A stretch of 63,990 nucleotides of DNA, filler included, from an uncultured bacterium (GTDB taxonomy: Bacteria > CAZSTA01): assembly GCA_964609495.1 (NCBI GenBank). It is 7 parts of 7 records of this genome, joined end to end, with 100 filler letters (N's around TTAATTAATTAA, not from the genome) between each part and the next. Parts side by side here need not be neighbours in the genome. Positions count along the whole stretch, not along the records: positions 29,271 to 38,833 come from CAZSTA010000139.1; 6 more parts are not named here. The stretch is one strand, 5' to 3'. This document shows positions 1 to 63,990 of this stretch, piece after piece (within the stretch, counting starts at the first letter, position 1; every line of letters starts with the position of its first letter). The translations under genes were made by a program, and so were the position numbers. Under the pieces are notes generated by a model that saw nothing but the letters and a program-made list of their open reading frames with translations, had not been told where the DNA came from and did not search any database.

Positions 1-95
1 TGAAAGATAGTTTCAAGATCGTGATAGCCATCGCTTCTCTTCCCGATAATATGTAGCACAAGATTAACTTTAGCGTTCGCCTTTATTTCAACCAT
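1..95 (-). CDS. ispE: 4-diphosphocytidyl-2-C-methyl-D-erythritol kinase, 5' part (runs off window)
   Basis: Manual translation [31 protein letters not shown] has the IspE N-terminal AKxNL...GxRxDGYHxLET motif; follows ispF. Confidence 0.9.
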
Positions 96-112
96 ATCTT
101 GTCAATTATAGA

Positions 113-589
113 CTAGAATATTCCCTCTACACTAGATATAGCATAAGCAGCTATACCCTCTTGTTTCCCTATAAATCCCAATTTCTCATTAGTGGTAGCT
201 TTTACGTTGACTTGTCCAATTTTCAGCGATAGGGCTCTCGCTATATTCTTCCTCATTTCATTCCTATAGGGGTTGATCTTTGGTTTCTCGGCAATGATAA
301 CAGAATCGATATTATCGACCTTAAAGCCATTATCATTCAATATCTCTCCTACTCTCTCTAGCAAAAGCAAGCTGGATATATCCTTATATTGAGGATCGTT
401 ATCGGGGAAATGCTCTCCGATATCGTTCTCTCCTATTGCTCCTAATAGAGCATCCATAATAGCATGTATAAGGACATCTGCATCGGAGTGCCCCGCAAGT
501 CCGAGATGAAACGGAATCTCGACTCCCCCTAGAATAAGCTTCCTACCCTCGACTAGCCTATGCACATCATATCCGATTCCGACTCTCAT
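113..589 (-). CDS. ispF: 2-C-methyl-D-erythritol 2,4-cyclodiphosphate synthase
   Basis: GxGxDVH, HSDADVxxH, NVKATTxE motifs. Confidence 0.97.
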
Positions 590-1289
590 CAGCTTCTCCC
601 CTCAGTATAGTTTCCATTATAACAAGATCATCTGGAGTAGTTACTTTTAGGTTATCGTAAGCTCCCATCACCAGCTTAACTTGGTGTCCCAATCTCTCCA
701 CTAACATAGCATCATCAGTCCCATAGAAATTATCTTCATAAGCTTTAATGTAACTATCATATATTAATTCAAAGGAGAAAATCTGCGGAGTTTGAATAGC
801 CCATAGCTCCTTTCTATCGATAGTTCTCTGGACAAAACCCGCTTTATCTTCCCTTTTAATCGTGTCCTTCACTGGAACCGCTACTACTCCTGCTTTATAT
901 CTTATCGTCTCTGCTATAGCTCTTAGGATAACCTCCTCTTTGATTAAGGGTCTTGCCCCATCGTGTATAGCTACTAAATCGAAGCCATCCTCCTTTATCT
1001 CCTGCAAACCATTGAATACCGAATCCTGTCTCTCCCTACCCCCGGGAATTATCCTTTTGATCTTCCTTATTCCAAACCTGTCTATGATCTCGCTTCGGCA
1101 ATAATCCTCCTCTCCCCCACGCACTATCAATACTATCTCCTCTATCTCGGAACAGGATTCAAAGTGGCGTAAAGTGTAATAGAGCAGAGGTTTACCATTT
1201 ACAATGTAGAACACCTTATTGAGCTGTCTATTACCTGATCCCATCCTCCTGCCAACTCCCGCGGCTGGGATCAAAGCCACAATCCTCAA
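567..1289 (-). CDS. ispD: 2-C-methyl-D-erythritol 4-phosphate cytidylyltransferase
   Basis: AAGxGxRMG, GGx[28 protein letters not shown] motifs; overlaps ispF. Confidence 0.97.
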
Positions 1290-1295
1290 TTATCT

Positions 1296-3113
1296 TCACC
1301 TCTCGAAAACCGTTTCTAATTTTGTAACATTATTAATTCCATTCCAGGAAAATCTTAATTTCTGCTGACCTATATCCCTCTCCAGAGCCAGATCTAAGGA
1401 TCTGAATTCTGTTTTTCCAAAGTCATATTTACAATCGAGGTCTATCCACCATCCCTGGGAAAATTCCCATTTAAGCTTGGTAAGATTAAATCTCATAGAA
1501 TCTGTGATAAGATCATACTGGAGAGCGTTTCCTATCTCCAAATTGGGTAGTAACTTATAATCGAAGACACAAGCTATAATCCCCAGAGGTATAAATTTGT
1601 CGGATAGAATGGAACTTTTGAACTCCTTTTCGTTATTGGCTAGTCTATATCTTATAATACCTCTCCTCAACATCCCTCCTGTCAGATCGTAATCGAGGGA
1701 GAGGCTTGTTTCCCACCTCTTGCTATCACTACCAACTGGGAGTGAGCTGTGCTTTATCTTTCCCTCTATAATATGTTGCCAGCTATCTGGGGAAGAGAAT
1801 ATAGATCTAGAGCGGAGTATATTACTATAACCTAATTCACAGCTCCACTTAGGACTTGCTTCGTAAATTAGCTTGAGAGAACCCCCTAATTCATCCTGTT
1901 GAGGAAGATAACTATACCACTCTCTAGTAAGCTCTAAACTGGGAGTAAGGCTTAACTTATCGGTTAAGGGGATGGAATCCCTATCCAATTTGACGCTCAT
2001 ATCCTCTTCCCAAAAGGAAAGAGGATCGAGTTTCCCCTTCTCTAGGGATAGGGATGAGGATATACTATAGCTCCACTTAGTTTCGCCGATCCTCATTCTA
2101 TCTAAGTCAAGTTTCAACTTTGTCTTCCAATCCCCTCGCCTTTCATAATCATAGCTTTCTCCTCTGCTTATCGTTAAGGATGATTTTAGAGGAGGAGAGT
2201 TAAGAGAAAGCTCATATTTACCTTGCCAGGGATCTTCTCTCTGAGGCCAGTAGATGAAAGTTAGCTCAGATCCAAAATTTATGCTTAACCTCTGTTTATA
2301 GATTATATGATATTTAATCTCATCATTTGAGGGAAATCTGAGGAGCAAGTAGATTAATGAACCCCTTCCAAGAGAGTAATTAGCCCTTACTATAGTTGAG
2401 AGTTTATCTTTAGAATTGTAACTTGAAAGGATGCGACCAGAAAGGGCTTTACTGAGAACGTAACTATATTCAGCTTCTATCAACAGGCCCTTAGCGGAAT
2501 TATATGATAGTTGTTTTAGGGAGAAGGTATTAGGAAGCTTGATATCTCCTATCTTCCAGGGTAAGTAAGGCAAGGTCAAGAAGGGATTTCTTCTGTTCCA
2601 TAGAGTTACCTTCCAAGCCCTGATCTCCACCTTTGGATAGATCTTCATCCTTTTAGCTGTTATATAGAGAAAGGATTTAGTGGCTGAGGGAATATCAAAT
2701 TCAGGTATGGTGGAATCTATCCTTCCCTCACCTTTATCGAGTCTTAGAAATCCTCCTTTCTCCTCGGCAAAAGGTATCTCTTGAATATTCTCCCCAATTA
2801 TGAATATGCTACCCTTATTCTCCTCAAAATCGTAGTTCAGAGCATCGCCTTTTAAGGTTTCATCTTCACCTTTAAGCTGGACATCCCCCTGGGCAGTTAT
2901 CCTTCCTTTACCGAGATCTATCTGTAGTTGAGAAGCGACAAAAGTAATATCTTTGTATTTTAGATTGATATTCTCCTCCGCTAATATAATATTGTAATCT
3001 GGGCTATATAGCAGGAAGTCGCTCTCTAAAGTTAGGGGAGCTATATCGCTAGCCCAAATAGGACTGGGTAAGAGGAGAATCGCCAATGCTACTACTAAGT
3101 AGAGGAAATGCAT
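1296..3113 (-). CDS. LptD/OstA-like outer-membrane protein
   Basis: Signal peptide, N-terminal OstA-like segment (GRITAQGDVQL...GDALNYDF), long amphipathic beta-strand C-terminal region. Confidence 0.6.
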   Translation of the reverse strand: MHFLYLVVALAILLLPSPIWASDIAPLTLESDFLLYSPDYNIILAEENINLKYKDITFVASQLQIDLGKGRITAQGDVQLKGEDETLKGDALNYDFEENKGSIFIIGENIQEIPFAEEKGGFLRLDKGEGRIDSTIPEFDIPSATKSFLYITAKRMKIYPKVEIRAWKVTLWNRRNPFLTLPYLPWKIGDIKLPNTFSLKQLSYNSAKGLLIEAEYSYVLSKALSGRILSSYNSKDKLSTIVRANYSLGRGSLIYLLLRFPSNDEIKYHIIYKQRLSINFGSELTFIYWPQREDPWQGKYELSLNSPPLKSSLTISRGESYDYERRGDWKTKLKLDLDRMRIGETKWSYSISSSLSLEKGKLDPLSFWEEDMSVKLDRDSIPLTDKLSLTPSLELTREWYSYLPQQDELGGSLKLIYEASPKWSCELGYSNILRSRSIFSSPDSWQHIIEGKIKHSSLPVGSDSKRWETSLSLDYDLTGGMLRRGIIRYRLANNEKEFKSSILSDKFIPLGIIACVFDYKLLPNLEIGNALQYDLITDSMRFNLTKLKWEFSQGWWIDLDCKYDFGKTEFRSLDLALERDIGQQKLRFSWNGINNVTKLETVFER

Positions 3114-3265
3114 TATTGTTATTCCAATTGTTGCTCGGGGAGAGAGGCTAAAATATCCTTATTAATTATAGCATTTTTCAGGGTGGAGGGCAAGAGAATA
3201 TCGAAATTAAGCAATGTTTTCACTATTATCACAAAATTTTACTTGCCCAGAGCCATGAATTTTCC

Positions 3266-3294
3266 TTGACAAATAATGAGTAATATAATAGAAT
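3266..3294 (+). promoter_or_regulatory. sigma-70/A promoter
   Basis: TTGACA-17 nt-TAGAAT upstream of the dNK genes. Confidence 0.6.
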
Positions 3295-3334
3295 TAAACC
3301 AGATTTACAAGCTGATGAATGAAGGGATGTTCTA

Positions 3335-3976
3335 TTGCCTGGGAGAAATCTTTACCTGGCTATCGAAGGACCTATTGGAGTGGGAAAGACGACTCTGGCT
3401 CGTCTTATTCAGAGTAGATTCTCGGCCGAGTTATTGTTAGAGATAGTAGAGGAGAATCCCTTTTTAAGCAACTTTTATGTAGATAGAGAGAAGTTCGCCT
3501 TCCAAACGCAGATATTCTTCCTCCTCTCCCGCTATAAACAGCAGGAGAGGATAATCCAGCCGAATCTATTCAAATCCACCCTCATAAGCGATTATATCTT
3601 CGCTAAGGATTTCATCTTCGCCCATTTAAATCTAAGGGGTGCTGAATTGGATATGTATGATCGGCTCTATAATATAATGAAGAGGGATATACCTCCTCCC
3701 GATTTACTTATACTCCTCAGAGCCAGCACCGATATTTTGATGAAGCGGATAGCCATGCGAGACAGGCCATTTGAACGTGATATATCTTATCAATATTTAG
3801 ACGATTTAAATCGGGATTATCTTGATTTCTTTGCGCACTACTCGGATTACCCGATGCTCATCGTTGATACGAATGATATAGATTTCGTTCGAGATCGGGG
3901 AGCCCTGGAGGATATTATCCACTCCATTGAGAATGCTCTGGATACAACTTATGGGGTTAAGAGGGGAGGATATTGA
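3335..3976 (+). CDS. deoxynucleoside kinase (Dgk-like)
   Basis: IEGPIGVGKTT P-loop, ENPFL, FQTQIFFL, RDRPFE. Confidence 0.9.
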   Translation: MPGRNLYLAIEGPIGVGKTTLARLIQSRFSAELLLEIVEENPFLSNFYVDREKFAFQTQIFFLLSRYKQQERIIQPNLFKSTLISDYIFAKDFIFAHLNLRGAELDMYDRLYNIMKRDIPPPDLLILLRASTDILMKRIAMRDRPFERDISYQYLDDLNRDYLDFFAHYSDYPMLIVDTNDIDFVRDRGALEDIIHSIENALDTTYGVKRGGY

Positions 3977-4602
3977 GGATGGCTAAAAAGTTCATCGCGG
4001 TGGCTGGTAATATAGGAGTTGGGAAATCTAGCTTGACCTGTCTCCTCTCTCAAAGGTTGGGCTGGGAGGCTTTCTATGAGGTGGTCAATGATAATCCTTA
4101 TTTAGAGGACTTTTACGCCGATATGAATAAATGGAGCTTCCATCTCCAGATATACTTCCTCTCCCGAAGATTCCACCATCACCGTCAGATAGTAGCCCAT
4201 CCTAACTCTGTAGTTCAGGATAGAAGTATCTACGAGGATGTAGAGATATTCGCCAAAAATCTTTATCTTCAAGGATCGATGGATGAGAGAGATTATCGAA
4301 ACTATCGCGATCTATTCGAGACGATGGCTCAGTTCCTTCAGCCACCAGATCTTATAGTATATCTCAGAGCATCTGTTCCTACTCTGAAAAGTCGAATCAA
4401 ACATAGAGGGAGGGATTTCGAGCAAAATATCCCCGATGAGTATCTAGCCCACTTGAACAAATTATATGAGGAGTGGACGAGCCACTTCGAATCCTGCCCA
4501 ATTCTAACGATTCCAACGGATGATCTGGATTTTGTGGTATGTAATGATCATCTGGAGTTAATCGCCGATGAGATCCTCGATAAGTTAGGAGTAAAGCTGT
4601 GA
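3973..4602 (+). CDS. deoxynucleoside kinase (Dck/dAK-like)
   Basis: GNIGVGKSS P-loop, NPYLEDFY, DRSIYED, RGRDFE; true start may be the ATG of MAKK. Confidence 0.9.
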   Translation: MRMAKKFIAVAGNIGVGKSSLTCLLSQRLGWEAFYEVVNDNPYLEDFYADMNKWSFHLQIYFLSRRFHHHRQIVAHPNSVVQDRSIYEDVEIFAKNLYLQGSMDERDYRNYRDLFETMAQFLQPPDLIVYLRASVPTLKSRIKHRGRDFEQNIPDEYLAHLNKLYEEWTSHFESCPILTIPTDDLDFVVCNDHLELIADEILDKLGVKL

Positions 4603-4647
4603 GATATCTATCCGAGAATAAAAAATCTGATAAGAAGGAGGATAAAT

Positions 4648-7236
4648 GTGATGTTCAAACGTATTAGTCTAAATGGCGATGATTGGCAATTTCATAGTTA
4701 TATGCCGAATCAATGGCGCTTTCGCCGGGAGCCAGCTCCCTTCGCTCCGAACTATGAGGTAACTTATTGGCTCAAGGGAGAGGTGCCGGGAACCGTGCAA
4801 TCGGACCTCTTAGCTAATGTCAGGATTCCAGATCCCTATTTCGAGATGAATAGTCTCTTGTGTGAGTGGGTTTATAACCGCGACTGGATATATCGTAAGA
4901 AATTCACCGTCCCCGAGGAGCTAAAAGGGTCGAGGGCTCGTTTATGCTTCAAGGGGATAGATTATTCCGCTTACCTATATCTTAATGGGATGTTACTAGG
5001 GTATCACGATAAAGGTATGTTTATCCCCGTGGTCTTCGAGGTTACGGATAAGCTCAAATATGGAGAGGAGAATACCTTAGTGGCGATCCTGGAGAAGGCT
5101 CCAGATGAATACGCCCAGATAGGTTACACCTCGAAGGTTAAAACACGCAAGAGCAGGGTCACTTATCAGTGGGATTTCGCTACTAGATTAGTGCCTCTTG
5201 GTCTTTGGGAGGGAGTCGAGCTTCTATTTGACGATGGCTGTTACATAGATAATATCTGGGTGCGCTCGGAACTCTCCCCTGATTTCAAAAAAGCTGAGAT
5301 CTTGGTGGAGACCGAGATAGAGGCTGAATCGGGTAAGCAGGTGGATATAACCGCTGATATCTACTACGGAGAGGAGAAGGTAACTTCAGCTACCTCTAAG
5401 CACTATTTAGCTCAGGGTATGAACACTGTTCATCAAACTATCTCCCTCGATGATCCCAAGCTCTGGTGGCCTAATGGATATGGTCTGCAGAATCTATATC
5501 GGGCTGTCGTCTCGCTCGGCTCGGAAGGAGAGCCACTGGATACTCGAGAGGTCAACTTTGGGATCCGCAAACTTGAGGCTCTTCCTAACGATAATGCTCC
5601 CGAAGATGCTTTCCCTTATGTTATATCGATCAATGGGCGAAAGATATTCGTTAAGGGCTGGAATTGGGTCCCCGTCGATCATATGTATGGCAAGGAGAGA
5701 CCAGAGAAGTATGAACGACTGTTGCGGTTAGCAAAGGAAGCGAATGTGAACCTGCTTCGCATCTGGGGCGGAGGATTGATCGAGAAGGAGATATTCTACG
5801 ATCTCTGCGATAAATATGGGATTATGATCTGGCAGGAGTTCATCCAATCGAGTTCGGGATTGGATAACTATCCTCCTGAAGATCCTCAGTATTTGCGATT
5901 GCTGAAGGAGGAAGCCGAATCGGTTATAAGGCGCAAACGAAACCATCCCGCCTTAGTGATCTGGTGTGGGGGGAATGAATTGACGGAGCTAGGAGAATCT
6001 AGGAGACCTATCGATGGGGATGAGCCGGCGATCATAATCCTACATAATGCGGTGAAGAAGTTCGATCCGGAGAGGATATTTCTTCTCACCTCACCCACTG
6101 GTCCCTATTTCTTCATCGCCCCTTGGGAGGAGAAGAACAAGCTTCATGATGTTCATGGAAATTGGGTATATATGGGTCCGAGGAAACATTACGAGTTCTA
6201 TAACTCCAGTGATGCGCTCTTCCACAGCGAATTTGGCTCTGAGGGGGCTTCCTCATTAAGGACCCTGAAGAAGTTCCTATCGGAAGATAATCTCTGGCCG
6301 CCCGATAGGAGAAATGAGGTCTGGGAACATCACGGAGATTGGTGGATGGGAAATAAAGAGACGCTCGATGCGATCTTCGGAGAGCTGGAGGATATCGATA
6401 ATTTCATCTGGGCAAGTCAGTTTATCCAAGCGGAAGGGGTAAGATATATAATCGAGCAGAACAGGAGGAGAAAATATAGATGCAGTGGCACTATCCCTTG
6501 GCAGATGAACGAGCCTTGGCCCAACGCCATCTGCACGAACAGCGTTGATTTCTATACCGAGCCTAAGATGGCTTACTATTATGTAGCTGAATCTTATGAA
6601 CCAGTCCATATAAGTCTCAAATACGATGGCTTAGAGTGGAAGAGTGGGGAGGATTTCAAAGCTGAGATTTACCTATCCAACTCCGGGGAAGCCCTTACTG
6701 GAGCTGTGAATTATATCATCTCCGACTTGAAGGGCAAGGTTTATGAGAGCGATAGAATTCAAGTCGATATCGGGAGCAACTGCTCTATGAAGGTGAAGGA
6801 TATCGTGTGGTCTATTCCCTCGGATTTCGAGAATATCTTCGTCATCAGCTTCGCTTTTGTGGGAGAGGGTAAAGGAGTGCTTTCTCGCAATGATTATTTC
6901 TTCTCTACCGCTCAACCGATATTCAAGGGATTCTTAGAATTGCCAAGAGTGGAATTGAATATCTGGGAAATTAAAGAGCTAGAGGCAGATAGAGAGGGAG
7001 AGAGGAGTTATGATATAACGGTGGAGAATAAGGGCGAGGTATATGCCTGTTTCGTCCGCTGTCAAGTAGAGAATGAGGATGACTATTATCTCTATGCTAA
7101 TGATAATTTCAAGCTTATTCCTCCTAAATCGAAGGCGATCTACTCCCTGACCCTATCTCCTCGAAAGGAGGGAGTTGGGAAAGCCGAGATCAGTTTTGAG
7201 GGATGGAATGCCGATAAAGTGGTTAAGGAGTTGTAG
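4648..7236 (+). CDS. GH2 beta-mannosidase-like glycoside hydrolase
   Basis: GIDY, WDFA, LWWPNGYG, KGWNWVP, RIWGGG, WCGGNE, SEFG motifs. Confidence 0.9.
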   Translation: MMFKRISLNGDDWQFHSYMPNQWRFRREPAPFAPNYEVTYWLKGEVPGTVQSDLLANVRIPDPYFEMNSLLCEWVYNRDWIYRKKFTVPEELKGSRARLCFKGIDYSAYLYLNGMLLGYHDKGMFIPVVFEVTDKLKYGEENTLVAILEKAPDEYAQIGYTSKVKTRKSRVTYQWDFATRLVPLGLWEGVELLFDDGCYIDNIWVRSELSPDFKKAEILVETEIEAESGKQVDITADIYYGEEKVTSATSKHYLAQGMNTVHQTISLDDPKLWWPNGYGLQNLYRAVVSLGSEGEPLDTREVNFGIRKLEALPNDNAPEDAFPYVISINGRKIFVKGWNWVPVDHMYGKERPEKYERLLRLAKEANVNLLRIWGGGLIEKEIFYDLCDKYGIMIWQEFIQSSSGLDNYPPEDPQYLRLLKEEAESVIRRKRNHPALVIWCGGNELTELGESRRPIDGDEPAIIILHNAVKKFDPERIFLLTSPTGPYFFIAPWEEKNKLHDVHGNWVYMGPRKHYEFYNSSDALFHSEFGSEGASSLRTLKKFLSEDNLWPPDRRNEVWEHHGDWWMGNKETLDAIFGELEDIDNFIWASQFIQAEGVRYIIEQNRRRKYRCSGTIPWQMNEPWPNAICTNSVDFYTEPKMAYYYVAESYEPVHISLKYDGLEWKSGEDFKAEIYLSNSGEALTGAVNYIISDLKGKVYESDRIQVDIGSNCSMKVKDIVWSIPSDFENIFVISFAFVGEGKGVLSRNDYFFSTAQPIFKGFLELPRVELNIWEIKELEADREGERSYDITVENKGEVYACFVRCQVENEDDYYLYANDNFKLIPPKSKAIYSLTLSPRKEGVGKAEISFEGWNADKVVKEL

Positions 7237-7307
7237 TAAGCTCGCGGTCAGTAGATTCTCAGGATAGAGCATATCTTGGTAGATTTCGCTAGATATGTTA
7301 TGGGGAG

Positions 7308-8417
7308 ATGAAAATGAATAAATGGGATATAGATACTCCCGCGTTGTTGATAGATTTAGATTGCTTGGAGAGAAACATCGAAGATATGGCCTCCTTTGCC
7401 CGCCACAAAGGGATAAATCTGAGACCTATGGTCAAGACCCATAAGAGTCCTGATCTGGCGAAGATGCAGATAGAGGCAGGCGCAAAGGGGATATTGCTCG
7501 CTAAGTTGGGGGAGGCGGAGGTGATGGCTGATGCTGGTGTAAAGGATATCAACATCGCTTATCCTCTAATTGGGGAGCAGAAGCTCTCCAGAGCTGTATC
7601 TCTTATAAAGGATAGGGGAGTCAAGCTCAGGCTAACGGTCGATGATGTGAAACAAATCGAGCCTCTTTCAGCTAAAGGTGTATCTGAAGGCATTGTCTTT
7701 TCGGTATTAATTAAGATAGATACTGGGGTGCATAGATTAGGACTTCCTCGGGGGGAGAGGGTGATCGAATTAGCCAAGCGGATAGAGGAACTACCTGGAC
7801 TCAGCTTTCAGGGGATATCCACCCACGCTGGACATGTCTATACCGCTCGAAGTAGAGATGAGATAGAGAAAGTGGGGATAGCCGAGGGAGAGATAATGGT
7901 TGGAGTTAGAGATGATCTTGAGAAAGCTGGTATAAAAGTCGATACAGTTGCCACAGGATCAACTCCAACTGCCAAGATATCTGGGAATGTGAAGGGAGTA
8001 AATGAGATCAGACCGGGTAACTATATTTTCTACGATGCGAAGCAAGTTTCGCTTGGAGTTGTCGATGCTAAAAGATGTGCGGCGACTGTGTTGGCAACCG
8101 TGATAAGCAGGCCGGCTCCCGATAGAGCGGTGATCGATGCGGGAAGCAAAGCGTTATCCTCTGACCCTGGTGCCGAGGCTATCCCTGGTTTTGGCCTCGT
8201 TGTAGGACGAGATGATCTCTTGGTAAAGAAATTATCGGAGGAGGTAGGAGTTGTAGAGTTAACCGAGCCCAAAAGAAGTCTTGAGATAGGGGGTAAGCTG
8301 GAGATCATACCTAATCACATCTGTGTAGTGTTTAATTTATTCGATGAGGCTTATGGGATTAGGAATGATAGGGTAGAGAGAACTTTCCCTATCTCTGCTA
8401 GAGGTAAAGTAACTTGA
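7308..8417 (+). CDS. PLP-dependent alanine-racemase-fold enzyme, D-threonine aldolase/D-serine dehydratase (DSD1) family
   Basis: TPALLIDLD, VKTHKS (PLP lysine), EIRPGNY, DAGSK, IPNHIC. Confidence 0.85.
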   Translation: MKMNKWDIDTPALLIDLDCLERNIEDMASFARHKGINLRPMVKTHKSPDLAKMQIEAGAKGILLAKLGEAEVMADAGVKDINIAYPLIGEQKLSRAVSLIKDRGVKLRLTVDDVKQIEPLSAKGVSEGIVFSVLIKIDTGVHRLGLPRGERVIELAKRIEELPGLSFQGISTHAGHVYTARSRDEIEKVGIAEGEIMVGVRDDLEKAGIKVDTVATGSTPTAKISGNVKGVNEIRPGNYIFYDAKQVSLGVVDAKRCAATVLATVISRPAPDRAVIDAGSKALSSDPGAEAIPGFGLVVGRDDLLVKKLSEEVGVVELTEPKRSLEIGGKLEIIPNHICVVFNLFDEAYGIRNDRVERTFPISARGKVT

Positions 8418-8426
8418 TTCATTTTC

Positions 8427-8456
8427 ATAGTGCTCCTTTCCAACAAGGGGCACTAT
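8427..8456. terminator. hairpin between convergent genes, probable bidirectional terminator
   Basis: ATAGTGCTCCTT-tccaac-AAGGGGCACTAT inverted repeat. Confidence 0.5.
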
Positions 8457-8498
8457 GATAATCCCTAATACCCCACAGGTTTGTTACTTAATTCTGCC

Positions 8499-9596
8499 TT
8501 ATTCCGTACAGACTGTGCTTTCGGGATATAATGAAAGTCCATCTAACATCTCTGCCGGGATGTCTTTCAAAAACTCTACTTCTCTGAAAACATTTCCGAT
8601 TAGATCTCGATTGATCTGCTGGGTGTAGTCAGAGAAATTGTTCGTAACATCTCCTGATAAATGGGTATTCATATCCAAAATCCGAACAGGCGTGCTACAG
8701 GAAAAATCAAGCGCGTTCAGATCAATATACCGAATTTGCTGATTAAAAAACGTGCGAAAATAAACACGAAGATTTTGTATATCGTAAACAATGCTCCATT
8801 TTGTGTAATCAGCCCATGCAACGCTTATCAAAGTATCAAAAGCGTAATCGACTACTGACCTTGTATTTTCTGGATCGTAATTTATCACCATGTGCGCTGC
8901 CCGGACGAACCGGTCCAATGAATTATGGCTAGTGGGAAGCGGTAATTCTCCACCAAACCCTTTATGCTTTTTCAAAAACTCGATGGATTCTGCATAGGTA
9001 CTATTTGTCAGTGCTTTGACCGGCATCGTTTCGTTGGTATGATAAACCAATTTGCCACCAATAAACTCAATGCTGGCACAATTTCCCATTCTATCGCACA
9101 CCAAATAGTGGATGTTCGCTGCGACAGCCGGCTTAATTCTTATGTTAGAATCACTGGCAATAACTTCCTCAACTGTGCTAAAATTATCCAGTTGATACTG
9201 AATCCATTGCAAGTTGTCAATTATAGGCCGTGAATCAGTCGCTGGATATTCGGTTTCATCAAGCCACATCACTTCGACAACCAAACCGGCTTCATTTATT
9301 CCACCGCAGGGCAGCTCGCGCCCAAACTGATTAAATGTTACACTACCATATTTCGATATCCAACTGGCTGGTTGCTCATCGGTCGTTGGTGCCATTATTG
9401 CCGCTGTTTTTTGAACATGTCGTTTATTAACGATCACCAAGCCATCGTCCACCATCCAGTCGTAATTTCTTCCGAACACGAGCTGATCAAGGTGATCGAG
9501 GCAAAAAGTTGAACACGGCTGACCAAGCCTTGGGATCAAACAAACGAATAATATACAGAAAATCAAAAGTTTCATAGAATTCAATTTCATATTCAT
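8499..9596 (-). CDS. secreted linear amide C-N hydrolase (choloylglycine hydrolase/penicillin V acylase family)
   Basis: Signal peptide followed by Ntn nucleophile CSTF, GRNYDW, GINEAGL, LTNS, RFVRA. Confidence 0.88.
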   Translation of the reverse strand: MNMKLNSMKLLIFCILFVCLIPRLGQPCSTFCLDHLDQLVFGRNYDWMVDDGLVIVNKRHVQKTAAIMAPTTDEQPASWISKYGSVTFNQFGRELPCGGINEAGLVVEVMWLDETEYPATDSRPIIDNLQWIQYQLDNFSTVEEVIASDSNIRIKPAVAANIHYLVCDRMGNCASIEFIGGKLVYHTNETMPVKALTNSTYAESIEFLKKHKGFGGELPLPTSHNSLDRFVRAAHMVINYDPENTRSVVDYAFDTLISVAWADYTKWSIVYDIQNLRVYFRTFFNQQIRYIDLNALDFSCSTPVRILDMNTHLSGDVTNNFSDYTQQINRDLIGNVFREVEFLKDIPAEMLDGLSLYPESTVCTE

Positions 9597-9674
9597 AATT
9601 CCCTCCTTATGTTGTTAATTTGTGTTTATTCTGGTGTTTGGTGGTCTATTTGGTGGTGCTATTCTGTATCCTTG

Positions 9675-9774
9675 NNNNNNNNNNNNNNNNNNNNNNNNNN
9701 NNNNNNNNNNNNNNNNNNTTAATTAATTAANNNNNNNNNNNNNNNNNNNNNNNNNNNNNNNNNNNNNNNNNNNN
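9675..9774. other. artificial contig linker
   Basis: 100-nt N run with central TTAATTAATTAA (six-frame stop). Confidence 0.97.
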
Positions 9775-9905
9775 CATCTCTCAGGATAGCTAAGAGAGAA
9801 GTTAAGCTCCTCGCTTTGATATACCTGAGAGGCTTGAGCTAACACTGTAATGGATGCTAAACCAACAAGGAGTAAAATTGTAAGATAAATGTATCTTAAC
9901 CTCAT
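9775..9905 (-). CDS. secreted protein, N-terminal fragment
   Basis: AGGAGG RBS, signal peptide, truncated by linker. Confidence 0.65.
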
Positions 9906-9941
9906 TGGTAATCCCTCCTTTTTGGCAATTGAAATTTTCCT

Positions 9942-11051
9942 TTAATCTTCATTAACTATATCACTTATATAAATGTGACTTGTTCCCTCATATTCCTTAG
10001 CGAAAGCTAACTTCGTCGAATCTGGAGACCACGCTGGATTCGAATCGCTACCAAAGCCAGACGATACTCGATACCTACTTTTATCTTGATCTAGATACCA
10101 AATCTCAGATTTCTGTTCGACTTTGCCCTCTTTAGACTCGACTTTAATATCCACATAGGCCAGATATTCATTATCAGGAGAAAAGATCGGCTCGAAATAA
10201 TTTTCTATCTCTGTAAAAACTTCGAGATCATTAAACTCTACATCTATCAATACAATACCGTGCATACCCGCTCCTTGAGTTACCACAGCTACTATTGCCT
10301 CTTCGGGAGACCAAGATAGCTGATCGCTCAATATTCCGTTATCTACCTCTAACTTCTCTATATTCGTTGGAAGCACTTCTCTCTTTTCGCTCCCATCAGC
10401 GTTCATAACCCATAGAGAGTTAACTCCTGCTATTCCCTCTCCCAAAGTGAAAGCTATATATCTGCCATCGGGAGACCAGCGAGGAAATATGGAATATTCG
10501 CTTAACCCCTCAAGCAATACTTCATATTCCTCGGAATTGGAGATATATTGAGCGGTACTCTCTAAGAAAGAAGCAGTCTCCATCTTCCATAAACTTATCT
10601 TATCACTTCTTCTGATGGCGAAAAGTAGATATTCTTCATCAGGAGACCAAGTAGGGTTGAGATAGGTAATACGTCTACTATTCACTATCTTTCGTAATGT
10701 CCGTCCTTCAAGATCTATAACAGCGAAAAATTTCCCCCCAGCGATTAGTAATTTATCGCTTTGAGGAGACCACTCAAGAAGTCCCACATCTTTATCGGGA
10801 CCGAAAACCTGGTGCAGTTCGCTACCATCTGCATTCATCGTCCAGATACTATTCTCGTCCTCCCAGAAGTCGATCTTTCCGTTACCGTTCGTATCAGTTT
10901 TGCGGGTGAAAGCTATAGCACTTCCCTCCGGCGACCAAAGTGGATTCATATCATAGACCAACCCACTAGTTAAAGCTATCTCGCCTCCGTAAACCGGATT
11001 AACGGAGATAATCAACAAGAAGATAATAGGAAACAATACTTTTAAAGACAT
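9942..11051 (-). CDS. TolB-like PD40 beta-propeller secreted protein
   Basis: Signal peptide, repeated P-x-WSPDG..IAF and MNADGS motifs. Confidence 0.85.
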   Translation of the reverse strand: MSLKVLFPIIFLLIISVNPVYGGEIALTSGLVYDMNPLWSPEGSAIAFTRKTDTNGNGKIDFWEDENSIWTMNADGSELHQVFGPDKDVGLLEWSPQSDKLLIAGGKFFAVIDLEGRTLRKIVNSRRITYLNPTWSPDEEYLLFAIRRSDKISLWKMETASFLESTAQYISNSEEYEVLLEGLSEYSIFPRWSPDGRYIAFTLGEGIAGVNSLWVMNADGSEKREVLPTNIEKLEVDNGILSDQLSWSPEEAIVAVVTQGAGMHGIVLIDVEFNDLEVFTEIENYFEPIFSPDNEYLAYVDIKVESKEGKVEQKSEIWYLDQDKSRYRVSSGFGSDSNPAWSPDSTKLAFAKEYEGTSHIYISDIVNED

Positions 11052-11185
11052 TTATCTCACCTCTTAAATAAATTAAAAACTAATATCAACTATTGGCATT
11101 ATGAAGCAAAAATCTTGTTTTGTCAATACTTTTCTCTTTAAGCAATTCTAATATCTCCTAAACTTAACTAATTTACTCTACTTAT

Positions 11186-11214
11186 ATTATACCAAAAAAT
11201 ATTAAATTTGTCAA
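11186..11214 (-). promoter_or_regulatory. sigma-70/A promoter
   Basis: TTGACA-17 nt-TATAAT on minus strand upstream of the TolB-like gene. Confidence 0.75.
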
Positions 11215-11265
11215 GATTATTTTTAATAATGAAATCATATTTATATACTTCCTCTGTTTTCGGTC

Positions 11266-11294
11266 TTGACAGAAGGTAAATTCAAGTGTATAAT
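11266..11294 (+). promoter_or_regulatory. sigma-70/A promoter
   Basis: Perfect TTGACA-17 nt-TATAAT. Confidence 0.8.
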
Positions 11295-11336
11295 AAAGTT
11301 CGATGGTTATTAGATATAACGAGGAGGTGGAGAAGG

Positions 11337-11876
11337 ATGAAAAGTAACAGGAGAGCTTTCCCTGGCTGGATACTGGTAATTGTAGGTATGTTATTGTTAC
11401 TTGGCAGTTTGAGAGTCATAAATTGGGGGAATATATGGCCTATATTCCCTCTAGCTGTGGGATTGGCTTTCTATGCGGGGTTCTTCGGTAGGAAAGAGAA
11501 ACCAGCAGGTTCAGTGGGATTATTGATGCCCGGAACAATTCTTATCATCCTGAGCTTGACCTTTTTCTATAGCAATATTATGGGATGGGATGTCTGGGAA
11601 AGAATATGGCCCATAGCTCCTTTCTCCGTAGGTGCTGGTTTCTTTGCTATGTATTACTGGGGGACAAAAGAGAGAGATTTATTAATCCCAGGGTGGATCT
11701 TAGTTGGAATCTCCTTAATCTCCTATATTATATTTGGTTTAGGAAGAGGAGGTAGGATTATCCTAGCCCTAGTAGTGATCGTAGCTGGAGCCCTGCTCTT
11801 GCTTGGAGCTTCTAAATCTAAGAGGGAGACTATGGAGGAGGTGAAGGAAACATCTCCTGCTGAAAGGGAGGAATAA
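11337..11876 (+). CDS. multi-pass membrane protein (LiaF/DUF5668-like repeats)
   Basis: About 6 hydrophobic segments, repeated IWP and L-x-PG motifs; ATG at 11337 follows GGAGG, while the GTG at 11286 lies inside the promoter. Confidence 0.7.
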   Translation: MKSNRRAFPGWILVIVGMLLLLGSLRVINWGNIWPIFPLAVGLAFYAGFFGRKEKPAGSVGLLMPGTILIILSLTFFYSNIMGWDVWERIWPIAPFSVGAGFFAMYYWGTKERDLLIPGWILVGISLISYIIFGLGRGGRIILALVVIVAGALLLLGASKSKRETMEEVKETSPAEREE

Positions 11877-11942
11877 GCTTATCGAGAAGGGCTCTAGGGG
11901 GATAACAGGATTTTAGAATATGGAGTGAAGAGGAGGAGGTAT

Positions 11943-12902
11943 ATGGACTATTCAAAGATCAGTGGATTCAATTATCAACCCAGTTATGGGAGTAGTGGAT
12001 TCGAGCTTTGGCAGAAGTTTGATGAGGCGATTATCGACAAGGAGCTCGGTCTTGGTAAAAAGTATTTTCCGAAGATGAATGCCATTCGGTTATGGCTCTC
12101 CTGGAATTCTTTTATTCGCAATCCAGAGCGATTCTCAAATAATTTCGAAATTGCCTTGACAATTGCCGCAAAGTATGATCTTGTTGTTATGCCCGTTCTT
12201 TTCAATCGATGGCACGATAGTGTACTCGACTACGGTGGTATCTACATCGATCACTTCCTGCCGCGAGTCAGTTGGGTGCAGAGCAAGGATATGTTCGCTC
12301 CTTATCTAGAAGCGATTGTTGGGAAGCACGCTTCAGATCCCCGCGTGTTCGCTTGGGACCTTTGCAACGAACCGTTTTCCTATTCTTGCCCGCCGGATGA
12401 TATCCCCGAAATCGTCAAAGCAGAATACGGCTGGCTTGAGGAGATATACAATACCTGTAAGCGACTCAGTGCCGAAGCCCCTATCACCGTTGGCATACAT
12501 CCTGGGCACAGGCTCAGAGGTATTCAGCAGATCGAGCCTATCAGCGATATATTGAGTATTCATCCCTACTGGACAGCGGACAGCCCACCCCATAAAAAAT
12601 CGGCCTATGAGAAGCTGTTAGACGAGTATGTCGCCTTTGCCGATGAGGTGAAGAAGCCGTTGTTGGCAACGGAGACATGCTGGGGGGCTCTTGATGATGA
12701 GAAGCGCGTGGAGATCATTCGTTATACACTAGGAGAGCTTAAAAAGCGCAAAATAGGTTGGCTTGTATATCTATTGCATCATAGCCTCATCGCAGATGCC
12801 CATCGACCGGAATTTGGACCTGTCGGGGCGCCAGGGAACTTGTTGTTCATAGAAGCCGATGACACCTTGCGCCCGGGACACGAAGTATTCAACGATTTCT
12901 AA
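11943..12902 (+). CDS. clan GH-A glycoside hydrolase (GH5-like)
   Basis: GFNYQP, MNAIRLWL, WDLCNEP acid/base motif, LATE nucleophile region; ATG after AGGAGG. Confidence 0.75.
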   Translation: MDYSKISGFNYQPSYGSSGFELWQKFDEAIIDKELGLGKKYFPKMNAIRLWLSWNSFIRNPERFSNNFEIALTIAAKYDLVVMPVLFNRWHDSVLDYGGIYIDHFLPRVSWVQSKDMFAPYLEAIVGKHASDPRVFAWDLCNEPFSYSCPPDDIPEIVKAEYGWLEEIYNTCKRLSAEAPITVGIHPGHRLRGIQQIEPISDILSIHPYWTADSPPHKKSAYEKLLDEYVAFADEVKKPLLATETCWGALDDEKRVEIIRYTLGELKKRKIGWLVYLLHHSLIADAHRPEFGPVGAPGNLLFIEADDTLRPGHEVFNDF

Positions 12903-12930
12903 AAGAAAAAATAGGAGAGGTGATAACTAA

Positions 12931-15282
12931 ATGTCGAAGAAGATAGTTAATGATTATCTTAAAAACTGGACTTCTTTTGAAAAGACCTCTAGGGGAGTAG
13001 AGTTCAGCTGTCAAACAAGTCAAGGAAAGGAAGTGCATTTCCGTTTAGAAGTAGTCTCTGAGGATATATTACGCCTCCGGATGAATCCTGGGGGTATAAA
13101 GGAGAAAAAGAGTTTCATCTTAACCGAGGAGAAATGGCCTCCTCCTAAGTTCTCCCTGGAGGAGTCTGAGAAAGCTCTAGTGGTAAAAACTGAACATCTC
13201 CATACAGAGATCAAAAAAGACCCTTGGGAGGTTTCGATAAGGGATTCTGAGGGCAGATCGGTATTCAGAGAGAAAAACGATGATTTTAACGTCTTGAGAA
13301 AGCACGAAATTTCTCCTATCGGCTACGAATACGACCCCACCCAAGATAGCTACAAGGTGAGGGAAACTATAGCCATTGGAGCTGATGAGAAATTCTATGG
13401 TTTTGGAGAGAAGTTCTCCAGTCTAAACAAGCGGGGTCAGGTGATAACCTCCTGGACAACCGATGCCCTGGGGATCTCCACCCAAAGGTCTTATAAGAAC
13501 GTCCCCTTCTTCTTAAGCACCAATGGCTATGGCCTCTTTATCCACTCAACCTATAAGATCGCCTACAATATGGGAGCCAGTTCCTTCGTCTCGTATTCAT
13601 TTGAGATCGAGGATGCCGATCTCGATTATTTTCTGATCTACGGTCCCTCTTTTAAGGCGATTCTCAAACGCTATTCGGATTTAACAGGCTATGCGCCTAT
13701 GCCTCCTAAATGGTCCTTCGGGTTTTGGATGAGTAAGTTTGGATACCGAAACAGAAAGGAGGTGGAGGAGTTAACCGACAAACTCAGGAAGCGGGATATC
13801 CCCTGTGATGTAGTGCATATAGATCCCTACTGGATGGGCGATTTCTCCCAGTGGTGCGATCTAAAATGGGACGAGGAAAGATTCCCAAATCCGAAGGAGA
13901 TGATGGCTGAACTTAAAAAGAAGGGATTTAAAATCTGTCTCTGGGAGAATCCTTATGTTCCTACAACGACCCAGATGTTCAAGGAGGGAAAGGAAAGAGG
14001 TTACTTCGTTAAGGATTCCGATGGTTCGCCTTTCCTGATAAAGGGGTGGGCGGGGGATAATAGACTTGCTGTAGTAGATTTCACCAACCCCGAAGCCACA
14101 AAATGGTACCAAGATAAGCATAGGGAACTCCTTCAGATGGGCGTAGCCACCTTTAAGACGGATTTTGGGGAGTGGGCACCTGAAGATGGATATTATTATA
14201 ATGAGATGAGGGGAAAGGAAGCCCACAATCTATATCCCCTGCTTTACAATAGAGCTGTCTTCGAAACGATAGATGAATACACTCAAGGTAAGGCTTTGGT
14301 CTGGTCCAGATCAACATACGCTGGCTCCCAGAAATACCCCGTTCATTGGGGAGGGGATTGTAGGCCAACATACAAACATATGGCGTGCCAACTCAGGGGA
14401 GGCTTAAGCCTGGGGATGAGTGGCATACCTTTCTACGGTCATGATATGGGCGGTTTCGCTGGAGAGACTAATCCTAGGCTATACGTTCGCTGGTCTCAGT
14501 TCGGTTTCTTCTCCTCCCACTCTAGGAGCCACGGCGTTACTCCCCGTGAACCATGGGAGTTTGGAAAATCTGCTGAAGATATCTTCAGGAAGTATGATAA
14601 GCTCCGCTACCGCCTGCTGCCCTACATATATTCCTCAGCGAAGGTCTCAACTATGACCGGGCTCCCAGTTATGCGCCCTCTTATACTGGAGTACCAGAAC
14701 GATCCCAATACCCATAATCTGGATTTAGAATATCTCTTCGGGGAAAGCTTCCTGGTTGCGCCTTTGTTCAGCGAAGATGACGAGAGAAGTCTCTATCTTC
14801 CAGGGGGTAAATGGATCGACTACTGGAATAAGAAAGAATACGAAGGACCCAGTTGGATCGACTATTATGCTCCTTGGGATGTCCTTCCTTTGTTTGTTAA
14901 AAAGGGAGCTATTATCCCTATGGGACCTGAGATGAGCTATGTAGGGGAGATAGAAACAGATCCCCTAACCTTGGATATATATCCAGATGAAAGCGGAGAA
15001 TTTACCCTCTATGACGAAGATCAACCGTCGATAGATATCTCCTATAGCTCTACACCCTCTGGTCTTCAATTGACTATTGGTGAACTTGGGAGGAATCTCG
15101 AAATAATTCTCAACAACCTGACTAGGCCAAAGGACGTAAAGCTTGATGGCAACAGTCTCCAGATGTGCGGAACAGATAAGGATTTTGAAGATGCTGAGAA
15201 GGCCTGGAGATATGATGGGATGAGGGTTATGATTAAAGCTAGGGTCGAAAAGAGTGCGAAACTTCTAGTTGATCTCAAATAG
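12931..15282 (+). CDS. GH31 alpha-xylosidase (YicI-like)
   Basis: YGFGEKF, YKNVPFF, FKTDFGE nucleophile, HWGGD, HDMGGF. Confidence 0.92.
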   Translation: MSKKIVNDYLKNWTSFEKTSRGVEFSCQTSQGKEVHFRLEVVSEDILRLRMNPGGIKEKKSFILTEEKWPPPKFSLEESEKALVVKTEHLHTEIKKDPWEVSIRDSEGRSVFREKNDDFNVLRKHEISPIGYEYDPTQDSYKVRETIAIGADEKFYGFGEKFSSLNKRGQVITSWTTDALGISTQRSYKNVPFFLSTNGYGLFIHSTYKIAYNMGASSFVSYSFEIEDADLDYFLIYGPSFKAILKRYSDLTGYAPMPPKWSFGFWMSKFGYRNRKEVEELTDKLRKRDIPCDVVHIDPYWMGDFSQWCDLKWDEERFPNPKEMMAELKKKGFKICLWENPYVPTTTQMFKEGKERGYFVKDSDGSPFLIKGWAGDNRLAVVDFTNPEATKWYQDKHRELLQMGVATFKTDFGEWAPEDGYYYNEMRGKEAHNLYPLLYNRAVFETIDEYTQGKALVWSRSTYAGSQKYPVHWGGDCRPTYKHMACQLRGGLSLGMSGIPFYGHDMGGFAGETNPRLYVRWSQFGFFSSHSRSHGVTPREPWEFGKSAEDIFRKYDKLRYRLLPYIYSSAKVSTMTGLPVMRPLILEYQNDPNTHNLDLEYLFGESFLVAPLFSEDDERSLYLPGGKWIDYWNKKEYEGPSWIDYYAPWDVLPLFVKKGAIIPMGPEMSYVGEIETDPLTLDIYPDESGEFTLYDEDQPSIDISYSSTPSGLQLTIGELGRNLEIILNNLTRPKDVKLDGNSLQMCGTDKDFEDAEKAWRYDGMRVMIKARVEKSAKLLVDLK

Positions 15283-15378
15283 AGAGATGCTTCGAGGTGA
15301 TAACTAGCTATCACTTCTTCTAACCTGACAGCATTTTATACTATTAGAGCTTAGGTGGGTGGGGAGGAGATATGGCAG

Positions 15379-16366
15379 ATGATCAAGAAGGAGATAATTA
15401 AGAGAGCTATACACTTCGATTTTCCCGAACGGATCGGCCTACGTTATGCCTTCGACCAAGATCGCTCGGATATAGCGCACGTAGGCTTCAAAGCAGGAGC
15501 GGATTGGAGACCAACTCGAGATAATGAGGATGAATGGGGATGTATATGGGATACGTTGGGAGNNNNNNNNNNCCTCCTTCGGTCAAGTGGTGGGACATCC
15601 CATCGCAGATTGGGATGATTATCCGGATTATAAGTTCCCCGACCCCTATGCCCCCGGAAGATTCGATGGTATAGCTGAGGTAATAGAGAATTATAGCGAT
15701 CACTATATCGCCGCAGGTATGGATATCTCTGGCTTTAATCGCTTGACATTCCTAAGGGGATACGATTGTCTATTAGAGGACTTATATCTTAATCGGGATA
15801 AGCTTTAGGAGTTAGCCGATCGTTACTTCGAGTTCGAGATGGAGATAATCAAGGGATATAGCCAATTCGATATTGATGGTATTTGGTTCGCTGATGACTG
15901 GGGAATGCAAAATACGCTGATGATATCTCCCGATATGTGGAGAGATTTCTTCAAGCCCAGATATAAGATGCAGTTCGATCTTGTTAACTCTTTGGGGATG
16001 GATGTTATATTCCATAGCTGTGGATATGTGCGAGATATCATCCCTGACCTGATCGAGATTGGAGTGGATGCCTTCAATTTAAATCAACCCAGGTTGTTAG
16101 ACATAAATGAGCTAGCGAATAGATTCAGAGGTGCTACTTGCTTTATCTGTCCGGTGGATATGCAGACTACTATGATCAAAGGCACTTCTGAGGATATTTG
16201 GAGGGAGGCCGAGGAGCTAGTTCAAAAACTTGGTAGTGCTGAAGGAGGTTTTATAGCCTGCTGTGATGAGGGAATAGATCATGGCTATGTGCCTATGGAT
16301 AATATAAGGGAGATGGGGAAAGCCTTCGAGGAATACGCTTTTTTAGCTCATACCCCTGCTGATTAG
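15379..16366 (+). CDS. uroporphyrinogen-decarboxylase/MtaA-CmuA family protein, interrupted by a 10-N gap (15563-15572) and an in-frame TAG (15806-15808)
   Basis: DEWGCIW, HPIADWDD, FLRG, ADDWG.Q..LMISP..WR.FFKP, FHSCG; ORF pieces 15524-15808 and 15839-16366 are in the same frame. Confidence 0.8.
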
Positions 16367-16462
16367 CATATATGTGATGTCTTCTTTCGAGTGCTAGATA
16401 TCTTTTTTGCACTATTATTCTACCTCTCTTTATTGTAGGCTGGGGTGATCTTGGTATCCTAC

Positions 16463-17794
16463 TCAATAGGATATATCTTTGCTCCTAGGATCTTTAAGAC
16501 TAAATGATAAAATCAAAGCCGTAGCTACAAATATCGTTACCAAGGCGAATACCGCTGAATAGGATATATATTGAACGATCAAGCCTCCAATAGCCGGCAG
16601 AATCATTATGGGTATCCCCATGCTGTTATTAACAGCTATATAACTCGGTCTCTCCAAGGGATCAGCGATCTCCAAAGTAAAATTGATAAATCCCATCCAT
16701 TCTCCCCCGATAACAACCCCTAGGATGAAGAAAATTCCCAAGTATATATACTTCACTATATTCGCCCCTCCAGATATGAGATCATAATTAACCAAGAGGG
16801 TGAGAACTAAAGCAGATAGGGGAGCGATCAACATAGAGGCAAGCACTAATTGAATAACAAGTTTATTGCTGATCTTATCACTAATATATCCCCAGATCAA
16901 GCTAGCGATAGTTTTGCCGATCATATTGAAGGAGATGAAAAGGCCGATTATTCCGGCCTCCATATTTAGAACTTCTCTAGCGTAGAGGATATAGAAAGGG
17001 AGAGCCATAGTAGAAAAGACGCCTAGCAACTTCACATATATCAGTCTGTTGAATACCTTATCCTTCCTTATTAATATCTTCAGGCTTCTCAAAAATTCTA
17101 GGAAAGAAGCCTTCCTTTCCGCTTTAAAGGGATAGATAGGTTCTTTTATTAAGAGATTGAATGAAATTCCGCTTATGAGCAGGGAAAAGCATATAAAGAA
17201 GATCCAAAAGTAATTTCTGGGAAATTCGAGAGAGGGAAGCTCTAATATATATTTGATTAAAAAACCAGCTGCGACTGCCAATAATCCCCCTAATACTTGC
17301 CTTCCTCCCAGTAATCTCCCTCGATAATTAAGTGGGATACATTTCGCTAACAAGTCTAGCCATAGAGCTCCTACTAATCCATCTCCTATATTTACGGCAG
17401 CTATAGCAAGAGTAAATGAGATGATCAGCAAGGTCGGATTCCTCATACCATAGAAATAGACTACTAATAGGAAGGGAATGAAGAAAGTTCGACCAATTAT
17501 GTTCATGATCACAATTAATAGCTTCTTCCTCTGCCTATGCCCGAAGTAACCAGCCGCAAATAGCTGAGGGGAATACCATCCTCCTAAGCGTATGGAAGAG
17601 ATTATCCCTACCATAACGCGAGAGCCACCTATAGCACTTATAAATACTGGAACTATCGTAGTCTCATGCGAGAATGCTAGGCTCAGATGGAAGAGAATCC
17701 CATCCATTAAGATCATCAGAAAATTCCGACGCAAGCTTCCCTTTACTTGCCCCTCATAATCCGCTAATAGTTCAACATCAGTTTGAGTAGCCAT
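16463..17794 (-). CDS. MFS transporter
   Basis: About 12 TM segments, WGYISDK motif-A-like. Confidence 0.85.
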   Translation of the reverse strand: MATQTDVELLADYEGQVKGSLRRNFLMILMDGILFHLSLAFSHETTIVPVFISAIGGSRVMVGIISSIRLGGWYSPQLFAAGYFGHRQRKKLLIVIMNIIGRTFFIPFLLVVYFYGMRNPTLLIISFTLAIAAVNIGDGLVGALWLDLLAKCIPLNYRGRLLGGRQVLGGLLAVAAGFLIKYILELPSLEFPRNYFWIFFICFSLLISGISFNLLIKEPIYPFKAERKASFLEFLRSLKILIRKDKVFNRLIYVKLLGVFSTMALPFYILYAREVLNMEAGIIGLFISFNMIGKTIASLIWGYISDKISNKLVIQLVLASMLIAPLSALVLTLLVNYDLISGGANIVKYIYLGIFFILGVVIGGEWMGFINFTLEIADPLERPSYIAVNNSMGIPIMILPAIGGLIVQYISYSAVFALVTIFVATALILSFSLKDPRSKDISY

Positions 17795-17806
17795 AGACTA
17801 TCCTTT

Positions 17807-19149
17807 CTAGTATAGAGATTGTAATGATGAACCCTTTCGAGGCTCCTTCAAGCCAAAGCTACAGAGCAATCCCAAGCTTGTCATAACGGTGACGATGATA
17901 AATACCGCCTCGTAGGATATATATTGGACGATCACTCCTCCGAGGATGGGCAGAAATATCAGAGGAGCACCGATACTGTTATATATTGCTATGTAACTTG
18001 CCCTATCCTCTGGTTGGCGATCTCTAAAGTATAATTCAAAAAACCCATCCATTCTCCTCCGAATATGAATCCCATAAGAAAATATACAATAAGATATATG
18101 TATCCCAAACTCTCCGCTTCGTCAGGTATAACTCCGTAATTTGCTCCTACTCCTATAAGCACAGCCGATAATGGAGTTAGCACCATTATTATGAGGACTA
18201 GCTGGATCACCAATTTGTTGCTGATCTTATCGCTAATATATCCCCACATCATACTCGAGAGCATTTTCCCTAGCATACTTGCGGAGACGAAAAGTCCAAC
18301 CATATTCGTGTTTACCCCTAAAGACTCGGTAGCGTAAAGAGCGTAGAATGGAGTAGCCATCCCGAGAAATGCACTCAATAGTTTTACTAACATTGCTCGA
18401 GCGAACATCTTATTCCCTTTGAGGATGGCTGGCAAGCCTCTCAGATATTCCATGAGACTATCGCTTTTTTTCGTCTCATAAGGAGCGAGAGGCTCTCTTA
18501 TCAATAAATTACCCAGGGTCGAGAGCTGAAGGGTAATAAAACAGAAGAAGAATATGATCGCATAATCTTGAGGAAAGGTTAAACTGGGATTTCCTAGGAT
18601 ATATTTGATTAGCAACCCAGCTAATATCGTCAATCCTCCCCCGATGATCATCCTTCCTCCTATAAGCCTTCCTCGATGGGTGGCAGGGATAGCTTTAGCC
18701 ATCATGCTAGTCCAAGGGACTCCTATCATCCCCTGCCCAAAACTGAAGATCGCAAAGACAAGGAAGAACAGTAATAACACTACATTTAGATTATCCTTGC
18801 TGTAGAAATAAGCGAAAATTACAAAGGGGAGAAAGAACAGTCTGCTTATAAATAGAGGAAGCACTACATACGGCTTATATCGCTTTTTATGTCCTATGTA
18901 GTTAGCTATGATAAGCTGAGGCAAAAACCAACCAGCCGATCTTATGGTGGTTACTGATCCTACTAATATATCAGAGCCACCAAGAGCTCTAACAAAGACA
19001 GATAAGATCGAGTTCTCCTGAAGAAAGCCCAAGCTTATATGGAAGAATACTCCATTTAACAGGAACATCGCGAAATTCCAACGAAAATTTTTGCGGACTT
19101 CCCACTTATAATCTTTTGCTGATATGATCTCTTCCTGGGCAGTTGACAT
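17807..19149 (-). pseudogene. MFS transporter paralog with a single-base frameshift near 18012
   Basis: TLEIAN|PEDRASYIA joins across frames and matches neighbour TLEIADPLERPSYIA; may be a sequencing error. Confidence 0.7.
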
Positions 19150-19293
19150 CTATTTTATCTCCAAATTAAAGATAGTGAAGCCGACTTACCTCATCTCTCG
19201 AAGAGGTATATCGGCTATAAAGACAAAATCATAATCCCTATCAAGTAGTTTCAAAATTTTTTGTCTGAGATGTTCGAGATCAAATTACGCCTT

Positions 19294-19442
19294 GAACTCA
19301 TATAAATCACCCTCCCCTAACCCCTCCCATCAAGGGAGGGGGGAATAAAGGGCTTTGGTTCAATCTCAGTGTTCCCTCTCCCCTCGTGGGTGAGGGGGGA
19401 ATTAGTCTTTAACTCCCTAACGAAGAACTAAGAATATGATAC
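19294..19442. repeat. REP-like palindromic repeat (CCCTCCCC..GGGAGGG type), copy 1, at contig end
   Basis: Close match to 57853-58013. Confidence 0.85.
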
Positions 19443-19542
19443 NNNNNNNNNNNNNNNNNNNNNNNNNNNNNNNNNNNNNNNNNNNNTTAATTAATTAANN
19501 NNNNNNNNNNNNNNNNNNNNNNNNNNNNNNNNNNNNNNNNNN
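19443..19542. other. artificial contig linker
   Basis: N run with TTAATTAATTAA. Confidence 0.97.
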
Positions 19543-19867
19543 AATCTCTTCTCTCCGAGGTGCTGATCATCCAGAATCTACCTCTTCCTATCTGCTCTAA
19601 GGCATGCCTTATCTCGCTTTGAAAGAGCACTACAATGGCTATAAGCCCCACGGTCGCCACTCGATCGAATAGCCAACTCATTAAATATAAATTGAGCCAA
19701 TTGCTGACCCCCATAGCAATAAAGAAAATAAACAGTCCTTTCATCAATTGTGTTGCTCTGGTGCCCTTGATTATCATTATCAACTTATAGAGGATAAAAG
19801 CGACAATTATAATATCGATTAGATCTTGCCATCGGATAGAAAAAATTGAATTAATAAATTGAGTTAT
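19543..19867 (-). CDS. cdaA: diadenylate cyclase CdaA/DacA, N-terminal fragment
   Basis: WQDLIDIIIVAFILYKLIMIIKGTRATQLMKG...VVLFQSEIRHALEQIGRG is typical of the CdaA TM region; start uncertain (ATA at RBS distance). Confidence 0.85.
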
Positions 19868-20165
19868 CTCAATTCACCTCGTAAAGGAAACTTTTTAACC
19901 TTATATATTTTTGCCTGCAAAAGTTACCAGAACACTTGAGCTTCTATTTGTATAAGGGGGGAGAATTTCTCCCCCAATTTATGGCAGAAGTTTCCTTTAT
20001 ATACTAAAGGGGATCTCCTTCTTCTAAATTATATCGTATTTTTCGCTTTAAGGCAAGAGAAAATATTAAAACCTCTTGACAAAAGTTCCTAAAAAGTTTA
20101 TTATTAGAGACATCGGATAGTTTTATCCATTGGATCAAAAATCGCAGTGAGGAGGGAAATAGATA

Positions 20166-21098
20166 ATGAGAGGCTTGAGCAAGATTGGTATAGTCTTATC
20201 ATTGATGGCTGTCTTCGTAGGACAATTATTTGTTTTGAGCGCCTTGGGAGAGGAAAAGTCCGCTCCCATTTATAGCTCGGATTTTGCGGTTATGCAGCAA
20301 GGTAAAACCTTCTTTGGAAATCCGGCCGCCACTCCAGAGACCAAGACGAAGGAGACTAAATTCTATATAATGAAGAAGTTCAGCCCTACTGATGAACTGA
20401 CGCTGAGTATGGTCGGATATGAACAGCGCAGTAGGGGGCTTATAAGCATGGGAGCGACTGGTCAGACGGAGAGCTATCTGGGTGTTGCTCTCTTAGACCT
20501 TCGCTTCAAGAGTTTCTCTCGAACCACTCTTCGCCTCTCCTTCGGCCAAGAGCTAGGGGGAGCTTTCGCTAGTGGTGTTAATCTCAACCTTATGAACGAG
20601 AGACTCAATAACGAAAGCGAATTTAAATTGGGATTCGATATCGGATTTACTTACATACTCGTTCCTGATGAACTCACCGTGGGGATATTGATCCGAGATC
20701 TTACTGAGATGGGAGCAACAAAGAAAAAAGAAGAGAAAGAAGAGGAGGAAGGACAAGCTGAGGAGGATGAGGATAATGAGGAAGAAGAACTAATAGGGAT
20801 AGGAAGTAGTCTCTCTTTAGAGATAAATTATTGCCCCTTCAAAAGCACCTCCCTGATGCTTAGTATCAATCGCAGCCTAGGTGATAGTGGAGATACTGAG
20901 CCACATATTGTCATCTCTCTGGATTGGGAGGCTATGAGGAATCTGTTTCTAAGAGGTGGTTGGACCACTGAAGGAGAGGCTATAAGTTTAGGATTAGGGT
21001 ATAAAGCTGATGTATATAGATTCGATTACACCATCTCGCGAAGGGGAGAGGAGGAACTCGAGCATACGGTTGGGATCACTGCTAGTATCAGCTATTGA
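20166..21098 (+). CDS. PorV/PorQ (UPF0164)-like outer-membrane beta-barrel protein
   Basis: Signal peptide, NPAA, GFDIG, LFLRGG..SLGLGY..RFDY..H.VGI pattern, terminal aromatic residue; acidic insertion. Confidence 0.55.
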   Translation: MRGLSKIGIVLSLMAVFVGQLFVLSALGEEKSAPIYSSDFAVMQQGKTFFGNPAATPETKTKETKFYIMKKFSPTDELTLSMVGYEQRSRGLISMGATGQTESYLGVALLDLRFKSFSRTTLRLSFGQELGGAFASGVNLNLMNERLNNESEFKLGFDIGFTYILVPDELTVGILIRDLTEMGATKKKEEKEEEEGQAEEDEDNEEEELIGIGSSLSLEINYCPFKSTSLMLSINRSLGDSGDTEPHIVISLDWEAMRNLFLRGGWTTEGEAISLGLGYKADVYRFDYTISRRGEEELEHTVGITASISY

Positions 21099-21113
21099 CG
21101 AGGGTGAATTTAA

Positions 21114-22259
21114 TTGAAAATTGGAATATTTACAGATGCTTATAAGCCTATAGTAAGTGGGGTAGTAAATTCTATAGAGTCCTTTAGAGCTGGACTAACC
21201 ACCTTAGGCCATAAGGTCTATATATTCGCTCCTGATTTCCCTGGTTATGAAGATCGTCCTGATGGGATATTTCGCTTTAGCTCAATTAATATACATCCAG
21301 AAATATATTTCCCAGTAGCTATACCTTTCTCGCCAAGACTCTTCTCCATAATAGCGAAGCTCGATTTGGATATCATTCATACGCAACATCCTTTCGTTAT
21401 CGGAGAGGTAGGGGCTTTTTTCGCGAGAAAACTTAAGATACCCTTAATCTATACCCTTCATACTCAATATGAGCAGTATTCCCACTATGTTCCTCTTAAT
21501 CAGAGATTTGTTAGAGCTCTTACTCGCCGAGTAGTTAAATATTATACCAGTAATTGCGATTGTGTGATAACTCCGGCCTCTAGAATCAAGGAGCTTTTAG
21601 TAGCAGACTACGGGATTAATTCCTCCAGAATCGAGGTGATTCCTAACGCTATAGACCTTTCTCTCTATCAGAATATCGATCCAGAGTTAGTAAAAAGCAG
21701 ATATTCGCTCAATGGAGGGCGGAAGGGATTAGTTTTCGTCGGAAGGCTCGCTAGAGAGAAAAACCTCTCCTTTCTTCTATATTCCTTCCAAAACATACTC
21801 AGAAGAAGAGGAGATGTCTATCTAATGATCGTGGGAGGGGGGCCAGAGGAGATTAATCTGCGTAATTTAGCTAAAGAGTTGAAGATCGAAAAATCAACGA
21901 TCTTCACTGGTTCGCTTCCTTATCAGCAGATTCCTTATTACTATGCCGCAGCCGATATCTTTGTTACTGCTTCCACTACCGAGGTTCATCCCCTAACCCT
22001 CATCGAGGCGATGGCGGCGGGATTACCGATCGTTGCAGTAAATGCATTTGGAACTTGCGATATGGTGACTCCCGGGGAAGATGGTCTCCTTACGGCGAAC
22101 TCATCAGGTAACTTCGAGGAGGGGATCTTAACTCTCCTGGATAATAAGGGACTCCGGGATGAGATGTCGATTAAAGCTAAAGAAAAAGCTCAGAAATACT
22201 CTATTCCTTATATCTCTAAACAATTGGAGAAGCTTTACTTATCTCTACTTGAGAATTAA
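21114..22259 (+). CDS. GT4 glycosyltransferase (diacylglycerol glucosyltransferase-like)
   Basis: MKIGIFTDAY.P.VSGV, HTQYE.Y.HY, FVGRLAREKN, EAMAAGLP. Confidence 0.9.
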   Translation: MKIGIFTDAYKPIVSGVVNSIESFRAGLTTLGHKVYIFAPDFPGYEDRPDGIFRFSSINIHPEIYFPVAIPFSPRLFSIIAKLDLDIIHTQHPFVIGEVGAFFARKLKIPLIYTLHTQYEQYSHYVPLNQRFVRALTRRVVKYYTSNCDCVITPASRIKELLVADYGINSSRIEVIPNAIDLSLYQNIDPELVKSRYSLNGGRKGLVFVGRLAREKNLSFLLYSFQNILRRRGDVYLMIVGGGPEEINLRNLAKELKIEKSTIFTGSLPYQQIPYYYAAADIFVTASTTEVHPLTLIEAMAAGLPIVAVNAFGTCDMVTPGEDGLLTANSSGNFEEGILTLLDNKGLRDEMSIKAKEKAQKYSIPYISKQLEKLYLSLLEN

Positions 22260-22456
22260 AACCGTTCTCTATCTCCTCCCAGCTTATCCCTTTCCTTTTA
22301 CCTTCTTCATTTTTCCCCTAGATTATAGCACTTCACCCCTTTATTGTCTATAATACTAGGACAATATTTCACTCTCTTATAACAGAGTCCCTACAGATTA
22401 TCCTATTAAAAATACGTTAGCATGAAATTTTACATCTTAAGAAAAATAATTTGGTA

Positions 22457-22636
22457 TCAGGAGGCTCTTTTCTTATAGTTAGATCGTTTAGAATATCGAT
22501 TAGAGCTGCGAAGTTCTGGGGGTTGTTTCCCTTTGAGATTATCCCTGAGCGCTATTATCAGCTCCCGAACGCTAATTATGTTAATATATATCGAGAGGAT
22601 AAAAAGTAAAGCTACCACAATTATCTGTAGGATCAT
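22457..22636 (-). CDS. small (59 aa) single-TM protein with basic tail
   Basis: Manual translation MILQIIVVALLFILSIYINIISVRELIIALRDNLKGKQPPELRSSNRYSKRSNYKKRAS; upstream GGAG. Confidence 0.55.
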   Translation of the reverse strand: MILQIIVVALLFILSIYINIISVRELIIALRDNLKGKQPPELRSSNRYSKRSNYKKRAS

Positions 22637-22801
22637 CTTCTGTTAACTCCATTGAATTAGATCTTAATATCGAACTCCTGTTCGATATTATTATAACACA
22701 TAACCCTTTATTTGTCAAGAAAAATTTGACAGTTTAGAAGGTTTCGGATAAAATTAGACTAGAGAGGAAAGTAGCAAATTCTTATGAGGGGAGGATGAGA
22801 T

Positions 22802-23992
22802 ATGATGAGAAGAATAGTCGTAATATTGATATTACTGATAGTGTTGAGCTTAGCAATCGGATGTCAGGAATTTGAACTGGCTCTTACAGGAGAGGCGGGC
22901 TTATCTCAACCAGTATGGTCGCCTGATGGTGATAGAATTGCCTTTATCTCCTTCATTCCAGAGGAGGGCGAGGCTGAGGAGGAAAACGATTATTTTCGGC
23001 GAGAGTTATGGATTATGAATGCTGATGGGACTGATCTGAAGAGGATTGTGTCTGAGAGGAATCAAGAGCTTAATTTACTCGGCATACAACCTCCTGCTTG
23101 GTCTCCCGATGGGAAGCGGATAGCTTATGTTCTGGAGGATGACCTGTGGATAATTGATGTTGATAGGGGAGAACAGAGACAATTGACCTCCGATATCGAC
23201 GTTTTCTTCCTCAACTTCTGGCCTCCTAATTCGATCTGGTCTCCTGATGGGAAGAAGATAGCCATATCCTCTAGTGATTCTGATGAGGAAAAGTGCGATC
23301 TTTGGATAGTTGATACTGAGACTGGTGAAAGGAAGATGTTGATTCGAGTAGAGAAGGGAATAATACTTCCCTCTTACTCTTCTACTGGAGATAGGATAGC
23401 CTATCTCAGTGGGAATGAGGATAATATCGAGCTTTGGTCGATGGATAAAGAGGGCGGTGATATGATATTACTGGTTGGGATAGGTGATGAGGAACGGGAA
23501 GGTAGTTCTGATTTTCTCCCTCCTTTTTCTCTCTCCTGGTCGCCTGACGGGAAAGAGATCGCTTTATCTATCTTCTTGGGGAAAGAGGAAGATGGAAGGG
23601 TGCAAGTTGAAGTTTGGGCTGTTGAGGCTAAGGGAGGTGGTTTACGAAACATCACCGATACCAGATTCTTTGACGAGATGTATCCGATATGGTCCCCCGA
23701 GGGAGAGAGTATAATCTACTTCTTATGGGATAAGGAATTAGAGAAGTTCTTCCCTCGGATCATTAGCAAAGAGGGGAAACATAAAGAAGCTCTTATAATA
23801 GGATTAGATACCAAGCTCTTGGTGCAATCCCTTAGAGAATCATCGCCCTTATTGTCCTTCTCTTGGTCTCCTGATCGTCAGAAGATAGCTTATGTCTATG
23901 AAGGTAATATATGGATTATGGGGAAGGATATATCTCAACCTAGGCAATTGACTTTCTTCAAGGAGGAGATATTTGAAGAGGATAGTGAGTGA
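22802..23992 (+). CDS. TolB-like PD40 beta-propeller lipoprotein
   Basis: Lipobox-like LAIGC, repeated WSPDG..IA. Confidence 0.85.
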   Translation: MMRRIVVILILLIVLSLAIGCQEFELALTGEAGLSQPVWSPDGDRIAFISFIPEEGEAEEENDYFRRELWIMNADGTDLKRIVSERNQELNLLGIQPPAWSPDGKRIAYVLEDDLWIIDVDRGEQRQLTSDIDVFFLNFWPPNSIWSPDGKKIAISSSDSDEEKCDLWIVDTETGERKMLIRVEKGIILPSYSSTGDRIAYLSGNEDNIELWSMDKEGGDMILLVGIGDEEREGSSDFLPPFSLSWSPDGKEIALSIFLGKEEDGRVQVEVWAVEAKGGGLRNITDTRFFDEMYPIWSPEGESIIYFLWDKELEKFFPRIISKEGKHKEALIIGLDTKLLVQSLRESSPLLSFSWSPDRQKIAYVYEGNIWIMGKDISQPRQLTFFKEEIFEEDSE

Positions 23993-24112
23993 TGGCGAGT
24001 CTTTGAAGCAGTTGTGTGAAATATAAGGGCGATCTATCAAGTAATAGAGGGTGTTTTAGTGCTAGAGGAGGTATAAAGCTAGATATTAAAATGGTCAAAG
24101 AGAGTGTGAATT

Positions 24113-26584
24113 ATGAACGCTTACGAGAGAATCTTCCAATCGCTCGAGGTAGCTGTTCTCATTTTGCTTTTAACCGTAGTTCTAAATTTTATCTTGTTCA
24201 ATGCAAAGGAGGTCGAAGCTGAAGATAAGATGAATACTTGGATACTGACTACAGATTCGTTCGTTGACTATACCCGCGTTTACTTAGGGAATGGATATAT
24301 AAGCACTCAAGTGCCAATAGAGGGCAATGGCTGGGCGGGATTTAAGCCGGTGAACTGCTATATAGCAGGAGTATATAATCAATCCGATCCTAAAAGGGTT
24401 ACTCATACCGCTATAGTTCCTCGTTGGAGTGCTCTAATCTATGATAATGGTTATCATAAGTTCTCCGTTGACAGCGGAGGGACTATCAAGCCCTACAGAC
24501 AGGAACTCGATCTCAGAGATGGATACATACGAACTACTTGTACCTGGGAGGATCGGGATAGAGTTACTGATCTAGATATTACTATTTTCGTCTCTCGTGA
24601 TGATGCCCATCGAGCAGTTATAAAATACTCTCTAGTTCCTCGCTTCACAGGAACAGTTAGGATTATAAATGTCCTTGATGGTTCTGCTTCTCCTGATCTA
24701 GAGGCGATAGAGAGCGGTAGCGATGCTGAAGGACAGCTGATCTGGCTGGAGACCGAAACAGGGGAATCGCAGATCGATATCGTTGAGGCTTCCATCCTCG
24801 CTTCCTCATCTGGCGTAAAATTTGAAGATGTTGAATATGAGGCTGATAAGAGTGGCAAGATTACATGGCAGAGGATATCTTTCCCAGTAGTAGCAGATGA
24901 GAAATATACTTTCTACAAATATGTCTCGGTTTATACATCTTTAGATTCGAGGGATCCACTAGAGGAAGCTAGAGAATCCGTGTTAGTAAGTGCTGATATT
25001 GGTTATGAGGCTTGCTTTGAAAAGCATCGAGCCGCTTGGCATAATATTTGGGAAACTGATATCGAGATCGAGGGAGATACGGAGCTTCAAAAGATGATTC
25101 ATTCTCAGATATTCTTTCTGCTAAATAGTATAAGGGCCGGATGGGATTGGTCCATTGCGCCAATGGGAATCTCCAGCAGTGGATTTAATGGTCATATCTT
25201 CTGGGATGCGGAGACTTGGATGTATCCACCTCTACTTTTGATGCATCCAGAGTTGGCTGAATCGATGCTCAGATATAGATATAACACCCTGTCTGGAGCG
25301 CAACAGAAGGCTAAGGAGAACGGATATGAGGGGGCGATGTTCGCTTGGGAGAGCGCCTCGACTGGAGTGGAGACGACTCCTAAATGGGCTGATACTGGCG
25401 AATACGAGCATCATATTACTGGAGATGTAGCTTTGGCTCAGTGGCAGTATTATCTTGTTACTCTGGATAAAGAATGGCTCGAAAGGTATGGATATCCGAT
25501 AATTTACGAAACCGCTAAATATTGGGTGAGTCGAGTGATTTATAACTCCGAGGCAGATCGCTATGAGGTAAGGGGCGTGATCTGTGCTGACGAATATTCG
25601 GGAGTAGTCGATAATAATGTCTTTACTAATGCAGTAGCGCAGAGGAATCTCTATATAGCGATCGAGGTCTGCAAATTGTTGGACAAGCCCTATCCGAATG
25701 AGTGGAAGACTATCGCTGATAAGATGTTCTTCCCCTTCGACAAAGTGGGGCAGAAATATCTGGAGTTCGAAGATTACGCAGGGCAACGGATAAAGCAAGC
25801 TGATACTAATTTACTGACGTATCCTCTGGAATTTCCTATGTCTGAAGATGTTAAGGCTAATGATCTCGACTACTACACCAAAGTCTTCGATGTGAATGGA
25901 CCTGCTATGAGTTCTAGCATATACTCGATCGTCTCCGCTGAGTTGGGGAGAAGAGAAGGGGCTTATGAATACTATGTCAGAAGCTACAAGCCTAATGTCA
26001 AACTACCTTTCTATGCCTTCAGCGAGACCCCGATAAATAATAACTTCTGCTTTCTAACGGGAATAGGTGGATCGCTACAGAGCTTAATTTATGGCTTCAC
26101 TGGTTTGAGAATCCATAAGAAGGGATTAGCTTTTACCCCTTTTCTCCCCGAGGAGTGGGATCAGCTCAAGCTGAAGAACTTCAAGTTCAGGGGTGCCTCC
26201 TACGATATAGTGGTCAAGAAAGGGGATGGAGGCTCGTTTACTAAGAGCTGTGATAATTTAGCTTTAAGCCTCGAAGCTGATGACTATCGCTTAACTCCGA
26301 GAGGGAAATTACATCTTATCCTATCCCTGGCTAATGAGGGAGATACTGCTTTAAGGGAGGGGAAATTCGAACTTCGGCTACCTGAGGGATGGGAGATCGA
26401 GAGGGCGCAGAATAGTGAATTCAAGGAGTTAAAGGCTGGAGATACTATATCCGCTGATTTTGAGATAGCTGTCGGGGAGGAGATCGAGGGGGATTTCTCA
26501 TATATAGCGGGTTTACTTCTCTGTCAGAGAGAAGGAAAGAGGATAGAGGATGAGATAGGGTTTGAGGTTAGAATCGAAAAATAG
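24113..26584 (+). CDS. GH65 family glycoside hydrolase (acid trehalase/PGGHG-like) with C-terminal NEW3-like domain
   Basis: GHIFWDAETW, EHHITGD, ADEY, IKQAD, FLTG.GG.LQ; N-terminal hydrophobic segment; LPEGW. Confidence 0.88.
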   Translation: MNAYERIFQSLEVAVLILLLTVVLNFILFNAKEVEAEDKMNTWILTTDSFVDYTRVYLGNGYISTQVPIEGNGWAGFKPVNCYIAGVYNQSDPKRVTHTAIVPRWSALIYDNGYHKFSVDSGGTIKPYRQELDLRDGYIRTTCTWEDRDRVTDLDITIFVSRDDAHRAVIKYSLVPRFTGTVRIINVLDGSASPDLEAIESGSDAEGQLIWLETETGESQIDIVEASILASSSGVKFEDVEYEADKSGKITWQRISFPVVADEKYTFYKYVSVYTSLDSRDPLEEARESVLVSADIGYEACFEKHRAAWHNIWETDIEIEGDTELQKMIHSQIFFLLNSIRAGWDWSIAPMGISSSGFNGHIFWDAETWMYPPLLLMHPELAESMLRYRYNTLSGAQQKAKENGYEGAMFAWESASTGVETTPKWADTGEYEHHITGDVALAQWQYYLVTLDKEWLERYGYPIIYETAKYWVSRVIYNSEADRYEVRGVICADEYSGVVDNNVFTNAVAQRNLYIAIEVCKLLDKPYPNEWKTIADKMFFPFDKVGQKYLEFEDYAGQRIKQADTNLLTYPLEFPMSEDVKANDLDYYTKVFDVNGPAMSSSIYSIVSAELGRREGAYEYYVRSYKPNVKLPFYAFSETPINNNFCFLTGIGGSLQSLIYGFTGLRIHKKGLAFTPFLPEEWDQLKLKNFKFRGASYDIVVKKGDGGSFTKSCDNLALSLEADDYRLTPRGKLHLILSLANEGDTALREGKFELRLPEGWEIERAQNSEFKELKAGDTISADFEIAVGEEIEGDFSYIAGLLLCQREGKRIEDEIGFEVRIEK

Positions 26585-26604
26585 ATTGAATTTTGCTGAG
26601 GTAG

Positions 26605-27339
26605 GTGATAATTTTGCTGAGGAAGATAGGTATATCGGTAATTTGCTTAGCTATGCTATTGATAACCTCGGTGACCGAAGCTATCACCGAGGAGGAGTTT
26701 GCAAAGGCTAGAGAGAAGATGGTCCTAGAGCAGTTGAAGGGGAGAGATATAACTGATCCGAAGGTTTTGGAGGTTATGGGGAAAGTCCCTCGTCATAAAT
26801 TCGTTTCTGAAGATCTATTGAGACAAGCTTATGCTGACCATCCTTTACCTATCGGAGAAGGACAGACTATATCACAGCCCTATATTGTGGCGCTGATGAC
26901 TCAGGTTCTAAAGCTGGAGCCATCGGATAAGGCTTTAGAGGTAGGCACAGGTTCAGGATATCAAGCGGCAGTCCTCGCTGAGATCGTGGATCAAGTATAT
27001 ACCGTGGAAATAAGACCTAAATTGGCTGAAAGTGCGGCAGAGCGTCTCAAAGAATTGAAGTATGATAATGTCGAGGTGAGAAATTCGGATGGGTACTTTG
27101 GGTGGGAGGAAAACGCTCCCTTTGACGCGGTAATCGTGACTTGTGCTGCTGATCATATCCCTCCGCCTCTGATATCTCAGCTTAGGGATGGAGGGATGAT
27201 AGTAATACCGGTGGGGAGTCCCTTCAGTTATCAACAGCTTATACTTCTGGAGAAGAAGGGCTCAGATATATATACTAAGCAAATAACAGGAGTTCTCTTC
27301 GTTCCTATGATCGGCGAGATCGAAAAGAAGGGTAAGTAA
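26605..27339 (+). CDS. pcm: protein-L-isoaspartate O-methyltransferase with N-terminal signal-like extension
   Basis: VPRH.FV, AY.D.PLPIG.GQTISQPY, LEVGTGSGYQAA, FVPM. Confidence 0.93.
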   Translation: MIILLRKIGISVICLAMLLITSVTEAITEEEFAKAREKMVLEQLKGRDITDPKVLEVMGKVPRHKFVSEDLLRQAYADHPLPIGEGQTISQPYIVALMTQVLKLEPSDKALEVGTGSGYQAAVLAEIVDQVYTVEIRPKLAESAAERLKELKYDNVEVRNSDGYFGWEENAPFDAVIVTCAADHIPPPLISQLRDGGMIVIPVGSPFSYQQLILLEKKGSDIYTKQITGVLFVPMIGEIEKKGK

Positions 27340-27380
27340 CCCCGCAAAGGTTCTCCAAGATTATTATGGCGGTAATCTCT

Positions 27381-28454
27381 TCAATATTTTTCTCCTTCTT
27401 CAAGTGGGGCTAAAGAGGGTTGTCCATCCCTAGCAATTACGATAGGGAGCACTTGGACTCCTCTTAGCCCCCGCTTGTCGATAAGACAGCGGAGAATGAT
27501 AGCTTGGCGCGTATAGGGCCAAGGCTGATCGAAGACGAAGTTTCCTAGACTGTAAAATACTAATCCATTCTCAGTCATCTCCATCTCCTGAACTACATGG
27601 GGATGGTGACCGATTATCAAATCTGCTCCAGCTTTTAGGACTGCATAGGCGATCGAACGCTGTCTTGAGGAGGCTTTAGGTTGATATTCCTCTCCCCAGT
27701 GGAAAGATACTATCACAAAATCAGCTTCATCTTCGGCAGTTTTTATATCTCTTTCCAGCTGAGCAGGCTGAGCTCTCCTTAATCCTGTCTCTCCGGGGAT
27801 GTCATAGGGATCGATTATATCGGTATAAGCTAGAAAAGCGATAGCGAGCCCTTTAACTTTCTTTATCACAGGTTCGTTGTCTCCTTCATTAATCCCCACT
27901 GTCAATATCTTTGCTTTCTCTAGTGACTCTATAGTATCTTGGAGAGCTTCCTCTCCATAGTCCAGAGTGTGATTATTAGCTAGAGAGAGGATATCGAACC
28001 CAGCATAGACCAGTCCCTCTATCACCTCTGGCTCGGCGCGGAAGCGATAGGAACCGGGGCGTAACTCTCCTCTTTGGGAGATCGGATTCTCAAGATTAGC
28101 GAAGGCGATATCGGCTTTTTTCAATATCTCAACTGTAGCAGAAAAAGGATATTGGGGAGATCTTCGAGCGATAACCTCCCCTACGTAACGGCTGAGCATA
28201 ATATCGCCCACCGCTATAAATTCGACGCTCTCTTCTATATCTTCAATCCCTATCGGTCTATCATCTCTTAGGAATACCCAGGGATAAGTGGAGAGAGCAA
28301 GACAGGCATCGGTTTGTGTTTCTTCTCCATCGGCGTTATTAAATGGTATAATTATTAGGATAAACACAACTACTCTTATTGAATATAGAGCGATAGAGGG
28401 AGGATTTTTTCTTCCTATTGTAAATTTCTTCGACAAGGTGAATTTTCCTCTCAA
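27381..28454 (-). CDS. CapA/PGA_cap metallophosphoesterase-family protein
   Basis: VGDIML, ANLENP, LANNHTLDYG, HWGEEY, GHHPHV, YSLGNFVFD; start uncertain. Confidence 0.88.
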   Translation of the reverse strand: MRGKFTLSKKFTIGRKNPPSIALYSIRVVVFILIIIPFNNADGEETQTDACLALSTYPWVFLRDDRPIGIEDIEESVEFIAVGDIMLSRYVGEVIARRSPQYPFSATVEILKKADIAFANLENPISQRGELRPGSYRFRAEPEVIEGLVYAGFDILSLANNHTLDYGEEALQDTIESLEKAKILTVGINEGDNEPVIKKVKGLAIAFLAYTDIIDPYDIPGETGLRRAQPAQLERDIKTAEDEADFVIVSFHWGEEYQPKASSRQRSIAYAVLKAGADLIIGHHPHVVQEMEMTENGLVFYSLGNFVFDQPWPYTRQAIILRCLIDKRGLRGVQVLPIVIARDGQPSLAPLEEGEKY

Positions 28455-28517
28455 TTGGGAAGATGCACTGATAATTAGCTCACCGATGGAATGGATGCAA
28501 AATTGAAATGCAATAAT

Positions 28518-29170
28518 TTACAAATTATTTGATTTACAAAATTTAGCTAGGCGACATCCTTCACAGATTGGATCTTTTCTACAGTGTTGCTTTGCGTGTT
28601 CCACTATAAGGGCATGGTATTCGTTAAAAATAGCGGGGTTCTTTTCCAATCTAGTTGTAAAGATATTCTGAATTGTATTATAATTATCATCTAACGAGCA
28701 AAGTCCTAGCCTTGAAAATATGCGCTTGGTGTAGGTGTCAACAACAAAGTTTGGTTTATCGTAGGCATAAAGGAGTATGGAATCTACTGTCTCCGGACCC
28801 AATCCCCATATACCGAGCAAACCCTCTCTTGTTATTCTGCCTTCGAAACTCACGAAGGCTTTGAGTTTCTTAGCCTTCTGGTTGTAGTAGCCTGCTGGCT
28901 TTATGAGTTCTGCTAATTCCTCAAGGGAAGTTTGCGAAATAGCCTCTCTGGTTAGTGATTTATTCAATTTCATATTAGCTATTGCCTTCTCAACGTTCTT
29001 CCAGTTAGTAGATTGGGCGAGTATTGCGCCAGCACAGATCTCAAATTTTTCCCTATCTGTTTTTTCCCTTAACTTTAATTTTGGATCGTAAACAGGTTTC
29101 AAGCCTTTCGGTTCGGTAACTGGCCACCAACCTCGAGGACCGTAGTTTTCAAGTAGAATTTGGTATATCT
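28518..29170 (-). CDS. HhH-GPD endonuclease III-like DNA glycosylase, 5' truncated by linker
   Basis: YGPRGWWP upstream of the track start, GAILAQSTNW, GLGPETVDSILLY, C-terminal Cys cluster. Confidence 0.85.
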
Positions 29171-29270
29171 NNNNNNNNNNNNNNNNNNNNNNNNNNNNNN
29201 NNNNNNNNNNNNNNTTAATTAATTAANNNNNNNNNNNNNNNNNNNNNNNNNNNNNNNNNNNNNNNNNNNN
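29171..29270. other. artificial contig linker
   Basis: N run with TTAATTAATTAA. Confidence 0.97.
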
Positions 29271-29490
29271 CCTTTTCATTCAACTTGATTATCTTTAATA
29301 GGCCCTCCCGAAGTTTCTCGAACTCCTCTCCCGTCAAAATACCGAGGGAGGCTAACATCTTCGCATGAGCGATCGAACCAATAGCATCGGCTCGAATAAG
29401 TTCAGCATTTACCTCTAACCGATCGCCTACTAGAAACCTCTTCACCTTTTCGTTGACTTCATAACCCTTATCCCAAAGCGTCCCCATCAA
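29271..29490 (-). CDS. argH: argininosuccinate lyase, N-terminal fragment
   Basis: LWDKG, D.IGSIAHA.ML...GIL; follows argB in the arg operon. Confidence 0.85.
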
Positions 29491-29513
29491 CTACACCCCA
29501 TAGAAAATAGAAG

Positions 29514-30449
29514 TTATCTACTATCCACTCGAAGTTCATAGCTCATATAACTTTCTCTGTCCCTATCTCCCCTGAAGAACATCGTCCCGATACCTCTGAC
29601 GGTGAATATCTCAAGCAAGAGAGCATCCTTCCTCGTGCCATCGATGATATGAGCCCTCTTTACCCCTCCCTCGATCGCCGAGAGGCAAGATTCTACCTTG
29701 GGGATCATCCCCTTGGTGATTATCCCTTCTTCGATGAGCAGACGAGCTTGTTCAATGTCAAGATAGGATATTAGAGATTCCTTATCGGCAGAATCCCTGA
29801 GGACCCCGGAGACATCGGTTATATTGATCAGTTTATCCGCCTTCATACAACTGGCTATCTTCCCCGCGATAACATCAGCGTTTATATTATAGATGTTACC
29901 CTCATCATCCGCCCCTAAGCAGGATATGACCGGAATATATCCAGAATCGACTAAAATTAGGAGGAGATCGGTATCGATACTGATAACATCTCCTACATGG
30001 CCAAAATCCACTTCTTGATACTTCCCTGTTTCCCTGTCCAACATCTTGGTGATTCCTCTCCTCTTGGCTTTAATTAATCCTCCATCGATTCCAGATAATC
30101 CTACTCCTTGAGAGCCATTCTTTCGCAAAGCGGAGACGATCTCGATATTTATCTTTCCCCCATAGATCATCTTCGCTATCTCTAGATCTTGATCCCCAGT
30201 TATCCTCCGTCCATTGATAACTTGGGGAGAATGTCCCAATCTTCTCGATAACTCGTTAGCCTGAGGTCCTCCTCCGTGAACTACGATCACTCTAATCCCT
30301 ACTTGGTGGAGGATGGTAATATCCTCAGTTAGAGAATTCAGGTTTTCAGGAACGCTGACTACATTACCTCCAAATTTAATGACGAATAAGTTATTTTTAA
30401 ACCTTTTTATATAGGGTAGAGCCTGCTTTAATGCGCTTACATCCTTCAC
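29514..30449 (-). CDS. argB: acetylglutamate kinase
   Basis: VIKFGG, VHGGGPQ, GRRIT, NINAD, GMIPK. Confidence 0.95.
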   Translation of the reverse strand: MKDVSALKQALPYIKRFKNNLFVIKFGGNVVSVPENLNSLTEDITILHQVGIRVIVVHGGGPQANELSRRLGHSPQVINGRRITGDQDLEIAKMIYGGKINIEIVSALRKNGSQGVGLSGIDGGLIKAKRRGITKMLDRETGKYQEVDFGHVGDVISIDTDLLLILVDSGYIPVISCLGADDEGNIYNINADVIAGKIASCMKADKLINITDVSGVLRDSADKESLISYLDIEQARLLIEEGIITKGMIPKVESCLSAIEGGVKRAHIIDGTRKDALLLEIFTVRGIGTMFFRGDRDRESYMSYELRVDSR

Positions 30450-31477
30450 TATCGATCCTCCGATTTAAGAATCGTCCTCAAAATGGCTTTTTGGATATGC
30501 AGTCTATTTTCCGCTTCATCATAAGCGATACAATCTGGGCCATCGAGAACTTCATCATCCACTACTATATTTCTGCGCACTGGTAAACAATGCATAAATT
30601 TTCCCTTGTCGGTCAAATTCATCCGCCTCTGGGTAACCCTCCAATCCTTCAACTCCTCCCTGATAGCTCTCTCCTCCTCCCACCGATTGTAGAAGGAGCG
30701 AGAGCCCCAACTCTTAGGATATATTATATCAGCGTTATGGAAAGCCTCATCCATATCATCCGTTACCGTAAGAGAGGTATCATTCTCCTCTATATTCTCT
30801 CTGACCACCCTCATTATATCCTCATCAAGCTCGTATCCTTTAGGGTGAGCGATGGTTAAGTTCATTCCGAATTTGCTTGCGGTTAAAACTGCGGAATCTC
30901 CCACACTCATCGGCAGGGGCTTAGGATGATATGCCCAGGTCAAGACGAAATTTTTCCCCTCTTGATTCCCCAGATGCTCCTTGATCGCCATCATATCAGC
31001 CATAGCTTGACAAGGGTGATAGAGATGCGATTCCATATTGATCACAGGAATATCTCCCCAACGAGCGAAACCGTTGATGATCTTATCCTTCCTCTCCTCG
31101 CTCCAATCGATCATATCTGGAAACTTCCTTATCGCTACCGCATCGCCATAACGAGATATCACCCTAGCCGCATCCTTGATATGCTCTGCCGCCTTTCCCT
31201 TCATCACTACTCCCTCTTCTACCTCCAAGTCCCATACCATTCCCCCTCCCACTTGAAGAACTACGGAATGACCACCAAGCTGAGACATCGCAACATCGAA
31301 GGAGGATCTAGTCCGTAGGGAGGGACTGAAGAATATCATAAATAAGGTCTTATTCGCCAAGGAGGAGTTGAACGGAGACTTCTTGAGCGCAAACGCCAAC
31401 TCGATCAGATAATCTAATTCCTCCCTCGACCAATCTTGAGTAGTAATAAAATTTCTGCCCTTGAGATTCATCGTCAA
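30449..31477 (-). CDS. argF: N-acyl-ornithine carbamoyltransferase (ArgF', AOTCase/SOTCase type)
   Basis: SLRT instead of STRT, extended ...EHIKD loop, LTWAYHPKPLP, KSWG, HCLPVRRN. Confidence 0.9.
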   Translation of the reverse strand: MTMNLKGRNFITTQDWSREELDYLIELAFALKKSPFNSSLANKTLFMIFFSPSLRTRSSFDVAMSQLGGHSVVLQVGGGMVWDLEVEEGVVMKGKAAEHIKDAARVISRYGDAVAIRKFPDMIDWSEERKDKIINGFARWGDIPVINMESHLYHPCQAMADMMAIKEHLGNQEGKNFVLTWAYHPKPLPMSVGDSAVLTASKFGMNLTIAHPKGYELDEDIMRVVRENIEENDTSLTVTDDMDEAFHNADIIYPKSWGSRSFYNRWEEERAIREELKDWRVTQRRMNLTDKGKFMHCLPVRRNIVVDDEVLDGPDCIAYDEAENRLHIQKAILRTILKSEDR

Positions 31478-32642
31478 TCTATCGCCTCCACTATCTCCCT
31501 AAGATTGGAGGTCAGAAGATCGACTTCCTCCTCCTTAACTATAAGAGGCGGCATTACCCTCATAACTTGAGGATCGGCTGAAGAACCAACGATGAAGCCT
31601 CTCTCCAACAGTTCATTTCGGATCTCCTTTATAGGCATATCGAAAACAACACCAATCAATAAGCCTAATCCTCTCAGTTCAACTATATGCTTAAGGGGTC
31701 TTAACTTCTCCCCTATATAATCTCCCATCCTCTTAGCATTATCAAATAGCCTCTCTTCCAGAACTATATTGAGGGAGGCTTTTGCGGCCGCACAGGCTAA
31801 GGGTCCACCTCCAAAGGTCGTCCCTTGCTCTCCATAAGATATAGTCTCAGCTATCTCCTTCTTGACCAGGACTGCCCCCATCGGAACGCCACTCGCTATC
31901 CCCTTAGCAGTGGTGATGAGATCTGGTATAACTCCCCAATTCTCTCCTGCGAACATCTTGCCAGTTCTCCCAAAGGCTGTTTGAACCTCATCGAAGATAA
32001 GGACTATTCCCTNNNNNNNNNNCGCAATCTCCGATAATATTCAGGAGAAGCGGTAACCGCCCCAGCTATGCTTTGCACTGGCTCCAGTATTATCGCCGCT
32101 ACCTCATCATCCACCAGCTCCTCAATGGACTTTATATCACCAAATTCCGCAAACTTATATTGAGTTAAGAGAGGCTTGAAGATGCGATATCTCTCGATTC
32201 CAGTGGCGGAGAGCGATCCGATAGTCCTCCCGTGAAATCCACCCTTCATCGAGATCACATACTCCCGATCGGTGAACTTCCTAGCCATCTTAAGCGCGGT
32301 CTCGTTCGCCCCGCTTCCAGAATTGCAGAGGAAAACCTGACTTATCCCCTCGGGAGCTATACTTATTAACAGCTCGCAAACTTCGGCTCTAACATCGTTG
32401 TAAGCAACATTGGAGTAAAAGATCAACCTCTCCGCTTGTTTTTGAATAGCTTCCACCAGTTTAGGATGACAATGACCAGTTATAGCGACCGCATGTCCTC
32501 CATAGAAATCGAGATACTCTTTATTATCGGAGTCATAGATCCTCATTCCCTCTCCTCTAACTAGAGCGATCGGGAATTTTCTATAAGTAGTAAGCTGGTA
32601 TTTATCCTCCTTCGCAATGATCTCCTTGGTATTCAATATCAT
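31474..32642 (-). CDS. argD: acetylornithine aminotransferase (split by 10-N gap 32013-32022)
   Basis: [39 protein letters not shown]. Confidence 0.9.
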
Positions 32643-32741
32643 CGCTCCTCACTTTTGAAATTAATGGTTCAGTTTCTCAAATGGCGCATAAAAGTTTTTG
32701 TCCGAATTTTGAGTTTTGACCAATACACCTTTAAAGAGATA

Positions 32742-33296
32742 TTACGTATCAAACTCACCCTTAGCCAACCTTAATACTGACTCGATGAATTGAGCTTTGC
32801 CCTCTGTATAGGCTCCACGATTGGTTTGAAACTTCTGGGCTAGATCCCTCTTGATCTTGGAATATTCATCTGCTACTTCTTTATGCTTACGGAGATAATC
32901 TCGAAAGAGTAAATAGTCTATCCAGGAATCACTTTTCCATTCAACTATATGCAAGTAGTGAGTCCTTCTGCTTGGATCCCCTTTTGCGAAAAGAACGCTT
33001 CTGGGGTCTTCTCTCCTGAATTCGTAACCCAAACGTTCAAGTGGCTCGCCGATGTATTTCCTCACCCCTTGAAGTCGCTGGACGGCTGCCGCTATATCAA
33101 TGATAGGTTTTGCCTCAAGTCCAGGGATTGCTGTGCTTCCAACATGCTGAATGTCAATCACGTAATTCCCGATAGAAGATTGCAATAACCTTTTCTCTTC
33201 CTCAAAAAGCCTCTCCCACTCAGAAGAGTAGGGAAGGAGTTTGACGATTCCTCTCGGCAAGCCAATTAGATCTGAGCTCTCTGTGATTTGCACCAA
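32742..33296 (-). CDS. GrpB family nucleotidyltransferase-fold protein
   Basis: HVGSTAIPGL.AKPIIDI, FRDYLR, Y..GK. Confidence 0.88.
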   Translation of the reverse strand: MVQITESSDLIGLPRGIVKLLPYSSEWERLFEEEKRLLQSSIGNYVIDIQHVGSTAIPGLEAKPIIDIAAAVQRLQGVRKYIGEPLERLGYEFRREDPRSVLFAKGDPSRRTHYLHIVEWKSDSWIDYLLFRDYLRKHKEVADEYSKIKRDLAQKFQTNRGAYTEGKAQFIESVLRLAKGEFDT

Positions 33297-33318
33297 TCGT
33301 TACCACCTCATTCAGCTC

Positions 33319-34338
33319 CTAAGGATGTGTTCCAGGGAAAGTCAATCCTGTCCTCTCCTCAAAACCAAAGATCAAATTCATATTTTGAATCCCCTGTCCC
33401 CCAGCTCCCTTTACTAAATTGTCTATAGCTGAGGCGACGATGACCTTATTCCCTCGACAGTGAAGTTCTATATCGCAAAAATTTGAACCTGCCACTACGG
33501 CACATCTCGCTTGCTCAACGATCCTTATGAAGTATTCCTTATCGTAATAATCTTCATATATCTCCCTCAACCTCTCTTCGCCGATCTCCTCTTCCAAGAA
33601 GATATAAGCGGTAGTGAATATTCCTCGCACCATCGGGGCAGAATGAGGGGTAAAGGTTATATCGAAGGGAGTAGAGTTGAAACGGGCTAACTCCTGCTCT
33701 ATCTCTGGTTGATGTCTATGAGAGAAGACATTGTAAACCTTGAAATCCATCGCTCGTTCCGGATGATGGGTCGTGAGTTTGGGACTCACTCCCGCTCCTG
33801 AGGAACCTGTCTTGGCATCGATGACAACATATCCGCTTAACATATTCTCCATCGCCAGAGGAGTTAAAGGTAATAGCACTCCTGTGGGAAAACATCCGGG
33901 GCAGGCTACTAAATCAGCCCCTCTTATCGCCTCTCTATTGAACTCGGTTAGACCATAAACTGCTCTCTTAAGAAGCTCAGGAGATTTATGGGCAAGTCCA
34001 TAGTGATTCTCGAAAATCTTGGGGTCTTTCAATCTGTAATCGCCGCTCAGATCGATTATCTTGGTCTTTCCTAAAAGCGCGGGAACTCTTTCCATCGCCT
34101 TCCCGTGAGGTAAAGCGAGGAATACCACATCCGAGATGTCGGCGATCTCATCGAGATCTTCCTCGCTAAATTCCAGATCTAATAAGCCGTATAGATTAGG
34201 ATGGATCTCACCCACCGATTTACCCATCTCGGTTCTCGAGGTTACCTTTACTATCTCCACCTCGCTATGGCCAAAGAGAAGACGTAATAACTCACTTCCT
34301 CCATATCCAGTTCCACCTATTATCGATGCTTTGATCAT
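33319..34338 (-). CDS. argC: N-acetyl-gamma-glutamyl-phosphate reductase
   Basis: GGTGYGG.EL, ALPHG, DLSGDYRL, PGCFPT, GSSGAG, IDNLVKGA. Confidence 0.96.
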   Translation of the reverse strand: MIKASIIGGTGYGGSELLRLLFGHSEVEIVKVTSRTEMGKSVGEIHPNLYGLLDLEFSEEDLDEIADISDVVFLALPHGKAMERVPALLGKTKIIDLSGDYRLKDPKIFENHYGLAHKSPELLKRAVYGLTEFNREAIRGADLVACPGCFPTGVLLPLTPLAMENMLSGYVVIDAKTGSSGAGVSPKLTTHHPERAMDFKVYNVFSHRHQPEIEQELARFNSTPFDITFTPHSAPMVRGIFTTAYIFLEEEIGEERLREIYEDYYDKEYFIRIVEQARCAVVAGSNFCDIELHCRGNKVIVASAIDNLVKGAGGQGIQNMNLIFGFEERTGLTFPGTHP

Positions 34339-35357
34339 TCGAACAACTTCCTCTCCACCAACTCCGCCAATCTTTTACCATCGGTTCTAGCATTAGCCGC
34401 TGGAATATCGAGATCTTTCTCCGAGAACTCCGTCCCCACCTCATTGTCGGTAGTTGGGCCAGACATAATATCTATCCGTAATCCATAATTACCCTCGAAG
34501 ATCTGCATTGCTCCCCAAGCCCCAACTGGATCGTTAGCACACATCACGTGAACTTTGGTGAATTTCATTATCTCAGGATCTTTTAAGATCATACCAACTC
34601 CATAGCCACCTAGGATTCCATCGCCCAACTCCACCACTATAAAATCCAAGTCCAATTTATTAAGCTCGTAAATAATTCCTTTAGTCGAGGGGGCTACATT
34701 CTCGATATTAGTCGTAGAAGGAAGTCCAGCATTGACAAAGCTCAACGCCTCCTTAGCACCATGATCCCTCATATTAAGAGTATCCCTCATCAGAGCGATA
34801 CCAGTAACCTTTGCCGCCGCGATACGATATCCCCTCAAAGTTAGATATTTAATGATCTCACAAGCCGCGTAGGTCTTCCCTGAGTTCATACATGTGCCAG
34901 AGACCATCACGATCGGCATGCTGTGGGTTAATTCATTTCTCCACTCTATCGCATTTTGTCTTATATTCGCCTTCCTTCCATCGATCGAGATCGAACCCAG
35001 GACTTGAACCCTCAGTGGATCACCGACATCCTTATTCTCAGAAGTGCACAACCCTATAGTTCCACCTAAGTTCAGAATATTAAGAACATCTCCTACCTCT
35101 ATCTCCTTGGGAATCTTCCCTGCAAAACCCCTTAGAGCCCTTCTCTCTCCCAGAGCTCCAGCTATTATATCTCCCTCTAGGATCTTAGCCATCCTTCCTG
35201 AGACCAATTCAATAGTATCATATACGGTCTTTTCTCCCAGCGCCTTGACAACTAGAACGTTTCCCTCCTCAGGCTCTACCTCCTCCTCTATCTCCACCTC
35301 TTCTGACAAATTCAAATTCATAGTAATCGAAGCAATTTTACTCACCTTGATCAGCAA
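34335..35357 (-). CDS. DUF1611/DgcN-like P-loop protein in the arg operon
   Basis: GTCMNSGKT P-loop, AAKVTG, VVELGDG; overlaps both argG and argC. Confidence 0.65.
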   Translation of the reverse strand: MLIKVSKIASITMNLNLSEEVEIEEEVEPEEGNVLVVKALGEKTVYDTIELVSGRMAKILEGDIIAGALGERRALRGFAGKIPKEIEVGDVLNILNLGGTIGLCTSENKDVGDPLRVQVLGSISIDGRKANIRQNAIEWRNELTHSMPIVMVSGTCMNSGKTYAACEIIKYLTLRGYRIAAAKVTGIALMRDTLNMRDHGAKEALSFVNAGLPSTTNIENVAPSTKGIIYELNKLDLDFIVVELGDGILGGYGVGMILKDPEIMKFTKVHVMCANDPVGAWGAMQIFEGNYGLRIDIMSGPTTDNEVGTEFSEKDLDIPAANARTDGKRLAELVERKLFE

Positions 35358-36561
35358 AATCCTCGGCCCTCCTCGCTAATATACTCTGTAATCCATATAT
35401 CTTACAGAAGCCCTCTGCATCTCGTCCATCCCAGAGGATAGATTCCTCACCATAAGTTGCGATATCCCTATTCATCAACGAATGTCTGCTTCTATATCCT
35501 AAAACATTTATATTTCCTTTATATAACTGGACTCTAACCTCCCCAACTACGCGCTCCTGACTGCTATCGATCAGAGCCTTTATATCCTTCATAACTGGAT
35601 CGAAGTATAATCCCTCGTGTAAGAAGTTGCCGAAGAACTCGCTTAATTGGGATTTCCAGAAGCGCTGCCATCTAGTAAGCACCAACTTCTCCAGCTCTCG
35701 GTGGGCAGTAATTAGGATCAATGGTGCACCTGCCTCGAAAGCGATCCTGCCTTTGATACCAAGGATCGTATCGCCTAGATGTATTCCCCTTCCAACTCCG
35801 TGCTTGGCGGCAATCTCATTTAATCTAGCTATAAGCGGAACTCCTTCAAGTTTCTCCCCATTCAAGCTTATAGGGACTCCCTTATCGAAGCCGATCTTTA
35901 ACTCCTCAGGCTCATCCGAGGCTTTGCTAGGAGAGATGGTCTTAGTATATACCTCCTCTGGAGGAGATTGCCAAGCATCGTGTATAACGCCTCCTCCAAT
36001 AGTAGTTCCCCATAATCCCTCATTTATCGAATAGACCTTTCTTTCTTTGGATACTGGGATACCTCTTTGTTCGAGGAAAGCGGTCTCCTTATCTCTGGTA
36101 ATCCCCAACTTTCTTATCGGAGCAAATATCTTCATTTCGGGAGCTAGAACTGAAAGCGCGACATCGAAACGAATCTGATCGTTTCCTCCGCTGGTGGAGC
36201 CATGCGCTATCGCCTCTGCCCCCTCTCCTCTAGCGACATTCACTACCTCTTCGGCTTGGACGACTCTTTCTGCCCCTACGCAAAGAGGATAAGTTCCTCC
36301 TCGCAGAATATTCCCCTTTATGATATAGGTTACGAACTCATCATATACCTTTCTCCGGCCATCGATCGTGTAATGCCGAAACGCTCCTAGCTCTTGAGAT
36401 CGTCTCTCTATATCTTCTAACTCCTGCGGAGAGAAACCTCCTGTATCAACGGTTACCGTAATTATATCTGCGTTATACTCCTCTTTAAGATAAAGCACAC
36501 AAAAGGAAGTATCCAGACCTCCTGAAAAAGCTAACACGATTTTTTGTTTTTCCTCTTGCAT
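35338..36561 (-). CDS. argG: argininosuccinate synthase
   Basis: LAFSGGLDTS, HGST..GNDQ.RF, YSIN.GLWG, IKGRIAFEA. Confidence 0.96.
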   Translation of the reverse strand: MQEEKQKIVLAFSGGLDTSFCVLYLKEEYNADIITVTVDTGGFSPQELEDIERRSQELGAFRHYTIDGRRKVYDEFVTYIIKGNILRGGTYPLCVGAERVVQAEEVVNVARGEGAEAIAHGSTSGGNDQIRFDVALSVLAPEMKIFAPIRKLGITRDKETAFLEQRGIPVSKERKVYSINEGLWGTTIGGGVIHDAWQSPPEEVYTKTISPSKASDEPEELKIGFDKGVPISLNGEKLEGVPLIARLNEIAAKHGVGRGIHLGDTILGIKGRIAFEAGAPLILITAHRELEKLVLTRWQRFWKSQLSEFFGNFLHEGLYFDPVMKDIKALIDSSQERVVGEVRVQLYKGNINVLGYRSRHSLMNRDIATYGEESILWDGRDAEGFCKIYGLQSILARRAEDFADQGE

Positions 36562-36662
36562 CCTATCACTCCACTTTAATCAGAATGGATAAAAATTACA
36601 CATTTCGCCTCGATCTCGATATTATGAATATATTCTACAATTGCGGATTGCAAATGCTCTCT

Positions 36663-36680
36663 ATTGAAGATACATTCACT
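36663..36680. promoter_or_regulatory. candidate ArgR/AhrC operator (ARG box)
   Basis: ATTGAAGATACATTCACT resembles nnTGAATnnnnATTCAnn, between promoter and argG. Confidence 0.4.
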
Positions 36681-36726
36681 ACCATAGTACTGATCATATT
36701 CGGAAATCTACCGAGATAACTCTTAT

Positions 36727-36755
36727 ATTATATATCAATTTATCCCGATTGTCAA
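36727..36755 (-). promoter_or_regulatory. arg operon sigma-70/A promoter
   Basis: TTGACA-17 nt-TATAAT on minus strand. Confidence 0.75.
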
Positions 36756-37128
36756 GAGAATTTTTCCATTGAGAAGGGGTAATATTACTTAAATATTACT
36801 ATTAATATACTTCCTAAGCATACAAAATTTCATGCTGGGAATAGGTTAAGTAGTTTCAAGTAACTGATTATTCTTAGTTTGTTCAAGATATAATCTCCCC
36901 TCACCCTACCTATATAATTTATGTATTTCTCTAGCTGGTTTCGCGGTAAAAATAATGAGGAAGGAAAATAGGAAATACTTTGACAAGTTACCACTTTTTT
37001 GCTACAATATAAATAGTATAGGGGATCAGAGAACTCCCATTCTTCAAATCTCCTAGTTCCTTTATTACAATTACAAGGTTGAAGAAACTCAGAGGGGATC
37101 TTAATCATTATAGCAAGGAGGAGATTAT

Positions 37129-38799
37129 ATGCGCAAGATAAGCAAATCAAGATCTACGGTGCTTTTTATCATTCTGTTCCTATTTTCCTTTTCCATTACA
37201 ACGCTAGCCCTCCCAGAGGAGAGGCTTCCCTTAGAACAAGGGTTGGAGCTTCTGGATAAGGGTCTATATGAGGAAGCCATCGAGGAATTTCAGAAGGCGA
37301 TAGCTGAAGATCCATTTTCCTCTCAAGCTTATGTAGGGTTGGGTAAGGCTTACTACCAACAGGTTATGTTCGATGAAGCGATAGCCTCTTTTGAGAAATC
37401 ACTGGCTCTGAAACCATTGGATAGAGAGGAGAAGATGGAGATTAATCGTTATCTAGCTTCCCTTTACCTAGCCAATGGTTGGAAGGATAAAGCTCGAAGA
37501 CAGCTTGAGATCAACTTGGAGATCGAACCCAATTATACCCTGAATCCCGATGAAACCTCGCAGGAGATGATCTCTCTATTTAAAGAGCTAATCGAAGGAA
37601 AAGCAGTTGGAGAAGAGAGGGGCAAAGGGTTATTATCGATCAGCTCTGATCCTCCTGGGGCAAAAATATATATAGATGGCTACTATATCGGCAGGACCCC
37701 TCTAAAAGAGGCCAGCCTCTACGCGGGAAGGAGACTTATAACCCTTGAAAAGCCTAACTATGCCCGTTGGGAAGAAGTAAGGGATATCAAGAGTGATATC
37801 CTGAGTGAGGTTCAAGCAATCCTCTCTAAGACTGCTCAGGGTATTCTCTCGATAAGTACTACTCCCTCCTACGCTAAGGTATATGTAGATGGATACTTCG
37901 TAGGAGGTACCCCCCTTAAAGGCTATAGGGTTCAGACGGGACTAAGAGAGATAAAGGTGGCGAAAGCTGGCTATAGAACTTGGTCAACTCGTAGGCTCAT
38001 TGAACCCAATAAAGCATTGAGTCTAGATCTCAAACTAGAGTTAAGTCCAGATGTCAAGTTTGGTTGTTTGGATATCGATTCTATCCCTCAGGGAGCCGAG
38101 ATTTATATCAATGGAGAGTATATAGGAAAGACCAAGCTTAATATAGCTTGTGTGGTCCCCGGAAGACATTTTATAAAATTGAGCAAGAATGGTTACCACG
38201 ATTGGAGAGCTACCATAAAGATAGAGGCGGAAGAAAGGAGAAAGATAACCGCCCAATTAACCAGAGAATATGGATATTTGACGATTCGGGATCTTCCCCT
38301 TGGCACCCCGGTGTTCATCGACGGGGAAGAACTAGATCTCTCGGACGAAGATATTATGAGGAATTATCTCGTTGAGGATGAGGTGAAGGATACCTTCTCC
38401 CTTATCCAATTTCCCCTTCTGGCTGGAAAACATCTCCTTAGGCTGGATAAGGAGAATTATGGAACCAGGATAGAAGAGATAGATATCGAGGTATATGGAA
38501 CCTTAGAGTTAAAAGGTGGCTTGCCACCTCTTCAGGGTTTTATCTCTCTCGGCTCTGATCCTCCTGCTGAAGTATATATCAAAACTATGAAAAAGGTGAT
38601 CGGAGAGGAGGTAGTGAAGGGAGATAAAACTTACGATTACCTCGGGAGCACACCTTTGAACAGATATAAACTTCCCGTGGGAATATACCGAATCAGAATA
38701 ACTAAGACTGGATATAAAGACTGGGAAGAGACGATATTAATTCTAAGAGGAGAGCACTTCAGAAAGTTCATCTCTTTAGAGCCCGACTTTGACAGATAG
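37129..38799 (+). CDS. secreted TPR + multi-PEGA domain protein
   Basis: Signal peptide, TPR helices, repeated S.P.GA.IYI.G..IG.TP PEGA units. Confidence 0.88.
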   Translation: MRKISKSRSTVLFIILFLFSFSITTLALPEERLPLEQGLELLDKGLYEEAIEEFQKAIAEDPFSSQAYVGLGKAYYQQVMFDEAIASFEKSLALKPLDREEKMEINRYLASLYLANGWKDKARRQLEINLEIEPNYTLNPDETSQEMISLFKELIEGKAVGEERGKGLLSISSDPPGAKIYIDGYYIGRTPLKEASLYAGRRLITLEKPNYARWEEVRDIKSDILSEVQAILSKTAQGILSISTTPSYAKVYVDGYFVGGTPLKGYRVQTGLREIKVAKAGYRTWSTRRLIEPNKALSLDLKLELSPDVKFGCLDIDSIPQGAEIYINGEYIGKTKLNIACVVPGRHFIKLSKNGYHDWRATIKIEAEERRKITAQLTREYGYLTIRDLPLGTPVFIDGEELDLSDEDIMRNYLVEDEVKDTFSLIQFPLLAGKHLLRLDKENYGTRIEEIDIEVYGTLELKGGLPPLQGFISLGSDPPAEVYIKTMKKVIGEEVVKGDKTYDYLGSTPLNRYKLPVGIYRIRITKTGYKDWEETILILRGEHFRKFISLEPDFDR

Positions 38800-38833
38800 G
38801 GAAATTTATCAAAGCTGGGAAACCTCAAAGGGA

Positions 38834-38933
38834 NNNNNNNNNNNNNNNNNNNNNNNNNNNNNNNNNNNNNNNNNNNNTTAATTAATTAANNNNNNNNNNN
38901 NNNNNNNNNNNNNNNNNNNNNNNNNNNNNNNNN
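38834..38933. other. artificial contig linker
   Basis: N run with TTAATTAATTAA. Confidence 0.97.
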
Positions 38934-39114
38934 CAGCCCAGAAGGGATCATCTCCCCCGTGGGTAACCAGACGGAAATACATATCTTCGACAGATTTTTC
39001 CGGATCTACATCTACAGGCCCAGCCGCTAATGCGACCGAACCTATTGCCCAACCAATGACCAAGGCTACAAGCAAAGTAGCCACTGACAAATATACTATT
39101 TTGTTCATTTTCAC
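38934..39114 (-). CDS. sugar ABC transporter substrate-binding protein, N-terminal fragment
   Basis: AAGGAGGTG RBS, signal peptide, VTHGGDDPFW motif of type-1 periplasmic sugar-binding proteins. Confidence 0.7.
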
Positions 39115-39646
39115 AGCTATTTTGCACCTCCTTAATTTCTCAAAAAGGTTTTCATAAATTTTCCGCGGAAGCTCTTTGCACCGAGCTAGATTTTATGGCT
39201 CTTTGAGGAAAAGTATGATAATGAGATTAAAGATGATTATATAACTCGATTTTAACAAATTTAGCTAGTGATTTACTCCCCTAATATTCCGAATTATATG
39301 AGAGACTACTTCAACCCAATTTACGCCCTGTTCTATCACTTGATGAATCACCATTATTATCTCGTATGGTTCACACAAATTCTCAAAGGCCCGATTTTAT
39401 ATAAGCCATCGCTCACCCCCTTTTTGTTTCTTGCTCTACTTAATCATTCTACCACGACATTATTTTTTGTCAAGCCCACTTGAGCAGCCCCAGCAGATAA
39501 ACCTATCAATTAAATCCACTGCTCAGTTCTCTTCTACCTATCTTATTTCAGAAGCCATAAACGATGAGCAAGGTATTATAGTATCTCTAAATACGAAGTA
39601 TAGACTAAAGTGAACACCTCCTTCCTTGAAGATTCTCGAAACTCAC

Positions 39647-39688
39647 AAAAAAAGGAACTTCTCTTATCTATCGTGTGAGAAGCCCCTT
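39647..39688 (-). terminator. intrinsic terminator in a promoter-proximal leader
   Basis: AAGGGGCTTCTC-13 nt-GAGAAGTTCCTT with T-tract, downstream of TTGACA-17-TACAAT (39756-39784). Confidence 0.7.
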
Positions 39689-39807
39689 GTTCAACAAAGC
39701 TCAAAAGGCCAAGATAAAGGTCAGGCCACTAAACGCACTTCACTCACGCAAGTGTATTGTAACATATTTAGTCGCTATTGTCAAGCAAAATTTCCAAAAA
39801 ATCTCGA

Positions 39808-40713
39808 TTATTGAATACCTATTATAAATAGAAGTATTAAAGGTGTAGTGAATAAGCTAATGATGGTACTCACGAAGACTATAGATGCTACTAGTTCAGG
39901 ATCGGCTTCGAATTTAGCAGCTAAGATGAAGCTGGTCACTGCTGAGGGCATCGCCGATACCAGAAGGATCACATTTCTTGTTGCTCCCTGTAGTCCTGTT
40001 ATGCTAACGAAGATAATCGCTAGAAAGAGACCTAAACCGATGCGCAGGAACGATCCTACCATCGTCAAAGGCAGAGATTTCAATCTAGTGTTATTCAAGT
40101 TGTATCCAAGAGTGAATAGCACTAAAGGAATAGCGATACTACCCAATAGCTCTATCGGCTTGAGTACCATCTGAGGAAGATGGACCCCGCTTAGATTGAT
40201 CACTACTCCCGCGACGGCGGCATAGATGAGGGGGAGCTTGAAAACCTCCTTTACATCACTCAGGACATTTCCTTCCCCAGAAGCTATATATACGCCCAGT
40301 AGATAGATGAGGAAGGTATTAGCGACGAAGAAGAGGATAGCTTTAGAGAGTCCCTCCTCACCAAAGGCCAGAAGACATAAGGGAAGAGCCATATTTCCCG
40401 AATTCATAAACATCACTGGCAAGTAGAAACCTCTAGCCTTAATCTTGGATAAGTAAGAGAATAACCAAGCTCCTCCTCCACATCCTAGGGAGATGAAGAA
40501 GACCGAGAGGGCAAGCATTACCAACTCTTTTGGAATTACCCTCTTAGATAGAAGTGAGGAGAACGCCAAGCAAGGAGAACCTATATAGATCACGATATCT
40601 GTGATCGTTCGCATATTGATTTTCTTGAGTCTTCCGAAGGTGAAACCCACTCCAATAACAGTGAAGACCGGAACAACCACGTTGAGAAGACGGATAATAA
40701 TCTCAGCCCTCAA
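39808..40713 (-). CDS. AEC (auxin efflux carrier) family transporter
   Basis: PCL.F, NSGNMALP...FG, P.IYA, AMPSAV, ST..S..T.P. Confidence 0.9.
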   Translation of the reverse strand: MRAEIIIRLLNVVVPVFTVIGVGFTFGRLKKINMRTITDIVIYIGSPCLAFSSLLSKRVIPKELVMLALSVFFISLGCGGGAWLFSYLSKIKARGFYLPVMFMNSGNMALPLCLLAFGEEGLSKAILFFVANTFLIYLLGVYIASGEGNVLSDVKEVFKLPLIYAAVAGVVINLSGVHLPQMVLKPIELLGSIAIPLVLFTLGYNLNNTRLKSLPLTMVGSFLRIGLGLFLAIIFVSITGLQGATRNVILLVSAMPSAVTSFILAAKFEADPELVASIVFVSTIISLFTTPLILLFIIGIQ

Positions 40714-40758
40714 ATCTTTTCCCCTCTATGCAGGGGAGAATCTCCCCCCTATATTTTT

Positions 40759-42360
40759 CTATGCCTGCTCGACTTCTAGTTCTTTTTGGGAGATAGTCTT
40801 CAACAGTCCATATTCGATGCTATCGACGAGCGCCTGCCAACTCGCCTCGATGATGTTCTCCGAAACTCCCACCGTCTCCCAACTCTTCCCATCATTACTC
40901 GATTCAATAAGCACTCGAACCAATGCGGCGGTCCCGGCCTTCTCATCAAGGACGCGCACCTTAAAATCAGTTAATCTGATATCCTTCAAGGCAGGATAAA
41001 TTTGCTCTAAAGCCTTTCTCAAGGCTCGATCCAAGGCATGAACCGGCCCATCTCCTTCGGCCGCAGTGTGGACAACCTCATCTCCTACCCTCACCTTGAT
41101 AGTAGCCTCGGAGAGAGTAGGAAGATCACCCTTCTTCTCTACGATTACTCGGAAGCCTTCCAGATGGAAGAAGGGATTATGCTCTCCCATAGCCTCTCTC
41201 ATCAACAGCTCAAAACTGCCCTCAGCCGCCTCGAATTGGTATCCCTCATACTCCAACCGCTTCAACTTCTCTATGATCTCGCGCGTATGGGGGTCATCCT
41301 TATCAAGGTCCAACCCATACTCCGTGGCCTTGTAGAGGATACTGCTTCGTCCAGATAACTCTGATACCAGAACTCGCCGGTGATTCCCCACCTTCTCTGG
41401 ATCAATATGCTCGTAAGTCTGAGCCGCTCTTTGAACCGCTGAGACATGTATACCTCCTTTATGAGCAAAACTGCTATGTCCCACATAAGGTTGACGCTCA
41501 TCGTGGCTTAAATTAGCCAGCTCGCTCACATATCGAGAGAGATGCGTTAGGTTCGCTAGCATTCCATCCCCTAAACATCTCACTCCCATCTTCAACTCCA
41601 AGTTGGGAATTACTGAACAAAGATTTGCGTTTCCGCATCGCTCGCCATAGCCATTGATCGTCCCCTGAACATGCTCAACTCCAGCCATCACCGCAACTAA
41701 GGTGTTAGCAATTGCAACCCCCGAATCGTTATGAGCGTGAATTCCCATAGGCACGTTCTTGAAGAGAGCGAGCATCTCCTCGACAATGTCTTGAAGCGGA
41801 ATTGTCAGCACTCCTCCATTGGTGTCGCATAATACTAAACAATCGGCAGATGCCTCCTGGGCAACACGTAACGTATCAACAGCATAATCAGGATTATTTT
41901 TGAAGCCATCAAAGAAGTGCTCCGCATCATAAATAACCTCCTTGCCCAATTTCTTAAAATATGAAACGGAGTCGGAGATCATCCGAAGGTTCTCCTCCAG
42001 TGTAGTTCTAAGTGCCGCGGTGACGTGGAAATCCCAACTCTTGCCGACGATGGTTACCACTGGAGTATTTGAAGCGGCTAAAGCTTTGATATTATAATCA
42101 TCCTCAACAGGAACGTTCGCTCGTCTGGTACTTCCGAAGGCAGCGATCTTAGCGTGCAGAAGAGGGACATCCTGAATAGCTCGAAAGAACTCAATATCCT
42201 TGGGATTAGATCCTGGCCAACCTCCCTCGATATAATCTACTCCTAGCTCATCCAATCTCTGGGCTATCTTTATCTTATCCTTTACTGAGAAGGAGACCCC
42301 CTCTCCTTGAGTGCCATCTCGCAAAGTCGTGTCATACAATCTGACTCGCCTCATCGTCAA
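40759..42360 (-). CDS. cimA: citramalate synthase (LeuA/CimA family)
   Basis: [50 protein letters not shown]; Ile-specifier T-box upstream. Confidence 0.9.
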
Positions 42361-42400
42361 TTTCCCCCTTTATCGAAATATTATCCTGATTTATAGAAAT

Positions 42401-42662
42401 AAAAAAAACCTCGTCCGAGAAAGGGACGAGGAATCTCGCGTTACCACCCTAATTGATCGAATATCGATCCACTCAACAGGTACAGGATAAACATACCCGA
42501 TACCCTCTCCCTCTAACGGGGGAGAATCGGCCCCGCCTACTCCTCATCAGTTTCAGCTAGCAACTCCAGGATGATTTTCAGTAGGTTCAGGGAAGTGGCT
42601 CTCACCTGGTAGCACCTCTCTGTTTCCCCTAACTCTACCTACTCTTTCCCTTCTTCGTCTTT
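42401..42662 (-). ncRNA. T-box riboswitch, Ile (AUC) specifier, with intrinsic terminator
   Basis: AGTA, CAGAGAG, GGTGAGA stem-I motifs; specifier loop GAAAATCA (AUC at 42573-42575); T-box AATTAGGGTGGTAACGCG (42437-42454); terminator CCTCGTCC..GGACGAGG-T8. Confidence 0.92.
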
Positions 42663-42680
42663 CGACTATATTTAGCAGAT

Positions 42681-42709
42681 ATTATATCACAAATATGAAT
42701 AATTGTCAA
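42681..42709 (-). promoter_or_regulatory. cimA leader promoter
   Basis: TTGACA-17 nt-TATAAT with extended TG. Confidence 0.85.
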
Positions 42710-42752
42710 TAGTCTTTCGCCTAAAATTCGTAAAACTTCTTTAATCTAAAGG

Positions 42753-43724
42753 CTACCTTCCAAATAAACGCTCAATAACACTTTTCTTTTTCTTCCTTTC
42801 CTCCACATCAAATCCACCTTCTCTACGAGCTATGCGGTGATTAGGATCTATCTCTAATATCCCCTTATATTCCTTCTTCGCGGCTTCGTTCATACCTCGC
42901 TTCTTATACGATCTGGCTAACTCTAACCTATAATCTATATTTTTAGGATCATTGCTTATAGCTCTCTTATAGTCTCCAGCAGCTCTCAAAAAGCCTCCCT
43001 CCTGTCGAAGGTGACTCCTAGCTAAATAAAAATAACACTCAGCACTAAATTGAGGAGAAGGTGATAAGCTTAAGGCCTTAGAAAGCTCATCTAACGCCTG
43101 GCTATACATAGATTTAGAGAAGTAGTCCATACCTCGCAGGAGATAAATTCGAGCTCTATCCTCCCTAGATGGCTTGAGAATAGAAGTAGAGGTTGTTTTT
43201 TTAGGAGTAACAACTTCCCCAGTAGCTATGGCCTCTCTTTTCAAAGTCTCAATATATCTACGTCGCTCCTCAGGATTGCGAAGGATCTTCTTAGCTGCTG
43301 AGATCACCCTGAACCTAGCGGTAGCTATAGACTTCTGACGAGGATCCTTAAATTTATCGGGATGAAATACCTTAGCTAGGGTTCTATAAGCTTTCATTAT
43401 GTTATTGTCACTAGCCGAAGGCTCAAGTCCTAATACCTTAAAATAGGGGGGATTAGACGATAAGCTAAGTATATCCTTAATAGACTTATTATATTCCTCT
43501 CTCCTTACCGGATCGCGTAGCACCTGAAAAGCCTTCTGGAGAACATCGGATAGATCTTTAAGCCAAGCTCTCTTCTGAGGATCATTGGTGTTCTCCGAAT
43601 CTAGCACTTTTAATAAGAAAGCGCAAGTCTCTTCGAGTTCCTGAGGAGGCGAATCTGGACGAACCCCAAGTATCTCATAATATGTCAGCTCTCTTTCTTT
43701 CAAATCCATAACCCTAGCCTCCAA
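42753..43724 (-). CDS. protein with two J domains and C-terminal TPRs
   Basis: YYEILGV first J-like domain (no HPD); YFKVLGL...FHPDK second J domain; TPR helices. Confidence 0.8.
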   Translation of the reverse strand: MEARVMDLKERELTYYEILGVRPDSPPQELEETCAFLLKVLDSENTNDPQKRAWLKDLSDVLQKAFQVLRDPVRREEYNKSIKDILSLSSNPPYFKVLGLEPSASDNNIMKAYRTLAKVFHPDKFKDPRQKSIATARFRVISAAKKILRNPEERRRYIETLKREAIATGEVVTPKKTTSTSILKPSREDRARIYLLRGMDYFSKSMYSQALDELSKALSLSPSPQFSAECYFYLARSHLRQEGGFLRAAGDYKRAISNDPKNIDYRLELARSYKKRGMNEAAKKEYKGILEIDPNHRIARREGGFDVEERKKKKSVIERLFGR

Positions 43725-43976
43725 ATATAAGCAACCCTTAGGAAGTAACTACTCAGGCTTGTCATCTTCTATATCTCTCTAATCAACTTATATTGTTTAT
43801 ACCCAAAATCACTATAGCTTAGACCTTGTCAAGGATGTGATCCATCTGTATCATAGGTTACTATCTGATTCTCACTTAGCAGTTCTCTGATTACCTTCCC
43901 GCTCTTATCTCCCCCCTCCCCTCTAGCACCCTTATCGCTTACAGTCAAGATACTAACTCTAATCATTCCCTAGTAA

Positions 43977-44333
43977 TTAATCTGGATTGAAAAGGTCACC
44001 TCTGATAGTAGATATCGGGAAAGCGAACATTATCCCCGTATTTGGTTTACTAAAATCGCTTAGTATCCTCGATACCGCCTCAGAAGCCTCCTTTAAAGTG
44101 TCATCTCCTTCGACGATGCTGAAGATAGTCTTACTCCGTCTTCGTGCTCCCTCCTCCCAATCCAATTCTCTGAACATCGAACCCCCCCCAAAGATATAAT
44201 GCTCCATCCCCTCACTATCTAAGATCGTTGCTCCTTTAATCCCTATATCCTTAAAGGCTGTTAATATATCGGGCAAAAATTCCGTTCGGTTAAGCACTAC
44301 AAAGAGAGCATAGATTTGTTCCCGTTCCTTCAT
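43977..44333 (-). CDS. P-II-like protein
   Basis: GIKGATILDSEGM...KTIFS...PNTGIMF pattern. Confidence 0.7.
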   Translation of the reverse strand: MKEREQIYALFVVLNRTEFLPDILTAFKDIGIKGATILDSEGMEHYIFGGGSMFRELDWEEGARRRSKTIFSIVEGDDTLKEASEAVSRILSDFSKPNTGIMFAFPISTIRGDLFNPD

Positions 44334-45470
44334 CTACTTTCTCCCCCTATATTCCATCGCTTTTCGGACCCTATCCATAGCTATAGATAGAGCTACATCA
44401 ACTGGAGCTTCCTTGCGATTCCAACTCTCCTTGATAATGAGCAGGGTGTTTCTCCTTATCTTTTCTCGAATCATTGTGAACATCTGCTCCTCGGTACCGT
44501 TGATATACTCTACATAGGAAGAGATCAAACCTCCGGCACTGGCAATTATATCGGGCATCACTAAGATTCCTTTATTGTGAAATTCTCTCCTTATCTCATT
44601 AGTCGTGGGGATATTGGCTCCCTCCACGATCAGCTTAGCTTGGACCATATTTTTATTGCTATCATCAATAGCATCGGGACGAGCACCTGGGATAAGCACC
44701 TCAACCGGTAGGCCGAATAATTCCTCCTTCTTTAAAACATCTCCTTCTTTATAATTTATTACCGCATTCGTCTCCCTCTTCACTCGTAGTAACTCCATCA
44801 CATCCAAACCATTCTCGTTATAGATACAACCTTTAGTATCGGATACAGCTACTACCTTCGCTCCCTTCATCGATAGGGATTTAGCTGCGGCTGTTCCTAC
44901 ATTTCCAAAGCCCTCGATAGCAACAGTTGCCCCCATCACGCTTTTTAACCCGATATCGGCAAAGCGGATAGCTACATCAGCAGCCTCTACAGTTCCATAT
45001 CCAGAAGCCCCCAATTTCTCCGGTAAGCCATGTAATTCAGGTGGTTTTCCTGTGCAAGAATGGAGTGAACCATTCTCATCAGCGAAGGCAGCCATCTCTA
45101 TATCGGTGATGCCCATATCTGGACCCGGAACATATTCACTGGGGACTAGATTTTTAAGTCTCCGAGAGAAGACTCTGAGCAGAGCTATCTTTTCCTTATG
45201 CGGAATATGAGAATCTGCCTTGATCCCCGACTTAGCTCCTCCAAAGGGGACCTCGGCAAGGGCGGCTTTCCAAGTAACATTGCGCGCTAACTCAAACGTC
45301 TCACGCACCGTTATATCAAAAGAGAGCCTTATTCCGCCTTTTCCCACTCCTCGAGCGGTGTTATCAATCACCACGATTCCTTTCAACCCCGTTTGAGGAT
45401 CGGTAACAAGCACTATTTTCTCTGGACCCCATTCATCTAAGAAATCATCTATCGCAAGCCCTTGAATCAT
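44334..45470 (-). CDS. Glu/Leu/Phe/Val dehydrogenase, probably glutamate dehydrogenase
   Basis: GKGGIR, WKAAL..PFGGAK, GPDMG, GFGNVG, EGANIP. Confidence 0.9.
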   Translation of the reverse strand: MIQGLAIDDFLDEWGPEKIVLVTDPQTGLKGIVVIDNTARGVGKGGIRLSFDITVRETFELARNVTWKAALAEVPFGGAKSGIKADSHIPHKEKIALLRVFSRRLKNLVPSEYVPGPDMGITDIEMAAFADENGSLHSCTGKPPELHGLPEKLGASGYGTVEAADVAIRFADIGLKSVMGATVAIEGFGNVGTAAAKSLSMKGAKVVAVSDTKGCIYNENGLDVMELLRVKRETNAVINYKEGDVLKKEELFGLPVEVLIPGARPDAIDDSNKNMVQAKLIVEGANIPTTNEIRREFHNKGILVMPDIIASAGGLISSYVEYINGTEEQMFTMIREKIRRNTLLIIKESWNRKEAPVDVALSIAMDRVRKAMEYRGRK

Positions 45471-45534
45471 AACTTCACCTCATTGATACCAAAGCCTCTA
45501 TAGCTTAAGATCTACCAAACATTATCTGTTAATA

Positions 45535-46269
45535 TTATCCTCCAGCCAATTTACATATTATGATACTGATTCCATATAGAATTAACAAAGGCAAGGCTAA
45601 CATAAGCTGAGTGAAGATATCAGGAGGAGTAAGGATAGCCCCCAGGATGAAGATCGTCAAGATAGCATACCTAGCATTATGTATCATAAATTTAACATCG
45701 ATTAATTTGATAAGGGTTAGAAACAGGACCAAAAGGGGCATCTGAAATACTATTCCAAAAGCAAATAACATCTTAATTATAAATGATAGATAATAGTTGA
45801 GAGTGATATTAGGCTCGACTCCCCCTTTAGCAAATCCCAAGAGAAAATTAAGCCCTAGGGGAAGAACTTTCCAGTAAGCGAATAGGGCTCCTAGAGTAAA
45901 AAGGGTCATAGAAAATAGGGCGAAGGGAACAGAATATTTTCTCTCCGTTTTCTTCAAGCCTGGAGAGATAAATCCCCATAGCTCGTAGAAGATAAGAGGT
46001 AGAGCTAGATAAACACCAGCAAATAGAGCCACTTTAATATTTACTATAAATGCTTCTGCGGGATAAAGTATCTTTAAAGGCTCTCCTAGGGGCTTTCTTA
46101 ATATCTCGATTATATCACCAGCGAAAAAATAAGCACCTATTGCAAAAACTAAAGCTGTAGCGAGGGAGATTATGATTCGCCTCCTGAGCTCCTCCAAATG
46201 CTCGATCAGCGTCATCCCACTTTCTTCTTCCTCTTCCTCCAACTCTCTCTCCTCTAGTTCCTCCTCCAA
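45535..46269 (-). CDS. tatC: twin-arginine translocase subunit TatC
   Basis: MTLIEHLEELRRR, W.FISPGL..E, FG..FQ.P, LTPPD. Confidence 0.95.
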   Translation of the reverse strand: MEEELEERELEEEEEESGMTLIEHLEELRRRIIISLATALVFAIGAYFFAGDIIEILRKPLGEPLKILYPAEAFIVNIKVALFAGVYLALPLIFYELWGFISPGLKKTERKYSVPFALFSMTLFTLGALFAYWKVLPLGLNFLLGFAKGGVEPNITLNYYLSFIIKMLFAFGIVFQMPLLVLFLTLIKLIDVKFMIHNARYAILTIFILGAILTPPDIFTQLMLALPLLILYGISIIICKLAGG

Positions 46270-46353
46270 TCTCTCACCTCGCTTTTAAAACGATAGTTGC
46301 TTAAACTACTTAGGAGAGCAGAAATTAACCGCGATCATCTCTATATAGATCGT

Positions 46354-47043
46354 TTATTCTCTAACTATATAGACCTTATCCCCATTATTCAATAGAGCCG
46401 CGTTAGCCTCATCCGTATCCAAATGCATCTGAAGCACAGTCCCCTCTTTGACCCTTATCAGAACATTATCGAAGATAATACTTCTCAATCCTTCTGTCTT
46501 AACCTTGACCCTTTCGCCGTCCTTGACTCCCAGACGTTCAGCATCCTCAGGACTCATATGAATATGCCTATCGGCTAACATAACGCCTTTTTCGAGCCGA
46601 ACCGCCCCCTCTGGGCCAACTAGTGTTAGAACCGAATATAGATCCTCCCCTCCAAAGCCATCCACCGGGGGACGAATCCCCAATCTATACGCATCAGTTT
46701 TTGAAATCTCCACCTGGCTGTGAGATCGTAGAGGGAATAAAATACGCACTCCATCTATAGAGCTTCTAGATCCTACTAGGGTAACAGCTTCCTTAGCGGC
46801 ATACTGATTAGGTTGATAAAGTTCACGCAAAGCCTGAAGTTCATACCCGGGGCCGAAGAGGATATCCAGATGTTCTCGGCAAAGGTGAACATGCCTATTG
46901 GAGATGCCCACTGGGATCCCTTCATCTAAGGGCTCAGCCTTTCGCTCCTCCTCAGCGAGAGCATCTCTAGCCTTAAGCTCCTTTATGACTTCATCTGTTA
47001 TGATCTCGATGAGTTTATCCTCCTCCAATATTATACCTCCCAT
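46354..47043 (-). CDS. pduL: phosphate propanoyl/acetyltransferase PduL
   Basis: GISNRHVHL, RHIHMSP.DA, MHLDTDEANA; N-terminal amphipathic extension. Confidence 0.93.
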   Translation of the reverse strand: MGGIILEEDKLIEIITDEVIKELKARDALAEEERKAEPLDEGIPVGISNRHVHLCREHLDILFGPGYELQALRELYQPNQYAAKEAVTLVGSRSSIDGVRILFPLRSHSQVEISKTDAYRLGIRPPVDGFGGEDLYSVLTLVGPEGAVRLEKGVMLADRHIHMSPEDAERLGVKDGERVKVKTEGLRSIIFDNVLIRVKEGTVLQMHLDTDEANAALLNNGDKVYIVRE

Positions 47044-47060
47044 CTTCGATTTATCCCCTG

Positions 47061-47264
47061 CTACTTATAGACCTCTATTGCTATATCAGGACACATTGTC
47101 GCACAAAGAGCACAACCGGTACATTTCTCTTCGTTTATGAACATAGCTGGCTTATATCCAGAAGTATTGAAATAGTCAGCTATAACGACCAATCCTCTAG
47201 GACAAGCAGTGGTACACAGTTCACATCCCTTGCATCTCTCTTCATCTATTACGATCTTGGGCAA
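47061..47264 (-). CDS. 2x[4Fe-4S] ferredoxin (2-oxoacid:ferredoxin oxidoreductase delta-subunit-like)
   Basis: CKGCELC..ACP and CTGCALC..MCPD. Confidence 0.92.
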   Translation of the reverse strand: MPKIVIDEERCKGCELCTTACPRGLVVIADYFNTSGYKPAMFINEEKCTGCALCATMCPDIAIEVYK

Positions 47265-47457
47265 GGTTATCCCTGACTCCTAAAGCCAGGTTTCACCTCC
47301 TTCCAGGATAAGAAATCTTATTTCTAAGATTATAATTTTAACTTAACTATTATACAATAATTCTTCTATTTTGACAAGATTTCCTTCGCTATTTTTAATT
47401 CATCTATCGAAATCACCAGAGGAGGATCAATACTTTAGATCGCCTTCTTTATCCAAT

Positions 47458-47552
47458 AGAAAAACCAACCACTTTAAAGGATGGCTGGTTTCACTATTAG
47501 CTATCTATAATCCAAGTGACCAGATACAGATTATAGATAATAGCCCCCATCC
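47458..47552 (-). ncRNA. c-di-GMP-II-like riboswitch (variant) with overlapping terminator
   Basis: P1 GGAUGG/CCAUCC; long stem UCUAUAAUC/GAUUAUAGA; loop CUGGUCACUU pairing with AGUGAAACC; terminator AACCAGCCA/UGGUUGGUU-UUUCU; promoter TTGATT-17-TATAAT at 47582-47610. Confidence 0.7.
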
Positions 47553-47655
47553 AGGCTGAGAATTATTCCTACTTTGTTTTTATTATATCATAATAATTTT
47601 CTAAAATCAAGAGAAATATTCGCCATCTCCATAAACTCTCTTGTAACTCTGATAG

Positions 47656-48465
47656 CTATTTAACAATCCCCAACTTATTCAGGGCGGATACTTTCCTCTC
47701 CTCATCTCTAGCCTCTACCCTGTAGATATATACTCCATTATCCACTAACTCTCCTCTCTCATCCGCTCCATCCCACTCATACTCATTATATCCTACCTCT
47801 CCCGGTAATCCCTCTATCTTCCTCACTAACTCTCCTGCTACTGTGTAAAGCTTCAAAGTTACTCTCTCCGCTTCCTTCGATAGCACATAGCTAAATACTC
47901 CTCCTTCTCCTTCGGTGTAATATCTCAGCTTCTGCAAAGCTAATACTGATTTCACTTCCACTCCTACTCTCTCCTCTTCTCGGTTCCCTAGCTGGTCATA
48001 GGCTATCGCTACTATCTCATACTCCCACTCCTCTAATCCTTTCACTTCTAAGCTACTCTTTCCCTCCCCTCCTTCTATATTCTCTCTCTTCTCTTCGGCT
48101 AAGGCTTGGCTTTCTCCCTCTCGATAGATACCTAACAGGATATCCCTTATCCCATCCTCATCTTTGACTATCGCTTCTATCTTGCTATCGGAAGGAAGAT
48201 AATCTCCCTCTAATACTCTCTTCCCATTCACTCTTACTTCTATCTTGGTAGAGGAGCTATCTTCCTCGGTCTGCTCATTCTTCTTTATCAGGAGCAGAGG
48301 AGAAAGACTCAGACCTCCCATCCCAGCTCTCGCTCCGATAGTGGTATGTCCTCCTTGAGGGAATCCTCCACTCCAGTTCCAATACATCGGTTGCTCCGCT
48401 ACTATCGGGGCACTCGCCACTATCTTGGCACAGAAGGCATCTCCCAAGCCAGGGAGGAGATGAGC
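47656..48465 (-). CDS. C-terminal part of a large secreted protein with DUF5719-like repeat end and FlgD Ig-like C-terminal domain
   Basis: PIVAEQPMYW..GGH..IG; YTVAGELVRK...WDG.DE.GELV.NGVYIY; truncated by linker. Confidence 0.7.
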   Translation of the reverse strand, partial: AHLLPGLGDAFCAKIVASAPIVAEQPMYWNWSGGFPQGGHTTIGARAGMGGLSLSPLLLIKKNEQTEEDSSSTKIEVRVNGKRVLEGDYLPSDSKIEAIVKDEDGIRDILLGIYREGESQALAEEKRENIEGGEGKSSLEVKGLEEWEYEIVAIAYDQLGNREEERVGVEVKSVLALQKLRYYTEGEGGVFSYVLSKEAERVTLKLYTVAGELVRKIEGLPGEVGYNEYEWDGADERGELVDNGVYIYRVEARDEERKVSALNKLGIVK

Positions 48466-48565
48466 NNNNNNNNNNNNNNNNNNNNNNNNNNNNNNNNNNN
48501 NNNNNNNNNTTAATTAATTAANNNNNNNNNNNNNNNNNNNNNNNNNNNNNNNNNNNNNNNNNNNN
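48466..48565. other. artificial contig linker
   Basis: N run with TTAATTAATTAA. Confidence 0.97.
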
Positions 48566-48724
48566 CCGGGAGTTACGAGTGGCGCTGATCGGTCCGACCC
48601 AGATCTTGGAAGAGGAAAGGTTGACGGAGGAGGAGATCGCAGAGCTGAGAAAAAATGTGGAGTCGAGGGATCGGTGAGCAATTTGGAATCTACTGAACTT
48701 ATGTTAAGTTAGAGGGAGAAAACG

Positions 48725-49867
48725 ATGAAGATAATACATATTTCCGATAGCCATTTGGGATATACCGCCTATAGAAAACTCGATCCAGAGACGGGAGTTA
48801 ATCAGCGAGAGGAGGATGTCAGTAGGGCTTTCCAAGAGGCTATTGATAAGATTATCGAGATAAAGCCCGATGTCGTTCTGCACTCTGGCGATCTGTTCGA
48901 TAGCGTTCGTCCTAGCAATAGGGTGACCACCTTCGCCATTCGCCAACTCCTTCGCTTAGTGGGTGAGAATATCCCGATGGTGATGATATCGGGCAACCAC
49001 TCCACCCCTCGACGAAGAGGAACGGGAAGCATACTTTCCCTCTTCGGCTTCTTTCCTCCTCTTCGCCCAGTATATCGAGGAGCTTATGAGAAGATCAAGA
49101 TCGGAGATTTGATGGTGCACGCTATTCCCCAATGCCCTTCTTCTGCCCAACTCGAGCAGGAGCTTAAGAAGGTAGAGATAGATCGGGAATCTAGATACAA
49201 CATCCTGATGCTTCACGCGGCGGTGGCTGGTTTAAGGGAGTTCTCGATGCATGAGTTCAATGAACAGGAAGTAGCAACGAGTTACCTAGATTCTAACTTC
49301 AGCTACATAGCTTTAGGGCATTATCATAAGTTCACTCGAATCCAACACAATGCTTACTATGCAGGGTCGTTAGAGCGATTCTCCTTCAATGAAGTCGGAC
49401 AGGAAAAGGGATTCTTGGAGATAGATTTGGAAAAAAGACCGCTCCAGCCGATATTTCATAGGTTAGAAGCTCCCCGACCGATGATCGATCTCCCCGATAT
49501 CGCTGGGAAATTTATGAGCACCAGTGATCTGATGAAGGCTATCGAGAGGGCGATAGATGAGAACGATCCGACTGGGAAGATAATGAGATTGACGATTAAT
49601 AATATTCGCACTCCTCTTTATAACTCCCTCGATTTTGGGAGGATAAGGCGTCTGACGAGCTCTGCGATTCATTTTGAGCTTCGCTATCGAAGGTTGGAGG
49701 ATGACTCGGGACAGGTGCAATCATCATATTCCGCCATCGGGCAGTTGGATCAGGAATTCACCTCTTATCTGGCTAAGGTGCAGTTGGAGGGTTTGGATAG
49801 GGAGAGGTTAAAGGAGCTAGGCTTGAAGTATCTAGGTGAAGCTAAAAATAGAGGTAAGGGAGAATAA
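48725..49867 (+). CDS. sbcD: SbcD/Mre11-family DNA repair nuclease
   Basis: DSHLG, GDLFD, GNHS, ALGHYH, YAGS.E. Confidence 0.9.
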   Translation: MKIIHISDSHLGYTAYRKLDPETGVNQREEDVSRAFQEAIDKIIEIKPDVVLHSGDLFDSVRPSNRVTTFAIRQLLRLVGENIPMVMISGNHSTPRRRGTGSILSLFGFFPPLRPVYRGAYEKIKIGDLMVHAIPQCPSSAQLEQELKKVEIDRESRYNILMLHAAVAGLREFSMHEFNEQEVATSYLDSNFSYIALGHYHKFTRIQHNAYYAGSLERFSFNEVGQEKGFLEIDLEKRPLQPIFHRLEAPRPMIDLPDIAGKFMSTSDLMKAIERAIDENDPTGKIMRLTINNIRTPLYNSLDFGRIRRLTSSAIHFELRYRRLEDDSGQVQSSYSAIGQLDQEFTSYLAKVQLEGLDRERLKELGLKYLGEAKNRGKGE

Positions 49868-49984
49868 TCATAGATCAATATCTCACCGAAGCAATTCCAA
49901 GCATATGAACTTCGTGTTAGAAATAGGTTATTCTCGGTTTTGTGATAGCGAGTTCAAGATATAATTTCCCCCTTACCCATAATC

Positions 49985-50470
49985 TTAATCTTCTAATAGA
50001 GATAAGAGCCTCTCCATATCCTCTTCATAAGGAGTCTTCTCCCCTGGAGGAGTAGGTTCTCTTGTAATCCCTTCCTCCCTCTCTCGACGAGCTCTATCTA
50101 AATTATCACCAACTACCTTACGTAGCATCTCCAACCTCTTCTCCGTGGCACTTGCGGTAGCAATAGCTTCCTTCGCCTCCTTTTCGGCGCTCTCAGCGGT
50201 CTACTCCGCTTGTTGAGCTCGAGCCTCCGCTGGCACTCGTCCGAAGTAGTAGCCGAGGACAACCCCGACCAACCCCTCCATAAATAAGAGGATATCCTTA
50301 GCATTCGCCGCATATTTGCCGAAGAAAGCTAAGAGAACGAAAAAGAGGGTGAAAGCTACTATTACTATCCCTATAATTGCGGTGACTTTCTCCTTGAAGA
50401 CTTGAAGTTCTTCCGCAGTCGTCCTGCTTTTCTTCTCTACTATCTCGGTCTCCCTCTCTTCCTGATTCAC
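49985..50470 (-). CDS. two-TM membrane protein with helical tail, interrupted by in-frame TAG at 50201-50203
   Basis: AAGGAGG RBS; after the TAG the frame stays open for 71 codons (TAESAEKEAKEAIATA...LLSLLED) to TAA. Confidence 0.6.
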
Positions 50471-50640
50471 AGCTTATCCCTCCTTATCTTATTATTAACA
50501 ATAGGGGGAGCTTAAAAACTCCCCCTTCAAAAGATCGACGCTAATCTTCAGTGAGCTATCACTGAAACAAACTACATGATTTTGGGATATAGTTTTCGTG
50601 ATCTGCTCCCGATCTCTTGATGGTTTTTGATTTTCTAAAA

Positions 50641-50874
50641 AAGGTTAAGATCTAGATCGAGAGTCTTATTGAGGGCAATCAGCAATTTGATGAGCTTGTC
50701 TTGCTCTCCTTGATACTCCCTATTCTCCTCGGCTTCCAGGAGGCGATTATAGAAGGCATTGCCTATCTAAGTGATCCTCCAGGATAGGAGCGAATATCTT
50801 CAAGAGGGTTATATCCTCATCTGAAGCTCAACAAATTGCTTCATCTCCTCAATAAAGGACAAGGCTTCGGCCAT
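50641..50874 (-). pseudogene. degraded protoglobin/sensor-globin-like gene
   Basis: GGAGG RBS; fragments MAEALSFIEEMKQFVEL / DEDITLLKIFAPILEDHLD / NAFYNRLL...LIALNKTLDLDL separated by two frameshifts; middle missing. Confidence 0.55.
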
Positions 50875-50917
50875 AGCCTCCCTCCCTTCTACTTAATTTA
50901 CGGGACTGTCGGCGCTA

Positions 50918-51190
50918 TCATCCGACCTTGGCTTTTAGGACTTTGCTGGCTTTGAAGCGAGGGGCAGTTTTAGCGGGGATATGCAGTTTCTGCTTGGTCT
51001 GCGGATTGACCCCGGTTCTTGCTTTTCTCTGCACTACTTCGAAGCTCCCGAAGCCAATAATCGTTACCTTCTCACCCTTGGTCAAAGCACCAGCGATAAC
51101 CTCAAAGACGGAATCCACCGCCGCCTTGGTGTCCTTCTTGGTGAGACCCGCTTTTTCTGCCGTTGCGCTTATAAGCTCCTTTTTGTTCAT
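50918..51190 (-). CDS. hup: histone-like DNA-binding protein HU
   Basis: MNKKELI, GFGSF, R.GVNPQT, P.FKASK. Confidence 0.96.
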   Translation of the reverse strand: MNKKELISATAEKAGLTKKDTKAAVDSVFEVIAGALTKGEKVTIIGFGSFEVVQRKARTGVNPQTKQKLHIPAKTAPRFKASKVLKAKVG

Positions 51191-51532
51191 AAGTCAACCC
51201 TCCTTTTTAGTTTATTAATTCATCACGATTGAGACTCTAAGAGCCAAAATCTCTCTCTAATTGCCGAATTTCCTTACTATCAGGGGGATAAAACACCTTG
51301 TTTACTTTTTATCGAGCTATTTCCTAAAGGGTCAATCTACTTTCTTCGGAATAAGTATTCCCTTCTTCTCGGTATTGACACCTAAAAAAAGCGTTATACT
51401 CCCCTTTACCTAAAGTATTATATATCAAAATTCGCTCTATGTCAAGGATTTTAGGCTTATTTTTTAAATTTTTTTGTAAATTTTTAAATAAAAACCTTCT
51501 GATTGATATCAGAAGGCCATTTTAAATCTAAT

Positions 51533-51694
51533 TTAGGGTTTTTCATTAGCTCTTCGCGCTTTATCCTCTGCCTCCTTTCTATTCTTTCCCCGATGCCAGT
51601 TGCCATATTTGTCCTGAACAACATATATCTCCCTCTCCTTATTCCGCAAGGCTCTTTTACTGATATGTGCTTTCGGCTCCTCTCTCTTAGCCAT
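51533..51694 (-). CDS. small basic protein (53 aa)
   Basis: AAGGAGG RBS; MAKREEPKAHISKRALRNKEREIYVVQDKYGNWHRGKNRKEAEDKARRANEKP. Confidence 0.6.
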   Translation of the reverse strand: MAKREEPKAHISKRALRNKEREIYVVQDKYGNWHRGKNRKEAEDKARRANEKP

Positions 51695-51855
51695 AACTTT
51701 ACCCCTCCTTATTTATTGGACTACGAGCTCTCTTCACAACTAGATAAGGCAGTTTGAAATATTTATGGATGAGCTGATTATCTATTTGAAACTACTTAAA
51801 GTGAGAATTACATCGGATCTGAAGGGAGGATCCGACGCGATAATCGTGGCTAATT

Positions 51856-53289
51856 CTACAAGAATAGCGCTAACAGCACCAGTACCACCAACCCTATTAA
51901 TATCGCGGTAGGTGGGCCTTTCTTACCACCTCCATCGGCGGGCGGTGGCTCCTCCTCGCCCTCAACGCGCATATCAGCGGATATACTGGTCCCCTGTTGG
52001 CTTATATTGACGACTGCTACTGAACTATCCTTCCCTGAATAACTCTTGCTATTCGGATTAGTGGTCAGACTGAAATTTGTGTTGCCAGTGCTTCCCGGGA
52101 AGGGATCTCCACTATCGCCATCGTTATTACCATTCTCCAGATGTCTCTTTCCATCAGCCTGCATCAGACCAACCATATAGTGCCGCTCGTTATCGTTATC
52201 ATCCATTCCCTCATCTATATGCCATATCAGAAGTCCTTCTCCCGGTAAATATCTATCGGAGCCTATCTTCCCTCGATTCTCAATCAAGAAGTATTCTTTT
52301 CCTGCTGAACCATTCGTCCAGAGGCGATAGACACCGGTCGAATCGGTCTCGACTGGAGGGATCGTTATCCCTTTCCTGTTCTTCTCAAGTCTCTGGGGGA
52401 TCACCCATCCCAGCTCCTTCTTGCACCAGGCAGAGAGATGAGCAGGATTATTACCGCCGTTGTTCCAACTCCCAAAGGACATCAAGCACCAAGCTCCAGC
52501 TCCTGAAGATGAGCCATCGATATCATATAGATCTGGTAATCCTAACACATGTCCTAGCTCGTGGCAGAAGACACCTATATTCCCGTCCTCTGGCTCCATA
52601 GAATAGCGCCATACATAGACTCTCCTTCCCGCGGCGTTGACATCATTCGTGGGGACTTTGTTCTTAGTCGTCCAAGCGTGAGACCAGATATCGTTGGGAT
52701 CGCCAGTGTATTCTGCTCCGGGGCCAGCATGAACCACGAAGAGCATATCTACGTAGCCATCATTATCCTGATCGAATTCGCCGAAGTCGATGTAGCTGTC
52801 AGCGATCTTCACCACATCTTCCACTAGCTTCTGGGCATTCTTAGGGTAATCCCCGAAGCCTTTACGCCCGTTCGCATAATAACTATAGGACTGGGGAGCG
52901 CGATACCAGGTGTTTAGCGAATCGCTCACCTGACCCGTTATATCGAGTCGGTTATAAGATACCTCCCAGTAGTAATCGCGCATGCTTCCGGTGGGATAAG
53001 TCCCCTTGGTGAAGAGCATATCCTCGAAGCTCGCTCTAGATCTAGTTGCTATCTTATCAGAGAAGTCCACCAGGAGAACGATCGCCTTTCCTACCCCAGT
53101 GGTGGGAATCATATTCGCTCCCATCGCGCGCATCTCCGCTAACGTAGGAGGAAAGTTCTCCTTAACTGTAGGGATATCTCGGCCGGGGAAGGGAGGCATC
53201 GCCCAAGCTGCACCTGCTCCTATTAAGATGGACATAGTAACCGCGATTAATATAGCTCCACCCTTGGAGAACAACTTGTTACTACTCAT
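51856..53289 (-). CDS. M6 (immune inhibitor A) family metalloprotease, secreted, with C-terminal membrane anchor
   Basis: Signal peptide then MPP, GS.RDYY.EVS, HELGH.LGLPDLY, EYFLIENR, GLLIWHID; terminal hydrophobic segment. Confidence 0.92.
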   Translation of the reverse strand: MSSNKLFSKGGAILIAVTMSILIGAGAAWAMPPFPGRDIPTVKENFPPTLAEMRAMGANMIPTTGVGKAIVLLVDFSDKIATRSRASFEDMLFTKGTYPTGSMRDYYWEVSYNRLDITGQVSDSLNTWYRAPQSYSYYANGRKGFGDYPKNAQKLVEDVVKIADSYIDFGEFDQDNDGYVDMLFVVHAGPGAEYTGDPNDIWSHAWTTKNKVPTNDVNAAGRRVYVWRYSMEPEDGNIGVFCHELGHVLGLPDLYDIDGSSSGAGAWCLMSFGSWNNGGNNPAHLSAWCKKELGWVIPQRLEKNRKGITIPPVETDSTGVYRLWTNGSAGKEYFLIENRGKIGSDRYLPGEGLLIWHIDEGMDDNDNERHYMVGLMQADGKRHLENGNNDGDSGDPFPGSTGNTNFSLTTNPNSKSYSGKDSSVAVVNISQQGTSISADMRVEGEEEPPPADGGGKKGPPTAILIGLVVLVLLALFL

Positions 53290-53305
53290 AGTCTAATCTC
53301 CTTTC

Positions 53306-54301
53306 TCACAAGTTTATCGGATATTTCCCGTATTTCCTAATAGCCTCGACCATAGCCACTGCATTTTCGGGCTTGCAGTAGTCCGTTACGCTGTTGGAGG
53401 AGGAGACCATATACCCGCCCCCAGGAGCTAGTTCCTTGATGCGTTGCTTGACCTCGGCATCTACTTTCTCAGGTGTTCCAAAGGTCAAGGTGTCAATATT
53501 TATATTCCCCACTAAGCAGATTCGATCTCCATATTTCTCTTTGAGGAAGAGGGGATCCATCGATCCGGGTTCGAGCGGATGGATCGCATTCATTCCCTGA
53601 CTCAACAGATCATCCATTATCGGCATTAGATCGCCATCACTATGGTAGATCCAAGGCAGGCTGATCTTATCCGCGACCTTCTTCGTCATCGGCAATAAAA
53701 TCTCTCGATAACTTTTGGGGGAGAAGAGGGTCCCGGTCTTGAAGGCGATATCATCCGCAGCCCACATAAAGTCGAAGCCAATCTCACAGAAACGCTCCCC
53801 TACTTTGGCGAGCCAATCGATATACATATTTAGTAGCTCTAACAGGAACTCCTGATCATCGTATAGCGCGATGCAGAAGGTCTCGAATCCCATGCTATGC
53901 CAAGTGGGATCCAATCCCAGGAAAAGTATCGCACAGGCGGCGAAATCCTCTTTATTGGCTACGAACTCCTCGGCAGGCTTGAAGAAGTCATCGTTCAGTT
54001 TGGGGAATTTGACCATCTTCAGATCGTCTTTGGACTTTATCAAGCCATCTCCCATCGCGCGACGCCCTTCGCTGCTTACTGACCATTCTACATAGAAGGG
54101 AGGAAGTCCTCCCCAATAGACGATATTATCGCGTCCAAATAGATGGGAGGTCTCGTTTTCGCTCAAGGGCCTGCTAGATTTTGCAACTGCCATCGCTATT
54201 GGAGGATCGATTAAGTGTTCGCAATAGGGGACTCGATCTGGCTCCTCCACTCTCAGCGCGGTTAATATTCTCTCTCTAGGTGTCATTTCACCCTTAGTCA
54301 T
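53306..54301 (-). CDS. uroporphyrinogen-decarboxylase family protein
   Basis: MTPRER...EPDRVP, ADDIA, YHSDG, LKEKYG, GNI, APGGGY, PEN..AM. Confidence 0.88.
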   Translation of the reverse strand: MTKGEMTPRERILTALRVEEPDRVPYCEHLIDPPIAMAVAKSSRPLSENETSHLFGRDNIVYWGGLPPFYVEWSVSSEGRRAMGDGLIKSKDDLKMVKFPKLNDDFFKPAEEFVANKEDFAACAILFLGLDPTWHSMGFETFCIALYDDQEFLLELLNMYIDWLAKVGERFCEIGFDFMWAADDIAFKTGTLFSPKSYREILLPMTKKVADKISLPWIYHSDGDLMPIMDDLLSQGMNAIHPLEPGSMDPLFLKEKYGDRICLVGNINIDTLTFGTPEKVDAEVKQRIKELAPGGGYMVSSSNSVTDYCKPENAVAMVEAIRKYGKYPINL

Positions 54302-54318
54302 ATTTCCAACTCCGTTTC

Positions 54319-57300
54319 TTATTTTAGTTCTGCGGTATGTTTGTTATAAGGAACTATACTAACCTTGCCCATAATACCGGTGGGGACTGGCTTGCCCAAC
54401 ATATTCGCCGAGGTGTTGGTAACGATTATCTCCAACTTATTCTCACCCTCGGTCACAAAGGAGGTTATATCTAAAACGTATGGACTCCAGAGGCATACGT
54501 CAGCCTTCTGACCGTTGATCAGGACTTCAGCGGTATTCCGAACATCCTCGAACTCAAGCATAAGCCTTTTATCGAGATAGCCCGAGGAGAGGATGAAGCT
54601 TTGACGGTAGGTGATCTCCCCGCTGTAATTAGGTAATCCCTGTTTAGTCAGATCGCCACTTTCGAGCTGACGATTGAACTCGACTACCTTATTACCTTTA
54701 ACCATAAAGCTACCCTCCAGGGCTATAGGCTCTATCCCATGAGTGCTGGGGAATTGAGAATGGAAGGCAGGCATCCTGGTCTTTATCGTGATCTTATTCT
54801 CTCCGATAGTAAGGTGATCTTTAAGAGCGATGCGCTTGTTGCATTTATCCCACAGGAAGTAATCCTCCGCTTGCTCATCGATCCGAGTGGAGTTGAGTGT
54901 TATCTCGATCGGCTCTCCTAGATCTTCATACACTAAACCGATATCCTCGGGGATATAGCTTACATTGAAGCTCGTCGTTATCTCATACTCCGAGCCAGGA
55001 GGCGGATAAATTTCCGTTATACCTAATCCAGCTCTCTTAGATATCTCCGAGAATAAGCTGAGTCGCTCGGAGATCCCCATATCTTCTATGTTGATACCAA
55101 GCATTGTCGGGATCTTATCCATCGTCTCCAGAAATTCAAAGATGGATGTATAGCGACTGATCGCCAATTTTTTACTACGAGGGCCTATCTGTTCCTTCAA
55201 CCTACTTATCGCCCCTAATATCCCAGTGGTCAATTTGGCTCGGAAGGATAGTTCCTTCATCTCCCATACACTTCCGATTTCTTCTTCCTTCTTTATCTCC
55301 TCCGCCGCGACGATCGTCCAAGGCTCCAACATAAACACGTTTCGCTGCTTCAATTCGATATTCCAAGTATTGGGAAGAACTATCGCCTCGATGATCCCAG
55401 TATCGGTAGTAACCGTCAAGAACTCCTCTCCAACCCGGATGAAGGGGTTATCGAGGCGAGAATAACCCTCAACTCCCTCAGAAGTGACCTCGGTCACGGC
55501 GATATTCGTTGAGGAGATATGAGGCGCTTCCTCCTGCGGTGAGATAACCAGATAGAGGGCCTCGTGAGGAGGGAAGGTATAAGGGACATAGGTGTTGTTA
55601 TCATCGGTCTCATAGGCATAAGCAGGCTGAATCTCACCGGTATCGGCGTGCCAAATCTCGACTCTTCCCTTAGCCCTAAGGCTTATCCTTGCTTTGATCT
55701 GTTTCGAGGAGAGGTTAGCTACGAAATAGAAATCGGTATCATCGATTCGGCGATGGAGATATACCATCGGATGGCGATCCTCGGTTTCGATCGCCAGATC
55801 AGCGGGAAGATAATCATTTAACACCTCGGTGAGTATCTTCTCCGCCTTTGCTTCCTCATCGACATCAACTCCGGATAGGTAGATAGCACAGCCGCCCTCA
55901 TCTCGCTCTCGGATTATGTATTCCCTAGTTCCGTCCTTCTTACCTAGAAGTCGCTTTGCTCTCCTTCCGAATATCTCTCCGATGAGTTCCGCGATTCTTG
56001 GATCGTTCTCCTTCTCTGGAGAGCTAGAGGGGAGAGACCCGAGAGCGATTATGATCCCTCCTGCTTTATAGAAATCCCTCAGTAGTTCAAGAACTTGAGT
56101 AGGGATAACCTTGATCGGTGGTAGGATAACCGCCCTGAATCGCTCTTGATTGATACGTAACGCGTCTTCCTCGACCTGAGCTTTCCCCTCGAGGACAACC
56201 TCCTCAAAGAGGTAATCATAATCCCTCTGGATATGCAGAAGTCCGTCGGAGATCGCGGTGAAGGAGTTCTTGAGTAGTTTCCAGCTATCGGATTTATTAT
56301 ATAAGGTATGTTCCGCCCACATAGAGCTCATCGGATAGAAGAGCAGGATATCGGCTATATGGATCCCTTGACTAACTAAATAGCTGTTTCGAGAGATATA
56401 GGCGGAGAATTTATCGTAGTATTTCCACCAGGGGGCTTGAACGAAATGGGTAGCTGGAAAGTCCCTCTTCCTTAATCCTTTCAAAGAGACGAAAGAGGCG
56501 TGGGGATTGAAGAGGTTAACGCCAGTAGCTAAGGCCCAATTAGTTGTATCTTTCAACTTCTCAAGGGTGGTGTCCCAGCCACATCCCCCGAATATCTCAC
56601 AGAGGGTTCGGTCTGCTCCCTTAGCATGAGCGGTGCTGCTCAACTGCTTAGGTCCTACGTTGAAGCCGAGGGAAGCCAGCATCGGATCATAGCCACTTTT
56701 ATCTCCTAAGTAATCGATCCCGGGTACGTTCATCTCCCCAATCGTAGCGTAGAAGCCCCCATGCTGATTGGGTAAGGAGGTGAGATCTTCCTCTAAGAGA
56801 AGATGTCCAGTGAATTTTAATCCCTTCTCATCGCACCATCTTCGGATCTGCTGGAAGAAGGCTTCCGTGTATAGCTCTAAGGCTATCTGATGATAGTCAC
56901 ATCTCGTCTTGATATAATCGCCACGTGAAAGCACTAGTTCGTGCATTTTATCAAGAAGATCGTATCCCTTACGCTTTTTGAATTCCTCCAAGAAGTTCTT
57001 CGTCCACTGGAGTCCGCGATAGTTCGCTGGCTCATCGGTGAAGATGCCGGGAATCGTATTCCCGAACTCCTCTGAGAATCGCTTAGCATATTCCTCATGG
57101 GTATAATCCATAAACTTTCGCACCGCGGCAGGATTTAGAAGATCTAGGTATCCTCTCTCCGCCTTAGCCCAAGGGGCATCTCCAGTCGAGAAGAACTGAT
57201 CGGGCATCACGCGGGTGAAGAATACTATCACCTGCCAACTACCATCCGAGGGCTTCCAACGAAAGGTGTTATCGCTAGATACACGCTCCCCTAAGTCTAT

Positions 57301-57750
57301 CCTCCTATCATCTCCTTCCTCGATAGCGACAGCTAATACTAACTCTGCATCATCGGGTAGGCTAGCTTCACAAGTAAAGCCTCTTTTCGCCTTAACAGTG
57401 ATATAATCGAGATAGGTTTGACGATACTCGGGATATTCTCTGAGTAACTTTCCTCCAACAGGCCCACTAGGCCAGTTGTATTCATCATACATCCAGGCTT
57501 GCATCTCTAACTCCTTCGCTTTCTCAACAGAAGCTTGGATACCTCTCCAGAATTGATCGGAGAGGTATTCCACCTCCATACCAGTCCGAGGATGCATAAA
57601 CACACCTGCTACGCCCTTCCTCTGCTGTTCCTCTAATGATCCCTGAAGACTCTCTGGAGATAGATCGTTGTTCATAAACCAGAAAGGCATAGGACCATAC
57701 TCAAAAGGCGGGTTTTTGAATTTATCTTTTAATTCCTCGCTTGTCATCAT
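54319..57750 (-). CDS. large glycoside hydrolase, GH106 alpha-L-rhamnosidase-like
   Basis: F.NPP...P.PFWF.N, HPR.G, YDE.NWPSG, FTDEP, E.FG..GW, C-terminal GH2-type sugar-binding domain. Confidence 0.8.
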   Translation of the reverse strand: MMTSEELKDKFKNPPFEYGPMPFWFMNNDLSPESLQGSLEEQQRKGVAGVFMHPRTGMEVEYLSDQFWRGIQASVEKAKELEMQAWMYDEYNWPSGPVGGKLLREYPEYRQTYLDYITVKAKRGFTCEASLPDDAELVLAVAIEEGDDRRIDLGERVSSDNTFRWKPSDGSWQVIVFFTRVMPDQFFSTGDAPWAKAERGYLDLLNPAAVRKFMDYTHEEYAKRFSEEFGNTIPGIFTDEPANYRGLQWTKNFLEEFKKRKGYDLLDKMHELVLSRGDYIKTRCDYHQIALELYTEAFFQQIRRWCDEKGLKFTGHLLLEEDLTSLPNQHGGFYATIGEMNVPGIDYLGDKSGYDPMLASLGFNVGPKQLSSTAHAKGADRTLCEIFGGCGWDTTLEKLKDTTNWALATGVNLFNPHASFVSLKGLRKRDFPATHFVQAPWWKYYDKFSAYISRNSYLVSQGIHIADILLFYPMSSMWAEHTLYNKSDSWKLLKNSFTAISDGLLHIQRDYDYLFEEVVLEGKAQVEEDALRINQERFRAVILPPIKVIPTQVLELLRDFYKAGGIIIALGSLPSSSPEKENDPRIAELIGEIFGRRAKRLLGKKDGTREYIIRERDEGGCAIYLSGVDVDEEAKAEKILTEVLNDYLPADLAIETEDRHPMVYLHRRIDDTDFYFVANLSSKQIKARISLRAKGRVEIWHADTGEIQPAYAYETDDNNTYVPYTFPPHEALYLVISPQEEAPHISSTNIAVTEVTSEGVEGYSRLDNPFIRVGEEFLTVTTDTGIIEAIVLPNTWNIELKQRNVFMLEPWTIVAAEEIKKEEEIGSVWEMKELSFRAKLTTGILGAISRLKEQIGPRSKKLAISRYTSIFEFLETMDKIPTMLGINIEDMGISERLSLFSEISKRAGLGITEIYPPPGSEYEITTSFNVSYIPEDIGLVYEDLGEPIEITLNSTRIDEQAEDYFLWDKCNKRIALKDHLTIGENKITIKTRMPAFHSQFPSTHGIEPIALEGSFMVKGNKVVEFNRQLESGDLTKQGLPNYSGEITYRQSFILSSGYLDKRLMLEFEDVRNTAEVLINGQKADVCLWSPYVLDITSFVTEGENKLEIIVTNTSANMLGKPVPTGIMGKVSIVPYNKHTAELK

Positions 57751-57852
57751 ATTTCCTCCTCTAATTTGTTATATTTCAACGATTCAACTTCATGTTGCCC
57801 CTACTATAGGGAGTCCGAGTGTGTGAATATTGCGCTAGCAGATTTAGGTTTA

Positions 57853-58072
57853 AACTCCCTTAAACCACCCTCCCCCTAACCCCCTCCCATCAAGAGAGGG
57901 GGAATAAAGGGCTTTAGCTCAATCTCGACGTTCCCTCTCCCCCTCGTGGGAGAGGGATAGGGTGAGGGGGAATTGGTCTTTAACTCCCTAACGAAGAACC
58001 AAGAATATGATACCCCCGATTATAAGTTCAAAAACCAAAAGGGAGGGGGGACTAAAGGGCTTTAGTTCAATC
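57853..58072. repeat. REP-like palindromic repeat copy 2 plus a partial third unit at contig end
   Basis: CCCTCCCCCTAACCCCCTCCC..GGG and CCCTCTCCCCCTCGTGGGAGAGGGATAGGGTGAGGG; matches 19294-19442. Confidence 0.85.
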
Positions 58073-58172
58073 NNNNNNNNNNNNNNNNNNNNNNNNNNNN
58101 NNNNNNNNNNNNNNNNTTAATTAATTAANNNNNNNNNNNNNNNNNNNNNNNNNNNNNNNNNNNNNNNNNNNN
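58073..58172. other. artificial contig linker
   Basis: N run with TTAATTAATTAA. Confidence 0.97.
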
Positions 58173-58458
58173 GATCGTCAATAACGAGCGGATCACAAAA
58201 TTCCTTGCGCTGAAATATCAAGCGGAGGGTGCTCATCAAGTCAAAGCTAATGTGGATAAGATCCCCGCCTTAAAGGTAGAGCCGATCGTGGATAAGTTGG
58301 TGAGCAAAACTGATGTGGTTCGACATAATTCTATAAAACTTGCTGAGCTGGTGATCAAGATAGTATCGAGGCGGATGGGAACTGGGAAACAGAGGATCAC
58401 CCTGTTCGGTCGCCGATTTCAAGATAATTTAGACAAGTTTAAGGTGATTAAAGGGTGA
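58173..58458 (+). CDS. C-terminal fragment of a YvcK/GlmR (gluconeogenesis factor) family protein
   Basis: IVNN...KYQAEGA..V...VVRHNSIKLA. Confidence 0.65.
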
Positions 58459-58471
58459 TCAAAAACCTTCC

Positions 58472-61294
58472 CTAATCCAGCATTTTTCCCGCTATATCGG
58501 ATAGCTCCTCCAACTTAAATGGTTTCATAATATGTCCATTAGCTCCCAAATCCATCGCCCTCTCGATCTCCCACTCCCTACCCTCGGCTGATACAATGAT
58601 GATCGGTAAATCCTTGAATCGCCCGTCTTTCCGTATCTCCTCTATCACCTCATAACCATCCTTCACGGGTAATCTTAAATCCAGAAGCATTAGATCAACA
58701 GAAGGATGTCTTTTCAATATCTCCATCGCTTGTTTCCCATCCAAAGCGGTTAAGGTCTCATATCCCAACCTATTCATTATCACTCCTAGAATCCTGACGG
58801 TGTCTGGTTCATCATCTACGATTAGGACTGTCTTATCATTGAACTTTAATTCCTCTCCCGGAGTAGATAGAGAGGATGAGATGACGGACTCCTCAGCAGG
58901 TAGGTATGGCAAGCGAATGGTGAAGGTAGTCCCCTTCCCTATCTTGCTCTCTACTTTGATATCTCCCTCTAATAATTCCACCATCTCCTTGACGATGCTT
59001 AAACCGAGTCCGGTCCCTCCATATCTCCTGGTGGTGGACATATCTACCTGGTAAAAACGATCGAAGATATGATCTAGCTTATCTTCAGGTATTCCGATAC
59101 CAGTATCAGATACGTTTAGGACTACCTTCTCGTCTTCTAGTTTTGCAGATATGCTTATCTCTCCCCCAGGCTCGGTGAACTTCAATGCATTTCCGATGAG
59201 ATTAGTTAAGGTAGTTACAATCACATTTCTGTCCAGCATTATCTCTGGAATACCACTTGAAATAAAGCTTGATATCTTTACCCCCTTATTCTCGGCAGCT
59301 GTTGTGTGAGAATGAATGATATCCAGAACAACCTGTGCTAAGGGAATGGCTTGTAGATTAACCTCCTGCCTTCCTACCTCTAGTCTAGCAAGGGTGAGTA
59401 GATCATTGGTCAGAATCTCTTGCCGATCCACATTCTTTATAATGATGTCCGACATTTCCTCGAGCTGATCTCTGGAGAGATCAGGCATACTATAAATAAT
59501 CTCAGCTGCTCCTCTTATCCCGGTAAGAGGAGTGCGAAGCTCGTGACTGACCATATTCAAGAATTTGGACTTAACTCTGAGAGCCTCATTTAGCTGAACT
59601 GTCAATTCCTCCAATTCCTCTTTGCGCCTTTTAAGTTCCTCCTCGGCCTGGTTACGCGCCATAAATGCGACAAGGGTATCAGAGGCAAGATGGAGTATAT
59701 TCACATTCTCATCTCTCCAATGCCTCGTCTTCTCTGTATCGTCGAATCCTATGAATCCGAGCAGCCTGTCCCGGGAATACATTGGAACGATGAGTAGAGA
59801 ATAAATCTTCCGAGCTTCAAGGATCTCTTTCTCAGCTCTCGCTTCTGGGGGAAGCTTTGATACATCGGATACTATGATATTTTCATTTTGATAGAGCTTA
59901 GTCATCCCCCAGGGGAAGATCGCGGTGTCGAGGTCTTGAAGGTTTTCGATTTGAGGCTCTGTCCCATCAGCGCACCATTCGTGGGTATTGTCCATCTTTG
60001 CCCCGTCATCCTTGAGCATAAAAATACAGGCACGATTGACATCCACTGTGTTCCCCAGTTCTCCTAGAGCAATGTTTAGGGCGACATCGAGATCATCAGC
60101 GCTCATAAGGAGAGCTGAGATTCGGGCAATGGCAGACTCAAGTTTGAGCCTATACAAAATTTCCTCCTCTGCTCGTTTGCGCTCGGTGATGTCTTCGTAT
60201 GTTACAAACTGCTTTTCCTCATATATTGAAGCAGGTCTGAAGGATATCTCTTTAGCTGATCCGTCTTTACACGTTACCGTAAATATCCTAGGTCTTGCCT
60301 CTCCTCGCTCTGCCGCCTTTAAATCTTTGATCCATGTTGAAATGGCCTCACCTCTATATTTTGGGTCAGGATATGCCTTTTCAAACCAGTCCTTTCCAGT
60401 GGGTATATCCTCCAGCATGTATCCAAATATTTTGATGAACTCTGGATTGATATATTCGTATCGACCATCTCTATCTATGATGGATATTCCAAAGGGAGAC
60501 TTCTCTGATAAAGATTGAAACTTTTCCTTTTCTTTCAGCAGCGCCTCCTCTGCCCGTTTACGCTTGGTGATATCGATCCCGATACCAATGATATTGATGA
60601 TCTGCCCTTCAGTGTCTCTAAGAGCAGTATTATGCCAGGCTATCCATCTCTCCTCTCCTGACTTTGTGAGCCAGGGATTCTCATAATAAGTTGGCCACTC
60701 TCCTTGCTCTACTCCATTTCGCAGACCCCTGAAGGCTTCCCCTACCGGCTCGAAGAATCTTTCAGGAAGTAGGAAATCCCATATATGCCTGCTAATAGCT
60801 TCTCCCTCAGTGTATCCTGTAACCTCCACACACTTCCTATTAAAGAGAGTAATTCGCCCTTCAAGATCGAGTCCTACGATAAGGGCGTCAGCGGTCTGGA
60901 TTATCTCCTGCGAAAAATCCCTCTCTTGACGTAATGTTTCTTCATACCTTAATCTTTCTTTCTCCTCAGCTATCTTTGTCCTTCTATGCCACCAGGCTAT
61001 TGAACCCGTCACCATAATTAACATGCTCGCTCTGACTAAGTCACTCCACGGTGGAGTATTCATCTGCAATATATGGGAGATTATGTGGAAGATCGCGAAA
61101 CCTATGCTCAGGAGCCATCCTTTCCAACCCCAGATAATTATTGCTAAGAAAACAGGGACATAATAGATATAGACAACAGGTATGTAATAGATATGCGCAA
61201 ATATAACATTTATACCTATACTGTGAAAATATATAGTGATTATAACCGCAAAGAAGGTTAATAATACAACTAGTATTTTGTCTATTTTGTTCAT
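58472..61294 (-). CDS. hybrid sensor histidine kinase (TM-PAS-PAS-GAF-HisKA-HATPase-REC)
   Basis: DIT.RK.AEE PAS ends, GAF NTHEWC, SHELRTPL, NALKFT, GTGLGL, IVDDE..DLMLLD; ATG 61294 follows GGAGG. Confidence 0.92.
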   Translation of the reverse strand: MNKIDKILVVLLTFFAVIITIYFHSIGINVIFAHIYYIPVVYIYYVPVFLAIIIWGWKGWLLSIGFAIFHIISHILQMNTPPWSDLVRASMLIMVTGSIAWWHRRTKIAEEKERLRYEETLRQERDFSQEIIQTADALIVGLDLEGRITLFNRKCVEVTGYTEGEAISRHIWDFLLPERFFEPVGEAFRGLRNGVEQGEWPTYYENPWLTKSGEERWIAWHNTALRDTEGQIINIIGIGIDITKRKRAEEALLKEKEKFQSLSEKSPFGISIIDRDGRYEYINPEFIKIFGYMLEDIPTGKDWFEKAYPDPKYRGEAISTWIKDLKAAERGEARPRIFTVTCKDGSAKEISFRPASIYEEKQFVTYEDITERKRAEEEILYRLKLESAIARISALLMSADDLDVALNIALGELGNTVDVNRACIFMLKDDGAKMDNTHEWCADGTEPQIENLQDLDTAIFPWGMTKLYQNENIIVSDVSKLPPEARAEKEILEARKIYSLLIVPMYSRDRLLGFIGFDDTEKTRHWRDENVNILHLASDTLVAFMARNQAEEELKRRKEELEELTVQLNEALRVKSKFLNMVSHELRTPLTGIRGAAEIIYSMPDLSRDQLEEMSDIIIKNVDRQEILTNDLLTLARLEVGRQEVNLQAIPLAQVVLDIIHSHTTAAENKGVKISSFISSGIPEIMLDRNVIVTTLTNLIGNALKFTEPGGEISISAKLEDEKVVLNVSDTGIGIPEDKLDHIFDRFYQVDMSTTRRYGGTGLGLSIVKEMVELLEGDIKVESKIGKGTTFTIRLPYLPAEESVISSSLSTPGEELKFNDKTVLIVDDEPDTVRILGVIMNRLGYETLTALDGKQAMEILKRHPSVDLMLLDLRLPVKDGYEVIEEIRKDGRFKDLPIIIVSAEGREWEIERAMDLGANGHIMKPFKLEELSDIAGKMLD

Positions 61295-61371
61295 TTTTCT
61301 ACCTCCACTCTTACAACAAATCCCTATTAATAGATCAAAAGTCAATAAGGGGAATGCTAAGGTATCATTAT

Positions 61372-62418
61372 TCAATAACCGGGTATGAACAATTCCATAT
61401 AAGTGTTCATCGCATATCTATCGGTCATCCCTGCTAGGAAATCACAGATGACCCGTTTGATATCCCCTTGTTCCTCCTTATATTTATATCTATCTCTTAA
61501 CTTCTCGGGGTTATCTAAGAAGAAGTTATACAACTCTTTGACTATATGGATCGCCTTCTCCCGCTGTTTTCTGATCTGAGTTGCTCCTGTATAGACCTCC
61601 TGAAATAGAAACTCACGCAATTTATCGGTCTCATCCAGAACTTCAGGACTCATCTCAATGGTATCCTTATTCCAACTGGCGCGAACAATATCTTTAACCA
61701 TCGTATCTATTCGCTGGGAGTGAGTATATCCTAAAACCTCTAAACAACTGTGAGGAAGATCACTTTCGGAGATGATCCCTGCCCGTAGAGAATCATCAAT
61801 GTCGTGATTGATATAAGCGACGCTGTCGGCGATTCTCACAACCTGTCCTTCCAAAGCAATCGGTTTATCCTCTTCCCCAGCCTTTAAGATGGACTCTCGG
61901 ACCTTGGAGTGCTTAAGGATTCCATCTCGAACCTCCCCGCTCAGATTCAATCCATTCTTGCCCTCTAAAATATCTACCACCCGTAAGCTCTGCTCATTAT
62001 GTCTGAAACCATCGAAATATACCTCATCGAGAGCGAACTCCCCAGCATGGCCGAAAGGGGTATGTCCTAGATCGTGTCCCATCGCGATCGCCTCGGTAAG
62101 ATCTTCGTTGAGTCTTAAAGCTCTGGCTATCGTTCTAGCGATTTGAGATACCTCTAAGGTATGAGTTAGTCTGGTGCGGAAGTGATCTCCTTCAGGAGAG
62201 ATAAAGACTTGAGTCTTATGCTTAAGACGACGAAAAGCCTTGCAATGAATTATCCGATCTCTATCCCTTTGAAAGATCGTCCTTATTTCACAGGGCTTTT
62301 CCTCTCTTTCTCGACCACGAGAGGCAGAACTTAAAGTCGCATAGGGAGATAGATGTTGCTCTTCAAACTTTTCCCATAAGCGACGAGGAGGTAGAGTATT
62401 GAAACTGCTTTTGTTCAC
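61372..62418 (-). CDS. dgt: deoxyguanosinetriphosphate triphosphohydrolase
   Basis: [41 protein letters not shown]. Confidence 0.95.
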
Positions 62419-63990
62419 GGCACTAACCTTTCCATTGGTAATTCTCTCCTCTTCTGAACCTCTATCTTGATCTCCTTACGACCAGCGATGATCATATCTG
62501 TTGTCTGAGTGGCTACTATCGTCTCCTTCTCTTCCTTGCTGGGAGGTGTTAACTTTTCCATAGGAGGATGAGATCTAGGTAACTCCTCCTCAACCTCCTC
62601 GGTAGCCACTACTTCACCTCCTTCCTCCACCTCAGTCGGACCTAGGGGAATAGCTTCGATCACAATATCGTTATTTTTATCTCTCGATACATAATCCTCT
62701 ATCTGTTCCTCTAGACTCTTCGGAGGTTCTTTCTCCTCCTCATTTTGCTCTACTTGATCTAAGGAGACCCCTCCTCCCCGCACTATGATGATCGTCGATC
62801 CAATAGCTGAGTCCTCAGGAATTTTGAAATTTATTATATTCTTTATCGGCTCTTGGCGGAAGGGACGGAGATTCACTACGACTTGGACGCGATCTCCTGG
62901 ATTGGCTATCTTGCGATCGATATCAGCTTCCTCAATTAGCGCTATTTTTCGCTCTTTATCTATATCTAGTTCGAGATTTATCTCTTGAAGATCAACCTTC
63001 TTGAACTCGTTGTTCATCAACATAGTCATACCGATCAAGATATCCGCCAAGGAGGCGACAGCAATGTCGAAATCAGAATAGAACATATTAACCCTTCTGA
63101 TAGGTGAGGGAAAGTTATCCCCCTTAAACTCAAGTTTCATTTGAGAAGTCCCCTCCCCTATTCGATCTATAGTGCCATCTATCGCCTGTAAAATCGCTGT
63201 TAATGCCATAAAGGGGCTAAGATTCTCGTCATTGATCATCTGAACTTCAAATCCTCTCGTTTGATCGAGATCTTTTGCCGTGACCTTCACGTTGATTAAT
63301 ATAGAATCTGGATACTCTTTGACCTTCCCCGAGAGAGCGGTGGAACGATCCTGCTCGATGCGCCCGATGAGATCAAGGGGATGAGCGATCTTAAAGGGAA
63401 GCTCTTCGCTATAAACTACCTTGAGAACCTCGGCAGTGGTGAGAAAGAGATCAACATCTCCTTTACGAAGTAGGGGATGTCCGAATGATACGGATTTATC
63501 ATCTTTTTGATAGGTCAGAGTTCCGATATAAGTGATATCCATATCCCCGCGCATTAATTGAACTCCAATCGCGCTGCCTGGCTCGAAAGTGGAAGTGCTT
63601 TCAGGATTCTTCTCTGTCTTCATACCTGCTGACCAGATAGGTTGGATCTCATATTGACTCAGCTTATCCTTAACCATCTGCAAAGCGCGTCCGGAGAGAC
63701 CAGAGATCATAACTGGAGTCTGCACTGGGGTCATAACCGCAACTTCACTCTCAGCAAGAGAGGGAGGAATCCTCCCCTGAAAGGGAACTTTTTTACCTTG
63801 AGTCCTATTGACTGCAAAAGTTCCCTTTTCTACCCTTCCTATATTAATTAGATTTGACTCGTTGAGGGAAAGGATATTGTCGGCAATTATGATCTTCTCT
63901 ATCCTTCTATCCCCTAAGATTAAAGGTTCATCGAGTTGGAAACTGCTCGTCTCCTCCTCCTCATTTTTCTCGCTGATCTCAAGCACCGAG
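62415..63990 (-). CDS. SpoIVB/peptidase S55 domain protein (5' end outside window)
   Basis: [12 protein letters not shown]....GT.T.....FGHP....G....QDR pattern. Confidence 0.75.

Follow-up and report, generated by a model that had tools for sequence, protein, structure and literature searches.

A gene that we call X, located in an arginine biosynthesis cluster of an uncultured bacterium (GenBank assembly GCA_964609495.1), probably encodes the enzyme that is missing from the start of a linear arginine pathway of the ArgF' type. The product is a two-domain P-loop protein, and the enzyme would be a non-GNAT one working most probably with a succinyl group. We hold with fair confidence to the predicted role of X as an N-acylglutamate synthase. 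The original prediction, that X is a non-GNAT N-acyl-L-glutamate synthase, gained support from the conserved position of the gene, from exclusion among the other genes of the cluster, from the finding of neither ArgJ nor ArgA in any of four X-bearing genomes, and from an X-ArgB fusion.

We began from the window, i.e., the whole 63,990-nucleotide stretch of DNA analyzed, filler included. The open reading frame of 340 amino acids claimed for X was recovered with exactly the same ends, and it lies on the minus strand. See Table 1 for the coordinates of all features. The three motifs read by eye were also found, namely GTCMNSGKT (residues 154–162), AAKVTG (181–186) and VVELGDG (240–246), as was the overlap with both neighboring genes. 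The stop codon of X and the start codon of argC overlap as ATGA, and X starts with a TTG located 20 nt within argG. We prefer this TTG over an internal ATG at codon 13 because residues 1–12 align with homologs and are modeled at high confidence. Conservation reaches 90% or more for K7, S10 and T12 in alignment A2, which holds the closer relatives and was the basis of our metagenome locus search, and the AF2 model of the whole protein has a pLDDT of 97.8. In alignment A1, which covers the divergent X family with 71 sequences, four columns are invariant (G160, K161, K183 and E243), and T162 is at least 90% conserved.

Table 1. Position, strand and supporting evidence of gene X, its domains and key residues, and the surrounding arg cluster, numbered along the window
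Feature	Position	Strand	Evidence or remark
X, 340-aa two-domain P-loop protein	34335..35357	-	ORF; candidate N-succinyl-L-glutamate synthase
X N-terminal domain (residues 1–140), all-beta	34938..35357	-	Model pLDDT 96.8 (domain alone)
X C-terminal domain (residues 141–340), BioD/DUF1611-like SIMIBI P-loop fold	34338..34937	-	VIA-align, Foldseek
Walker A / P-loop GTCMNSGKT (residues 154–162) of X	34872..34898	-	Alignment A1; aligns to E. coli BioD P-loop
Lys183 of X, end of strand 2	34809..34811	-	Invariant in A1; aligns with BioD 'GYK' Lys
Glu243 of X in VVELGDG (Walker-B-like)	34629..34631	-	Invariant in A1; aligns with BioD 'VEGAGG' Glu
argG, argininosuccinate synthase, first cluster gene	35338..36561	-	NF001770 393 bits vs cut-off 334; Pfam Arginosuc_synth, Arginosuc_syn_C
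argC	33319..34338	-	TIGR01850 401 bits vs cut-off 233.6; ATGA junction with X
grpB-family gene	32742..33296	-	PF04229 1.68e2 bits
argD, N-acylornithine aminotransferase	31474..32642	-	Aminotran_3 and TIGR00707 on both pieces
argF', N-acylornithine carbamoyltransferase	30449..31477	-	NF003384 456.6 bits vs cut-off 288
argB, N-acylglutamate kinase, last arg gene of cluster	29514..30449	-	TIGR00761 235.9 bits vs cut-off 151.3

Pfam and NCBIfam searches bore out the gene order argG-X-argC-grpB-argD-argF'-argB, but not the argH that had been placed after argB. None of the 40 window ORFs scanned with Pfam is argH-like, and the next gene past argB encodes an HhH-GPD DNA glycosylase (28518-29102). The argD gene reads as two ORFs because a 10-N gap splits it. 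As had been claimed, the same Pfam scan, which covered ORFs of 150 aa or longer, found no ArgJ and no GNAT or ArgA in the window; two smaller window ORFs compared with PDB sequences gave none either. X itself has no Pfam or NCBIfam match to a GNAT or ArgJ domain even at E ≤ 10. We also found no deacylase gene in the arg cluster of the window with Pfam or NCBIfam. The grpB-family gene was considered as a component of the system and rejected, with 0 GrpB matches in 85 other loci; it is an insertion in the window operon that lies outside the conserved cluster.

Next, we looked at the family and its gene neighborhood. The X family has 4350 homologs, none of which carries a functional name, and neither Pfam nor NCBIfam has a model for it. 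An identity of ~55% is kept across phyla, and the extra domain is conserved too. For the neighborhood, we used the best 80 of 567 confirmed metagenome relatives, which represent the closest relatives rather than a random draw from the family. One or more arg genes are present in 74 of these 80 loci, and no contig among the remaining six exceeds 1.5 kb. Where the contig leaves room, ArgG is directly upstream of X in 57/60 loci (55 by script, with L010 and L015 added as ORF-coordinate artefacts) and ArgC is directly downstream in 54/56. The original prediction had raised the question of whether homologs sit in arg operons, and the order argG-X-argC is indeed nearly fixed in these loci. Among the 23 loci that extend 6 kb or more downstream, we counted ArgC (23), ArgD (22), ArgB (22), ArgF' (21), ArgG (22) and ArgH (17). 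The fuller clusters read argR-argG-X-argC-argD-argF'-argB-(M20 deacylase)-argH, where ArgR was identified from one representative of a 20-member ORF cluster upstream of argG and Peptidase_M20 from two representatives of a seven-member ORF cluster between argB and argH. At one locus (L001), an AstE/aspartoacylase-like gene is located between argB and argH. In the fuller clusters, the first step alone is without a gene, and X alone is without a role.

Two proteins carry X fused to an arginine enzyme. P0195 joins X to an ArgB-like kinase domain and occurs as an identical sequence on four contigs, and P0271 is a fusion of X and ArgC; a weak search for longer fused forms returned only one protein. 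The synthase role is supported because these fusions join X to the next two enzymes of the pathway. Fusion to an acetylglutamate-kinase-like domain is also an ArgA-like trait, as ArgA itself combines AAK and GNAT domains. ArgA, ArgJ and the GNAT-type succinylglutamate synthase have the same pathway role as we propose for X but an unrelated fold; the GNAT-type N-succinylglutamate synthase is reportedly found in Bacteroides.

Four X-bearing genomes could be searched (G001, G085, G097 and G119), all of them small assemblies of unstated completeness from one small-genome phylum. Neither ArgJ (PF01960) nor ArgA (TIGR01890) above its cut-off was detected in any of these four small assemblies. In G001 and G085, X sits in arg operons. 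In G097 and G119, the relatives are full-length, share 39% identity with X and are not adjacent to arg genes, and ArgB and ArgC were not found in these two assemblies. Therefore, the link between the X family and arginine synthesis is not a strict one.

The N-terminal domain of X has no structural equivalent that we could find in the PDB. The best VIA-align match of the modeled domain among 48161 chains has a Z score of 3.2, the best Foldseek match has an E value of 0.64, and no DUF1611 chain is among the 48 VIA-align rows at Z ≥ 2. For the whole model, VIA-align returned 2g0t_B (Z score of 17.4), 2obn_A (16.4), BioD 1a82 (16.2) and DgcN 7xrj_A (15.7), and Foldseek matched DgcN 7xrj with an E value of 4.7e-5. 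The DUF1611 chains align over ~181 residues, essentially the C-terminal domain. DgcN is a D-glutamate N-acetyltransferase that is reported to use acetyl-CoA, according to the title of PDB 7XRJ and citing papers. Like the proposed X, it N-acylates glutamate, but it acts on the D-isomer and in catabolism. The resemblance of the C-terminal domain of X to 7xrj supports the synthase role because 7xrj is the one solved glutamate N-acyltransferase of that fold.

The original prediction went further and assigned X to the DUF1611 family, and here it did not hold up. DUF1611_C scores only 14.4 bits on X (E = 0.026, residues 144–182 only) against a Pfam cut-off of 25, and it is outscored by MobB (E = 6e-4). 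At E ≤ 0.01, Pfam matches among the 71 family members are to MobB (31), CbiA (26) and DUF1611 (15). A PF07755 search left X undetected in all four genomes, and the X-family profile scores 17.2 bits on a genuine DUF1611 protein. A profile search of the PDB matched only the P-loop of FtsY, BioD and MobB (BioD at E = 1.3e-4 over ~50 residues), with no DUF1611 chain at E ≤ 10. The best PDB hit for the X sequence alone, a clostridial pore-forming toxin at E = 1.1, was disregarded as chance. Members of DUF1611 (7XRJ, 2G0T, 2OBN; PF07755) do share with X a C-terminal SIMIBI P-loop domain of broadly the same architecture, and in both the P-loop is of the GT-x4-GK[TS] type and an 'E-G-x-G' motif carries a Glu. 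However, the DUF1611 protein of G054, 2obn, 7xrj and 2g0t have TGQT and EGQG where X has AAKVTG and ELGDG, with only the Glu in common, and the all-beta N-terminal domain of X appears to be a different fold. The P-loop fold is thus common to both, but profile and motifs do not support membership. The likeness of X to DgcN is that of a P-loop domain common to many NTPases, and it is no better than the likeness of X to BioD.

The comparison with BioD bears on the alternative that survives best, which concerns the mechanism. X could be an ATP-dependent, CoA-independent ligase of the dethiobiotin synthetase type that phosphorylates free succinate; attack of the L-Glu amino group on the resulting succinyl phosphate would give N-succinylglutamate, ADP and Pi. 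We regard this as possible but unlikely, and keep it in view because the invariant residues of X map onto the catalytic set of BioD. In the hhalign alignment, the P-loop Lys/Thr, the 'GYK' Lys and the 'VEGAGG' Glu of BioD correspond to K161/T162, K183 and E243 of X. We take the matching BioD residues to be K15, T16, K37 and E115, with roles in ATP binding, Mg binding and phosphoryl transfer. Where X has the invariant Lys183, genuine DUF1611 proteins such as DgcN lack a Lys and read TGQT. The X profile also aligns better with E. coli BioD (Prob 80.8, E = 1.3e-5, 103 columns), the best profile alignment obtained, than with DUF1611 (Prob 26.6, 70 columns). Structurally, BioD is tied with DUF1611 (Z scores of 16.2, 15.8 and 15.2, the CTP synthase N-domain type included), with BioD and CTP synthase chains within ~1–2 Z units of the DUF1611 chains. 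Furthermore, neither SucC nor SucD was found in G001 or G085. BioD itself is a single domain of ~225 aa without a beta N-terminal domain, and it closes a ureido ring in biotin synthesis, not in arginine synthesis.

Several points weigh against a ligase. We know of no ATP-dependent N-acyl-glutamate synthetase. The top two structural matches of X are DUF1611 chains, and the weak Pfam matches favor DUF1611 (15/71 family members) over AAA_26, the BioD family (9/71, best E = 1.8e-4), which has no match on X itself at E ≤ 10. The SucCD result does not settle the acyl donor, since a single 2-oxoacid:ferredoxin oxidoreductase, a potential source of succinyl-CoA, is encoded in each of G001 and G085. 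In addition, DgcN, the only glutamate N-acylating member of this fold class to have been characterized, is reported to use acetyl-CoA (PDB 7XRJ title and citing papers). As an N-acylglutamate synthase, X could use succinyl-CoA as its donor, which we rate as slightly more probable than ATP plus free succinate; some other chemistry is very improbable. We are rather doubtful of the fullest version of the ligase reading, in which X would represent a new class of ATP-dependent, CoA-independent N-succinyl-L-glutamate synthetase that forms succinyl phosphate, with L-Glu presented by the beta domain and with paralogs outside arg clusters that N-acylate other amines in small-genome bacteria.

As to the acyl group, acetyl and succinyl had both been offered for the N-acylglutamate synthase, and the ArgF' sequences favor succinyl. 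Ala97 of the window ArgF' occupies the position of Glu92 in Xanthomonas campestris, and the best PDB match, 3l02, also has Ala there. In 35 rows of neighboring ArgF', this position holds A (12), T (11), V (6), Q (4) or S (2), and never E. N-succinyl intermediates are pointed to because the acetyl-specifying Glu is missing from all 35 and the window has Ala, which is one of four residues reported to switch ArgF' to succinyl in the relevant part of a preprint (bioRxiv 10.1101/2024.10.14.618325). We consider it improbable that X acylates glutamate with acetyl or another small acid, even in only part of the family. The T (11 rows) and Q (4 rows) found at this position would suit such a reading, as these are not among the residues shown to confer succinyl specificity in that part of the preprint (bioRxiv 10.1101/2024.10.14.618325). 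In addition, the window ArgF' scores 355 bits against the acetyl enzyme of Xanthomonas and 183 bits against the succinyl enzyme of Bacteroides, which makes it much nearer to the former overall.

Two further alternatives leave X outside the first step. X may be an accessory NTPase for metal delivery or assembly, like HypB, UreG and MeaB, or a regulator, serving another arginine enzyme in either case. HypB, MeaB and UreG are indeed among the Foldseek and VIA-align matches of X, a relative (P0237) has an N-terminal response-regulator receiver domain, and other relatives lie outside arg clusters. However, these three NTPases rank below BioD and DUF1611, otherwise complete clusters would have no first-step gene, and the degree of identity across phyla together with the conserved extra domain suits an enzyme, making an accessory role quite improbable. 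It is hardly credible that X is the missing N-acylcitrulline deacylase in place of ArgE: the window cluster is without any deacylase and Steroidobacter is also described as lacking ArgE in the preprint section on it (bioRxiv 10.1101/2024.10.14.618325), but X shares clusters with M20 or AstE-like candidates (the former from two tested representatives of the seven-member ORF cluster), no amidohydrolase is known to be built on a P-loop NTPase fold whose Walker A Lys is invariant, and the fusion partners ArgB and ArgC catalyze early steps.

We return to X as the predicted N-acylglutamate synthase. The gene, the class of its fold, the conservation of its neighborhood and the lack of the acetyl-specifying Glu in ArgF' are shown here; the reaction, acyl group and donor are what we infer, as follows. 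X would N-acylate L-glutamate, most probably with succinyl, and so supply the substrate of ArgB. The C-terminal P-loop domain would bind the nucleotide of the co-substrate that provides activation, be it succinyl-CoA (through its ADP moiety, as assumed from the DgcN analogy) or ATP. A glutamate or succinate site is the probable contribution of the conserved all-beta N-terminal domain. N-succinyl-Glu would then pass through ArgB, ArgC, ArgD and ArgF' in turn, and a deacylase, M20 or AstE-like in related clusters, would release citrulline for ArgG and ArgH.

A similar proposal already exists in the literature, as the original prediction had suspected. A non-GNAT first-step role was put forward, as a prediction only, for Steroidobacter ACG33_RS14135 (A0A127FCT3) in section 11 and Appendix 2 of a GapMind 2026 preprint (bioRxiv 10.1101/2024.10.14.618325). 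The synthase role of X is supported because the preprint reached the same prediction from independent data. It is very likely that the X family and the ACG33_RS14135 family are one and the same, judging from common traits and not from a direct sequence comparison. As described in those sections, the ACG33_RS14135 family of hypothetical proteins nearly always lies within arg operons, together with argB, C, D, F', G, H, R and in some cases a candidate argE, and it has a remote Foldseek match to PDB 7XRJ, like X. The neighboring ArgF' proteins there have A, P, S, V (or T, I, Q) at position 92 and not Glu, and those next to X are likewise non-Glu. The same sections report no co-occurrence with classical ArgA; our own count above the cut-off is 0/4, in four small assemblies. 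The preprint takes the enzyme for an acyl-CoA transferase by analogy with DgcN, whereas the residue pattern of X also allows an ATP-dependent ligase. The idea is thus already in the preprint, and the window adds one member of the family and some mechanistic leads, not a discovery. New here are the placement of the invariant residues on the BioD catalytic set, the X-ArgB and X-ArgC fusions, and the relatives outside arg clusters.

If the synthase reading is correct, the first step of arginine synthesis in thousands of bacteria and some archaea falls to an enzyme that has no relation to ArgA or ArgJ. On this reading, the first step is at present wrongly counted as absent from X-bearing genomes, and auxotrophy predictions for uncultured organisms are skewed as a result. 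Whether the chemistry runs on acyl-CoA or on ATP decides if the pathway depends on the succinyl-CoA pool. Naming X would also name a large dark family, because there is no Pfam or NCBIfam model and the N-terminal domain is without a structural relative. The taxa named for this family are Planctomycetota, Chloroflexota, Acidobacteriota, Pseudomonadota, candidate phyla and small-genome lineages. Separately, the Atlas clusters nearest to one X homolog, P0003, are mostly from Pseudomonadota.

The coordinates and 340-aa length originally predicted for X, the P-loop protein gene under study, were exact; the gene lies on the minus strand. The order argG-X-argC-grpB-argD-argF'-argB was borne out, but the terminal argH was absent and a HhH-GPD glycosylase gene stands in its place; the gap of ~400 nt between argB and this gene is too short for argH and is partly N. 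X overlaps both neighbors as predicted, with a TTG start 20 nt within argG and an ATGA common to its stop and the argC start. TTG is the right start because residues 1–12 are conserved in homologs and confidently modeled. TTG and GTG starts are also frequent among the long ORFs of the window. The argD gene is interrupted by a gap of 10 N and therefore reads as two ORFs. Several N runs occur across the window, some of them between argB and the gene that follows it, which leaves the operon's 3' end readable in part only. The GrpB-family gene is peculiar to the window (0 of 85 other loci carry one) and looks to be an insertion particular to this lineage in an arg operon that is compact apart from it. 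The claim that argA and argJ are missing from the sequenced part held: Pfam detected no ArgH, ArgJ, GNAT/ArgA, or M20 deacylase among 40 window ORFs of at least 150 aa, and comparison of two smaller ORFs with PDB sequences gave no ArgH, ArgJ, ArgA, or M20 but IspF and a URO-D-like fragment.

Coordinates of features in the window and in loci carrying relatives of X
Feature	Sequence	Coordinates	Strand	Remarks
argG	window	36561-35338	-	Pfam/NCBIfam assignment
X	window	34335-35357	-	340-aa ORF
argC	window	34338-33319	-	Pfam/NCBIfam assignment
GrpB-family gene (PF04229)	window	33296-32742	-	between argC and argD
argD	window	32642-31474	-	two ORFs as read
argF'	window	31477-30449	-	NF003384 "N-acetylornithine carbamoyltransferase", 456.6 bits vs cut-off 288
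argB	window	30449-29514	-	Pfam/NCBIfam assignment
ispD-ispF pair	window	113-1289		
Two adjacent deoxynucleoside kinase genes	window	3335-4602		
Glycoside-hydrolase-rich flanks	window	4648-7236, 12931-15282, 24113-26584, 54319-57750		
Long ORF, no Pfam family at E ≤ 1e-5	window	1296-3113	-	605 aa
Long ORF, no Pfam family at E ≤ 1e-5	window	20166-21098	+	310 aa
Long ORF, no Pfam family at E ≤ 1e-5	window	62415-63986	-	523 aa
AstE/aspartoacylase-like deacylase candidate	L001	14050-14916		between argB and argH
M20 peptidase candidate	L042	15327-16469		between argB and argH
M20 peptidase candidate	L051	15233-16387		between argB and argH
X relative of genome G097	L004	1486-2550		
X relative of genome G119	L005	1483-2514		

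A metagenome scan with an alignment of closer relatives confirmed 567 relatives of X. We kept the best 80; one of them is 95% identical to X and the others are 44–56% identical. These are its nearest relatives rather than a random sample. Arg genes were called by BLAST using the arg proteins of the window and of locus L001 as queries. At least one was present in 74 of the 80 loci, the other six being contigs no longer than 1.5 kb. ArgG lay directly upstream of X in 57 of the 60 loci with room for it (exceptions L011, L013, and L066); this corrects a script count of 55, as L010 and L015 had been flagged solely through overlapping stop-to-stop ORFs. ArgC followed X directly in 54 of the 56 loci where it would fit (exceptions L027 and L049). 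Where 6 kb or more of downstream sequence was available (23 loci), the genes present were ArgC (23), ArgD (22), ArgB (22), ArgG (22), ArgF' (21), and ArgH (17). Among the unassigned cluster ORFs, a 20-member group upstream of argG is represented by ArgR (Pfam, one representative tested), and a group of seven lying between argB and argH by Peptidase_M20 (2/2 tested). CarA was found in two loci. L001, whose protein is 48% identical to X, reads argG-argF'-X-argC-argD-argB-(AstE/aspartoacylase-like)-argH. The type of deacylase candidate between argB and argH varies across related clusters; the window cluster, unlike these, has neither such a candidate nor argH. The fuller clusters carry a gene for every step after N-acyl-glutamate, and X is their sole conserved gene without a role.

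Some relatives are fused to other domains. In P0195 (626 aa, identical on four contigs), X is fused to a domain resembling acetylglutamate kinase (TIGR00761, 127 bits; argB is the best family). P0271 (731 aa) combines X with ArgC; as the X and argC genes overlap, it could be a frameshift artifact. In P0237 (519 aa), a response-regulator receiver domain precedes X.

The arg context, this exclusion in the fuller clusters, and the ArgF' residues described below support well the predicted role of X as a first-step N-acyl-L-glutamate synthase, which we consider probable. X would N-acylate L-glutamate as the first step of arginine synthesis, with N-succinylglutamate as the most likely product.

The window ArgF' aligns best with Xanthomonas campestris chain 3l02, which has Ala where chains 3m4n and 3l05 of the same protein carry Glu or Ser; its own residue at this specificity position is Ala97. 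In 35 ArgF' rows beside X (window included, L001 and L002 being one place counted twice, and ORFs covering <60% of the query left out), the column holds A 12, T 11, V 6, Q 4, S 2, and E 0. According to a preprint (bioRxiv 10.1101/2024.10.14.618325), substitution of Glu92 with A, P, S, or V shifts ArgF' to N-succinylornithine, and the residue spectrum at position 92 is the same as here, rare Q included. By these residues, succinyl is firmly favored for the window (Ala) and favored less for the T and Q types. Gln occupies the position in L001, L003, and L027, including both clusters of the small-genome phylum described below.

The X family is large and well conserved. A word-indexed search (8,000 candidates scored) gave 4,350 homologs at E ≤ 0.001, and an exhaustive search of 50%-identity representatives gave 1,367 at this threshold and 142 at E ≤ 1e-30. 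The best 120 of the 4,350 share 52–64% identity with X along the full length; 118 lack a precomputed Pfam domain, and all names attached to them read "hypothetical protein." Named sources include Limnocylindrales, Wallbacteria, Planctomycetota, Thermoanaerobaculia, Chloroflexia, and two archaeal labels. No NCBIfam model matched X, and Pfam gave only three matches at E ≤ 10: MobB (E 6e-4, 20.1 bits), DUF1611_C (E 0.026, residues 144–182), and CbiA (E 0.031). MobB (31/71) and CbiA (26/71) also lead among 71 aligned family members, with weak matches to DUF1611 in 15 and to the BioD family AAA_26 in 9. Of the Atlas clusters nearest to the homolog P0003, some bear the automatic name "DUF1611 domain-containing protein," and one has PF07755 on 16% of members.

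An AlphaFold2 model of X on the 71-sequence alignment (pLDDT 97.8, pTM 0.94) has two domains, with a predicted all-beta N-domain (residues 1–125) and a predicted alpha/beta P-loop C-domain (residues 149–340). The N-domain, modeled alone at pLDDT 96.8, showed no relatives by VIA-align (best Z 3.2 over 48,161 chains) or by Foldseek against the PDB (best E 0.64). For the C-domain, Foldseek returned many SIMIBI NTPases with similar E-values: SRP54/FtsY, BioD, and HypB from 2.4e-6, DUF1611 2obn at rank 12 (8.8e-6), and DgcN 7xrj at rank 46 (4.7e-5). Independently of Foldseek, VIA-align placed two DUF1611 chains first (2g0t, Z 17.4; 2obn, Z 16.4), followed by BioD (16.2, 15.8, 15.8), DgcN 7xrj (15.7), ApbC (15.4), and CTP synthase (15.2), all spanning ~180 residues and near-ties by its own rule.

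The assignment of X to DUF1611, made by eye, did not stand: the DUF1611_C score of 14.4 bits is below the cut-off of 25, and the profile alignment with BioD is stronger. In C-domain fold, DUF1611/DgcN and BioD are in a near-tie. As a DUF1611 reference we used a protein of genome G054 (PF07755, 208 bits) that matches 2obn (2.5e-56), DgcN 7xrj (1.5e-44), and 2g0t (4.9e-40). Against the X profile it gave 17.2 bits with hmmsearch and, with hhalign, Prob 26.6 and E 7e-4 over 70 columns limited to the P-loop and strand 2. Escherichia coli BioD gave Prob 80.8 and E 1.3e-5 over 103 columns, from the P-loop through the Walker-B-like strand. The weak Pfam matches, commoner for DUF1611 than for AAA_26, and the Atlas names point the other way. 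We read X as forming a family of its own, outside DUF1611, within the BioD/DUF1611 branch of P-loop proteins.

The motifs first reported in X are all present: GTCMNSGKT (residues 154–162), AAKVTG (181–186), and VVELGDG (240–246). Four columns of the 71-sequence alignment are invariant (G160, K161, K183, and E243), and conservation reaches 90% or more at T162, D192, D238, and D276. When the family is aligned with BioD, K161/T162 pair with the P-loop Lys/Thr, K183 with the Lys of "GYK," and E243 with the Glu of "VEGAGG." DUF1611 lacks K183, having TGQT in place of AAK-x-TG in 4/4 sequences seen. The BioD residues matched by K161, K183, and E243 are those with which dethiobiotin synthetase binds ATP and transfers the phosphoryl group. 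Because of this match and the lack of K183 in DUF1611, an ATP-dependent succinate-glutamate ligase is a serious alternative, though less likely than not. By the preprint's analogy with DgcN, the donor may be succinyl-CoA. We found no SucC or SucD in genomes G001 and G085, but each has one 2-oxoacid:ferredoxin oxidoreductase, a possible source of succinyl-CoA.

The functional idea has already been published as a prediction without experiment for a hypothetical Steroidobacter protein, ACG33_RS14135 (10.1101/2024.10.14.618325). In that preprint, the protein is nearly always within arg operons, has a remote Foldseek match to 7XRJ (E 1.4e-7), never co-occurs with Pseudomonas aeruginosa-type ArgA, and neighbors ArgF' without Glu92. 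All four traits were seen again for X, a likeness of traits rather than of aligned sequences, and X is most probably a new member of this predicted kind. We found no literature joining DUF1611 with arginine and, judging by titles, none besides the preprint describing this fold for N-succinylglutamate synthase.

Through L001 we reached one small-genome phylum, in which a strong match to X occurs in 4 of the 201 genomes sampled. Assemblies of these four, of unstated completeness, showed no ArgJ and no ArgA above the cut-off, the two matches to ArgA being the clusters' ArgB genes. The expected linkage to arg genes in genomes lacking argA and argJ was seen in G001 and G085 but not in G097 and G119, whose full-length relatives (39% identity, motifs intact) adjoin L20/IF3 genes (rplT/infC) in one and FKBP and Fe-alcohol dehydrogenase genes in the other. 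ArgB and ArgC were not found in these two assemblies, also of unstated completeness. Such neighbors count against a strictly arginine-only family, and these relatives may form a paralogous subfamily that acts on a different substrate. In G085 (L089, L091), two full-length argC genes exceed the family cut-off; one belongs to the X cluster and the other lies on a separate contig.

The window has a GC content of 43.7%. Large glycoside hydrolases (GH2, GH31, and GH106-like) abound in its flanks, where PD40 beta-propeller proteins are also present.
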